DNA of 64,000 nt from Octopus vulgaris (GCA_951406725.2 OX597821.1:85126001-85190000), one strand, 5' to 3'. Positions 1 to 64,000 are shown, numbered from the stretch's first letter. The notes: a model not told the origin generated them from the letters alone. A program made the numbers and translations.

Positions 1-448
1 GAAGACTCCTCCTTCTCGCCAACATCCTCATCAATTATCGTCATCTATTGGATCTCAAATTTTTACCCGTCATGCACCATCCTCCCATCACTATCGCCGT
101 TATAATCAAACGGTCTTACGTAGTCATTTGATCTGCTAGAAATAGCAGTCATATCTGCTACGAATTATTCCCCTTCACCTTCAAAATAAAAACGTGTACG
201 ATGGTATATACAAACAGTGGCGTGGCTTATAGAGGAACAAGGAGAACGACTGCTCCTCACCCCATCGAGCACATTTTTTCAAAATTGGTACCTTTTATAA
301 ATGTATAATCAATGAGTAAAAAAATTGTTTAGTATGTATCACGGCACCTTTTTTTTTATGTACTCGCTCTCCCTAACTTTAAAACCTGGCTGTGCCCTTG
401 TATTCAAGGTACACTATACTTGAAAAAAAAAGTTAAGATGTGACTTAA

Positions 449-920
<472 letters not shown>

Positions 921-1556
921 GTTTATTGTAGGAACGACTTTGTCATTCTAGGTCTCCTTTTTAATTCTCTAGAACACCTACAATAAAGATCGTGTCAAAT
1001 AGAATCACTGCTGCCACAGTCGCCCTCACTATCTTCATCACTATCACATCGTATCATCATAATCACGCCGTCATCACCTCTACCCCTTCGTAATCATCAT
1101 TATAATCACCATCGTCTTCCTCATCATCAACCTGACCGTTTGCCAACTGAATCATAAGAGATATAAATTAGTGATAAGTTAGTTTGAAAGTAATTTTGAG
1201 ATGAGTTTGAAACTCCGTAACATTCGACTTAACTCTCAGAAGTTATGTTTTACTGAAAATACTGTTCAACCAGCCGTCACTCGTGAGAGAGTTTGTTCGA
1301 CCTGGTGACATGTACCTTCTATAATCCATTCAGCCATTTTCGCTGCCCACTATTTCTTGGAAGGTTGTGGGGGCACATAGGCTTGGGAACAGGGGTTTCG
1401 TGGAGTACAGTCTCCCCCACCTAACACCACCCACCCACCATATGTGTGGAGAGAAAGAGAGTTCTCAGGTACCTCTTCCATGGGGTACTGCCAGAAACGG
1501 TGACCGGTAATAAAGTCACAATTTTTGGCTAGGAAAAAAAGTAACAATTAATTTAT

Positions 1557-1699
1557 GGGATCTGGACAAAACCTCCCCAGGACAGAACTCCCTAGGACAA
1601 AACCCCCTCGGACAACCACCCCCAAACAAAACTCTTGTGACTTTTTTTCCGTGATTTTTTCCGTGACTTTTACCTGTGACATTTTTTTACCTGGATTCC
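1557..1699. mobile_element. Possible MITE with subterminal tandem repeats
   Basis: About 15-bp GGACAAAACCCCC repeats at the left end, GTGACTTTTTTCC repeats at the right end, imperfect inverted ends. Confidence 0.4.
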
Positions 1700-3966
1700 C
1701 AGAAACATCCTTGTTAGATTTCCAAGCTTACTGAAACTACGGATATTATTCAAACCATCTAACTATCATGATCTACCCCTTCATCTCCAACTGAATGGCA
1801 ATAGCGAAAGTAGGGGCGGTCGGCCCCGGACTACCATTTTATGGAGGCGACATCTTCAGAAGTCGTGGGCGGAAAACTCAAGGGCTGCCTCCGGGCGATA
1901 CACACTGTAGCTTCGCTACTGAACTCGGGTCAACTGGTCCATTAAGCCAATAGTTATGCCGATTCCCACAACGGTGTAACTAATTCTTCATACCCCACTT
2001 TTGGGGTCTATTATATGAGTGAGATTGGGTGGGGGGAACACAAGGGCCGACTGGGAAATAGATACTCTAGTTGTGTCACTGCCAGATGGCTCATCTTGAA
2101 AAAGTCTATCTTTCGATTTTTGATTTGCGATATTCTAACCAAATGTCCTTCTTACGAAACAGGGATCACACAATGTGGAGAGGTAGTAGCTTGACATGTG
2201 CCATGCTTTCGCTAATTGTTTCAGATGCCTATGCAGTAACCAGTAAACATAGGCATCTTCTCGGCTTCCTCACTCTTTATCCAGCGGAATATCCAGAATG
2301 TAGCTGTCGGGAAGAGAGAGAAAAAGGGGAAAGGAGACAGGGGGATGCACCAGCATCTAGCTGGTACACATTACAGCTGAGTAGAGTAAAAGGTTGTGAT
2401 ATGAAGAGTCTTAATTAAGGACACGCAATGTCTAGGAATTGAACCCACGATCTTGTGATCATGAGCCGAACACCCTAGCCCCTAGGCTACACACCTTCGC
2501 AGAGTTCACGTTTTACAATGAACTAATCGATACTTGCGTTTTAACCCAAGATCAGCCCGGATTGACTAGGTCTGTGATCAAAAGCAATCCAGCCGTGAAT
2601 ACCCAGTATTTTTTTTCCTTAAGACATTACACTCAGGGTTACATTTATAATCCAATCCGTTTTTAAAGAAGATAGGATGGGATTTCACGGAGATTTAGTT
2701 TCTAATTCTTGCAGGTCTACAAACAACCTGCGAGAAGTGTTGTTGTTAGCTTCACAGGTTGTATGTTGTGTGTGTGTGAATGTGTGTGAATGTGTGTGTG
2801 AATGTGTGTGTGTGTGTGTGTGATAGGGAGAGTGTGAGAGGGAGAGAGAGAGAAAGTACACATAAGTGTTAGTTTACTTACTTCTCCGTACTTCAGCGTT
2901 CAGCAAAAAGTAGCAAATAGAAAAAGTACTGGTGTTGATTTGATCAACCACATCCGGTGTCTTTTAACATTATGTGTCGTGCCTTGTATTTCGATAGTCT
3001 GACCTGCTGCCGAACTATTCTTTCATTCTCTAACTTGTTTCAGTCATTTGACTGCGGACATGCAGTACCGATTAAGAAAATTTGATGCAACATTTCTAAA
3101 GACATGATAATTCCTTCTCATATCCTTAAGGATGATGTCTAGATGATTTAGCAGAATCGTTAGAGAGACGGACAATGCATTGCAATATTTCATCTGACAC
3201 TTTAAATTCTGATTTCAAATCTCTACTCATTCCTTGAAGTCAACGGCTAGCTTTGTCACTCACCCTGTCAGGGGTTGATAAAGTGAAGTGGTATTCAAAT
3301 GCTGGGACGATTTAACAATTATCCCCTCCGATTTCTGGCTTTGTGCCTATGTCAAAAATTAATAATTTTCTTATCAGTTTGCTTGGTCATTGTTGTTAAG
3401 TGCCAAGTCATCCATTATTGAGTACACCTATGGCCAACGGTGTTTCAATTATAACAATCCATAATGTATTTCGAATTGCATTATACGATGTATCCTTTAA
3501 GGTATATTATACAATACACGTCGTAACCAAGTTTTTTAAACAGTATAATGTAATTCAAAGGCAATTTCGCTGTTCTTTCTGGTAGGTAGAACTATCACAT
3601 TAAGGCATCCTTATTTACTACTGTTTGTTTGATTATGTCCCAAGTTTTTAGTATCTGATTTTTTTCTTGCTCTTTTACCTTGCCAGAGAAGGAAAGGAAA
3701 GCGCCAATGATACTCCTTTTAAATCTTTTCCAAAGCTTCTGAAATCCGAGATCTCGCTCTAATTCTTGCAACAGAGTGTACTCCGTTCAACGACCAGATG
3801 GTGGTGTTAGTCCGGACAACAGAGTATATTTACTAGCAAAGAACACGAAGCTGGAACAAATATCGATTGGTATCGCGTCTGATGCCTTAAGTTAACTATC
3901 ACACTTTGAAACGATGCCTGCAGCAACGAAGTCGTGTTGTTGGTGATATATCCTTCACTCACATTA

Positions 3967-4485
3967 AAGGCGGCGAGCTGGCAGAATCGTTAGCACGCCG
4001 GGCGAAATGCGTAGCCGTATTTCGTTTGCCGTTACGTTCTGAGTTCAAATTCCGCCGAGGTCGACTTTGCCTTTCATCCTTTCGGGGGTCGATAAATTAA
4101 ATACCAGTTATGCACTGGAGTCGATGTAATCGACTTAATCCGTTTGTCTGTCCTTGTTTGTCCCCTCTGTGTTTAGCCCATTGTAGGTAGTAAAGAAATA
4201 GATATATTCTATTCTCACATTATCAGAAAGCTCATTCGAATTCACTGGATAGCTTTAGTTGAGAATATTTGCCTGACAAAAGGCGGCGAGCTGGCACGCC
4301 AGGCAAAATGTTTAGCGACATTTCGTTCGCCTTTACGTTGTAAGTTCAATTTCCTCCGAGGTCGACTTTACCTTTCATCCTTTTGGGGTCGATTAAATAA
4401 GTACCAGTTGAGCACTAGGATCGATGTAATCGACCTACCCACTACCCCCAACATTGCTGGTCTTGTGTTGACATTTGAAATCAAT
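3967..4485 (+). mobile_element. Two SINE family B copies (Meta/MESC-like central domain)
   Basis: GGCGGCGAGCTGGCAGAA head, GAGTTCAAATTCC B box and GACTTTGCCTTTCATCCTTTCGGGGTCGATAAA...TACCAG body; copies at about 3967-4200 and 4280-4485. Confidence 0.8.
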
Positions 4486-4499
4486 ATTATGTCTGACAA

Positions 4500-5334
4500 A
4501 ATCTTTTATAAACTACTCTTCGAAAAGGTTCTTCGTCATTTATGGGTTATTTGAACACTAAATCAGAGGCAAATGAAACTTTCCGTAACACTGAAAAGTC
4601 CTTGGATTTTCGGAGTGATATATATAAGTAGGGGCTTTAATTTCATATCACCAGCAGCGTCTCCTCCACGAAGAGTAAAATGATTTCCTAGTTTATATCC
4701 ATGTGTTGATTTTTCTTCTCAGAAATGAAAGTTCTCGCAAGTTCTCGGAAAGTGTAATTTCACCGACATTGTATACTTGTTGTGGTGTGTAACCCGTTTC
4801 AGCAATCATTTTCTTCAGCTATTCAGAATAATTAGTAGCAGCCTTTGTATCGGCACTGGGAGTTTCACCAGTCACTTTTTAATATTGTACTAATTCAAGT
4901 GCTTCTTAAACTTTTTAAAACTAGCCTTTACTTAGCACCAAAAAGGTTTTATTAGTAGTTTCCATAATCTTGTTCTGCAAATCTTCATGCAAACTTTTAG
5001 CATTTTTTATAATTGCCATCATGCTTATCGGTATGATGCATAGAATGAGATCCTCGATCCATACGCCTTGGAGCCGTCTCATTTCGAGCATCAAACCAGA
5101 GCTATGAAAAAACAACTCTTGAACTGTTAACGGAGTAACTTCTTAAACACGTAACCTAATTTTCTCTCTGTTGCTCAACGGTGCAAACCTTAATTTTGTT
5201 TTGCAATGCGGCTGATATTTTTCTCCTGCATCAAGCTCTTTTAAGGTATCCAACTTAATATCCAATGTAATCTTTCAACGGTTCTTTTTCATACTACTAC
5301 CTTCAGTTCCACTTGATGGCTTCTTTCTAGACAT
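4500..5334 (-). pseudogene. Decayed Tigger/pogo (CENP-B HTH plus DDE) transposase
   Basis: Minus strand reads MSRKKPSS...KITLDIKLD, VWIEDL...AKSLHEDL, VTGETPSADTKA, QQVYNV, GGDAAGDMKLKPLLIY..HSENPR, with stops and frameshifts. Confidence 0.8.
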
Positions 5335-6026
5335 CTTGAATTGTAGGTAAATCTAGCAAAGCCTCCATCAACATGTAGCCGCAACAAATATGTCATAAAA
5401 AAAATATAACACTAACAAAAACTGTCTTGCGAGACCAAAAATCTATTGCATTTCTATATATGTATGAATGGAAATAAGAAGGAAAGAATGAAGTGGGATG
5501 AAGCATTATATGATTACAGTTGACGGGTTACGAGCTCCATAAACACTCCGCACTTTGCTCCTCTACCTAGATCCATTGTATTTCCACTCTCTATTCGCAT
5601 GCATGCGCTCACACATATGCACACATACACACACACTCACGCATACGCACACCCACATACCGTTGTGTTGACATGCAACATACGTAGCTACAGACATTGC
5701 TATTTTGCTGATACTGTTATTGTTGTTGCCAGTTGGTTATTCAAAAGTTGGGCTGGTAGTGGCGGTGGTTTTCGTTGCATTGGTTTTAGTACAGGTGACG
5801 GTGGTGATGGTGCTGGCGGAGGCGTTGCTTGTGCTGGCAGTCATCATATTTTTCATGTTGATTGTATGACAAGCACCACATTATCTCAAATGATTGAGCT
5901 TGATTCTAGATTAAATTCCTTATATTAATCATACTATTGCAGCTTCTGCTCATTAAGTAGTTGATGGGTCGGTAATGGCAGTGGTTATATTGGTGTTGAT
6001 GCATCGTGGTGGTGAAGTTTGATTTA

Positions 6027-6277
6027 TACATACATACATACATACATACATACATACATACATACATACATACATGCATGCATGCATGCATGCATGCATA
6101 CATACATACATACATACATACATACATACATGCATGCATGCATGCATGCATACATATATACATGCATGCATACATATATACATGCATGCATGCATACATA
6201 TATACATGCATGCATGCATACATATATACATGCATGCATACATGCATGCATGCTTCCATACATACATGCATGCATGC

Positions 6278-6308
<31 letters not shown>

Positions 6309-6465
6309 CATACGACGGGCTCATTTCAGTTTCGGTCAACGAAATCCACTCACAAGGCTTTGGTCGGCTCGTGGCTATAGAAGACACTTGCCCAAAGTGC
6401 CACGCAGCGGGACTGAACCCGGAACCATTTGGTTGGGAAGCCAACCTCTTACCACGCAACCACTT
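6027..6465 (-). mobile_element. SINE family A 5' part followed by a long (TATG)/(CATG) microsatellite
   Basis: 6313-6465 is the reverse complement of the SINE A head; 6027-6312 is (TACA)n/(TGCA)n. Confidence 0.8.
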
Positions 6466-6770
6466 GGAATTACACGATTCAGGTTTCGGCTCAGGTGTTA
6501 CTCGCATGTCTCACTGTCGCATGTGCACATGGGTCCGCCGCAGTCCAAAGGTGAAATACAACGTAATGCAAAGAGCACAGTCCTTGATGATAATGGTGAC
6601 GCCACTGCCCCTTAGCATTGTGTCTATTACACCCGAGTATCTTGCTCGCTTTCTTCTGGCTCACCTCTCCCCTCTCCCCTCTCCTAGGATCACCTAGCTG
6701 CGATCTATATCCCCATTCTGCCCCCAGCGTGAGATACTGTCATCTGAAGTTGTCGTAACGCGGGAGATAT

Positions 6771-6910
6771 CTGTATGTATGTATGTATGTATGTATGTAT
6801 GTATGTATGTATGTATGTATGTATGTATGCATGCATGCATGTATGTATGTATGTATGTATGTGTGTATGTATGTGGGGGTGTATGTATGTGTGTGTGTGC
6901 GTGTGTGTAT
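6771..6910. repeat. (TATG)n/(TG)n microsatellite
   Basis: Visible tetranucleotide and dinucleotide array. Confidence 0.9.
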
Positions 6911-7589
6911 TAATGTGAGTTTGGAGGGATACATTATCCAGTCGGACACCCTATGGGTTCTCAGTTATGTTCCAGGTTTAAGGGGAAAAGGTACCACAGA
7001 ATTAGTAAATGGTTTACGGCACAAAAGAAATCACTTTAAACTTGCTAAAATAATATTCGTAAGGGAAATATAATTTCGAAGTGTTCATTTGTCAAAGTGA
7101 GGATCTGAGAAAAGATTTTGCAATTAAAAAACAAAAGAAAAGTAGAAAACTTTTCAAATATAAATGAAATAGAAGTATACAAAAATAAACGTTATCTCTT
7201 ATCGTACTCTTATTTTTGTTTCATTTTGAACAAATAAAAATCGGTTTTACGGTCTATTATTATTTATATGCATCAAAGTGCTTAGGACCTCTATCCGGCT
7301 CTGATTTATTCAATATTTCCTGCAGTGAGATAGAACACAACAGCCGTGGCCGTGTCCATACACATATTTCAGTCCTTGTCCTAGTTATGCTGAATTCAGG
7401 CCATGCAAATGTTTGTCATTACATATTTCATTGTCGTTATCTTAAATGGTAATTTTCGTTTTCTTATCTCGTGTGTTTTAATTATATTCTAAATTCCCAG
7501 TTTCTTTGATGTCTATGTTTTACTTATCTGCTGCTGCTGCACATACAAACATCCTAGATTGTAAAAGGCCATCCGGTTGATTGCTATAA

Positions 7590-7930
7590 AGTCACTTACA
7601 GATACTATTCTAACCTCTGGCCTACAGGCGTGCTGTCGCTTCTCTCTGGGTTTTTTTCTGCTTTTCCTATTGCGACGACAATGGGCCTTTACTCCTCAAA
7701 CAAGACTGGACTCAAGCCATCTCCATTTATGTTTCATGCTCGTTTCTCTTCCTCTCATTACTCTTGCTATGTCCAACCAACCCTACCCTACATTCGGCCT
7801 CTCACTAATCACTCAAACCAGTCCTTTTCCCCCAGATTATCATCCCTCCGGAATTCCCTCCTGCTCATGTTTCCTACCGGTGTTGATGTTCAAGAGAAAC
7901 AATAAAGCCCATCAATTCCACCAGTCAAGT
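7590..7930 (+). mobile_element. Decayed LINE ORF2 C-terminus (CR1/L2/Jockey-like)
   Basis: HSNQSFSPRLSSLRNSL...FP...FKRNNK resembles the SFFPRT..LWNSLP..VFP..FK terminal motif; frameshifted. Confidence 0.5.
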
Positions 7931-8519
7931 GGGAAGAGGGGGAAGCGAAGGCCGTGAACGTTGCCCCTTCCTCCAGACCCAGAAAGTAAACGAAAAATCT
8001 CTGAATAAAACATTTCTTTCTTTTTCTTTTTATATTCTCATAATTTGCTCTGATTTTTAAAAAAAATTGCCCTTATTTCTTTTCTGTGGCAGAAAATTGC
8101 AACACTAATTGAAAGCCAGAATTAGAATTAACTACAAGAGTATTAAATATGTATCTCATAGAAATTAGGGACAGATTTTAGAAATTTGAAGAAGTGATGA
8201 GAGCTCAAAGAAAGAGAAAAAGAAGCATCTTTATCCAAAGACAAAGAGATTGGATACCCCTATTGATTCTTTAAATCCTTTCAACATCCAAATACAATTG
8301 ACAGGTTATATAATTCATAACATAATTTGCCTTCTTCTAGTCTCTTCTTTTTCAGTTCAATTCATTTCTAATTCATTATATTAAAACACAACCGGACAGC
8401 TACTGATTATCTTAATTAATTAATTCTTGACAATGTGTGCGACTACTACGACTAATCTAATTTTCTTATTGTACTCTTTTTATTTTTTTCCTTTAAAATT
8501 TTTGGTTCCTTTATTTTCA

Positions 8520-8845
8520 TGCTTAGCGATATTTTGTCTGATGCTACGTTCTGAGTTCAAATTCCGCCGAGGTCGACTTTGCCTTTCATCCTTTCGGGGT
8601 CGATTAAATAAGTACCAGTTACGCACTGGGGTCGATATAATCGACTTAAACCGTGTGTCTGTCCTTGTTTGTCCTCTCTGTGTTTAGCCCCTTGTGGGTA
8701 GTAAAGAAATAGGTATTTCGTCTGCCGTTACATTCTGAGTTCAAATTCCGCCGAGGTCAACTTTTCCTTTCATCCTTTCGGGATCGATCTAATCGACTGG
8801 CTCCCCTCCTCAAAAATTTCGGGCCTTGTGCCGAGAGTAGAAAAG
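8520..8845 (+). mobile_element. 5'-truncated, internally duplicated SINE family B between two ~110-bp direct repeats
   Basis: SINE B body present twice; flanks 8405-8516 and 8845-8955 are near-identical. Confidence 0.75.
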
Positions 8846-9620
8846 ATTATCTTAATTAATTAATTCTTGACAATGTGTGCAACTACAACAACTAATCTAA
8901 TTTTCCTATTGTACTCTTTTATTATTTTCATAAAAAATTTTTGGTTCCTTTATTTGTATGTCATTTATTTATATACTTGCTTCCTTGCTTACCTGAGTCC
9001 CTCGTTCCTTGCAATTCATCGGCCATCAACGACTTTTCTCCCCTGCTTTCGACTTTGGACTGACTTTTCTGCTTCTTTCCAGTTCGATCCCTGGCTCCTT
9101 ACGACTTCCTCTCAGATTTTGTTGCACCGCGTCATATGTTTCGTTGCGAGAAGTTTTCCTGTCCCAGGTCATGTTGGTTTTGATTTGTCATCATTGGCTC
9201 GGTAACTTTGCCGGGGTTTTTTCTATTTAGGGATGTTGGCCCTACACATACTCACTTTTACCTCTGAGAAGAAGTAGTCCACATTTATCTGGCTTCTATC
9301 CTTTGACCTGTCGAATATGGGACCAGGAGCTGGTGCTCTACTGGCATAGCTCTCAAGCTCATTGGGGTACACAATTCTCGACTTAACGTTTTTAGCCAGG
9401 TGGCCACGTTTCGGCGTTTTAGCGAAGATCAAAGCATATAGTTAACAATTATGAAATATATATAATCACGCTAACGATACATGTGTATGTATGAGAGATG
9501 GGTAGTGGTGAATGAAGGAATGAAAGAAGGAAGGAAGGAAGGACTGAGTATGCATGCAATTGTTTGTGTGTGCGTCACTATAAAGACTAACGGAGTGTGA
9601 GATGGAATTTTTCATCGTGA

Positions 9621-9995
9621 AGGCGCGGCTGTGTGGTAAGAAGCTTGCTTCCCAACCACATGGTTCTGGGTTCAGTCCCACTGCGTGAGACCTGGGTCAA
9701 TTGTCTTCTATTCTACTATAGCCTCTGGCTGACCAAAGCCTTATTATTTGGATTTGGTAGACGGAAACTGAAAGAAATCAATCGTGTGTGTGTGTGTGTT
9801 ATGTGTGTGTCATTGTGTCTGTGTTTGCTTCTCACACCACTTGATAACCGGTGATGGTGTGTTTACATCTCCGTAACTTAGCGTTTCTGTAAAAGAGACC
9901 AATAGAATAAGTAGCAGGTTCAACTGGACTAACATTTTCTTCAAAACAGTGCCCCAGCATTGCCGCAGTCTAATGACTGAAACAAGTAAAAGATA
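9621..9995 (+). mobile_element. SINE family A
   Basis: Same head and body as 449-920, diverged. Confidence 0.8.
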
Positions 9996-10594
9996 AAAAA
10001 AACTTGTATATATATATTTTGGGGGGGAGGGGGTCACAATGACTATCTATCTATCTATCTATCTATCTGTCCATCTATCTATCTATCTATCTGTCCATCT
10101 ATCTAAATATCTATCTATCTATCTATCTATCTGTCTGTCTATCGACCTTCACCACCTACATAAATGTATTTCTCTCCAAATGTTTTTTTTATGCATGTTT
10201 AGAAATTATTTTCATGCATAAAATAGTGGTGCTCCAGCATGACCGCAGTTTTAAAGTTGAAACACTGAAAAGAAACAAAAGAATAAGTGGTTGCGTTGGT
10301 TGTTTTATTTTCATTGTTACGGTTGTTTTTGCCATCCATTCACTTACAAAAAAAAAATCCGTTACGACAAGATCTTTCTAGGACGCGTGGTTTCCGTAAT
10401 ATGAAGAGATTCCGGTATTTAAATAATATTAAATAATAATATGTCCTATATTCAACTTAACATGCGTTATTAGCCATGAGGGACTCTCTCATATAGGTGC
10501 TTTGTGCGTAAAAGCACACAGGTAACCATGTTAATTTGAATATAAAGGTTAATTTTTGATATTAATACTGCTTCCGTCACTAATAATTCATTTT

Positions 10595-11175
10595 ATGCTC
10601 TATAGTTATAGGTTGAAAGCCAATAAGAAAATTAATTTCGCATTACGTCAAGATTGTCAGGAGCGCATTGATCCCGTAACATAAGGTGGTTCCTGTATTT
10701 AAACAATAATATGCTCTATAGTTATAGCTTAAAAGCCAGCAAGAAAATTAATTTCACGTTACGTCAAAATGTTCAGGAACGCGTTGATTCCGTAATGTGA
10801 GGGGATTCCTGTATTTAAACAATATCATCTATAGTTATACCATAAAAGCCACAAGGAAAATTAATTTCGCGTTACGTTAAGATTTTCATGGACGCTTTGA
10901 TTCTGTAACATGAGGGAGTTACTGTATTTTTAAATAATATGCTCTAAGTTATACCTTGAAAGCCAGTAGGAAAATTAATTTCGCGTTACGTTAAGATTTT
11001 CAGGAACGCTTTGATTCTGTAACATGAGGGAGTTCCTGTATTTAAATATGCTCTAAGTTATACCTTGAAAGCCAGTAGTAAAATTAATTTCGCGTTACGT
11101 TAAGATTTTCGGAAACGCTTTAATTCCGTAACATGAGGACAGTCTTTACTTAACTGATAATAATATGCTCTATTG
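10595..11175. repeat. Tandem satellite, ~110-120-bp unit, about 5 copies
   Basis: Recurring AAAATTAATTTCGCGTTACGTTAAGATTTTC...GTAACATGAGG...CCTGTATTTAAA; partial copy at about 10360-10440. Confidence 0.9.
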
Positions 11176-11659
11176 TAGGTTACCTAGTAATTCTTTTCAC
11201 TATCATGTCACATGCTTCTACAACACGCGACATTATCATATTTTATACAGGAAGTATTTCTTCACACAGAAACTGATAAAAGTCTCGTTTACTTATTTTT
11301 TTCTAGTATGTCTCTACTATTTCGTCATACTCTATATTTGACATTAGCTGACGTGGGTTTTTGATTGTTTTGGGGGTTTTTTTTAATATATATATATATA
11401 CTGTAGTCTGTTCAGTTCTATCGTGCAGATTTATCAATGATGAAAGGCGTTTCAGTTGTCACTATCTCATCTTCATCTCTTCTTCAAAGACAAAGTCTGT
11501 TTAGTATGGCGATTCTTAACCAGGGTCCATATAAGATTTTGTTGCTACAAGTTAACTGCAATAAATACCTTATACTTCTACAACTAATAAGTTATTTAAT
11601 TTTTTTTTATACAATTCCCAATTATACATTTTTTCTACAATCCCTGGTAATAATAATTA

Positions 11660-12048
11660 CGAGTGACTGTGTAGTAAATAGCTTACTTACCAACCACATG
11701 GTTCCAGGTTCAGTCCCACTGCGTGGCACCTTGGTCAAGTGTCTTCTACTATAGCCTCGGGCCTACCAAAGCCTTGTGAGTGGATTTGGTAGACGGAAAC
11801 TGAAAGAAGCCCGTCGTATATATGTAGTGTGTGTGTGTACGTACGTTTGTGTGTCTGTATTTGTCCCCACAACATCGCTTGACAACCGATGCTGGTGTGT
11901 TTACGTCCCCGTAACTTAGCAGTTCGGCAAAAGAGACCGATAGAATAAGTACTAGGCTTACAAGGAATAAGTCCTGGGGTCGATTTGCTCGACTAAAGGC
12001 GGTGCTCCAACATGGCCACAGTCAAATGACTGGAACAAGTAAAAGAGT
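11660..12048 (+). mobile_element. SINE family A
   Basis: Near full-length match to 449-920. Confidence 0.85.
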
Positions 12049-12268
12049 ATAATATATAATATGATTTTTTAAAATCATTGAATGGCTAGGATTGTCCATC
12101 CGAGTAAAATAAAAATCAAATGGATCCATAGGTAGAAAAAAAATGGTTCAGAAACCCTTTCATGACGGTGGAGTGAGAAACTTGAAGGAAATTCGGTTAT
12201 TTCTGCCAGGCCAAGCAACCGCGTAAAAACTTCTTTATTGGTTATTCATTATAATATTTATTGTTAGG

Positions 12269-13305
12269 AAGGCAGCGAGCTGGCAGAAACGTTAGCACGC
12301 CGAGCGAAATACTTAACAGTATTTCGTCTGCCGTTACGTTCTGAGTACAAATTCCGCCGAGGTCGACTTTGCTTTTCATCCTTTCGGGGTCGATAAATTA
12401 AGCACCAGTTATGCACTGGGGCCAATGTAATCGACTTAATCCCTTTGTCTGTCTTTGTTTGTCCCTTCTATGTTTAGCCCCTTGTGGCTAATAAAGAAAT
12501 GGGTATTTCGTCTGCCGTTACGTTCTGAGTTCAAATTCCGCCGAGGTCGACTTTGCTTTTCATCCTTTCGGGGTCGATAAATTAAGTACCAGTTACACAC
12601 TGGGGTCGATGTAATCGACTTAATCCCTTTGTCTCTCCTTGTTTGTCCCCTCTATGTTTAGCCCCTTGTGGGTGATAAAGAAATAAGAATCGTTACTGCG
12701 CCGGTCAAAATGCTTAGCGGCATTTCGTCTGTCTTGACGTTCTTTACGAGTCGATAAATTATGTACCATTTGAGCACTGGGGTCGATTACATCGACTATC
12801 CCCTATCCCCCAAAATTGTCAGGCCTAGTGCCTATGGAAGAAAATAATATCTACCGGTAGGAAGGCGGCGAGTTGGCAGAATCGTTAGCACGCCGGGCAA
12901 AATGCTTCACGACATTTCGTCCGTCTTTATGTTCAAATTCCGTCGAGGTTGACTTTATCGTTCATTATTTCGGGGTCGACAAAATAAGTACCAGTTGAGT
13001 ACTGGGGCCGATGCAATCGACTAACCCGCTTCCCCGAAATAGCTGGCCTTGTGCCAAAATTTGAAATCAATATTTATTGGTTGGTTAAGGCGGCAAGCTA
13101 ACAGAATTGTTACCGCACTGGGAAAAATTCTTACCGGCATTCTTTTTTTCAACTTCGTGCTCTGAGTTCAAATGCCACCAGGGTGAACTTTGCCTTCCCT
13201 CCTTTCGGGGTCGATAAGATAAGTATCAGTTGAACTCTGGTATAAATGTAATCAATTTATTTACTCCTCCGAAACTTCTGGACTTGTGCAAAAATTTGAA
13301 ATCAG
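12269..13305 (+). mobile_element. Head-to-tail cluster of SINE family B copies
   Basis: Heads at about 12270, 12863 and 13089, plus internal duplications at about 12500 and 12690. Confidence 0.8.
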
Positions 13306-13375
13306 TATTTACAATAGGTTGATTATAAACATTATTTACATTTGACGGATATTTGTCCTCACCTTGTTTGTTATT

Positions 13376-13421
13376 AACACAACGTTTCGGCTGATAAACC
13401 CTCCAGCCTTCATCAGGTGTC
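13376..13421 (-). ncRNA. Minimal type I hammerhead ribozyme motif in a short Penelope-like element (about 13325-13470)
   Basis: Minus strand GACAC-CUGAUGA-A-GGCUG[GAGGGUUUAU]CAGCC-GAAA-CG-UU-GUGUU: intact core boxes, 5-bp stem II, 5-bp stem I, palindromic AACGUU in place of stem III. Confidence 0.7.
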
Positions 13422-13468
13422 TTAGGGAAATTTCGAACCTGGGTTCTCATTCCTAAGGTATATTTCGA

Positions 13469-13470
<2 letters not shown>

Positions 13471-13526
<56 letters not shown>

Positions 13527-14320
13527 GCCTTTACGCAGCTTCTAACGCTGGAGATGTACTACGGTGTCAGCTGTTCACTACCAGTGAACTAAGGTAACAC
13601 CTCTTATTTTTCGAGCACCTTCCGGAGTATTCGAGCGGTTCCAAGCAGTGCTGTTTTCTGAAAGTGCTCCACCCTTATTGCAGCCCCTATTTGTTCCATG
13701 TACTTCTCAAGATTTTTACTCACTGTCCCCAGGACTCCAACAATTCTTGGTACTACTACCACCTTTTTCATCGACCACAACAGCTTAACCTCCCAAGGTA
13801 ACCTGTCATATCTATCGACTTTTCTTTCTTCCTTATCGCATACCTTGTTATCAGCTGGGCATGCTATATCTATGATCCAGCATAGTTTGTTTTCTTTCTC
13901 AATTAAGACTATGCCTTGCTTCCTATTCTCTATCTTATGGTCGCACTGAACCATAAAATCCCATAGGATCTTTGCATTATTATTTTCGATGATACCTTCA
14001 GGTTTGTAGTCGTACCAATTTTTTGCTCTATTAAGTCCATACTTGTTGCAAAGTGTCCAGTGGACAAGCCTTGCTATATTGCCGTGGCGTCTCTTAAATT
14101 CCTTCTGGGCTAGTGGCGTACATTGGCTAGCAATATGCCATACGGTTTCACCATTTTGTTCACAGATTCTGCACTTATCACTTTCTAGTTTGTTGTGTAT
14201 TCTGCATTTTATGTAGTTTGTTCTTAATGCTTGCTCTTGGGCAGCACAGATTAGAGTCTCTGTTTCCAGTTCTAAATCACTTTTAGTCATCCACAGCCAC
14301 CTTTTTGTGAATAATTTGAT
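13471..14320 (-). mobile_element. 3' fragment of an RLE-type non-LTR retrotransposon (R4/Dong-like) ending in (TAA)n
   Basis: ORF 13604-14365 has ETETLICAAQEQAL (RT C-terminus), CCHC knuckle CRIC-x8-H-x4-C, RRH, ILWDF, a degenerate PD motif (RKQGIV), IDIACP and K..RY. A ~78-nt 3' UTR is followed by (TAA)n at 13471-13525. Confidence 0.85.
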
Positions 14321-14799
14321 TGCTATTTCTTGCATGTTAAGCGACCAAATAAACACCCCCTTCAAAGCTCATAGTTATAAATTATAAGTAAACATTGATT
14401 TTTTTTTTTTTTTTCGTAATTTGGACTTGTTATTTTCTGAGAAAGAAAATATGGACGTCGCTAAGATAAACACGCATGAACTATTTATTGTTTAATGAAG
14501 ACGAAATTCTAAAATCATTCAAGAGTATGTGTAATGAAAGATGTTTCAATGAAACCTTTCACAAGAATTTCTTGCTATACATTTCAAAACAGTTTTCGTG
14601 TTTTATTGTAACTTATAGGTAATTTTAAACCCGAATGGCATACGACGTTCATTGTATGTTTATAACACCAAATATGGGGACTGTCTAAGTGGTGAGGTGT
14701 TTTAAACTCCCTTGTATACAGTGGTAGGATCTCGTAGTCCGAGACGATTCTGCAGTTCCTTGCTGAAGAAACTGCACAAATGACTGTTTATAGTGATCA

Positions 14800-15139
14800 A
14801 ATGAATGTACTGTCCATTAGCTTATTCCCTCCATCAAATCGGTGTTACCTGAACAGGTGCACTGCGTACCACACGTCAGGTGTCGAAGTGATCGCAGAGC
14901 AACGTAAAATTAAGTGTTTTGCTCAAGAACAGAACGCACCACCCGATCCAGGAATTGAAACTACCATCTCGCGGTCCTGAGTGCAACATCCTAACCACTA
15001 GACCATGATGCGCCATTATACATACATACATACATACATAAATACATACATACATACATACATACATGCATGCATGCATGCATACATACATACATGCATG
15101 CATGCATGCATGCATGCATACATACATACATACATACAT

Positions 15140-15186
<47 letters not shown>

Positions 15187-15200
15187 TACAGACAGACATA
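14800..15200 (-). mobile_element. Diverged tRNA-headed SINE next to a (TACA)/(TGCA)/(GACA) array
   Basis: Minus strand TGGTCTAGTGGTTAGGATGTTGCACTCA...GTTTCAATTCC (A/B boxes) at about 14940-15006; microsatellite 15017-15200. Confidence 0.55.
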
Positions 15201-16508
15201 GGAACACCGAAAAGAGAAATATGAACATGCCATGCGCATGTGCACACTAGATTCGGAAAACGGCAGAGAATAATAAAAACGAAATGCGCATGTCACATCT
15301 CACATTGTCTCGCTATTTTTGTTATGCAGGTAACACCATGTTTCCAGATCCGATTTATTAAATTTTCTTTGCGTTAGCAGAGAAAAGTTATTTGTCTTGT
15401 TACAGACGTCCTAGTGTAATCTGAAGCGAAATTAGCTGCTGTTTCTTGCGGGTGGAGTAGCCACTTAGATGCTTCTTCACTGGAATGTAGGAAACGAATA
15501 AAGGTATCAAGTGAAGTCAGGTTTTGTGTCTTTACCCATTTGATATGAAAAGCTGTCATCAATTTAATTTAATAACAGTTTATGCTGCTAAAAGATATGC
15601 ACGCGTACGTTTGTGTGTGTGTGCAGTTAGCTAAACTATTGCAAAAGGTCGACTAGCCATGGTGAGTCGCCATCTTTTCTAGTTCTTCAAAATGCTTAAG
15701 CTTTATGCCTATCTCCTATGTGTCAGTGTTTTACTGACAGCATGACAGAATGTTTTCGATCAGCTAGGGTTGCCAACTTATTTCATTTTCCATTTTGAAC
15801 AGCTTCGTTTCACTTACATCAATGATGCCTTTGGGAAATGCACGAATCTACAACTTTCTTCAGCTCTAAAAGTTTTCCCAGTCTTAAAAACTTCGAGCTC
15901 CATGCGTGCGTATGAACAAAAATGTCTTCGGGGTAAATTGTTAATTTCATTTCTTAGCAGTTGGCCCTATATTCTGAAGTTGTGTGCCGTGGCAAGCATG
16001 GTTAGTTTCCGTCTTGCAGTAGTGCAATTTACTATATAAAACTTCTAGCAGTGTAAACTGCTATTAAATTGAATTGTCAAAACCTATCCGTATTCGTAAG
16101 AGAGAAAAGATACAAAGCCTGATAGCTTCAGATAAAATAAGTTTACAAAATAATAAATTTTTAACAAAATTATTTTGACAACTGATTTTTACACAAACTG
16201 CAATGCTGTTGATTTTCATGTGATGGTGAGTTGCGAGCGTTCATACTTTTCCCAGTGAATTTTTCAATAAAAATAAAGCGAGTCTTGGCAGGAACTGGGT
16301 GGGACCAAGTAGCGTAAAGGATTCGTCGAAAACTCACCATAATATGTAGTGTAAGAGATAAGGAAAAGTATAAACATCACAACATTCGTTTCTGTTTCTT
16401 ATCATCTCTTCTTGGTTACCGTTGATTAAAAACAATCGCTGAAAAAGGACATTTAAAATTTTCCATATCTCTTCTGATTATGAAAATGAGATTTTGGTTT
16501 ATTTGTAA

Positions 16509-16802
16509 CTAGCAGTATCGCCCGGCGTTGCTCGGGTTTGTAAGGGAAATAACTATATAAGCATTTTTAGAGAGATATAGCCAAAAAAGCCAAAAAATGC
16601 ATTAAAATGGAAAAAAATGATGGTAAATCTTTTTTTAAATCGTAGACTCATCGTAGACGCGCGCTAATACCCAGAAGGGCTCGATATGAATCACGACTAT
16701 AAGATACCCGGTTTTGGTTAAACTGCACCGCAAAATGTGGGAGTAGTTAGGAATCTAAATCGTAGGAGACAGACAGCACAACCTTACTTTTATATATAAA
16801 GA
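16509..16802 (-). mobile_element. Non-autonomous Helitron
   Basis: Minus strand starts TC(TTTATATATAAAAG) and ends CCCGAGCAACGCCGGG hairpin...CTAG. Inserted between A and T with no TSD; second copy at 35597-35992. Confidence 0.85.
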
Positions 16803-17872
16803 TTTCTCTGTTTAAAAATTAACTAACTTGGCCAAACACAGAGATCTCCGCAAGGAGATAGCTTATCTCATCCATAATAATTTGCTTTTTTATGACTTAG
16901 AAGAAGGGCAATGCTTATTACCATTTTGCAGAGCCTTTGAAACTGGTAGGAAGAAAAGTAGGAATAAACCACGAGTCTCTGGTATCCTCAACTCAGACAC
17001 TCGATCTGAATACTTGCATCAGAGTGGATTATGCTAAAGATACATAACGAGAAGTGGTTGTATTAAACCGAGTAACGGATTAAGTCTTCCACCCAAGAAC
17101 TATTAAATTTATCCGACAGGCTTTTATCACGGTATCCGTTTACTCAGTTTCACTAACAAAGGTTGCGCCGGCCTGAGCCGGTAGTAGAACCCAGAAGCAT
17201 ATGATTACGGGAACTACTTAATTACAAGGTCATGAACAGGAACTGTCATTCTTGAAATGAAAAGTATTCCAGGACAGTCGAATCAAAAATGGCAGCAACA
17301 ACAAATCTGACAAATATTTTCTATCATCAAGGTGCCCCAGCTTGGCTGCGGCCTTCGGGCTAAAACATTTTTAGGGATTTAAGGATTTAAGGTAATGCTT
17401 TAAGAATAACATCTTTTTCATTATCTGTCAAAGAGAAAAGAAAGAGATCTTTGAAATTGTCTTATTTTATATGCATATCCTGATTCTCTATGCAGTTTAT
17501 GCATGAAACTTCCCAAGAAGGATGTTTTCCGTTGTTATCTTAAATAACTTCCTCATTTATACTAATTGCTCTCTCATGACAAGAGAAACAAGAAGTAATT
17601 TTGTTTTTATCTTATCTATAAGCGAACACTGATCTCACCGGTAAATTTTCAGTAACTGATCTATGTAATGTTTGTTTGTAGTCACAGACGAGCTTTATCT
17701 AGCAGCAAACCTTATGAGATAGTATTCGTTATAAATCAGAACCGAAACAATATTTTAGGAAGCATTAAATGTTACAAAAAATGTAATTATACTTGATCAA
17801 GTGAAAGCATGACTGAATGACAGACAGAAAGGCAGCAGGTTGTTTAAAGTAACTAAGACAAAAATTTAGTAA

Positions 17873-18076
17873 GCAGGAGTGGCTGTGTGGTAAGTAGCTT
17901 GCTAACCAACCACATGGTTCCGGGTTCAGTCCCACTGCGTGGCACCTTGGGCAAGTGTCTTCTACTATAGCCTCAGGTGACCAAAGCCTTATAAGTGGAT
18001 TTGGTAGGCGGAAACTGAAAGAAGCCTGTCGTATATATATATGTGTGTGTATGTGTCTGTGTTTGTCCCTCTAGCA
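17873..18076 (+). mobile_element. SINE family A, 3'-truncated
   Basis: Head nearly identical to the 449 copy. Confidence 0.85.
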
Positions 18077-18597
18077 TATAGAAATGAACAATAATAATAT
18101 TAATTGAGGGTATAAACCCAAACGTAAGTGAATTACCAGTGAATGAATAATGTACTCCATACAGTAAAATATAAACAAAACTGCTACAATTGATTGTAAT
18201 ATGAATGAACATTTTATAAACCCCAATTCAACTGTAATAACAGTAGAGGTGATTATAAGGCCAAAATTGTTGGTCATCTATAATAATAAATGCCAGCACG
18301 AATTTCTGTGTGTCAGTGTGTCACACTTTGACCCCCTTCCTCACTATTCAATGACACTTCTACTATTCCTCATGTTGGAGTGAGAGTAATAGTAGGCATA
18401 GAGACGGTGAGGGCAGTAGTAGATTGACAGTTGAGATGGTAATGGGGTGATAGTAATAGTATGAGCTGTAGTTGTGATAGAGGCGGAGGCGACGGTGATG
18501 GTGGTGTGGTGGTGGTGGTGGTGGTTTCATAAAAGTTTTTCATAAAAGTTTTAGATGTGAATAAATCTCCACTCTCCTCTTCGTTTTCAATTATATG

Positions 18598-18654
<57 letters not shown>

Positions 18655-18656
<2 letters not shown>

Positions 18657-18850
18657 CTTTCTACTATAAACACAAGGTTTGAAAGTATGGTGGAAGGTTT
18701 AATCAGTTACAGTACTTAACTGGTACTTATTTCATCGACCCCCTAAATAATTAAAGGCAAAGTCGACCTCGGCGGAATTTGAACATAGAACGCAAAGACG
18801 GACAAAATGCCACTTAGCATTTTGCCCAGCGTGCTAGCGATTCTGCCGGC
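18655..18850 (-). mobile_element. SINE family B flanked by (TA)n and (CA)n
   Basis: Reverse complement of SINE B (AAGGCAAAGTCGACCTCGGCGGAATTTGAAC). Confidence 0.8.
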
Positions 18851-18860
18851 ACGTCGCATG

Positions 18861-18933
<73 letters not shown>

Positions 18934-20589
18934 ACGCGCACGCGCGCACATTGTAATATTATATACGTATTAAAATATAATCTATAATATCTGCATAATA
19001 CTATATAATCATTTAATGTCCTTTTCCCATACTGGCGTGGTTTGGTGGGTTTGACAGAATCCGACGGGGCTAAGAACTGCATAAGGTTCCACTGATTACT
19101 TTAGTATGGTTTCTACGGCTCGTTACTGTTCCTCATATCAGTCGCTTTACAGCATGTACTAAGAATTTTTATCGTACTACCAGTACTAATGCTTGCAAGA
19201 CTTCGAAACCCCAAGAGATGCAGTTTTACGCTAAAAGACGAGGCGGTTAAAGTTTAGAGAAGAGGCCAGGGCAAAACAATATTCTTGCTGTAAAGGTACC
19301 ACATGGCTACTCAAATTGTGAAAGAGAGGACGAAGGGATTTTCGGTGGAGATCGGAGGAAGTGATGATAAAATATTGGTGATGAGACTTTTGTGTGAAGC
19401 CTCAAGAAACAAGGTGAGTAGAGGTGAATGGAGAGAGAAGAACCGAGAGTGTGAGCGGACGGTTGTTACAAGAGTGTATGAAAGAGTAAGCAATGGTTAG
19501 AATTGGGGAATGGGCGACAGGGCGAATATAATGAAGGACGAATGTTGAACGGATGATAAGAAGTAGGGGAGATGAGGAAGGGTAGTTGACGACTGTAGAG
19601 ATTGGATAACATTATGGGATGGATGTAGCAAATGGTGGACAAAAGGTGGGGTCACCAATGTTGCATGGGGCTAGAGAGTAGAATAGTAATGACAATACAA
19701 TTAACAATGGAAGGATGAGAGAAGAGAGAGAAAGAGAGAAAGAGAGAGAGACAGACAGACAGAAGCAGACAAACAGACAGACAGATAGACAGACAGGTCG
19801 GTTACAAGAGCGTAGGAAAAGGAGAGGTAGTGCATGGGTGGAGTGCGGGGCATTTCTTGGCGAGGAAGGTGAGTTGTTATGGTGGGTCAGGATAGTGGTC
19901 GGTGATGGTCAATGTGCAATGAAGAAACAGTATTAAAGATGAGAGACAGATATCGAGTGAAATGTTTCTGGGTATTGAGAAAGGTAAGTGGTATCGAGAT
20001 GAAGGCTGGTGAGGTTGTCGAGAGGTTAGGGACTGGGCAATGGGCCTAGTTGTGCATATACATACATACATACATACATACATACATACATACATACATA
20101 CATACATACATACATACATACATACATACATACATACATACGCAGCCGCCGGAACTGTCAATGATATGTAGAATTCCGGTGTCTTTTCAGGTGATTCTCA
20201 TCTGTCAATGATATAAATACGAGTCTCTTTATGCACCACGATTCCATATGAAGGGTTCTCTCTGGGTTAAAAACGCAGTATTTGGTGTTCTAACGAAACA
20301 GCCACGTTAAGTTGAACTTAAAACTATTTGTTGGTGTTAGTATTAGTTCTCTTGCTATTAATTAATTATTCTTTAATAATCGAAAGTGAAATTTGGTTGT
20401 TATATTACTACCGGATGTCTTCCATTGAGGAACCTCAAACAAGTCGAAACCACTTTTCTGGTAGCAGACGGTTCTCGTCTGTCTATGATATAAAAACGAG
20501 TTCTTTTATACATGGCGAGTTTATATGAGAGGTTCTCTCGGGGTTAATAACGCGGTATTCGGTGTTCTAACAAAATTAGTTATATATAT

Positions 20590-21140
20590 AAGGAGTGGCT
20601 ATGTAGTAAGAAGCTTGCTTCTCAACCACGTGGTTCCGAGTTCAGTCCCACTGCGTGGCACCATGGGCAAATGTTTTCTACTGTATCCTCCGGCCGACCA
20701 AAGCCTTGTGAATGTATTTGGTAGACGGAAACTCAAAGAATCCCGTCGCATATATATATATAGTTAATCCAAACAAGAAAACAAAAAGACAACAATGCAA
20801 GGACGTGGAACAAATAAAGTATTATTGGACGCTCATATATATACATACATACATACATACATACATACATACATACATACATACATACATACATACATAC
20901 ATACATACATACATACGTATGTATACATATATACGTATGTATGCATTTGTGTCTGTGTTTGTCCCCCACCACCATTGTTTGATATCGATGTTGGTGTGTT
21001 TACGCCTACGTAACTCAGTGGTTCGGCAAAAGAGAACGTTAGAATAAGTACTAGGCTTACAAAGAATAAGCCCTGGGGTCGATTTGTTCGACTAAAGGTG
21101 ATGCCGCAATCAACTGAAACAAGATAAAGAATAAAAGAAC
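20590..21140 (+). mobile_element. SINE family A with nested insertion and (TACA)n
   Basis: SINE A head and tail; 20763-20834 is an inverted fragment of the element at 23790-24017. Confidence 0.75.
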
Positions 21141-21149
21141 ATATATATG

Positions 21150-21196
<47 letters not shown>

Positions 21197-22460
21197 TCAC
21201 ACTACCAGATGTTATGACCTACATCACATTGTATTATTTCTTCCTTTCTTATGGACAGAATCGCACACGAGGAGTATGAAGCAAGCAGCTCTTCTTTATA
21301 AACATGTTTTTCGTCATTTTCTGATGAACAACGCTGCAGATTCTGTCTACCAAAATCAGTCACAAGTCTCTGGTTGGCCTAAGGCTATAGTAGAAAACAC
21401 TTGCCCAAAGTACCGTGCAGAGGTATTGAACGTGGAACCATATGGTTGGGAAGCAAACTTCTCAACCACACAGTCATTCTTGCACCTAATACATGTGTGT
21501 GTGCGTGTGTGTGTGTGTGTGTGTTTACATTTGTTATTAAATCGAGTATTGTGTCCCATTATGTCTCAAAGTTAGCAGTTCATCAAACAGAAATCTATAA
21601 AATAAATGCCAGACTGAAATATGTACTGAGGTCAATATGATCGATTAAATTTTTGAAAGTGATACCACATCATGGCAACCGTCGAAAGACTAAACCCAGT
21701 CAAATGTTTAAAGACTTAATGGCTTCAAATTTAAGGTAATGGATTACTAACCACAAGATAATGAGTTCAAAACTTCGTATTTAACTTACACTCCATACGA
21801 TAACACTATATGTACATCTCGGTCTACTTGGCTTCCAACAATTAACAATTGTAATTTGAAGCTGAATGGTTAACACTAAGAAAGATGTCCAGATTTCTTT
21901 AAAATTATTGTTCAAAATATTCTGAGAAATAGTAGTTTTTTCTGCACTACAGAACACACAGACACACACTCAGAAGTGTGTCTCTGCTAACTTGAGCTAC
22001 TACAGATAGCAGATAAATCTCTCTTAAAATACACCCTTTCATCAAAAGAAAGATTTACAGTATTTCAGAAAAACTATGAGACGGGTCTGCTAAACAAAAC
22101 ACAAGCAAACATACTTCACATTAAATGATTATCTACTAAATAATATTAATAAAGTTGACAGTATATCTCCGAAATTTCATTCCTTGGGAAAATTCCATGT
22201 ATTTTAACATTTTCTCTAAGACATAGATTGTTCAGGCAGAGTTGCCTCCCTTAGCTTAAGACCTCAAAGTTGTGCGACTCGACCTCGTTACGAGGTTATT
22301 TTTGTAATAAAAAAGAAAAGCTGTGCAAAAAACATACTTTATTTGGTAGACCAAAGATTACTGAGTCTTTTGATACCTCATACGTCAAAATCGGCAACTT
22401 CGTTTTCGAATCCACAAGGAACATACGCAGTCTCACACACATGCACATACACACAAACTC

Positions 22461-22512
<52 letters not shown>

Positions 22513-22514
<2 letters not shown>

Positions 22515-22670
22515 GACGGGCTTCTTTCCTCTTCGCTATGTGACATCCACTCACAAGGTATTGGTTTGTTTGAGACCACATTAGAAGACACTTGACCAAG
22601 GTGTCACACAATGGGACTGAACCCGGAACCATGTGGTTGGGAAGCAAGCTTCTTACCACACGACTACACC
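22513..22670 (-). mobile_element. SINE family A 5' part
   Basis: Reverse-complement head adjoining (TA)n; a similar diverged copy lies at about 21340-21485. Confidence 0.75.
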
Positions 22671-23390
22671 TGTGTGTGTGTCTGTTTAGATGTGTGCGTG
22701 TTTGTGTGTGTGCCTGTACTGTATGTGCATGAAGGCTTGTGACCTTGTATTTAAGGTGCTGCGTTGCTTTCTTGTGCAAAACACTTCATTTCACATTGTT
22801 CCAGTCAATTCCCCGCGTTGGACTGGCGTTCGTTTCAAGCAGAATGTTGGCCCGCCTGCCTGCTTGGCCAGTGGGATGGCATCATTCGAAAGCTACTATA
22901 ATGTGAAGAAGTGCATTGTAACCAGCAGTGTATAACAACGACCGATAGGCCAGTCGATACAGTGATATGTGTGTGTGTGCGTGTGTACGAGTATGTGTAT
23001 GTGTGTGCGTTTTACTATATGTATGTATGTATGTATGTATGAGTGTGTGTGTGTGTAGTACGAGACTGAAATTGCATGCTACGTCAAAGTTTCACCAGAT
23101 GAACTGCATAGCAATGTCTAGGTCAGACCAGTAATTCAGAGGATGACTGGGTATAGCTTATCAGTATAAATTCCAACTGCCAACGTGGCTCTGAATTAAA
23201 AGTATGACCTCTGCAATTCAACTCGTGATACTTTAATGTAGCACACTGTTTCTATTTTGTAGTGTATGTATCTATGTAATACAATTATTCTACATTGTGT
23301 TGAGTCTCTCTTACTTCCTGTAGATAAAGATTACAGTATAATATAGTGTGCGTGTGTGTATATATATATATAAATATATTATATATATAT

Positions 23391-23448
<58 letters not shown>

Positions 23449-23452
<4 letters not shown>

Positions 23453-23750
23453 AGGCTCAATGGTCCAATGGTTAGGGCAGCGGCCATAGGATCGCGGTTT
23501 CGATTCCCAGACCAGACGTTGTGAGTGTTTATTGAGTGAAAACACCTAAAACTCCACGAGGCTCCGGCAGGAGTTGGTGGCGACCCCTGCTGTACTCTTT
23601 CGCCACAACTTTATCTCACGCTTTCTTCTGTTGGATCTGCTCGCTTAGCCAGCGGGGTGGCGTCATTTGAAGGCTAAAAAAACAATGCGAAGCGCATTGT
23701 GACCAGCGATGTGTAGCAACATCTGATAGTCTGGTCGGTCACGGTGATCA
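23449..23750 (+). mobile_element. tRNA-derived SINE, family C
   Basis: TGGTCCAATGGTTAGGGC A box and GGTTTCGATTCCC B box; 3' part similar to about 22860-22960. Confidence 0.65.
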
Positions 23751-23754
23751 CGGT

Positions 23755-23789
<35 letters not shown>

Positions 23790-23791
<2 letters not shown>

Positions 23792-24013
23792 TTTCAATAT
23801 GTGACCTCGTGAGTACCGCTGGCGATTTTTTTCCTCTGTCTTCCCTTCTCTGGATCTTTCCTTCTCCTATGTTTCCGACGAAGAGCTCCGCTTGAAACGT
23901 TAAACCCTCCTTCTTTCCTTCTTTCCTGAGCGTCCAATAATACTTTATTTGTTCCACGTCCTCGCGTTGTTGTGTTTCTTTTTTGTTTTTTTTGTGTTTT
24001 CTTGTTTGGATTA

Positions 24014-24017
<4 letters not shown>
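23790..24017 (+). mobile_element. Short element within (TA)n carrying a variant hammerhead-like motif (23871-23905)
   Basis: GUUU-CCGACGA-A-GAGC[UCC]GCUU-GAAA-CG-UU-AAAC; (TA)n on both sides. Confidence 0.55.
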
Positions 24018-24070
<53 letters not shown>

Positions 24071-24134
24071 CTACTGGGGTGTCCCAGCATTGCCGCAGTC
24101 TAATGACTGAAACAAGTACAAAAATATTTTTTAA

Positions 24135-24219
24135 AAATGGGCAAATGTCTTCTGCTTTAGACTCGGGCCGACCCAAGCCTTGTGAGTGGATTTGGTAGAC
24201 GGAAACTGAAAGAAGCCTG

Positions 24220-24253
<34 letters not shown>

Positions 24254-24445
24254 CTGCGCGTGTTTGTCCCCACCACCACCAGCACCGCTTGACGACCGTT
24301 ATCTAGTGGTTCGGTAAAAGAGACCGATAGAATAAATACCAGGCTTTTAAAAAAGGCCTGGGGTCGATTTGTTCGACTAAAAACCATTTAAGGCGGTGCT
24401 ACAGCATGGCCGCAGTCAAATGACTGAAATAAGTAAAATGATAAA
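24135..24445 (+). mobile_element. SINE family A, 5'-truncated
   Basis: Body and tail match family A; internal (TG)n. Confidence 0.8.
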
Positions 24446-24499
24446 AGATATATAATATACTCACACAATCATATACACATATAAATACACACGCAAAAA

Positions 24500-24920
24500 T
24501 GTGTATATATGTATGTGTTTATGTATGTATGTATGTATGTATGTATGTATGTATTCATGTATGTATGTATGTATTCATGTATGTATGTATGTATTCATGT
24601 ATGTATGTATGTATGTATTCATGTATGTATGTATGTATGTATTCATGTATGTATGTATGTATTCATGTATGTATGTATTCATGTATGTATGTATGTATTC
24701 ATGTATGTATGTATGTATTCATGTATGTATGTATGTATTCATGTATGTATGTATGTATTCATGTATGTATGTATGTATGTATGTATGTATTCATGTATGT
24801 ATGTATGTATGTATGTATTCATGTATGTATGTATGTATTCATGTATGTATGTATGTATTCATGTATGTATGTATGTATTCATGTATGTATGTATGTATGT
24901 ATGTGTGTATGTGTGTATGC
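24500..24920. repeat. (ATGT)n array with periodic TTCA interruptions
   Basis: GTATTC variant recurs roughly every 16-32 bp. Confidence 0.95.
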
Positions 24921-25029
24921 ATGTACGTGCGTGTATCATTGAAATTATATTAATTCATAATTTATTGATATTTATTACATGTGTATTTGTGTTTGTGTAT
25001 GCATGTGTAAAATAATGTATACAAGTATT

Positions 25030-25535
25030 TACTAGGAGAAACAGAGGGAGGGAGCGGAATGAAAAAGGTCGAGAAAGCGGCAGTGTACCAGAAGTGACCG
25101 ATGCAGAGAAGGGAGATTGTAGAGTGTTATAAGTGAGATAAGGAGGGACATCTGAATTGGGAGAAGAAAAGCCGAATTATTATAAAGAGAGAGAGAGAGG
25201 GGGGAAGAGAGAGAGGGAAGGAAAGGGAGAAAGAGTGAGAGGAAGGAGGGAAAGAGAGAGAAGAGGAAATTTTAAAGTCTAAGATCAAAGTAGAGAGAGA
25301 GAGAGTGTGTGTATGTGTGTGTGTGTGTTTAAGAGAGACCGGAAGAGAGAAAAACGAGGAAGCTAGAGAGAGAGAGAAATGTAGAAAGACATAAAGAGAA
25401 AAAAAAAATGAGGAAGAACACAATGGGATAAAGAGAGAGAGGACAGACAGCTAATGAGATAAGAGAGTCGGTGGGGAAAGACTGTCGAGGGAGATAAAGA
25501 AAGAAAAGGAGTAAGTGAGAAAGAGAGAAAAGTAG
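25030..25535. repeat. GA-rich polypurine tract upstream of the ODC promoter
   Basis: (GA)n and GGGA-rich low-complexity sequence. Confidence 0.8.
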
Positions 25536-25762
25536 CACATTATTACATACATAACCACGCTTATAGTCTCGTAGTGCAATGCATCGTAAGCTTTTAATTT
25601 CTTTTACGATTACTTTTACCTGTTAGAACTTTTATCAGCATTCTCTCGTTTTAATATTTTTCTAAATTTCTCTCAGATCTATGTTTTAATCTCCTACACC
25701 CCCCGCTAAATCACTTTGTTCTTCCGCTAGACTACTCACATTTGTATACATGCGCGGCGTCG

Positions 25763-25800
25763 TATATAAGATTTTCCATGACCTGTGCGCAGCCTATTTC
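25763..25800 (+). promoter_or_regulatory. Putative core promoter of ODC (TATA box plus initiator)
   Basis: TATATAAG at 25763-25770 in a locally CpG-rich patch (TGCGCGGCGTCG). CTATTTC at 25794-25800 fits the Inr consensus YYANWYY with A at 25796, about 31-33 nt downstream. Lies directly upstream of the uORF-bearing exon. Confidence 0.6.
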
Positions 25801-25891
25801 ACCGGTGTCACACACTGATAGGAAGTCGAAGGCAAATCAATTACGCTTTTCTTTCTTACGCCGGTGTCTCAACTCTTCCTTTGGCTGTATT

Positions 25892-25908
25892 ATGCTTTAA
25901 TGTGTTAG
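25892..25908 (+). promoter_or_regulatory. Two overlapping minimal AUG uORFs: ATG CTT TAA (ML*) and ATG TGT TAG (MC*)
   Basis: Sequence ATGCTTTAATGTGTTAG; the last A of TAA (25900) is the A of the second ATG. These are the only AUGs in the inferred spliced leader. Confidence 0.55.
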
Positions 25909-25923
25909 TCCACAATCGGCAAG

Positions 25924-25971
25924 ATTCCGGGGAAAAACAGTAAGGAGAACGGTTGTGGAGCTTCTGTTCAG
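25924..25971 (+). CDS. AUU-initiated regulatory uORF (uCC), part 1: (I/M)PGKNSKENGCGASVQ
   Basis: AAG ATT CCG has A at -3 and resembles the AUU-CCG start of AZIN1-type uCCs. 16 open codons end exactly at a GT donor in phase 0. Confidence 0.75.
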
Positions 25972-27339
25972 GTAAATATATAATATATTTAATATAAAAA
26001 TATATATTTTTTTAGTTAAACCGTTACCTAGCTTCACTTAACGGTACTTGCTTTCTGCCACATTTTTTTCTTCATATTTCTAAAAATTGCATAGTGTGAA
26101 TGTCTATATATTGAAGATAATAAGGTAGATTGGGTACAAATTCGTAGTAGACATCGTTGTTTGATTATCTATTGTCTGTTAGTCCTAAATCATCAATCTT
26201 AGTTTAGTACACCTAAGTCATCAATCTTAGTTTAGTACACCTAAGTTGTGACTGTCTATGACTATAATATATTCTCACATACTCTTTTAACGGGGAGGAT
26301 ATGAGAATTTTGGCTGCTATATCTAGCAAGTCGAAGTCCCTTGTATATATGCTCCTTGTTCATACATAGTTACAGTAGTATACTGTATTTCTTGTTATCT
26401 TTTTTTTCTGTTCAGTTGACGTTACATCATCACCATTTTTGGGATAGTCTTGTATTTCCCATTTCAATAACTCCTGTTACTCAAATACAGATACCTGTAT
26501 ACATTCATTACGCATAATGGGCACAATCACGGTTTGGTGGTGTCTGGCACCGAGCTGTAATCATTCTACTAATATATATATATATATATATATCAGTGTG
26601 GTTTCATCGATAGCTCAGTTTAATTATTGATTAGCCAGTTGGTGATATTTGCTTCAAAATCTATAGTCTTACGTATGTACATACGTACATGTACTTAGCC
26701 ATAGAGCACATACATGTACCCCGTTCTGTAATATCCAATCTGTTGTTACAGAGAACACCTACAGCATTATATAATCTATATTATCCCCATAATTCTTACT
26801 GACGGAAACATTCGTGTATAAGCAATGACGGGTGTCTGTGTGGTCGCTCGATTTGCTAGAAATAGCAGCCAAGTCCTCATATCATATCATATCACATCAC
26901 ACCATATCGTCCCTCCCTCCTCTTCCTTAAAGGATTCATTAAACAATTCTGTTCTAAGGTCTTAAATGTACAAACGGTCGCGATGGTTACGACTGGAACG
27001 CCTTTAATTTGGCTGATATTTCTAGCTTAATCAGTGCTGATTTGGGGCTAAAGAAATACACATAAACGCATTTACACGTTGGCTACAGGAATATATATTA
27101 TAAAATTCTGATTTCTTAGCCCTATCTCACACTCTCAATGCACCCATTAAGCCCGACCTCTGGGTAAGGTCAGTTTAATTGGGTGATTCTAATGTCCAGA
27201 TCAAAACACAATATATTATCTTCTCTTCACTCAAATCATCCATTGTTCATTGAACTATGATCCAAAACAACAATTATGTTTTGAATTAAACACGCAATTT
27301 GAGACTTGAATGTATACAACAGTGTATACATATACATTT

Positions 27340-27372
<33 letters not shown>

Positions 27373-27475
27373 ATACACACATTCGCATGAGTGCGAATAT
27401 ACAGAACATACATGTATACAATTCACATATGCGAAGTGTGTATACATACACACATACATTATATATGTATATATA

Positions 27476-27506
<31 letters not shown>

Positions 27507-27624
27507 TTAATATTTAATATTACCTTCTTTAAGTAATGAAATATAACTAATTTCCTCAACAGGTATTAAATATGTTGTTTTTTTTTTGTTACTGATTCAA
27601 GAACTACAAGAAGCCAATTTATCC

Positions 27625-27661
<37 letters not shown>

Positions 27662-30446
27662 TACACACACACATACGTACGTATTTGAGAGACAGACATG
27701 CATATACTTATGTATGTGTGATCGGTCAGATTGTAATTGCTGAAAGCCTCTCTCTCTGTCTACGTAGCCATTTAGCATTATTGATTTCTATTGCTGGCTC
27801 TTATTTTTATGAGTACCTAATGTGTGTGTGTGTATACACCCGTACATATGTGTCTGTATGTATATATATTATACATACACACATATATATAATGTGTTTG
27901 TACTATCCTCTACTTACAGAGGAGATGAGACAGTGACATATACAGCCCTACACACATGTGTGTGCATGTGTAAACATACTGCAAAACGCAATCGTTATTT
28001 CATATTGGGCAAGAAAATCATTAGCATCATTATCATTTAATGTCTGTCTTTGCCACACTCACACTTTTTCTCAATGGAATATTGTCAGATTGTGTCTGTC
28101 TAGTCTGACTGTAATGAGCTGTACATCTATCTACCTCTCGCCATGGTGTATGTAACTCACTGTTTGGCTATATATAGACATCTACTACTAAACTCATTAC
28201 TATGTTCTTATTACCACGATTACTGCTTCTGCTACTACTGTAGCTAACCAATAATGCTGGTGGTGGTGCCATTGCGACTCTTCTGATTCGATCTGTCACC
28301 ATCTGTAATTTTTTTTTTCTTTTCTGTTTAGTCTCTTTTACTTTCAGATTCTTCTTCCAATGTTAATAGTCCGTTTGATTTACTTTCCTACTATTCTCAG
28401 TATATTTAAAAAAAAAAAACATCGCTACACTATTGATATTTTGGTAATGGAAGCGGTAGATGAAAGGGAAAATATAATTTACTTCCTGAACAAGGTTTTA
28501 AGACATCACAGTATTTTCTATATGGTTTGTCATCTCATAGAAGACCATCTTTGGCCATCTCTTTTGTTCTGTTAGCTTTGTTATAATAACTGAAATAATT
28601 GTAATAACGTTTAACATTAGTTATTTCAGAGATGGTTTTGGTTACATGGCTCTTCACTAGTAGCTTCACCTCCAGCTCTTGTACAGAACCCATTAGAACG
28701 CATTTCGCATTAAGCTCTCTGCCTTCATATTTTTTTCCTTTATAATCCAATGTAGCAAAACGGTTGTGCTGTTAAATTTTTATTCAACGTGTGTAATATA
28801 TATAAATAATACTGTTTATGTCTTTTAATCTCGTTGAAATCGTCAGTTGCCTCCTATTATCCGCCTTGTTCTGTTGTTGCACCAACTACGCATGGACCAG
28901 TCGCCATTATTTCATCACATGTCGTTTTACAATTTTCCCCAATCTACGATCCTTTGGCGGTGGCGGCGAATTCTATTTACGTCAACCCTCTCTATCGTTA
29001 TTATCTGTTTCTTGATTAATGAAATGCCTAAATAAATAGCTAACCTAAATTTATTTGCTGTCATCGTCACATACTCCAGAGCTATAATGGTGCGGGGGAT
29101 GATAGTCTAAAATACAAGTTAATCACCTCCAATTATTTTATATTGTGTTAACCAATGCCTTTCTGACGTTATGCTTAGCATCATTTCTGAATTTTCTGTA
29201 CGTTTTATCTCTCGATTATTACTAACTGCCCCTCCTCTCTCGACAGACATTCCTTTATGGTTAGATCTACGTGGATTAAACCAGCTTTATTTCATTATTT
29301 CTAACACCATTTTGTTAAATCTGTATCAATGCCAGCTCACTTTGTTTGGGCTGAAAGCTGGAGGCAGGTGGATGAATAAATTGCTGAAGTATTAAACACT
29401 TGAAAATGTTAAGTTTCGTACTGCGTGTAAACTAGTTTAGGTATATACGTCCCCTTTTACAGCCTTGTACTAATGTCTCTTTGCCATCCCCACTTCAAAA
29501 TTTAGTCTCCCTCTTCAGCACCACTTAAGCTACCCAATGAAGAAACATTTTTTCTTACTGTCTATTGTTAGAAGTTATGAATGAGATCCAACTGGTCTCC
29601 TTGCCTTCCTGTCCTAATTTATCTTCTACGAATCCCCCCCTTGCTCCATATCCTCACCAACCTAGCTTACTATCATCGGTGTTTTTATGTGGGTGTTAAA
29701 GCTGTCTCCCTCTGCATGGTTTTTATCAATTGAATTGCCCTCCCTAACTGACAGACCTCCTGCTGTGTGAAAGGGTCTGCTTAAGGGCAAATACTTCGAC
29801 TGTATCGTTTTAGAGAGCTCCCTTAATAATAATAATAATAATAATCAGGATTATTTTACAATATTTAATTAGTCCATCGCCTGCAGTAGCAATCTGAATA
29901 GTAAAAGTTGCCTGTCTGTTCTCCATGTCTAATTAGCTGATGATATAAAGTAATCCTCATTTCAGCTTACAGCAGTGTGTACCGTGTGCACCTCGCTTAC
30001 TACGGCTTGTAAGTGAAGGTAGAATTTGTTAGCTTGTTCGAGGAATATACCTCCGTTAATTGCAATCTTTGTTTCCTTGACAACGAAGCTGCTACAACCT
30101 GTAAAAGTAATTTGTTACTCAACAGGCAATGCATGTTTGTTGATTCCATAGTTGGGTTTCTTTAACACTGCTACCAGAGGTTCTGTTACATCATTCCACT
30201 GTTACTGTATCTGGCAGTAATGATGTCGATTGCTATTAAACCCCCAAACAAGAATTGGACCCCCTGTCTGATTGACACATGTTTATTGTTTAGTCCCCTA
30301 AGGTCAATCTGATCGAGCAGGCCTATTGATCAAAGCATTCTGATCGTGTTCATCATCCCACCTTTTTGTATATCATGGACTAGAGACAGTAGGATGTAAT
30401 TTGAGAGAGAGATAGCTAACACTTCCAGCAATAATTCAGATCCAGA

Positions 30447-30660
30447 AGGCGGCGAGCTGGTAGAAACGTTAGCACACCGGTCGAAATGCTTAGCTGTTTT
30501 TCGTCTGTCTTTACGTTCTGAGTTCAAATTCTGCCGAGGTCGACTTTGCTTTCATCCTCTCGGGGTCGATAAATTAAGTACCAGTTGTGTACTGGTGTCG
30601 ATCTAATCGACTGGCCCTCTCACCCAAAATTTCGGGCCTTGTGCCTTAGAGTAGAAAAGA
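30447..30660 (+). mobile_element. SINE family B (intron 1)
   Basis: Full head and body; most CpGs retained. Confidence 0.85.
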
Positions 30661-33600
30661 ATAATTCACATCCAGATAAGTAATACTTCTGTCGATTGGT
30701 ATTAGTTACTGAAATTGTTCATTTATGGTTGTCGTCTGTTTCCAAATAATATTGTAACACAATATGCCAGGTTAAACTTCATCGAGCAAACGAGAGCTTC
30801 TGAGAGGTTGCCTGATCTGCTAAAAGATAGCAATTCGTACTTCTGTCTCATTCACTGCTAATATATAGCTGACTAATCAAGTCTTATCTCTATTTAGGCC
30901 CATCCGACTTGGTCATAAACGCATAGTGTGTATTCGTCACCCATAGTCCCTTACTAATCACATTTCAATCTTTTCTTCCTTCTTAGAGACGTGAGTCCTC
31001 AGAAATTCTTCGCCTACCTTTTGTCTAATAACACCAGCCATGTTGATGTCACTATGCCTACAAACAAGATCATTAAAACATCAAAAGGAAGGACACCTCG
31101 AATGGCGTAGTCTTTAAGACATTAGCAGACAGCCATTGCTGGGGCACTTTTGTTGGCCAATCTATTTAATCGGGTCAGCCTAATGAATATTTATGATCAA
31201 GTTGGCTTTGAATTTGGTTAATACACATTCATGTTGTTTAACCTCGGTCAACTTAATCGAGCAGATCTATGGTCTGTCGTTTCAATTGTGTCCCTTTTGT
31301 ATATCATTGTTTATTGTATTCTCTTTTTGCTAACCCAATACGGGGTGGGATATATGCAAAATACTTCGAGACATGCGCTGGTTCATGTGTGTGCGTGCGC
31401 GCGCACTATTGCTAATTGTTTTAAGTGCCTCTGTCGTCGTGAGCCGACAGAGAGACCGCTCTGCCTCTTGATCCTCAGGAAGCATCCAGGATGTGATAAC
31501 TACAGGGAAAAAAGGGGGGTTGTACCAGCCCCCTGGAGCAACTTGAAATGAGCCGTTTTGCTCAGTAGGTGAACAGCTTCAACACCTAAAATAAGAACGC
31601 CGACGGTAGTAAACTGTCGATGAGGAAATGGAACGAAGGACAATTCGTACCAGATAATTAGCAGAGCAATCGAAGCCCGCTGCCTTAATCTAACCGCAAT
31701 GCCACGTGCCTGTGTGTGATGGATATGTCTACAAAACATAAAGTGAGAACTGCTCGATAGACTTATATTTTACTCTTTTTAAATTGTGGCATTTCTATCG
31801 AGTAATCTTTTTATTATTTCATTCACACGTTGAATAATAAACCTTAGCGGGATGTTTATTCTACTGTAATTTGTGTGTGTGTCTAATAATGTCCACCACT
31901 CAACTTGGCACCTCGGCTTTTCAGATCTTAAGAGGGGTCATACTCAATCTTATTCCTTAGATCCATGCTAAATAGTTTCCGTACTTTCTTCCGTTGGAGC
32001 GTTTGGTTGTGTTGCTATTTGGAATGGTTTTAAGCCTGCGAGTGTTTAGTAGGCGTTTTTTCTGTTTTCCTCTTTGTATCAGTGTTTATATACTCAGCTC
32101 CGCATGTTATACATCACATTGTGTTTCCAGTAATTTTTCGTGTCCCACAATCGGTTCACTCTGCAGAATGTTGATCGTTTCGCCTTAGAATTGTTGCTTT
32201 TTACTACCCCCACTTAATCACAATCAGTCTTCGGTTTCATGTCTTACTTTGGCTAAATTCTAAACCATGTGATGTGTTTGTGTTTCGGACAGTAGTTTAA
32301 ATATAATTTCTATCCGACCTCTGACCCCCCCCCCCCATGTTGCTAATTTTTTCGTTCTTTACTAGCCAGCCAAGCATTGAATTCGTAGCAGTTCTTTTTG
32401 TTGCATATAATTATCAAGTTTACTTTAGTACTATTAGCGTAACAAATCTCTCTTTCTCCCTCTCTCTCGGAAGCTGTTTATAAACTAGAAAAACAAAAGA
32501 TAGAACAGTGTGCGAGTTGGTCAGAGAAGCCTGTTGTTTTAGTGCCAGATCAAAAATGTTCCAGTCAAGACCATCCCATCTTGTTCCAGATGAGATCGGT
32601 TTCTTAACACATGGTATAAACCCTCGCTATATGTATAATGGGACTTAAGATTTTCGCCAGTGGTTTTAGCAACGTGGGACGGTTTTTACCTCTGGTTACA
32701 ACTGCTCCGAGCCACGACCATCGCATCCTTTTTTTTATAAGGCAGTGGACTATGTATAGTATCTTTAGTTTTGCTGACCGAAAAAAAAAATGTGGAAAAT
32801 CTTATTTTTTATAGCAAGCCGATTGAGAGTTTAGATAATCTCATGTAGGCTGGGACAAACTGGTGTTCTCCGGTATCTTCGTTATATCTGCTAATTTTAC
32901 CAAAATCATTTTATTGTTATTTGAAACAGCGAGCAACTGTTGTTTCTAATTTTATACTGATGACTTCACTTTCAGTTGATTAGTGTGACAGTCAAACCAA
33001 CATTGACTTTTATCTCTGGTACCACACGTGGCAACCATCTCCACCACCACCTGCTCACATTATTAACTGTCGGCCATGTTACATTGTTTGTGTGTGTGTT
33101 CAGTTCTGATCGTGTCGACTAACAGACAGTCAGAAGCGTTCCGACCATGACAGTCTTCTCTTTTGTTTTTCTAGGACCACATTGTCCAATATGTCCCGTT
33201 TAAAAAATTAATAGGCTTCGATTTTTAGGAGATTTTAGCTCTTGTTTCAAGCAGCTCGAGCGAATGCTTAGAGGCTTTGTAAATCTGTGTGGAGAGAATG
33301 AGAGAATATACTCATTATTTATTCCCTTATTCTCCATTATTTATTCCCTTATTCTTCATTATTTATTCAGTCGAGACGAGAAATATGTTTGCTCTATGTT
33401 TATTATTATTATTATTATTACTATTGGTTCTCTAGTTTCTCACCTGTTTCTACCTTTCTTCTTTGCCCACGTATTATTAATGTCTAGTTTCATGACTACA
33501 AATCGGAATTGTGACAGTTTAATAAAAAAAAAACAGCCTTTTAATTCTCCCCTAATTGGTCACCGTCGTTATTTGGTAACATTTATTATTTCCAGTCTAT

Positions 33601-35596
33601 AACAGAGTTGATGAATAGAAAATGTTTCCTTCACTGGATTGCAATGTGCTTCGTTTGTACACTTATATGATATGAACTTTTAATCTTAGGCAGTGCAAAC
33701 CGTGACTATTGTCACCTCTTTAAATGTAGACAGAATTGAGAACCGCATTATCCTTAATGCATCCCTCTTTTGAAGACTTGTATGTGATTTAGGGGAGATT
33801 TGACTGCTATTTCTTCAGGCAGTAAGTTTTATGTGGCCTCTCAACCAGTTAGAAATAGCAGCTAATTCACTACGAAGGAGTAATTAATAATATAAAAGAA
33901 ATATCTAATGTTCAAAACATGTCTCTTTCAGAAAGTGCTTCATCAAAATAGAATAAACCGGCTTTGCTTGTTGCTTATGAAATTTCCAGTAGTTTCGTCT
34001 TGTAAAACACATCATTTATGCTGCTGGACACAACGATGGTCTGCTAGTTTCTGCTGTCCAATGCCTTACCTCCTCTCTGGCCATTGCCAGTCTCTGCAAC
34101 CCTCTACTATTTCTCATTGATTATATTGAACAGTTTATAGTTAAATGGGCATTGAATAACCAGCTTTTCTTATCAAAAATATCCTTTTATGTACATGCGT
34201 CGGCATTCAACAGTCATCTGTTGCTTACATATATTTATTATCATTATTATTATTACTATGTCCGAGTAAAGCCCTGATTCTAGAGTCTATGCTGTAATTT
34301 TTAGTTTCGTCTGGACTGAAGCTGTTGTGACGGGTGAGTTGCTTCAAGGTTGGTTTGAAATTGATTTAAATCGAAGCCTTATGATTATCGAGAACTGTAA
34401 ATTGAAAGTTCTTCATAAACTGAGGATTTTTCGATTCACCCTAGAATATATTCACTGATGTCCTTGGGGGGGGGGGACTTTATCTTCCCTGCTCCTGGAA
34501 AGAAACCACTATCCACCAAGTTGTAGGGGTTTATTACTTCGCTGAATGCTTCAATCTTATAAAATCATTCGTAAACGTTCTAACATCGACTGCTTTCTAC
34601 TGCGTGACATTTCTAGAAATGTATTTATTCATTACCAGCTGACCGTCGTACACCCCCCCTCTCTCTCTCAATACCCTGAAGAAGGCAGTGCGTTTAGATT
34701 ATGTCTTTGGCATTGGGCATTTTATCCCTCTCCATAGTAAGGCTGTTTAATGTGTGTGTGTGTAGTCTGGATTTTGTGTGTACAATCCAGTTAATCTGTA
34801 TTGTATTTATTGTCAGTCCGACTGAGCTTTGTATGTTCAAGTCGTTTCTGATTGGGTTGTGTAGTGTGTGTCAATCTGATTAACGTTTCTACCTTGGTTG
34901 TGTGTCAAGGTGACCATATCGATTTTTTTTTAATACACACATTCGTTGGCACACATTGTCTTGTTATGAAATTGTGTTGAGTTCTTCCTGTTTCTCTACC
35001 TTGCAGGCAATTAGCTTCAACACAAGTTCTCGGCTAAGATAATGTCAGATAGCCATGGCTGTTTTAGTCGCGTCCATCTGTCTCGGAAATTCTTGGATGG
35101 AGAGAAGCCATTTCTGAAGACATTGTTATTAGTGTCTCGGTGTATGTGTTGTGTACGTATTCGTTTCTCCGAAAGTTCATGTAAATGCGTGAAACAAGTC
35201 CACCGCAATCTCTGGTTTCACAGCAGTAGATAATGCCGCATATGACTAGTTGTAGTAGCTGTGGAGAGTTTTATTTCTTTTACATCGTCGAAGAACCTGG
35301 AAACGCTTTACTCGACTATTCTACCTCTGCCTTAAATGAAATGGTATTTCAGGTTCCAGCCTGATCTCTTTCCCAATATTAAAGCACTTATCTCAGCTTT
35401 TGCTGCCATGTGCTTTCCGAATGGTCTTCCTTTACACATTCTGTGATTATAAATACAACTTATTTACTATAGTTTTTCTCTTTCTGCCTCCGTGTTTTGC
35501 CTGTAGTACTAGCTAATCCTTAGTCACAAGGTTGCCTATTTAAAAAAAAAAACGCTTTATCTAGTATCAATCAACTCGTTATTTAATTATTTGTGA

Positions 35597-35992
35597 CTAG
35601 CAGTATCGCCCGGCGTTGCTCGGGTTTGTAAGGGAAATAACTATATACGCATTTTTAGAGATGTAAAGTATAATAGCCATCTCAATATGGCTAACCACAA
35701 AGGGGGGGAGGCTGTTACTGTAGCTTTTTACGTTCTGAGATTTAATAAATTTTTAGAGAGTTACTTCCCTTATATGCCAAAAATGCATTAAAAATGGGAA
35801 AAACTGATGGTAAATTTATTTTTAAATCGTAGACTCATCGTAGACGCGCGCTAATACCCAGAAGGGCTCGATATGAATCACGACTATAAGATACCCTGTT
35901 TTGGTTAAACTGCACCGCAAAATGTGGGAGTAGTTAGGAATCTAAATCGTAGGAGACAGACAGACACACAACTTCACTTTTATATATAAAGA
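35597..35992 (-). mobile_element. Non-autonomous Helitron, longer variant
   Basis: Same TC...hairpin-CTAG termini and A|T site as 16509-16802, with about 100 extra internal bp. Confidence 0.85.
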
Positions 35993-36470
35993 TGTCTGAT
36001 TGTAGAAATAGACAGAATTTTATTGAATAACATAGTTCTTTTATATCTTTACTATGTCAATTTTTTCTCATTCCTCTCCTGTCGATAAAATAAGTCGTGC
36101 ACTGAGGGTCGAGTAAAGTTAACTTGTACCCTTGTGCCAAAGTTGGAAATCTTTCAGAATATGGAAACTAACTGCTGATTGCTGAAATGAATGTCCATGA
36201 TAGTATTAGCTTTTTGTTTTAATGCTTTGATTGTGCCTTTTGGTTGTTTTTCTCATGTGTTACGTGTTCAACTTGTTTAAAATTCAATTGCATCTGTTAT
36301 AGTTTTGTAAATAACAATAAAATGATTCTATCCTGAATTTTCTAACTTGTTTTATTCTTTTGTGTTTTTGAACACTTATCTCTCTATCTCAGGTTCAAGG
36401 CATTATTCAAGTGATATTGACAGCATAGACATAAAAGGTTTGATAAAAAAAATATTTGTATAACTAGGGT

Positions 36471-36701
36471 CAAAAAGCACCATCCGTCCGTAGCCATTTG
36501 CCAGCTCCGTCTGGCACCTGTGCAGGTGGCACGTAAAAAGCACCCACTACACTCGCGGAGTGGTTGACGTTAGGAAGGGCATCCAGCCGTAGAAACACTG
36601 CCAGATCAGACTGGGCCTGGTGCAGCCTTCTGGCTTCAGACCCCAGTTGAACCGTCCAACCCATGCTAGCATGGAAAGCGGACGCTAAATGACGATGATG
36701 A
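36471..36701 (+). mobile_element. Retroposon family D with (GAT)n tail (possibly RTE-related)
   Basis: GGCACGTAAAAAGCACCCACTACAC...TTAGGAAGGGCATCCAGCCGTAGAAAC...CCAACCCATGCTAGCATGGA...(GAT)n; many copies downstream. Confidence 0.8.
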
Positions 36702-39700
36702 AGTTTCTTTTGGCCCTTTACTCCGTCCTTATCAAATCACATTTTTTAGAGCCAACAACATTCACAAGTTGAAAGCTCTCGATCTGCTAAATTTAACTAC
36801 CAAGCCTCCTAGTGTCTTTAAAAATGGAGGAACACATTAGATAAAATAGTTTGATGAAGAAAGACAGAACTGTTATGGCTAGATTGCCTTTTGTCAGATC
36901 TGCTTCTTCAGATATGACCTGGGTCGAAACAATGACCATCAATCAAAATTTGTAAGTTTTCAAAATGATTGTGTATACTATTACGTTAGTACTCTTAGTA
37001 CCACTTAGAAGCGTGTACATGCTGAATTTGCACTGCCCGTTTCTTACCCTACCATCCTATTACTGGGTCCATTGCTGTTTTTCTTTCTGTAATTTTGAAT
37101 AGACCACTTGTTGCTCTTCCACTGTTGATGGTTGGAATTTCAATTTTTCAATAGCAACAGCTTGTTCAAGTATGATAAGGTAGGAACAATGGTTACACAA
37201 AGTAACAGTGTTAGGGTCCATAGCGTGTTTCCGATAAAAGTTTTGTACAGGGTACTTTCATGGTATCTCAGTAAACCAATGTAATTAAACCTAGAATATA
37301 AAATATTTTCTACTTTTGCTTTATGTAAATATTGCTTTTTAAAACTATATTTTAAAGATCTAGTTTATATTCATTGTAGTAGTGTTATAGTTGTAAGTTT
37401 CAAATGAATTAGCTGAGAGTGATTTTTAGAAGTTAGCATTGATATTGTGAAGGAATTTTGTAGATGTGTATTTTTCCTTTTCTTCTGCCACACTTACCTC
37501 ATAAGGTGGCAATTACCTAAAATCTAATGACTTAGGCAGTACTGCAGATTTAAAAGCAGCAATAGTTTTTCAAAAGGCATAGGTCTTAATGTGAAAGACT
37601 TATGCCTTATGAGGCATAAGTCTTTGATGTGTAAGTGGGCTAGGAATATGGAATATTGGGAAGACTTTGGTATTTTCATGAAGGACTGTGTTGAATACAT
37701 AGTAATAGTTTATATGTAAAGTATATATGCACGATTATCATATCAAGTAGGCTATTTCAGAATATTGTGCAATCACAGTTTTAATATTATCTATTAAAAC
37801 AAAATGTAGGCAGTGATTTCAATTGTGAATTATCAGGGAAATGCACTCACTTTGTATTTGTCTTATTGTTTTGTAATCTTTATCAGAGAATAGCATAGCC
37901 AGTGAAAGAAACCAAATGTACCGTGCTGTGTGTGTGTGTACATATATATATATATATATGTATACATACATACAGCATGACTTATGAATCAGTTTAGCAG
38001 ACAATTTTGTTGGGATTCGTTTGTGAGATGTAGGGGAAAATGAAATATATATACTTGTAATTTTGCTTTTGCTTGAAAGTTGATAGATTTGGTAACTTCC
38101 ACATCTCTACCTGTTTGTATTTTCCATACTCTCTGCAGCTTCTGTACTTGCCATTTACGCACGGCCAAAGCTCTCTATTCATCACCAGGCACCAGGTGGT
38201 AGTTGGGGCTTAAAGACGAAGGAAAAGATGGAACTTCTGCAGCAGCTAACGCAAGACGTGATGAAATATCGCTTTACTTTTTGACTAGGCACAAAAGTCC
38301 TCTCCAAAAAGCTTAGTAGTGTAAGTGAAGTGAATTCTATATGGTTTCAGTTTGCTGGAAGCTTACCTCTTTCCCTATGGTGTTCACCATGGTGGTAGTG
38401 GATTGTTAATTAAGATACATAGCTTACAATAGATTCCTATTGTGAGTTATGTAGCTTTTATTTCTCTCAATCAACCATTTTGTTTTTATATATACATTGT
38501 AAGAAATGAATATTGTTTTTTCTAAACATCAAATAGAATTATTTTGGATGAATTTTCTTTATTTCTGTAAAATAGTGTCTATAACTGACTCATTAATAAT
38601 ACTTGTTCTAAATTCTTAGATGGATTAATATCAACAACAGTGAAGTCTTCTCCCCCTCCACTCACAGCATAGTATTTCTGATTAGATTTTTCACAATGAA
38701 ATTCTTTTTTCTTTCAGATAGTATCTCTAATTATAACCTCAGTCATTTATTTTATTAAGTTAGACTTAGTAGTTAAGAAGAGGTAACCATGTGCAACTGA
38801 AATGTAATTCACAATCTACAAGATAGTTCTATTCTATTAAAATTTTACATAGCTTGTAGCCAAAACTAACCAAAGCAAGAGCTTACGAGTTTGCTTGATC
38901 TGCTAGAAAGATCAGTCAAATCTTAATTATATCCTGCCATCTCAAAAACGAAACTGTATATTGAATGATGTGGTCCTAAATGTATTATTACACACACACG
39001 CAAAAAAACAATCAAGGCCAAATCTCGCATTTTTTTACCTGTTAGACTGCAGCCATGGTAGAGCAACACTTTGAAGAGTTTTAATTTAATTAAATAAATT
39101 CTAGTACTTTTATTTTCCCTCGTTGTCTTAGAGAATTCTCTCTGATCATTTTTGATATGTGCAATCTCTTCCTTCTGTTCACTTCATATATATATATATA
39201 TACTCACACATCATCCTTTGTTTGTCTTAGTAGAAACTGGGAATCCTGCTTTTCTCCTAATTCTCTCTAGTTTCCAATTTCAACAAAGAAGCACTATTGG
39301 TTTAAGTTGCTATGGTAACTGTAATAGCTAGTCACACCAAGTAAAATATTAGCAATACATTTTAATGATATTAAACTATTGCTTACTTCATTCTACTTGG
39401 TAGTTTTCCAGTAAAAAATATAATGGTTTTATAGCTTAAACATCTATGTATGTGTGTGTACATATATATACACCCACGCATGCATACACATACAATGCAT
39501 GCTAAAGTTGACACTAGAGTTCTGTGCAACCCTGTGGTTTATCAGATCCTGTCAAAGCATCCAACCTATTTCACTATTATACACACACACACACACATGC
39601 ATCATCCCCTTTCTGTGTCTTCATTCATTGTTCTCTCTCCCCCTTCTGCTGCACCTTATACCTATGACTGTCAGTACCCTTTCTGAGCCACTCCTATACA

Positions 39701-41156
39701 TCTCAATTCTGCCCCATCTCTAACCATCTTTCTTCACACTCTATTGAAGCATCCTCCTGCCCATTCATCCTGTCCAATCCCTTGTACCACTTCACTTACC
39801 TTCATCTCCACTGTACCTTGAAAGTATGTCCAACACTCTCCTCCACTGCCATCTTCCTTTCACTTCCAACTGGGGTAGCCATGTGTTTCATCTAAAGCAA
39901 GACACCCATCTCTATTGCTCTTTTATACTTAAACCTCTGATCAACTGGCACAAAGCCACCTCCTCCCTCAATACTACTCCCACTCCTTGTCATGTGAGTC
40001 TTTGTCTTGCAAGTTACTTTGTGACTCCAGTGGTACTGGTGCCATGTAAAAAGCACCCAGTACATTATGAAATGGTTAGCCTTAGGAATGGCATCCAGCC
40101 ATAGAAACCATGCCAAAATAGACAAAAGAGCTTTGCACTGTCCACTGGCTTGCCAACTCCTGTCAAAGTGTCTAACCCATGCCAGCATGGAATGCAGATG
40201 TCAAATGATGATACTACTGCCCATAACTTGTTTAGGTAGAACACTAAATGCATTAAAGTTGGTACAAGGGACCCTCATCAAATCTAACTTTCAATATTTC
40301 AGAAAGATTGCATGGTTAAGGTTTCACCTAAGAACTTTTACTCATTTTATTTCTTTCGCAGCTCTTTAAGCTATTAATTAATGAGTTCTTGTCCTATAAA
40401 TGTTCATACTTTACATTGTATTATGTGAAAAATAGATTTGTATTTTCAAAAATATTTCATGTATTTCTCATCACAGTTTTACTATTTCACCCACCTTGTG
40501 GTTGTTCAATCCAGTGCTCTATAGTACTGTTGGCAGAGGCCATTCAGTTGCAATAATTCAAGCCATGTCTCCAGTCTGAAGATAACTTCCTCCTTTCTTT
40601 CTACCAATCTTGGGAGTCCTTGAACAATTAACAGTCAAGAGCACTGCTCTTCCCTCCATGACTAATTGGGGCGGAAAATAATATATAGCTTATAGGATGA
40701 GAAGTTGATTATAGTTATTAATTCGAAATATTTTACAAAAATGACCATTCCATTAGTTATATCTTCAGTGGCATACATATCGTTACTTAATTTTGCTGTT
40801 CAAGCAAAAGAACTGCATTTTTACGCAGGGCTGATTTGACTGTCCTTCCTATTTACTCCTTGAGCTGAGAAGTTTGAGTTTAATTAAAATAATGAATGTA
40901 TGTGTTTAGATTGAACAAACCTATGTGTGATCAAAAGCCTTGGCTGCTAATTCCATAGGTATACACATTTTTTCGAGTTCAAGGAATTATTTTGTCTGTT
41001 TATCTTCGTGATGTTTCATGTTGATGCCTTAGTATAACTAGTGTCACCTTACAAACAAATTTAGTATATAGTGTTTTAGGTTCGAAACAAATGTGACGTT
41101 TATTTTCTGAGTAAGACACTACAGATCCTTTGTCTGCTGTGTTTACAAACTAGTTT

Positions 41157-41538
41157 GTAGGAGTGGCTGTGTGGTAAGTAGCTTGCTTACCAACCACATG
41201 GTTCCGGGTTCAGTCCCACTGCGTGGCACCTTGGGCAAATGTCTTCTACTATAGCCTCGTGCCGACCAAAGCTTTGTGAGTGGATTTGGTAGACAGAAAC
41301 TGAAAGAAGCCCGTCGTATATGTGTGCGTCTGTGTTTGTCCCCCTAGCATTGCTTGACAACTGATGCTGGTGTGTTTATGTCCCCGTCACTTAGCGGTTT
41401 GGCAAAAGAGACGATAGAATAAGTACTGGGCTTACAAAGAATAAGTCCCGGGGTCGAGTTGCTCGACTAAAGGCGGTGCTCCAGCATGGCCGCAGTCAAA
41501 TGGCTGAAACAAGTAAAAGAAAGAAAGAATAAAAGAAT
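41157..41538 (+). mobile_element. SINE family A, full length
   Basis: High similarity to 449-920. Confidence 0.9.
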
Positions 41539-42155
41539 AGTTAGTTTTTTAAAACTTAGTATGGCAGTATAATTCAATAAAACATTTTACCATATTATAC
41601 TTTACGTCATTGAAACTAAACAGTACGACCAACGGGCTTATTAATTGATGATGGTGGTGTGATTCTATAAGATAAAACGTAAATATAAAATGTGGGTTTC
41701 TTTTGCTTTTCTATTTACCCTAATGTATCATTTATGATTGTTAAACATAAAGATAAGTATATCTACATAACTGAATAATACTTGTCTAATTAAGAGTTGC
41801 TTGCAGAGTTTACACCTGCTTTAAAAGCTATGCAGTGTTTAACATTGACTCAACTAGTAAAATAAATAACTTCACTGTCCTCTCTACCTTTTAACATTAT
41901 ATCAGTTTTTCCGTGTCTTTCTGGCTACTTACAGTTTAGAATATTGCTCTGTCTGTTTTCCTAAATTCTGTCATAACATCATGTTTATATAATTGGAGTG
42001 TATATATATATAAAATAAAATTTTTGATCACAGCAACTAAAATGGTTGATATTTTGACATTAGTTTAAACTGATGGAAGCTTTTTCATGTATATTTATAT
42101 TTTTAGCATTTTTATTTACCTGCATCTTGATTACAAGAATTTTTTTCTTTCTATT

Positions 42156-42197
<42 letters not shown>

Positions 42198-42206
42198 CCA
42201 TGAATA

Positions 42207-42575
42207 GGCGCAGGAGTGGCTGTGTGATAAGTAGCTTGCTTACCAACCACATGGTCCTGGGTTTAATCCCACTGCATGGCACCTTGGGCAAGTGTCTTCT
42301 ACTATAGGCCTCAGGCCGGCCAAAGCCTTGAGAGTGGATTTGGTTGATGGAAACTGTAAGAAGCCCATCGTATATGTGTATATATATACATATATGTTTG
42401 TGTGTCTGTTTGTCCTCCCAGGATCGCTTGACAACCAATGCCGGTGTGTTTACGTCCCTGTAACCTAGTAGTTCGGCAAAAGAGACCGATAGAATAAGCT
42501 CTGGTCTCGATTTGCTCAACTATAAAGGCGGTGCTCCAGCATGGCCGCAGTCAAATGACTGAAACAAGTAAGGAG
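42207..42575 (+). mobile_element. SINE family A
   Basis: Full head and tail; ends about 290 bp before leader exon 2. Confidence 0.85.
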
Positions 42576-42862
42576 TAATGGTCAAATTTGATATACTGAC
42601 AGATTATAAATGATTCTGACTTTAACCTTTGGCAATTCATGACTGTGTTTCTAATGAAATTCGCTGTCTATATACTTCAATTACTTTTGGAAATGATATA
42701 AAAGCAACTATGGAACATAATTTATAACATTAAACTACAGCAGGTTTTAATTTCCTATAATCATTTTTAAAACTGCAAGTTTTGTATTTTAAAAACAGAC
42801 GTGATGTGGGATAATTCTTTGGGCCAGTTCCCATTTTAATGTATTTTCTTGTCTTTTTTCAG

Positions 42863-42964
42863 GGCGGCTGTTCTGGTCTTTATTACATAGAAAATCCCGA
42901 AGGCTTCTGCCGTTTCAAGCGGAAATTCAACTTCAACGCAGAGCCACCGTGGGATCCCAGCTAG
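42863..42964 (+). CDS. Regulatory uORF (uCC), part 2: GGCSGLYYIENPEGFCRFKRKFNFNAEPPWDPS*
   Basis: Acceptor TTTTCTTGTCTTTTTTCAG| at 42862. Phase-0 frame ends GCA GAG CCA CCG TGG GAT CCC AGC TAG, matching the EPPWxPS-stop C-terminus of AZIN1/ODC uCCs. Confidence 0.9.
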   Translation, partial: GGCSGLYYIENPEGFCRFKRKFNFNAEPPWDPS

Positions 42965-42997
42965 CATCGGCTGAGTGCAGGTGTTCCTATTGGCCAG
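42863..42997 (+). other. ODC1: ODC leader exon 2 (135 nt)
   Basis: Strong acceptor and donor CAG|GTAAGA (42998). GC/CpG-rich island (7 CpG) in AT-rich intron; contains no ATG. Confidence 0.85.
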
Positions 42998-43699
42998 GTA
43001 AGATGCTATATTACACATTTGTTGTTTGAGATGTTTTATTAGTAAATCAAGGGTTTTCAGACTTTTAATTTCATCATTTATAATTTTTCTACCTCGTTTT
43101 CTTCATACTTGTAACGAAACCATGTTTTCACATTTGTAAATAGATCTTAATGAGATTATTGCAAAATGAATGAGATCATTGAATCTCTCACTTAACTAAA
43201 GCATATAGATTTATGTGTATGTGTGCATGTATACCTCTACCTCCACACCAAACAATTTATGTATGTCTGTCTGTGTTTTTATATATGCAAATAAAAGGCA
43301 ATGATTTGGTCTAAGCATACCAGCCAAAATTTCAAATGAGATCTTCAACTTAATAACTCAATATATATACTCTATGTAATGTATTGAACTCTGATCTTTT
43401 TAATTGAGCCTCAGTCTACTGTAAAGTCATATAAGTATTTATGTATATATACAGATACATCTGTACACATATACATACTGCGCACATTAACTGATATACA
43501 TAGCAATAAATGTAGACACTCCTACACAGGCAGATACACACTCGCACAGTTGTATAAACCCTCGGGTGGAACTTGGTCACAATCAACAAATTTTTATATG
43601 TATGTATATATCTCACCATCTTTTAACGTCCATCGTATCGCTCCAATACACCACAACATTTGAACTTTTAACTTTTTTGTACTTTCTGCTTTTTATCTC

Positions 43700-43905
43700 T
43701 GTCTGGCATTTGCCATGATAGATCGCTGGCCACTACACATTCTTTTTTTTTCTCTCTCTGTTCCTTTCTGTGGAAGAGCGTAGGCTCGAAACATTAAAGA
43801 CTTTTTCACTTCCCAAGCGTTAAACTAATACATCTGTTTGTTGTCTACACTACCTGTCTTCGTCTTTTGTTTTTTGTGGGGGGTTTTTGTGTGAATTCTC
43901 CCTAT
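43700..43905 (+). mobile_element. Short element with a degenerate hammerhead-like motif (43764-43799)
   Basis: CUUU-CUGUGGA-A-GAGC[GUAG]GCUC-GAAA-CA-UU-AAAG; followed by a pyrimidine-rich tail and (TA)n, same layout as 23790-24017. Confidence 0.45.
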
Positions 43906-45169
43906 ATATATATATATACACACACACTCATACGTGCACAGACTGTATCTCATGAGACTGGATTGTGCTTGGAAAGTTTTTCTCAAAGCCTAGGTCTCCT
44001 AGATAATGTTTCTAGTGGTAGACCCATTCATCCTGTGACTAATGTTTCCCATGAGATGAGCAAAGACCAATGCAATCTGCTGAGATACTGAGATACTTTA
44101 TATTATCAACCCCAAAAAGCATAGAAAGCACAGCTAACTTTGATTGAATTTGAACTCCAGCATGCAGATAACCAGAACAAACACTGCAGGATATGCTATT
44201 CATTGCTCTAACAACTCCACCAGTTTGTTGTCTTAACTACTTCTACACAGTCACACACATCACTTCCACATATGCATCACTCCTATACATACACAGACAA
44301 GAGTTGCAGATGTTGAAATAACCTCTAATGAAAAATAAAAATAAATATTTAACATAAGTCATGTGATAAGCATTTTTCAACTACCTTCACCCCTACCCCA
44401 CCTGTCAAAACTAAATCAATTTGGTTGATAGAAATTATACAGAAGCCAGCTATGTGTGTGTCTGTGTGTGACACAGACGTGGTTACATCATTTACATTTT
44501 TTCATAACCAATATGCCTTGTGGATGGTTTTATTATACGTGAAGATAGTGGAATAAAAATACCTTGCAAAATGAATGTTGGTTACTGAAAGAGTTGTAGA
44601 ATACTCTCTCAATAACTTGTCGAATTCAAACCTGTATGGAAAAAAAAAATGGATGTAAAAATAAAAATGACATAAACACACAAACAAAACAAAACAAAAG
44701 GCGATTTTTCTCTGATTAAAAAGCAAATTGTATTGTGCTTGAGTGTAAACTAGAAAAACTGAACAGTTGTGAAATGTGGGGCTTGAATGCAGAGGATTTA
44801 CAAAGACTAGAAAGAAAAGTAGTGAGCAATGTTCTGTTCTGTAATTTTAGATTACATGAACCATGTAGCACAAAGAAACTGGGACAAAATGGTTAAAAAG
44901 AGAGATATAGTGTGCAAGAGGGAAGAGCACATTGGTATGGGCATGTGGTACATATGAAAGATGACTTGACGTGGATGGAACCTGTGGAAAAAGGGAGACC
45001 TAGAAAGACATGAGATACATTGAAGATTGATATTAGGAGAGTGATTCTCATAAAGCTGACAAAGGACTAATGGTTGATAGCATGCATTGCTAGGAAGGGC
45101 CCTCACCCATCCATGCAAGGATGGTATAGTAAGCATTATGATAGCCCCTGCCCATTCAAACTACCTTGG

Positions 45170-45697
45170 ATACCAGAACATCCCGCTGTGCTTGAGGAGA
45201 CCTATTGAGTCAAGTACATGAACATCGAAATAAATATCAATGGAAATAGTAGTTGTGATACCTGTGCCGGTGGCACATAAAAAGCACCATCTGAACGTGG
45301 CCGATGCTAGCGCCACCTCGACTGGCTTCTGTGCCGGTGGCACATAAAAAGCACCATCCGAATCATGGCCGATGCCAGAGCCGCCTCAACTGGCTTCCGT
45401 GCCGGTGGCACATAAAAAGCACCATCCGAATCGTGGCCGATGCCAGTGCCACCTCGACTGGCTTCCGTGCCGGTGGCACGTTAAAAGCACCAACCGATCG
45501 TGGCCGATGCCAGACTCCCCTGGCACGTAAAAAGCACCCACTACACTCGCAGAGTGGTTGGCGTTAGAAAGGGCATCCAGCTATAGAAACACTGCCAGAT
45601 CAGACTGGAGCCTGGTGCAGCCTCTTGGCTTCCCAGACCCCAGTCGAACCGTCCAACCCGTGCTAGCGCGGAAAACGGACGTTAAACGATGATGATG
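45170..45697 (+). mobile_element. Retroposon family D, longest copy, with four 67-68-bp internal tandem units
   Basis: GTGCCGGTGGCAC..AAAAGCACC units start at 45264, 45331, 45399 and 45467; (GAT)n tail. Confidence 0.85.
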
Positions 45698-46087
45698 TAG
45701 TGATGGTGACTTGATATTTATGTCTACATTTTGAGCTATATATTTAGTATATCTCTGTTAAGCCACCATCTGCTGCTCCTCTCCTTATTACATTTGGGCT
45801 TATTTCTCTTTTTAAGCTCTCTGGTACACTTTTATCTGTTGCTAATCTTTCCTTCACTAACCAGCTTACCTTCTCATCCACTGAACTCTCTCTCTCTCTC
45901 CATCATACTCTCACTGCAGTTTTGTATATTTTCCAATGCTCTCACCTCTATCATTGTTTTAAACCACAATTTCCCTCCTCATTCCCCACCCTCTATTCAC
46001 TCTCTCTGTCATGGTCACGGTCATGTTGCTTTGACTGAATGAAGACACTGCAGAGCACAAAGCACACTTGATGATGATGATAATAAT

Positions 46088-46285
46088 CCTTTCTACTAAA
46101 GGCACAAGGCTTGAAATTTTACGGGAGGGGTTAAGTCAATTACATCAACCCCAGTGTTCCGCTGGTAGTTGTTATATTGACCCTGAAAGGATGAAAGGTA
46201 AAGTCGACCTCCGCAGAATTTGAACTCAGAAAAAAAAAAAGACAGATGAAATATTATTAAGTATTTTGCCTGGTGTACCAACGAT
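46088..46285 (-). mobile_element. SINE family B, diverged
   Basis: Reverse-complement body, flanked by (TAA)n. Confidence 0.7.
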
Positions 46286-46842
46286 TCTGCCAGTTTGCTG
46301 CCTTGATAATAATAATAATAATAATAATAATAATAGTTCCATGACAAGATGGACTCAATATATTCTGTAAAGTGAGATAATGCAGAGAAGATTCTTAAAT
46401 TTGTTCGAAGACTTGACATCTGTACAGTGCCATGATAAAGTGCATCCAGCACCCTTTGAAATGGTTGATGTTATGAAGGACACCCTTTCTGTAGAAATAA
46501 TGCCAAAACAGAAAACTGGAATGAGGCATGATCAGTGTGGAAAGGCAGTAATGTTGTATAAGAACTGACTCGTATTGTGATGATTCATCCGACTCTTGCC
46601 AACAGAGAGAGCAGGCATAAAAGTTGTGTGTATATGTCTACACACACACACACACAAAATTGTTTGAAGTTGCTATCAATATAGACTTGGCACATGTATT
46701 GAGTCCTTCATTCAATGTTTTTATACATTTAAAGACACTTCTTTTATAGTCTTGTAAATATACACACTTATTTGTAGTGAAGCATGTATTTATGTACGTG
46801 TAATGTGTTTACATATATATGTCTATATCCTTGAATCTCTTA

Positions 46843-47236
46843 ACTCTTTTACTTGTTTCAGTCATTTGACTGTGGCCATGCTGGAGCACCGCCTTTAATC
46901 GAGCAACTCGACCCCGGGACTTATTCTTTTGTAAGCCCGGTACTTATTCTATCGGTCTCTTTTGCCGAACCGCTAAGTAACGGGGACATAAACACACCAG
47001 CATCGGTTGTCAAGCAATGCTAGGGGGACAAACACAGACACACAAACACACACACGCATATATATACATATATACGATGGGCTTCTTTCAGTTTCCGTCT
47101 ACCCAATCCACTCACAAGGCTTTGGTCGGCCCGAGGCTATAGTAGAAGACACTTGCCCAAGGTGCCACGCAGCGGGATTGAACCGGAACCACGTGGTTGG
47201 TAAACAAGCTACTTACCACACAGCCACTCCTGCGCC
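46843..47236 (-). mobile_element. SINE family A, full length, inverted relative to 41157 and 42207
   Basis: Reverse complement of the 449-920 sequence with few differences. Confidence 0.9.
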
Positions 47237-48029
47237 TGAATATATATTAATATATTCCCAAAGGAAGAGTTTAATTCTACTGCAACAGTTTCTACAACAA
47301 TAAATACTATTTAGTAATATTCCATGATAAATGAATATAAGTTTGTATTCTTTACAAATTTACACTCCTTCCTCCATGCTAGTTGTTTCAGGTAATTGTA
47401 TAGATGTTTGCCTATGTGATTATAGTACTGTTCGGATACCTTACCTAATAGCGAATTTTCTTTCAAGTTTAGAATGTCGCCAGAATTTTACTTTAGCAAA
47501 TCTAGGATTGGGACAATCTTGGTAGCATCCCATTCCTAAGTACACCCACTAAATTATTTACTAATGATTATAGTGAATTTCGAAGACAGAGACTGAGTCT
47601 CCTTGTCTTAACATTGCACTCTAATAAGAAACAAATTTCACCATCACATAATCAGTGGTGTTTGTTTGCAGTCCATACTAGGGGAAAATATTAGATTGCT
47701 TGGGAATACATGAAGTTTGGCAACAGAAAAAGCATCTGACCATAAAGATACTGTATCAACAAATCTGAACCCATCAGAATACACATTTTCGTTTGTGTCT
47801 GATTAGTAGTACTCCTCATTCTGTGTTTGACTCTACTGCTTATTCCTCTGCAACTGACTTTAACTGTTATCACTCTTGAGTTAATGAAGCAGGTACCAGA
47901 AATATGCTACAGATGAGCTGGCTTTGTTTAAATAGGAATAATATGGTTGACTACTCTGTCAAATGTAATGCTTATTTATTCATATTGTATTCAGTTGACC
48001 AGGTATTGTCTTGTAACTTCAAGATTGCG

Positions 48030-48375
48030 ATGATGATGATCATCATCATCATCATCGTTTAACGTCCGTTCTCCATGCTAGCATGGGTTGGACGGTTCGA
48101 CCGGGGATCTGGGAAGTCAGAAGGCTGCACCAGGCTCTGGTCTTATCTGGCAATGTTTCTACAGCTGGATGCCCTTCCTAACGCCAACCACTCCGTGAGT
48201 GTAGTGGGTGCTTTTTACGTGCCACCTGCACTGGTGCCAGGCGAGGCTGGCATCGGCCACGGTTGGATTGGTGCATTTTACGTGCCACCTGCACGGAAGC
48301 CAGTCGAGGCGGCACTGGCTTCGGCCACGATTCGGATGGTGCTTTTTACGTGCCACCGACACGGAAGCCAGTCAA
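48030..48375 (-). mobile_element. Retroposon family D
   Basis: (CAT)n followed by the reverse-complement body. Confidence 0.85.
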
Positions 48376-49045
48376 GATGAGTGTTTATTTTCGAAATGAC
48401 ATTATAGCGAATGCATAAGAGGCTGAATCTGGCCAGTTTAAACATAAAACAAGGTAGAATATTTACATTGTATATGGCAAGTTTAAATGCTGAAGAGTTA
48501 GTCTAAACACTGTTTAACGTACTGCCATCAGTCATTCCTCGTCTTTCAATCATGACTGGTTAAAAATTCATGTACAATATGAAATTCTTCTCATCTTTCA
48601 TCACATTAATGATCTGTCTAGGACAAATTTTGTGTTATTTAGCATTCTTTTTAATACTTAAAACACAATTTCACATACATTTACCTTGTTATTTTAATTT
48701 TTATATATTATTCTTCATTTCAACTTGTAAATCAGCTTTCTACCAAAATGATTTTATTCTGCGAATACCAAGCACACTAGAGGTGATAAATCTTAAAACC
48801 TGCATCTTCTTGAGTGCTAGAAATTTTTTGCAATTTTATTTATACATAGTAATTGCTAATATTGCACAAGGTTTGTTGAATAATACATGAGTTTTTGTGA
48901 TAACTCAGTTCTCTGAATCAGGAATTCATTATCAATGCCAGCTCTTCAGTCGAGTCAGAAAGAAGGTACCTTTTCAATGTTAACCATCTGGTTATTAGAA
49001 CTCCTCCCTTAGTCCCTCTATTTTCCATTACTAGGTATTCTACAT

Positions 49046-49976
49046 ATCCGAATGTGGCCGTTACCAGCGCCGCCCCGACTGGCCTCGTGCCGGTGCACAT
49101 AAAAAGCACCATCCGTTCATGGCCGTTGCCAGCGCCGACCCGACTGGCCTCGTGCCAGTGGCACGTAAAAAGCACCATCCGTTTGCGGCCGTTGCCAGCC
49201 TCGCCTGGCCCCCGTGCCGGTGGCACGTAAAAAGCACCATCCGTCCGTGGCCGTTTACCAGCTCCGTCTGGCACCTGTGCGGGTGGCACGTAAAAAGCAC
49301 CCACTACACTCACGGAGTGGTTGGCGTTAGGAAGGGCATCCAGCCGTAGAAACACTGCCAGATCAGAATGGGCCTGATGCAGCCTTCTGGCTTCCCAGAC
49401 CCCAGTTGAACCGTCCAACCCATGCTAGCATGGAAAGCGGACGCTAAATGATGATGATGGTGATAATTGCTACAACACTTGTTCGGGTTATCTCTACAGA
49501 TTTTCTATAGAAATTAAAGCCTGCACTGATTTTGTTACGTTTCATATCTGACATGCTTCATCTAGAATACGGTATTGACTTACAAAAACATTTAATGTAC
49601 ATTGTAATGTATTATGGTTACATAACAAAATACCATATCCTTACATGTTTGCCACAAGTCCTTTAATTTTTCCTGGTGGATAAGTTTTGTTTTCTTTATT
49701 TGCCATAGCCAGTACCGCATCGACTGGCCTCCGTGCTGTGGGCACGTAACAAACACCATCCGATCGTGGCCATGCCAGCCTCGCCTGGCACCTGTGTCGG
49801 TGGCACATAAAAAGTACCCACTACACTCACGGAGTGGTTGGCGTTAGGAAGGGCATCCAGATGTAGAAACTCTGCCAGATCTGACTGGCCTGGTGCAGCC
49901 TTCGGGCTTCCCAGACCCCAGTTGAACCGTCCAACCCATGCTGGCATGGAAGGCGGACGTTAAATGATGATAATGA
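49046..49976 (+). mobile_element. Two retroposon family D copies (about 49046-49460 and 49700-49976)
   Basis: Tandem units plus common 3' body and (GAT)n tails. Confidence 0.85.
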
Positions 49977-50035
49977 TTTGAAAAGAGACAAAAGAGCTGC
50001 TATCTCCTATCTGAGCTTAAAGGGTGTTAATTTAA

Positions 50036-50256
50036 CCCTTTAGCATTTAAACCGGCCATATCCGGCCAAAAATATTCTACCTGTTTTATGTTCAAACTGG
50101 CCAGATCTGGTCTCTCACACCAACCCTACAATATCGTTTTAAAAATTAACAGCTACCTCATCAAAATCTCATAGCTACAAGATAATGCCTGATTAGTTCA
50201 AAACAATGTGGATAAAAAAGGATTAATTTTAGCAGAATAATGCGAACACTAAAGGG
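50036..50256. mobile_element. piggyBac-type MITE
   Basis: TTAA|CCCTTTAG...CTAAAGGG|TTAA; related copies at about 60555-60766 and 48410-48500. Confidence 0.75.
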
Positions 50257-50441
50257 TTAAACAAAGATTTGGACTGTAACAACCCATCCAGCCTATGCCA
50301 ATATGTAAAGCACTGCAAATTTAGACAATAGATTTTTATTTTCTGCATGTGCTGGAGTAGAGGTGGAACGAATTGCATATGAAACTTTAGCAATTTCCTT
50401 CCTCTCTCTTTGATATCTTTCACTAATTATCACCAAGTTCA

Positions 50442-50626
50442 AAGGTGGTGAGCTGGCAGAATTGTTAGCACACCATGCAAAATGCTTTGTGGCTTTTCAT
50501 CTGTCTTTATGTTCTGAGTTCAGATTCCACTAAGGTTGACTTGGCCATTCATCCTTTCAGGGGTTGATGTAATTGACCTTCCCTCCTCCTCCTGAAATTG
50601 CAGGCCTTGTGTTAAAATTTGAAACC
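50442..50626 (+). mobile_element. SINE family B with all CpGs decayed
   Basis: Aligns by eye to SINE B, but consensus CG positions read TG, CA or TA. Confidence 0.8.
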
Positions 50627-51204
50627 ATTAATTGTTACCAAGTTCAGAGATAGGGAACATTCTTATGTTAGAAGGCTGCATCAGACAAGTTCACATTTCA
50701 AAATTTTTGTGGTGCTAAACCTATTATTTTATAAAATATGCATAAAAATTCTAATGAAATATGAAAAAAACAATAATTTTGAAATAAGCACACACATCTC
50801 TGGCATTTTTCCAACAAATTCTTTAAGTTTTCTAGATTTTAAATACAAATGTATAAATAAGTGTTCTAAAATTTGTAATTGGTTGGAAGGGCAGGCTTCA
50901 AATAAAATCAAATCAATAGACATAGACCAGTATAAGGATTCTCTCAAACGTTGGCCTTCTTTTAGATGGCTGCACTTAGCCCAGCCCTTTAGAAGCCAGC
51001 AGGCTCTCCACACCTGATCTAGTTGATACTTGGATGTATATTTGACTGCTTTCTCATTGAAGTGAATGTTATTTCAGCCTCTGAAGAAGTATAGATTACA
51101 CTTTATGTTCAAGCTTGGGGTACATTATCTGTGAATATATTGCTTTAATTGAGAATTATTCATATGACTTGTTTCTCTCACCTTATCAGTATACTTTTTA
51201 TTTA

Positions 51205-52151
51205 ACGTGGCCATTGCCAGCCTCGCCTGGCCCCCGTACCGGTGGCACATAAAAAGCACCATCCGACCGTGGCCGTTTGCCAGCCCCGTCTGGCGTGTAA
51301 AAAGCACCCACTACACTCACGGAGTGGTTGGCGTTAGGAAGGGCATCCAGCCGTAGAAGCATTGCCAGATCAGACTGGGCCTGGTGCAGCCTTCTGGCCT
51401 CCCAGACCCCAGTTGAACCGTCCAACCCATGCCAGCATGGAAAGCAGACGCTAAATGATGATGATCTCCCTTGGTCATTAATTTCACAAGCATAATGTAT
51501 GTTCGTGTAAGTTTGCTTTGCAATTGTCTTGTTTGGTCCCGTTGCACCTCACATGAGGCAAGTGTCTTCTACAAGTGCCTCAATTTCACCAATACCTTGC
51601 ATTGTAATATGGTAGATGGAATCTGTCAAAGCTTGTTGTGTGTGTGACAGAAATGGAGGTAAGAGATAACATCTACATCTTTAGCTGGTATATATCGCCC
51701 AAATATGAGCCTTTGTTTTCACTTTCTGTCTCTAATATTTACTTCTTCAATCTCTGATTTCTTTCCCAATACACACCTTCCCACTCTCTTATTGATCAAG
51801 CTTCTTCTGACACTGTTGTGGCCGATGCCAGTGCCGCCTAGACTGGCTTCCGTGCCGGTGGCACGTAAAAAGCACCATCCGAATCGTGGCCAATGCCAGC
51901 GCCGCCTTGACTGGCTACCATGCTGGTGGCACATAAAATGCACCAATCCGATTGTGGCCATTGCCATCCTTGCCTGGCACGTAAAAAGCACCCACTACAC
52001 TCACAGAGTGGTTGGCGTTAGGAAGGGCATCCAGCTGTAGAAACACTGCCAGATCAGACTGGGCCTGGTGCAGCCTTCTGGCTTCCCAGATCCCCGTCAA
52101 ACCGTCCAACCCATGCTAGCATGGAGAACGGACGTTAAACGATGATGATGA
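51205..52151 (+). mobile_element. Two retroposon family D copies (about 51205-51465 and 51815-52151)
   Basis: Same body and (GAT)n tails. Confidence 0.85.
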
Positions 52152-52349
52152 TACCTTTTAATTAACCCTGTAAATTTTTGTGCACTTTCTTGTGTGGTTT
52201 TGTTACCTGTGAGGCATAAGGTTGGTTAAATGTGTAGAAGCTCCTATTCTGCTTCCTGGATAATACCATCTTTAGGCCTGTGAGTGTATTAATCAGTTCT
52301 CTATTACAGCCACTTGAGTCAAACTCTCAGCAAGGATGTGGTATCATGA

Positions 52350-54370
52350 CCACATGGTGGACCAATACCTGCTACACTCCTAAAATATCTTGACTGAAAT
52401 GGAGCACAGTCCTTCTCCCTCTTCCCTAAGATCTGTGGACTCTTATTCAATTCAGACCCTCAACCACCTAACAAAAACCAAACTTCTTATTTCTCACCAA
52501 GACTTAATTTTTTCATTCTTCTTATCTGAATCCATTTGCTGTCCAGGTTACTCTCTATACTCGAATGGTGGTCTCTCTACAAATATAGACTTTGCTCTCT
52601 CTGCCTCTGACTTCTCACTCTGATGTCTGTAACAAAGTCTTCCAGTTACTTTGGTTCAGTCTCACTCCTCCACTCTTCTGAATATATCTGCTGCATTAAC
52701 CATTTTCTGAACACCTTCAACCACTGTTGCTCTCCTCATATTAATGATATCTATCTCACTTCAACCATCTGTGGCTGATTCTCTCACTCACTTCATATTG
52801 ACTTCATTAGTGCAGTAACCAATTCTTTTGCAATTAACACTTTACACTTAGTTTATTCCTACATGGATCTTTAGCATACACTTTTGGTCTCTTTTCCATC
52901 ATCTGCACCCATCAGATCACCCAATCTTTCAGTTGGTTCATTTTGCTCAAAACTTTTTACTTGTACAAACAGTACAGCCTACAACACTTGGAGAAAATCA
53001 CCTACCCTACAAACAGGATGGCATTTACCTATTACCATAACTTATGCATAACTGTCCTCCAAATACAAAAGATACCTGCTCTGTATCACTGCTCTAAAAT
53101 GTGTTGCCTCTGAACTGCAGCCATTCTTTCTGATTCCTTTCAAAAGTAATGTCTACCAATTTAAAGGTCTTGCCATCCCTGTACTTTTCAACCATGATGG
53201 GGTTTTTTAAGTAGTCCTTCCTTAGAAAAAGCTCTACCTCTGTTGGCTGCTTTGCATCCAGCTCCCCACTGCACATGCTTGGTAAATTTCAAAGGCTATC
53301 TCTATACACCAGGCCCCGCCATCACCACAGATACATGCATACCAATTGGAAAAGCACTTCCAATTACTTCAAACAAGCCCCGAATTTAACCTCTGACCTT
53401 GCTCTCTCTCTACAAGTATCTATCCTAATCTTAAGAAGCATTCAACAGTGTGTCCCCTGATCAAGAAACATAGCCCCTCTTACTTGCCAGCTAGAAATTT
53501 TGTGAAATGTATTTCTCTCTCTCTCTCTCACATACACATTTGCATTCTGATCAACTCTGGTATACCTCATGTTTCTTTTTCTCCCCACTCTGTCTTCTAT
53601 CCATCAAAGTATAGCTTACTATCACCTCTAAATTTCTTATGCTGATTACAACACCTTACAGTTTTGCTTAACATTTACAACAAGCATCATTTACATTCAG
53701 TTTTGACAACTTCCTTATAGGGACCTCAAAACACTCTCTAATGATATCATGCTAATTTTGTCTCCTTCAGGGACACAATCATTACAGTATTGTAGCCTAT
53801 CCTTAAACATGAACGGCGTATAATTAGAACTCTCAAGGTTACTACTAAAGCTAGTCTTCACCATTTCTACAAATTTGTCTTGGCATTTGCACACAACTCT
53901 CAACATCACAATTACTGGCCTTCAGTATTTGATAATATTTCAGCTCCTCAACAACCAATGATTCCTTTACAAAGCTCTAATGAAATCCATAAGGGAATAC
54001 TATTCCCACATCTGGGATGGTGCTGCTGCTACACTATGTTCTTGACTTCATCCTCCCTCCCCACAAAAAACCACACGACTGATTGGCATGGAGTTGCACT
54101 TGACACTACACTGCAACCTCTGGCTTATGGATGTGCTGTGTCCTTGCTTTAATACATTGACTTCTCCACACAGCTTACTGATTTTATATCACCTTCATTC
54201 AGGCACTCACACGTTTTTCTTCCTTTGGTTTCTCATGTTATATCTCTCCTGCAAGCCCTGCACTTACTAATATGCCTGGTCCATACTTTCCGGAACCTTG
54301 CCTCTCTAGAATTTCCATCCTTTCCAGAAAATGCAGATTTCAGCTTGCAAGCTGTTCAAGAGAAGCCTAG
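52350..54370 (+). mobile_element. Possible highly decayed LINE relics (APE-like and ORF2 C-terminal fragments)
   Basis: Scattered fragments (CPGYSL..GG, SDH at about 52913, WDGAA, TLQPLA) in C/T-rich sequence; no intact frame. Confidence 0.35.
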
Positions 54371-54811
54371 GCAGCATCAATTTCATCAATTTGTGACAGC
54401 TTGCAAAGGCTATATGCAGGACTCTTTCTTTTGGGGGTCAAACCAATTAAAAATACTCGTGAAAAGTGTAGATATCAGTGGAAAAACTAATTTCAAACAA
54501 AAAAAAAACTTGTATAATATATTTGTTTTGCTTAGATGGAGGCTAAACATTTTATTCGGCAATGTAGGACAATAAAATGAATACCTTGTTTTTCCTTTGA
54601 TCTTGTCTTTCTTGTCTCGCTGTCGTATCTCTTATCAAAAAAAAATAATGCACACACATCCTGAAATAGGACATTGACATTATATATAAAATATGTCTGT
54701 CTGTATTTCACATTTGCATAGATTGGGTGGATTTGAAGTTTCCAGTTGTCTGCAAATGTCTCCTTAATGAACTTGTGCAGTAGTTGTTATATGTTCAGCT
54801 GATGCAGAAGT

Positions 54812-55117
54812 TCATCATCATCATCATCGTTTAACGTCCGTTCTCCATGCTAGCATGGGTTGGACGGTTCAACTGGGGTCTGTGAGCCAGGAGGCTGCAC
54901 CAGGCCGAGTCTGATCTGGCGGAGTTTCTACAGCTGGATGCCCTTCCTAACACCAACCACTCCGTGAGTGTAGTGGGTGCTTTTTACATGCCACCTGCAC
55001 AGGTGGCAGACGGATCTGGCAAATGGCCACGGACAGATGGTGCTTTTTATGTGCCACCGGCACAGGGGCCAGGCGAGGCTGGCAACGGCCACGATCGGAT
55101 GGTGCTTTTTACGTGCC
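54812..55117 (-). mobile_element. Retroposon family D
   Basis: (CAT)n plus reverse-complement body; further degenerate copies at about 56920-57110 (+), 57478-57627 (-) and 40005-40210 (+). Confidence 0.8.
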
Positions 55118-55352
55118 TATCAGTTGAAACTTAGTTCAGTGAGAAAGGCAATTACTGTTTTAGTAAGGTAAACCAAATATTGAGTAGGGGGTACAGCAGA
55201 ACTGGAGTTGTTGACCTTGAAAGGTCGGTTACCTTCACTTGTTACTGTGCAGAGCTCACAGTAAGAGGAAGAATTTGTTAGTGGCAGTGCCCACCTCTAA
55301 AGCAACTAAGAGAGTTTAGATATTCAATTTGAAAATCTGTTGGATGAGATGT

Positions 55353-55580
55353 TTAACCGTTTTGTTACCAACCCAGCTGAAACCGGCTTCAGTTCTGAGT
55401 ACAAATGTCTTGTTTACATAAGTTTTGAATTAAAATCTTCCACCAAACCTTAGTCACAATTTATGTTCCTAACACTAGCTGAATGATAACTAAGTTATTT
55501 TACTAAATTCTTTGTTATATTTAAAGTAATTGAAAGAAACACAGAGCATCTCAAAATAAATACAGTAACAAAAGAATTAA
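55353..55580. mobile_element. TTAA-type MITE, second family
   Basis: TTAACCGTTTTGTTAC...GTAACAAAAGAATTAA; reverse complement of 59709-59926. Confidence 0.65.
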
Positions 55581-56000
55581 AGACAAAATGTGAAAAATAA
55601 GGTGGGATTCCAAAAAAATGGTAGGTTGGATGAAGCATTTAGCACAGGTCTGAAAAGTGAGACACAGCAAGGTTGATAAGAGAAAACTGATTGGTCTTAG
55701 TAGAGAGATATATCCTGCTAAATAGTTCACCATTCCAAATATGTGAGTAGTATTTTCATTGTGTCTTATTTCAGAGAGGGTAAGCAATTGCAAAAACTGC
55801 AACTTTCATGGTCCCAAACAGAAATATTAGTTTCGATGCAGTTTTATTGGAATAAGAATAAATCCAATTTTCTGTTACTCATTTTCAAATTTCAGAATAA
55901 TTTCTTTCTTTTTTTCTATTTCCTTCAAGTATTTCCATCTTAATATTTTTTTCCATCTTGCTTTCAGATTGTTTGTATTATTACTTGATCACTCCTCTCT

Positions 56001-56123
56001 ATGCCGCTTGAAGATTCCTCCGAAATTATGAGACGCCAAATGAACATCGTAGTCCCAGAACTGCTTCCCAATCCTTCCCACAAGGAGCTTGTAGCTCAAC
56101 TGATAGAAGATCGCAAAAAAACG
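56001..56123 (+). CDS. ODC1: Ornithine decarboxylase coding exon 1 (exon begins 55968; start ATG 56001 or 56028)
   Basis: Acceptor CTTTCAG| at 55967. MPLEDSSEIMRRQMNIVVPELLPNPSHKELVAQLIEDRKKT, then GTAAGT donor in phase 0, compatible with the next exon. Confidence 0.8.
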
Positions 56124-56773
56124 GTAAGTTCTTTACAGTTGATTTGTTGTTCTTAAAACCCAAAATGGTAGATGTCAAAATTCATGGATCAGCTGACAAA
56201 ATGCCTTACCAATGGATGTCTCAGTGGATGTCTCTACACTTTAAATTCAAATCTTGTTGGGGGTCAACTTCGCTTTTCATATTTGGTTTTATACTTTGTG
56301 AGCCACTACTACATGTAGTGACATAACAGCAGTTGTTAGGGTAGTTGGTTATATTATGAACCACTGTTTTTATCATCCTTGCCTACTTGTTTGTCTTGCT
56401 TATTGAGCAGATTATTTGGTTATTGAGTGTGCAGTTCTACTCTATTTCACATGCTGTTTGTCGAGAAAGCTACAAATTGCAAAACTTTTATGAAAACTCT
56501 ACATTGACAACCATAGATACAAAGCAGGATATAGTATTTTTCTCAGATATTTTTTCAAAATACATTCAAATAAAAATGATACACAATAAAAAAAACTGTT
56601 TTCATTTAGTAACTTAATATTAGGTCAAATATTACTCCTGATAATAAAAGATTGCAAACCACTGACTGTAAAGTACCTTGGTTAACTGTTACCATTTCTA
56701 TAGAATTAATTCACCTCTTGTTATGTAACAGCAAGTAAATTGTAGTTCTAACTGTAATTATTTTGTTCTACAG

Positions 56774-56870
56774 GGATGTGAAGATGCTTTCACCATTTGC
56801 AACATTGGTGATATTATTGAAAAGTATTGTAACTGGAATGTCAAACTACCAAGAATCAAGCCATTTTATG
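56774..56870 (+). CDS. ODC1: Ornithine decarboxylase coding exon 2
   Basis: GCEDAFTICNIGDIIEKYCNWNVKLPRIKPFY matches ODC DAFYVADLGDI...W...LPRVTPFY; AG/GTAAGT boundaries. Confidence 0.95.
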
Positions 56871-57786
56871 GTAAGTACTATTGTACTTGAGAATATATTG
56901 CATGTCCTAAAAACAAGCTGCCATGTAAAAAGCATTAGTGTGGGTGCTGGTGCTGCATAAAAAGCACCCAGTATACTCTTTGGAGTGGTTGACATTAGGA
57001 AGGACATCCAGCTGTAGAAACCAAGCTAAAATAGACTGGAACTTGGTGTGGCCCCTAGCCTTACCAGTTCAGACCATACCAGCATGGAAAACAGATGTCA
57101 AATGATGATGCTATCTCGGTACTGTATGTAAAGAATCTATTGACAATGAATTCTTCCAAGTATTTCATTGTATTAGAAAATATTTACAACTGTTTATGTT
57201 GCCAGAGAAAGGTCTTCGTGATAGTATAAGGGTCATGTGTTCTAATTTTGCTACAACCTTTGTGCTGTGTCTCACCTCTCTGCCTAACTCAACAAAAGGT
57301 GCTGCTACTACTGCTGCTTCATTGTTGAGTAGTTCATGATACAAAGGGCGATATAAACTACTTCTTCCAACATTGTGTAAATGTCCAAAATATAGGCACA
57401 GATCTATTTATTTCTTATATAAGAACCGAGAATCAAATTTTGCTGCGGTTATATTGTTTAGAGAAATGACTCCTGGATTCATCATCATCATCGTCTAACA
57501 TCAGTTTTCCATGCTAGCATGGGCTAGATGGTTTGATTGGGGTCTGGGAAGCCAGGAGGATGCACCAGGCTCCAGTCTGATCCTGCAGTGTTTCTACAGC
57601 TGGATGCCCTTCCTAATGCCAACCACTATGGAAGTAACTCTACCAAAAGTTTAAAGATACTCATTAATGGATGAATCTATAGACTAATGTTTTTAAAAAG
57701 CCAGTTAACCTCATATTATTGTGTAAATAATTGCCACCATTGCAACATAGAGGAAGCTTCAGTATAATCTCTGGGTTTACTTTCAG

Positions 57787-57863
57787 CTGTTAAGTGCAAT
57801 GATGATCCTGTGGTTCTGAAGACCTTGGTCAGCCTTGGAACAGGATTTGATTGTGCCAGTATG
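57787..57863 (+). CDS. ODC1: Ornithine decarboxylase coding exon 3 (PLP-binding Lys)
   Basis: [26 protein letters not shown] completes PFYAVKCN and contains GFDCAS; AG/GTGAGT boundaries. Confidence 0.97.
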
Positions 57864-59708
57864 GTGAGTTTGTCTTAACATTCTCGCACTCTTAAAGCCT
57901 TCTAGTTTTTCACCGACATCATCGTCTCTTTCCATCACTTCATATTTTCTCTCTGCTCCATCTCTCACACCCATCTAAATGTTACACGGTATAATTACAC
58001 ATTGTTGCCTCTCACTATTACAAATTAACATTTTTCGAAATGAGAAGCATTGCAATGTTTTCATTAAAGCTTCGGCTGGATATTTCCATCAAGTATTGAA
58101 TGATGTAGCAGGTTTAGTATTCTACTAAATAACACGGTGTAAAGGTCACGCAGTAGTGTTGGCTGTATTCAACTACTCACTGCCTTTAAACTAGATAAGT
58201 TTATCAACTCCTCTATCCCAATTAATTTCATCATTAACTTTGTTAAAGTAGATCAGTAGCTCCTTTGCTTTGCTTCCATATTTAGCTTTGTTGGATGTCT
58301 TGTGATTAGATTTTTGAGGTCAACCTGTATTTAGTGTCAGTTGCTTTCAAAATCTGATGTTGACCTTCTAATTTGTCTCTGACATTGTGGGTTTTTTATT
58401 GTTTTTAATTCCCTCTCAATGTTGTTTCACTGATTTTTTTTTTTTTTATTCTTTTACTGGTTTCAGTCATTGGACTGCAGCCATGCCAGGGCACTGCCTT
58501 CCAGAACTTTTAGTCGGTCATATCAGCCTCAGTACTTATTTCAGTCTCGTACTTATTTTATCAAGTGGCTAAGATAATATTTTAACACAACACAACTTTT
58601 TTTTTTAAACTGACTGCATTGGTAAACACACACACACATAGATACAGACATATACACACACACAAGTCATGCATCAAAACAATCAAATGTTAATTGAAGC
58701 GTCACCCCATGCATTTGAGGGGGCTTTTGGGGTGCTCTCTCTCTCTCTCTCTCTCTCTCCAAAGTTTCATCATGTACAGGCTTCCTTAAAAAATCAATTC
58801 ATGGTGAAATTTCAAAAATCACTGTCAACCTTTTCCCTGTAAAAATTGCACACACACACACGACAAGCTTTTGCAGAATTTCTGTCTACCAAATTCCACT
58901 CAATATATTGGCCAACCCAAGATTATAAGTAAATACTTGTTCAAGCTGCTGTACCATGGGGTCAGACCCAGAATCATGTTTGCTGTGGTGCAGACCTAGT
59001 GCATGCAAAATAATTTAGATGTTAGATGTCTGTGTGATAACACATGATTTGTCAATGAAGAGTTTGTAGTTGAACAATCAATAACAAAAAAAAACTGCTC
59101 TGTATTTATTCCCTGTCTTTGCAATGTTAGAAAGCAGGACTCCTGAAAATTGGACGTGAAGATGTTATAGAATCTTTTGGATCATGAATACTTGTTAATT
59201 AATAGTATATATTAAAGATTTCATAGCTGATCTAAGATAAAGAAGACAGTTTATTTGGAACTATAAGGGTGCTGATATTTGAATTATCATCTTTTGTATT
59301 TTTACGTGTTACAGTGTGTAAGCACACTGTTCTCCACATGATACACAATTCTTTGATAAATTCCTCGCTGTAAACATAAAACTGTGGGACTTGGTTTTAG
59401 ATGTTTACAATGCTGCATCCGTGTTTAATCTTTAGTTGGTTTTTTTTTTTTGCATACAAATTGTATTCACGACATGTATTTCATAGACTTAAAGAATTCC
59501 TATTTATAATGTCATGTTTATACTCTATAAATTTCTTGTTTGACAAAAATCAAAATCTTTGAAGAACCATTACTAAGAGAATCAATCATTCAGCCATTTC
59601 TTTTCTCTGTGAAACCCAGTTTTCAGTTCATTATTTTACAACATAGTCAGTATGTTGAATGTGTTGTAGAATTATGTCACAGTACCATCCTTAGTACAGT
59701 AGCAACAC

Positions 59709-59926
59709 TGAACCCTTTCGTTACTGTATTTATTTTGAAATGCTCTGTTTCTTTCAATTACTTTAAATATAACAAAGAATTTCGTTAAATAACTTTATCA
59801 TTAAGCTAGTGTTAGGAACATAAATTGCTACTAGGTTTTGGTGGAAGATTCAAAATTTATGAAAACAAGACATTTGTACTACAGAGCCAGTGCCGATTTC
59901 AGCCAGGTTGGTAACGAAAGGGTTAA
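59709..59926. mobile_element. TTAA-type MITE, second family
   Basis: TIRs CCCTTTCGTTAC / GTAACGAAAGGG followed by TTAA. Confidence 0.75.
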
Positions 59927-60141
59927 TTACCCTCCCTCATTTACTTAACTGTGACAATGAGGCGTGAAAAGACTGAAACTGCCACTGAATATCAAGATAT
60001 TGTTTGCTATGTTTAGTTACTCAAAAGCTTGTGATTTTGTTAGTAAATTATGGTCTAAAAGAACCTGTCGAGAAATATATGCTAAGAGAGCTGTTCCTTT
60101 GTCGATATATTAAACATGAAGTCTTTTGTCTTTTTTTACAG

Positions 60142-60314
60142 ACTGAAATCTCGAAAATCTTGAAACTCGGTGTATCTAGTGACAACATTATTTATGCCAA
60201 CCCATGCAAGCAAAAATCATTCATAAGATATGCTGCAAAGAATAATGTCTCTTTGATGACATTTGACAATGAAACAGAACTGTACAAGATTAAAGAACTC
60301 TATCCAGATGCCAA
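60142..60314 (+). CDS. ODC1: Ornithine decarboxylase coding exon 4
   Basis: TEISKILKLGVSSDNIIYANPCKQKSFIRYAAKNNVSLMTFDNETELYKIKELYPDA; IIYANPCK and MTFD motifs. Confidence 0.97.
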
Positions 60315-60983
60315 GTAAATATCCTTTACACTATTTTGATCACATTTCTCAGTTTTTAATGTAACTATTTGAGGTTTACATAAGGTTTACGTTTGAGGTT
60401 TACATAAACTTGTGCGATTATTTTTCATTATAGTAAATCTTATTTTGAACTGATTTTATGACCCTTCATTTTCTAAATAGTTGTCTTGCAGGAAAGACCT
60501 TAAAACTACACACTCTTGTCTAACTAGTGCTAACATAGAAGAACAGTTAATAACAACCTTTTAGCATTTAAATTGGCCGTATTTTGTGCCTGTTTTATAT
60601 ACTCAGACTGGCCAGATCCAGCCACTCACCCCATCCTATAATGTCATTCTGAAAATAACCAATCATACCATTGAAATCTTATAGCTATGAGATTATGCAT
60701 CATAGTTAATTCAAAACAATGTGAATAATTAAGCATTGCATTTGAGAGAGTAATTTTCATGCTAAAGACCAAGATGGTAAGAGACTGGTCTATTTATAGC
60801 TCTTCCATAATGGGGTTTTATTAATTTTTTTCTTTCATTTACTTTGAGATGGTTTTGCCAAATTTGTGATAAAATATTTAAGATAGTATAATCAATCCAA
60901 TAAAAGCTATATCTTTGCAAAATGGCAATTACAAAATCCCAAACAACATTGCTAATTGTCATTCCTTTATCGTTCTTTCTTAG

Positions 60984-61121
60984 ATTGGTTATCAGGATCC
61001 TTCCTCCAAGTGACTATAAGGTTCAGTGTGAACTAAGCCTGAAGTTTGGATGCCTGCTGAAAACAGTGCCATCTCTACTGAAGAGAGCAAAAGACCTTGA
61101 CTTAAAAGTCGTTGGTGTCAG
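60984..61121 (+). CDS. ODC1: Ornithine decarboxylase coding exon 5
   Basis: LVIRILPPSDYKVQCELSLKFGCLLKTVPSLLKRAKDLDLKVVGV; LSxKFG and VVGVS motifs; phases match both neighbours. Confidence 0.97.
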
Positions 61122-62066
61122 GTATGTATGAATACTTTTGGGTTTGTCATAATTGAAGGTGTTTAAGTAAATATAATAATGGGTATTTTTTAATATCATA
61201 ATCACAATTCAGTTTTTTAAGTTATCAATATTTACATGAGCAAAACACCAAAGCAATACATGGAGAAGAATATTATGATTCTTAATTTAACAAGTATGAT
61301 TATAATGTTCTTTCCAGTATCCAGGTGATGGTCTTTAAATTGAGACCTGGATACTTTGCAAAGTAAATGTAAGTCCTATTACCAACCAAGAAAGACTGTC
61401 CATTGATGAAGGGGTGGTAGAATTTAAAGGCCTTCAAGCAATATATCCCAGATAAGCCATAAAATAAGAGATGAAGGTTTGGAAGATTTGTGAAGTGGAC
61501 ACTGAGTATTGTTGCAATTTGGTTTTATAAAGAAGACAATGGTCAATCAGTGTGCAATATGAGCTGGAAATCATCGTTTCCATACAATGTGGCTGAAAGC
61601 CATATAGCATTTTTTTGACTGATATTTCAGACAAATTTGTGGGCTTAGAAGCTGTAGCTATGTATACTAGTGCTGTAAAGATTGCAATCTGTTGGATATA
61701 AAGAAGTGAACATCCAATGACACAAAGGAAATTTGCAAGCAGCTCTGAGCAGAAACAATCTTGTGTCCGACCACTTGTGGATGAAAATAGCTCATTGTTT
61801 GTACATCTCAATTACTACAATTGTATGGGTGGTGTAGCCTGGATGACTCAGATGATGAGCTATTACATAATTGTTTGAGTAGTAAGTAGCAGTAACTTGA
61901 TTTGGTATAGAGTAGATACAAGTATGTGATGTATTCAAAAATTGCTGCCATTTTAAATTCATTAGTTTTTCCTTGTTAGACCATGTACAGTCTATATTTT
62001 ACATTTCTTTTCTTTTTTTCCTGCCAAAAATGTAATAATAATCGGATAAATTTATTCTGGTTACAG

Positions 62067-62232
62067 CTTCCATGTTGGCAGTGGATGTCAAGAAGCAGCA
62101 GCCTATGAAGTTGCTATCCGAGATGCACGCCATGTCTTTGATGTTGCTGAAAAGTTTGGCTACAATTTAACACTCTTAGATATAGGAGGAGGCTTTCCTG
62201 GACATGAAATTCCGGAAATAACCTTTGACGAG
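62067..62232 (+). CDS. ODC1: Ornithine decarboxylase coding exon 6
   Basis: SFHVGSGCQEAAAYEVAIRDARHVFDVAEKFGYNLTLLDIGGGFPGHEIPEITFDE; FHVGSG and LDIGGGF motifs. Confidence 0.98.
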
Positions 62233-63426
62233 GTAAGTTGTATATCTCATCTCTTGTCCTTTTTTCTTATATATATATATTTTTTTTTTTCTTTTACTTG
62301 TTTCAGTCATTTGACTGCAGCCATGCTGGAGCACCGCCTTTAAAGATAGATAGATACTATTAATGGCTTACTCAATGGAAGAAGGGTACCATCCATGATC
62401 TTCTTGAGATCATTGGAAGAAAGTTAACCTCAAACTACAATCTTGGTTGGAATACCTATAGATGATATTCAGGTGCCATGTTGGACTGAAATTCTCTGTT
62501 TTATAGAACTGGTCTGATCTGACCTCTCACTCCTACCCTACACTGTCACTCTAAAAATAGGCAATTACATTTGACTGTAATCTGAATGCTAAGTAGTTAA
62601 ATTAAGCAATGGAACAACATAAACTCCCACCTCTGACTTCAACTTGGTTTCAGTCTACCAAATTTCACTTACATTGGTTGACTCAAGACTTGCCCAAAGG
62701 GAGACATTGTAGGATGCAGTAGAATCAAACTCCGGCACATGCAGTTGCAATGTGTACATCTTAACCACAGGATTGTGCCCGGCATTGTGTTAATAAAAAC
62801 TTCAATTTGAGTTCAGGCTCAGATAGATATGGAAGCTGGGGGTTGGAGGAATCAGGACAAATGGAGTGCAGTGGTATGGACATGTGTTGAGGAAGGGTGT
62901 GGATCATGTTCTGAGGAGAGTGAATGAACCATGAAAGCAAGGTTGACCAAAGAAAACATGGAAGAGATTGGGAGGGTTGGCTTCAGGAGGGAGGATGTCC
63001 CAAACTGGGCAAGATGGTGTGAGAGCAGTTGCTGTAGGAGTGAGGTAGATCCAGACAAACCCGTTAACAGGGGACAAAACTGGATTCAAAATATTGGACA
63101 AGAAGAAGAATTTTACCTCTTTGAAAGACAGTTTGAAAAGCTGGACTCTTCAAGTAATTGTTTGTAAAGTGTCTATACTGTGATTGTGTGTGTGTGTATC
63201 CCCCATCCTTGTACTGCTTGTAACAGTATCATGTCTAGCCAATACTTTTGTCTTTGAAGATGTTAAAATGTTTGTATTTAATTCCAATAGTTTTACTGTT
63301 TTAAGTCTGTATTATTATTATTTAGTAGTTGTAGTAGTAGCAGCAGCTGCTCTAGTAACATGAGCCGTCTCTTAATCATTTCAATTGACTTTGAATGCTG
63401 TTAAATGTGGTTTCTCTCTTTTCTAG

Positions 63427-63586
63427 ATTGCTGAAGTTATAAATGAGTCACTGGATATTTACTTCCCTCCTTCATGTGGGGTGGACATCATCGCTGAACC
63501 AGGCCGGTACTTTGTATCTTCAGCATATACCCTTGGAGTGAATATCATAGCTATGAGGGTAACAAGTAGAGATGAGAATGCGCTTG
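63427..63586 (+). CDS. ODC1: Ornithine decarboxylase coding exon 7 (gene continues past the window)
   Basis: IAEVINESLDIYFPPSCGVDIIAEPGRYFVSSAYTLGVNIIAMRVTSRDENAL; IIAEPGRY motif; GTAAGA donor at 63587. Confidence 0.97.
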
Positions 63587-64000
63587 GTAAGAATCAACTT
63601 CTTTTCAAAAATCTTTTAGTTTCTGCAAGCTCTACACACAATAATACTAGATTATAAATGCCAATGCTATAGACGTTGATTGTTACACTTTCATCGATCA
63701 ATCCCTTCTCAAACTGAAGTCTCTTTTTTTTTTCCTTAACCTAGCCTTAATCACAGTTTCAAGTACTGACTTCCTATATGGTCCTATTTACTTCCCTACA
63801 TTGGTACCTCATGTAACATCAACATTTGCAGCTTGAGACAAAGCTGTCATTACTTGCAGACTAATTTTAGTTATCCACAAGAAAATACAGAATTTTAGTC
63901 CCAAGTTAAATGATGAAATGAATTCAGATTTAAAATGAATTGACCTAAGTGAAAACAATTCAAAATGTACATCTGCTGTGTATTATCTAAGTATTTAAGC

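What the first reader, a model, noticed from the sequence alone, without database searches (positions are those of the whole stretch)
25924..42964. Hidden AUU-initiated, intron-split uORF ending EPPWDPS* upstream of an enzymatically intact ODC: a polyamine-sensing translational switch
Seen: joining donor 25971 to acceptor 42863 across a 16.9-kb intron gives a stop-free 49-codon frame, (I/M)PGKNSKENGCGASVQ|GGCSGLYYIENPEGFCRFKRKFNFNAEPPWDPS*. It has no in-frame AUG, starts at AAG-ATT-CCG, and stops 66 spliced nt before the first ODC ATG. Established: vertebrate AZIN1 and some other ODC homologs carry an AUU-initiated uCC whose PPW motif needs eIF5A. High polyamines inhibit eIF5A, ribosomes pause and queue, AUU initiation rises and the main ORF is repressed. 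Pro-Ser-stop is also the eIF5A/polyamine-sensitive terminus of the yeast HOL1 uORF. Inference: this biosynthetic ODC senses its pathway products by the same feedback, with both PPW and PS-stop. The mechanism class is known; this instance is probably unannotated because non-AUG, spliced uORFs escape ORF finders.
Basis: partly seen in the sequence, partly recalled or inferred. Interest (0 to 1): 0.92.

Follow-up and report, generated by a model that had tools for sequence, protein, structure and literature searches.

The report
Polyamine-sensor uORF upstream of ODC
The leader of this animal's ornithine decarboxylase gene hides a short, intron-split reading frame without a normal start codon; it is an ordinary copy of a known polyamine-sensing brake on translation, but in some of its relatives the frame appears to stay protein-coding past its own stop codon.

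Summary
ATT at 25924 opens a 49-codon frame across the 25971>42863 splice that ends NAEPPWDPS-TAG, 66 spliced nt before an ODC that keeps its active-site motifs. Seventeen related loci share the peptide end, and all differences in its last nine codons are at third positions. Thirteen of 14 related transcripts have an in-frame ATT 46-49 codons before the stop. Both leader introns lie at the same places in genomic relatives, including a teleost-type one.

This is a new member of the known uCC class of animal ODC homologues (reviewed in PMC2811004: six animal phyla, PP...PS end). The scan has noted this kind on other DNA. Polyamine/eIF5A control is inferred from AZIN1; no reads or ribosome data were obtained here.

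One extra result: in 6 of 13 distinct related transcripts (picked by eye), 17 codons after the uCC stop evolve like protein (pN/pS 0.22) up to a shared second stop. That suggests stop-codon readthrough. In the window this stretch is conserved as nucleotides, but its coding signal is weak. A hairpin over the stop was not supported.

The parts
25763..25769 (+). TATA-like box; would put the transcription start near 25795, about 130 nt before the ATT (inferred)
   Evidence: Sequence; related transcripts have 35-210 nt before their ATT. Start site not measured.
25892..25900 (+). Tiny AUG uORF (Met-Leu-stop), out of frame with the uCC; its stop overlaps the next AUG
   Evidence: 10 of 13 related transcripts with a mapped ATT have AUG uORFs upstream of it
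25900..25908 (+). Tiny AUG uORF (Met-Cys-stop), in frame with the uCC, ending 15 nt before the ATT
   Evidence: in-frame short uORFs end 9-21 nt before the ATT in L007, L008, L015, L017, L019
25924..25971 (+). uCC codons 1-16 in leader exon A, starting at ATT-CCG with A at -3
   Evidence: same 16-codon spacing to CAG|GG in L005, L007, L011; spliced P0002 versus unspliced P0045
25972..42862 (+). Leader intron 1, 16.9 kb, phase 0, GT-AG
   Evidence: same position in genomic L013 and L020, and a matching acceptor in L018
42863..42964 (+). uCC codons 17-49 and TAG in leader exon B; ends NAEPPWDPS-stop (PPW at 42944-42952)
   Evidence: one match in the own genome; pN/pS 0.29 against L005
42965..42997 (+). 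33-nt post-stop element, conserved as nucleotides up to the donor; first 11 codons of a possible readthrough extension
   Evidence: Beats at least 499 of 500 shuffles against 7 of 13 transcripts; coding signal weak in the window
42998..55967 (+). Leader intron 2, 13.0 kb, GT-AG
   Evidence: donor-like sites 33-35 nt after the stop in L013, L018, L020; acceptor rank 1 of 661
55968..56123 (+). Exon C: end of leader (second in-frame stop TGA 12 nt before ATG 56001) and first ODC coding exon; ATGs at 56001 (weak context), 56028 (A at -3), 56040
56774..63586 (+). ODC coding exons 56774-56870, 57787-57863, 60142-60314, 60984-61121, 62067-62232, 63427-63586; two more exons lie 1.6-4.0 kb beyond the window (L002)
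   Evidence: All GT-AG, 424 codons without stop, active-site motifs present; three window exons and one beyond the window match PDB ODC chains above AZIN1

Best explanation
[quoted passage not shown] At low polyamine levels most scanning ribosomes pass the weak AUU and start ODC. At high levels eIF5A works poorly, so ribosomes that did start at AUU stall at Pro-Pro-Trp and at the Pro-Ser-stop. Scanning subunits then queue back over the 43 codons to the AUU, initiation there rises, and ODC synthesis falls. Shown here: the frame, its conservation as protein, the conserved ATT and context, the intron positions, and the intact enzyme motifs. Inferred from AZIN1 and HOL1: initiation at AUU, the stall, queuing and the polyamine response. 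The tiny AUG uORFs probably tune how many subunits reach the AUU able to initiate (inference).
For: Frame and splice signals. Seventeen related loci; 14 are spliced transcripts with an ODC-family ORF 63-165 nt downstream. In-frame ATT 46-49 codons before the stop in 13 of 14 (the 14th has none in that range and its contig starts 48 codons before the stop), ATT-CC in 12 of 14 against a background of 0.4%, and A at -3 in 13 of 13. Only third-position changes in the last nine codons. Same peptide end in named gastropods and teleosts. Intron positions shared. Active-site motifs K69, D88, E94, R154, K169, H197, D233, E274/R277, D332, C360-D361 and Y389 present. One match each for the uCC exon and for one ODC exon in the own genome. 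Reporter results for mouse AzI: 6.5-fold repression, lost with AUU>UUU or with the last 10 codons changed (PMC4458265, passage).
Against: No reads, ribosome profiles or reporters for this species. The N-terminal 16 codons are barely conserved, and BLASTP found no alignment between exon A and P0002, so exon A rests on the ATT context, spacing and donor. The seeds contained NAEPPWDP. L007/L008 and L011/L012 are near-duplicates. Only 42.8 kb upstream was scanned for rival first exons. PMC10855120 writes the motif as PPWxxPS, while here and in the teleost peptides one residue separates W from PS. In C. elegans Ribo-seq, odc-1 changes were inconsistent across replicates (PMC13578949, passage). The last ODC exon was not identified.
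Confidence: 0.85

Rival explanations
1. uCC with programmed stop-codon readthrough (an addition to the best explanation, not its opposite). Slow, eIF5A-dependent termination at Pro-Ser-stop lets some ribosomes read through and translate 17 more codons to a second stop just before the ODC start. This either extends the roadblock or releases stalled ribosomes.
For: In L006, L007, L009, L010, L014 and L021 the 17 codons after UGA are conserved as peptide (YLLKEQ...LLRIS) and end at the same second stop. Amino-acid identity is 0.745 against 0.476 in column shuffles and the synonymous share is 0.59 against 0.19 (0 of 3000 shuffles reach either). pN/pS is 0.22, like the uCC's own last 17 codons (0.19); the other two frames give 0.43 and 1.84. 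Not used in that test, yet showing the same start: genomic L013 and L018 and predicted proteins P0069, P0012, P0047, in which a Trp stands at the stop. The window's stop is UAG-C and its frame also stays open for exactly 17 codons.
Against: The six were chosen by eye from 13 distinct transcripts, and pairwise counts are not independent. In the window the register is shifted by 2 nt and pN/pS against its three closest relatives is 0.50-0.83. Shuffle tests on that group give 89 and 331 of 3000. An open frame of 17 codons has a chance of 0.48 in the window's spacer. L016 and L017 stop after 12-13 codons. Teleost-type L020 has a tandem stop, and P0056, P0057, P0059, P0061 end one Trp after the Ser.
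Confidence: 0.2
2. Constitutive damper or independently acting peptide: the uCC is translated and conserved, but here it only lowers ODC output or makes a small peptide with its own job, and does not respond to polyamines.
For: No test of polyamine response exists for this gene. Conservation extends beyond PPW and PS (PEG and FNAE motifs).
Against: Conservation is concentrated in the C-terminal residues that would lie in the ribosome tunnel, with a variable N-terminus. The weak AUU is kept instead of AUG in 13 of 14 transcripts. The vertebrate element with the same end is polyamine-responsive (PMC4458265, PMC9082881, passages).
Confidence: 0.1
3. Exon B is real, but exon A is wrongly assigned: the true first exon lies elsewhere, so the start codon and length differ.
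For: No reads across the junction. Little peptide similarity in codons 1-16. Seven sites pass a loose donor filter.
Against: Only 25924 passes the strict filter and has ATT-CCG at the 16-codon spacing seen in relatives. A TATA-like box and tiny uORFs lie in the expected place. The GK-IP context recurs in P0002/P0045, whose spliced and unspliced forms part at the same point.
Confidence: 0.04

Closest known systems
Animal uCC of ODC homologues (Ivanov, Loughran and Atkins 2008, seen only through the review PMC2811004)
   Same: Non-AUG (AUU) start in good context, about 50 codons, adjacent prolines near the end, terminal Pro-Ser-stop, upstream of an ODC homologue, accompanied by ordinary AUG uORFs.
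   Different: Nothing defining. The parts of the review that I read do not mention the two leader introns or conservation after the stop; the primary paper and its alignments were not held.
Vertebrate AZIN1 uCC (Ivanov et al. 2008 and 2018, seen through passages of PMC4458265, PMC9082881, PMC10855120)
   Same: AUU start, PPW stall motif, PS-stop. Peptides of named teleosts end in the same FNAEPPWDPS, and teleost-type locus L020 shares both intron positions. That those fish loci are AZIN1 is inferred from the literature, not tested.
   Different: The main ORF here is an ODC with intact active-site motifs, not an antizyme inhibitor, so feedback would act directly on the biosynthetic enzyme. L020 has a tandem stop, whereas the window's frame stays open for 17 codons.
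Yeast HOL1 uORF (MLLLPS-stop; PMC10855120 passage)
   Same: Pro-Ser-stop terminus with eIF5A- and polyamine-sensitive termination.
   Different: Six codons with a Met start, no PPW, controls a transporter; not homologous.

Membership tests
Animal uCC of ODC homologues | Lies in the 5' leader of an ODC homologue | tested here: met
   ODC ATG 66 spliced nt downstream; exons match PDB ODC chains
Animal uCC of ODC homologues | No in-frame AUG; conserved in-frame AUU in good context | tested here: met
   ATT at 25924 with A at -3; same in 13 of 14 related transcripts
Animal uCC of ODC homologues | About 50 codons | tested here: met
   49 codons; relatives 46-49
Animal uCC of ODC homologues | Adjacent prolines (PPW) near the end and terminal Pro-Ser-stop | tested here: met
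   NAEPPWDPS-stop in the window and in 17 of 17 loci (PPW was seeded, the Ser-stop was not)
Animal uCC of ODC homologues | Conserved as protein in its own frame | tested here: met
   513 of 513 differences at third positions; pN/pS 0.29 for exon B against L005
Animal uCC of ODC homologues | Present in the spliced mRNA of this species | tested here: inconclusive
   Junctions supported by relatives; no reads of this species were laid
Animal uCC of ODC homologues | Initiation at the AUU and polyamine/eIF5A-dependent repression of the main ORF | not testable with these tools
   Needs ribosome profiling or reporters
Active ornithine decarboxylase | PLP lysine and active-site residues | tested here: met
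   11 of 11 motifs found. K69, D88, E94, E274/R277, C360-D361 and Y389 placed by PDB alignments; the other numbers and the residues' roles are recalled. Activity not assayed.
Antizyme inhibitor (catalytically dead ODC homologue) | Loss of active-site residues | tested here: not met
   Residues kept; each of four exons scores higher against ODC than AZIN1 chains
Programmed stop-codon readthrough | Coding-type conservation between the stop and a second in-frame stop | tested here: inconclusive
   Met in 6 of 13 distinct related transcripts (pN/pS 0.22), weak in the window (0.50-0.83)
Programmed stop-codon readthrough | Conserved stimulatory RNA structure near the stop | tested here: not met
   Window fold z +0.80; covariation no better than shuffles; consensus fold -0.47 kcal/mol, matched by 128 of 300 shuffles; no Rfam match on the + strand

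The most novel reading that the evidence does not exclude
The Pro-Ser-stop of the animal ODC uCC is a programmed readthrough site. An ancient 17-codon extension, still evolving as protein in several invertebrate-type ODC and dead-ODC mRNAs and kept in the window as a frameshifted, nucleotide-conserved 17-codon stretch, is translated when eIF5A-dependent termination slows. This would add a second polyamine-controlled outcome that carries ribosomes to within a few codons of the ODC start; teleosts closed it with a tandem stop. I put translation of the extension at about 0.6 for the six relatives and about 0.2 for the window. Whether it is already in the 2008 or 2018 papers could not be checked.
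Probability: 0.3. Interest if true: 0.7.

Novelty: new member of a known kind. Interest (0 to 1): 0.42.

Why it matters
If true, this animal's ODC is switched off by its own pathway products at the level of translation. That gives a test case for the AZIN1 queuing mechanism on an active enzyme, which is probably the ancestral arrangement. Gene callers mishandle the element: it turns up as hypothetical proteins or fused to unrelated genes in several named genomes. The shared intron positions point to one origin for invertebrate and teleost uCCs. The part that could surprise a specialist is the coding signature beyond the stop in relatives, which would link eIF5A-dependent termination to readthrough in a uORF and can be tested with a simple reporter.

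Tried and rejected
Sequencing runs: one search listed 24 runs, 20 holding all sampled words of exon B. No RNA holder was listed on record, so this is no evidence on expression. Laying contigs over intron 1 gave no result, so neither junction is shown from reads of this species.

Hairpin over the stop codon: read by eye from L006 (z -3.9, the only one of 17 below -2) and rejected. Window z is +0.80. 117 and 113 of 500 shuffles reach the paired fraction and covariation score. It beats slid controls (70.7% against 26-43%), but it was derived from one row. RNAalifold finds no such stem on all 17 rows or on 13 rows after dropping L016, L017, L019, L020. Variant pair types were 15 compatible and 18 incompatible.

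Fusion of uCC and ODC by one readthrough: rejected, because a second in-frame stop intervenes in the window and in all 14 transcripts.

Searches that found nothing or only chance hits: word search with a 40-aa window piece; viral contigs, 0 of 8 stretches; prokaryotic genomes, 1 of 6 stretches, L022, a chance match without PS-stop. Five of the 11 hits were longer proteins matched on the first 18-25 query residues or without a listed stretch, and were dropped unread. Rfam gave one sub-threshold minus-strand snoRNA hit, E 0.46. CpG enrichment near exon A is not distinctive. The sigma-70 scan does not apply to an animal gene. The ODC tree left the window in no starred clade, and cluster look-ups of 10 main ORFs gave no organism names, so the taxa of L005-L021 are not assigned.

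Literature: no paper held contains PPWDPS or octopus + ODC + uORF + polyamine. Searches for uCC with stem-loop or readthrough listed no title on this point; I checked passages in two of the papers they list and in the review. Ivanov 2008, Ivanov 2018, Vindu 2021 and Dever and Ivanov 2018 were not held; their figures and supplements may already list mollusc uCCs and the post-stop conservation.

Full report
Verdict. [quoted passage not shown] Its mechanism is inferred from vertebrate AZIN1. The less expected result concerns relatives more than the window: a coding signature past the uCC stop.

The observation. ATT at 25924, a donor after 25971 and an acceptor before 42863 give 49 open codons ending NAEPPWDPS-TAG (42962-42964). 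A second intron (42998-55967) leaves 66 nt to ATG 56001. The own genome (2.8 Gb, 227 contigs) has one match to the exon-B peptide and one to a central ODC exon; these searches score only the best candidates. ATG 56001 has a weak context and ATG 56028 has A at -3.

The enzyme. Nine coding exons, two of them beyond the window, join with GT-AG ends into 424 codons without a stop, and 11 of 11 active-site motifs are present. Four exons tested score higher against ODC than against AZIN1 chains in the PDB. The last exon was not identified. Residue roles and some numbers are recalled, and activity was not tested.

Conservation. A scan of metagenome contigs gave 338 pattern matches and 17 confirmed loci. 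Fourteen are spliced transcripts with an ODC-family ORF 63-165 nt after the stop, and three are genomic. Among 17 distinct sequences, window included, all 513 pairwise differences in the last nine codons are at third positions. NAEPPWDP was a seed, so part of this is by construction. Not seeded: Ser-stop in all; an in-frame ATT 46-49 codons upstream in 13 of 14 transcripts (L009 has none in range; its contig starts 48 codons before the stop); ATT-CC in 12 of 14 against 0.4% background; A at -3 in 13 of 13; upstream AUG uORFs in 10 of 13; intact enzyme motifs in 13 of 14 (for L016 one pattern missed on a neighbouring residue, and the Asp is visible). L007/L008 and L011/L012 are near-duplicates. 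Predicted proteins of the gastropods Biomphalaria (named ODC-like) and Elysia and of several teleosts end in the same motif.

The junctions. No reads of this species were laid, so support is indirect. For intron 1, 6 of 13 distinct transcripts have CAG-GG 31-33 codons before the stop, as the window's join has at 33. Genomic L013 and L020 have ATT, 15-18 codons, a donor and an acceptor at the same place. P0002 and P0045 look like the spliced and unspliced readings of one relative and part at that point. In window 1-42862 only 25924 of 44 ATTCC sites passes a strict donor filter, and seven sites pass a loose one. Against this, codons 1-16 show no BLASTP alignment to P0002. For intron 2, donor-like sites lie 33-35 nt after the stop in all three genomic relatives, and 55968 is the best of 661 possible acceptors. 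L020 matches the teleost peptides, so both intron positions appear shared with fish.

Mechanism. Shown: frame, selection on the peptide end, retention of a weak start codon, and position before an intact enzyme. Inferred: leaky scanning past AUU at low polyamines; an eIF5A-sensitive stall at PPW and PS-stop at high polyamines; queuing back over 43 codons; more AUU initiation; less ODC. Papers seen: PMC2811004 (parts 1-2 of 4 read, further passages, supplement 1 searched, supplement 2 not searchable) describes uCCs in ODC homologues of animals and fungi, ending Pro-Ser in six animal phyla, tested only for AZI1. Passages only: PMC4458265 on the mouse reporter results, PMC9082881 on PPW stalling and queuing, PMC10855120 on PS-stop and HOL1, PMC8162569, PMC13578949 on C. 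elegans, where odc-1 was inconsistent; PMC4528330 and PMC5009743 gave nothing relevant. The primary papers were not held.

After the stop. The 33 nt between stop and donor are conserved. The window's copy beats at least 499 of 500 shuffles against 7 of 13 transcripts, 492 against one, and shows no clear signal against five. The terminal Ser codon is AGC in 17 of 17. A hairpin over the stop was tested and not supported.

A possible readthrough extension. Six of the 13 distinct transcripts, picked by eye, all with UGA-UAU, carry 17 in-frame codons (YLLKEQ...LLRIS) to a second stop at the same position. Amino-acid identity and synonymous share exceed all 3000 column shuffles. Distinct variants are 20 synonymous to 13 non-synonymous, and pN/pS is 0.22, against 0.19 for the uCC's last 17 codons and 0.43 and 1.84 in the other frames. 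L013, L018, P0069, P0012 and P0047 were not in the test and begin the same way. Conservation starts at the first codon after the stop and codon 2 is not a constant near-cognate start, so readthrough fits better than reinitiation (inference). In the window the frame is also open for 17 codons after UAG-C, but the register differs by 2 nt and chance gives such a frame 48% of the time. pN/pS against its three nearest relatives is 0.50-0.83, and shuffle tests give 89 and 331 of 3000. Here the constraint looks nucleotide-level and its cause is unexplained. L016 and L017 stop early and L020 has a tandem stop. Searches and scan look-ups showed nothing on this point, but the primary papers could not be read.

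Earlier scan notes. One search lists three findings of uCC-like frames before ODC in other genomes, one animal and two fungal. They agree with the class assignment and were not checked.

Scores. Novelty: new member of a known kind. Interest 0.42: the class and its presence on invertebrate ODC are in print, and the lift comes from the shared intron positions and the testable readthrough lead. Novel case: probability 0.3, interest 0.7.

Noticed in passing
L010:36-176 (uCC) and 268-1482 (main ORF): A transcript with an intact uCC and 17-codon extension in front of an ODC homologue that has lost the PLP lysine (Arg instead), His197 and the DIGGGF and EPGR motifs. It scores closer to ODC than to AZIN1: a candidate independently evolved antizyme inhibitor on a very long branch.
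   Followed up: partly
L006, L007, L008, L009, L010, L014, L021 after the uCC stop; L013:3109-3141; L018:125-157: Seventeen-codon in-frame extension with pN/pS 0.22 and a shared second stop: candidate stop-codon readthrough of a uORF.
   Followed up: partly
window 42959-42961 and all 17 loci: The terminal Ser is always AGC although neighbouring codons vary at the third position; unexplained nucleotide-level constraint next to the stop.
   Followed up: no
L009:9: This transcript has an in-frame ATG 46 codons before the stop and no ATT in range: either a uCC with an AUG start or an artefact of the contig end.
   Followed up: no
P0062, P0065, P0066, P0070, P0007, P0048: Gene models in named fish and gastropods annotate the uCC exon as a hypothetical protein or fuse it to unrelated models such as zona pellucida protein 4.
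   Followed up: no
window 45264-45514, 48207-48373, 49054-49301, 51818-51966, 54976-55117: Five short tandem arrays of a related 62-68-bp unit in leader intron 2, on both strands; probably a dispersed repeat family.
   Followed up: no
window 13604-14368, minus strand: A 254-codon open frame that resembles, from recall, the C-terminal zinc-finger/nuclease end of a non-LTR retrotransposon; not searched.
   Followed up: no
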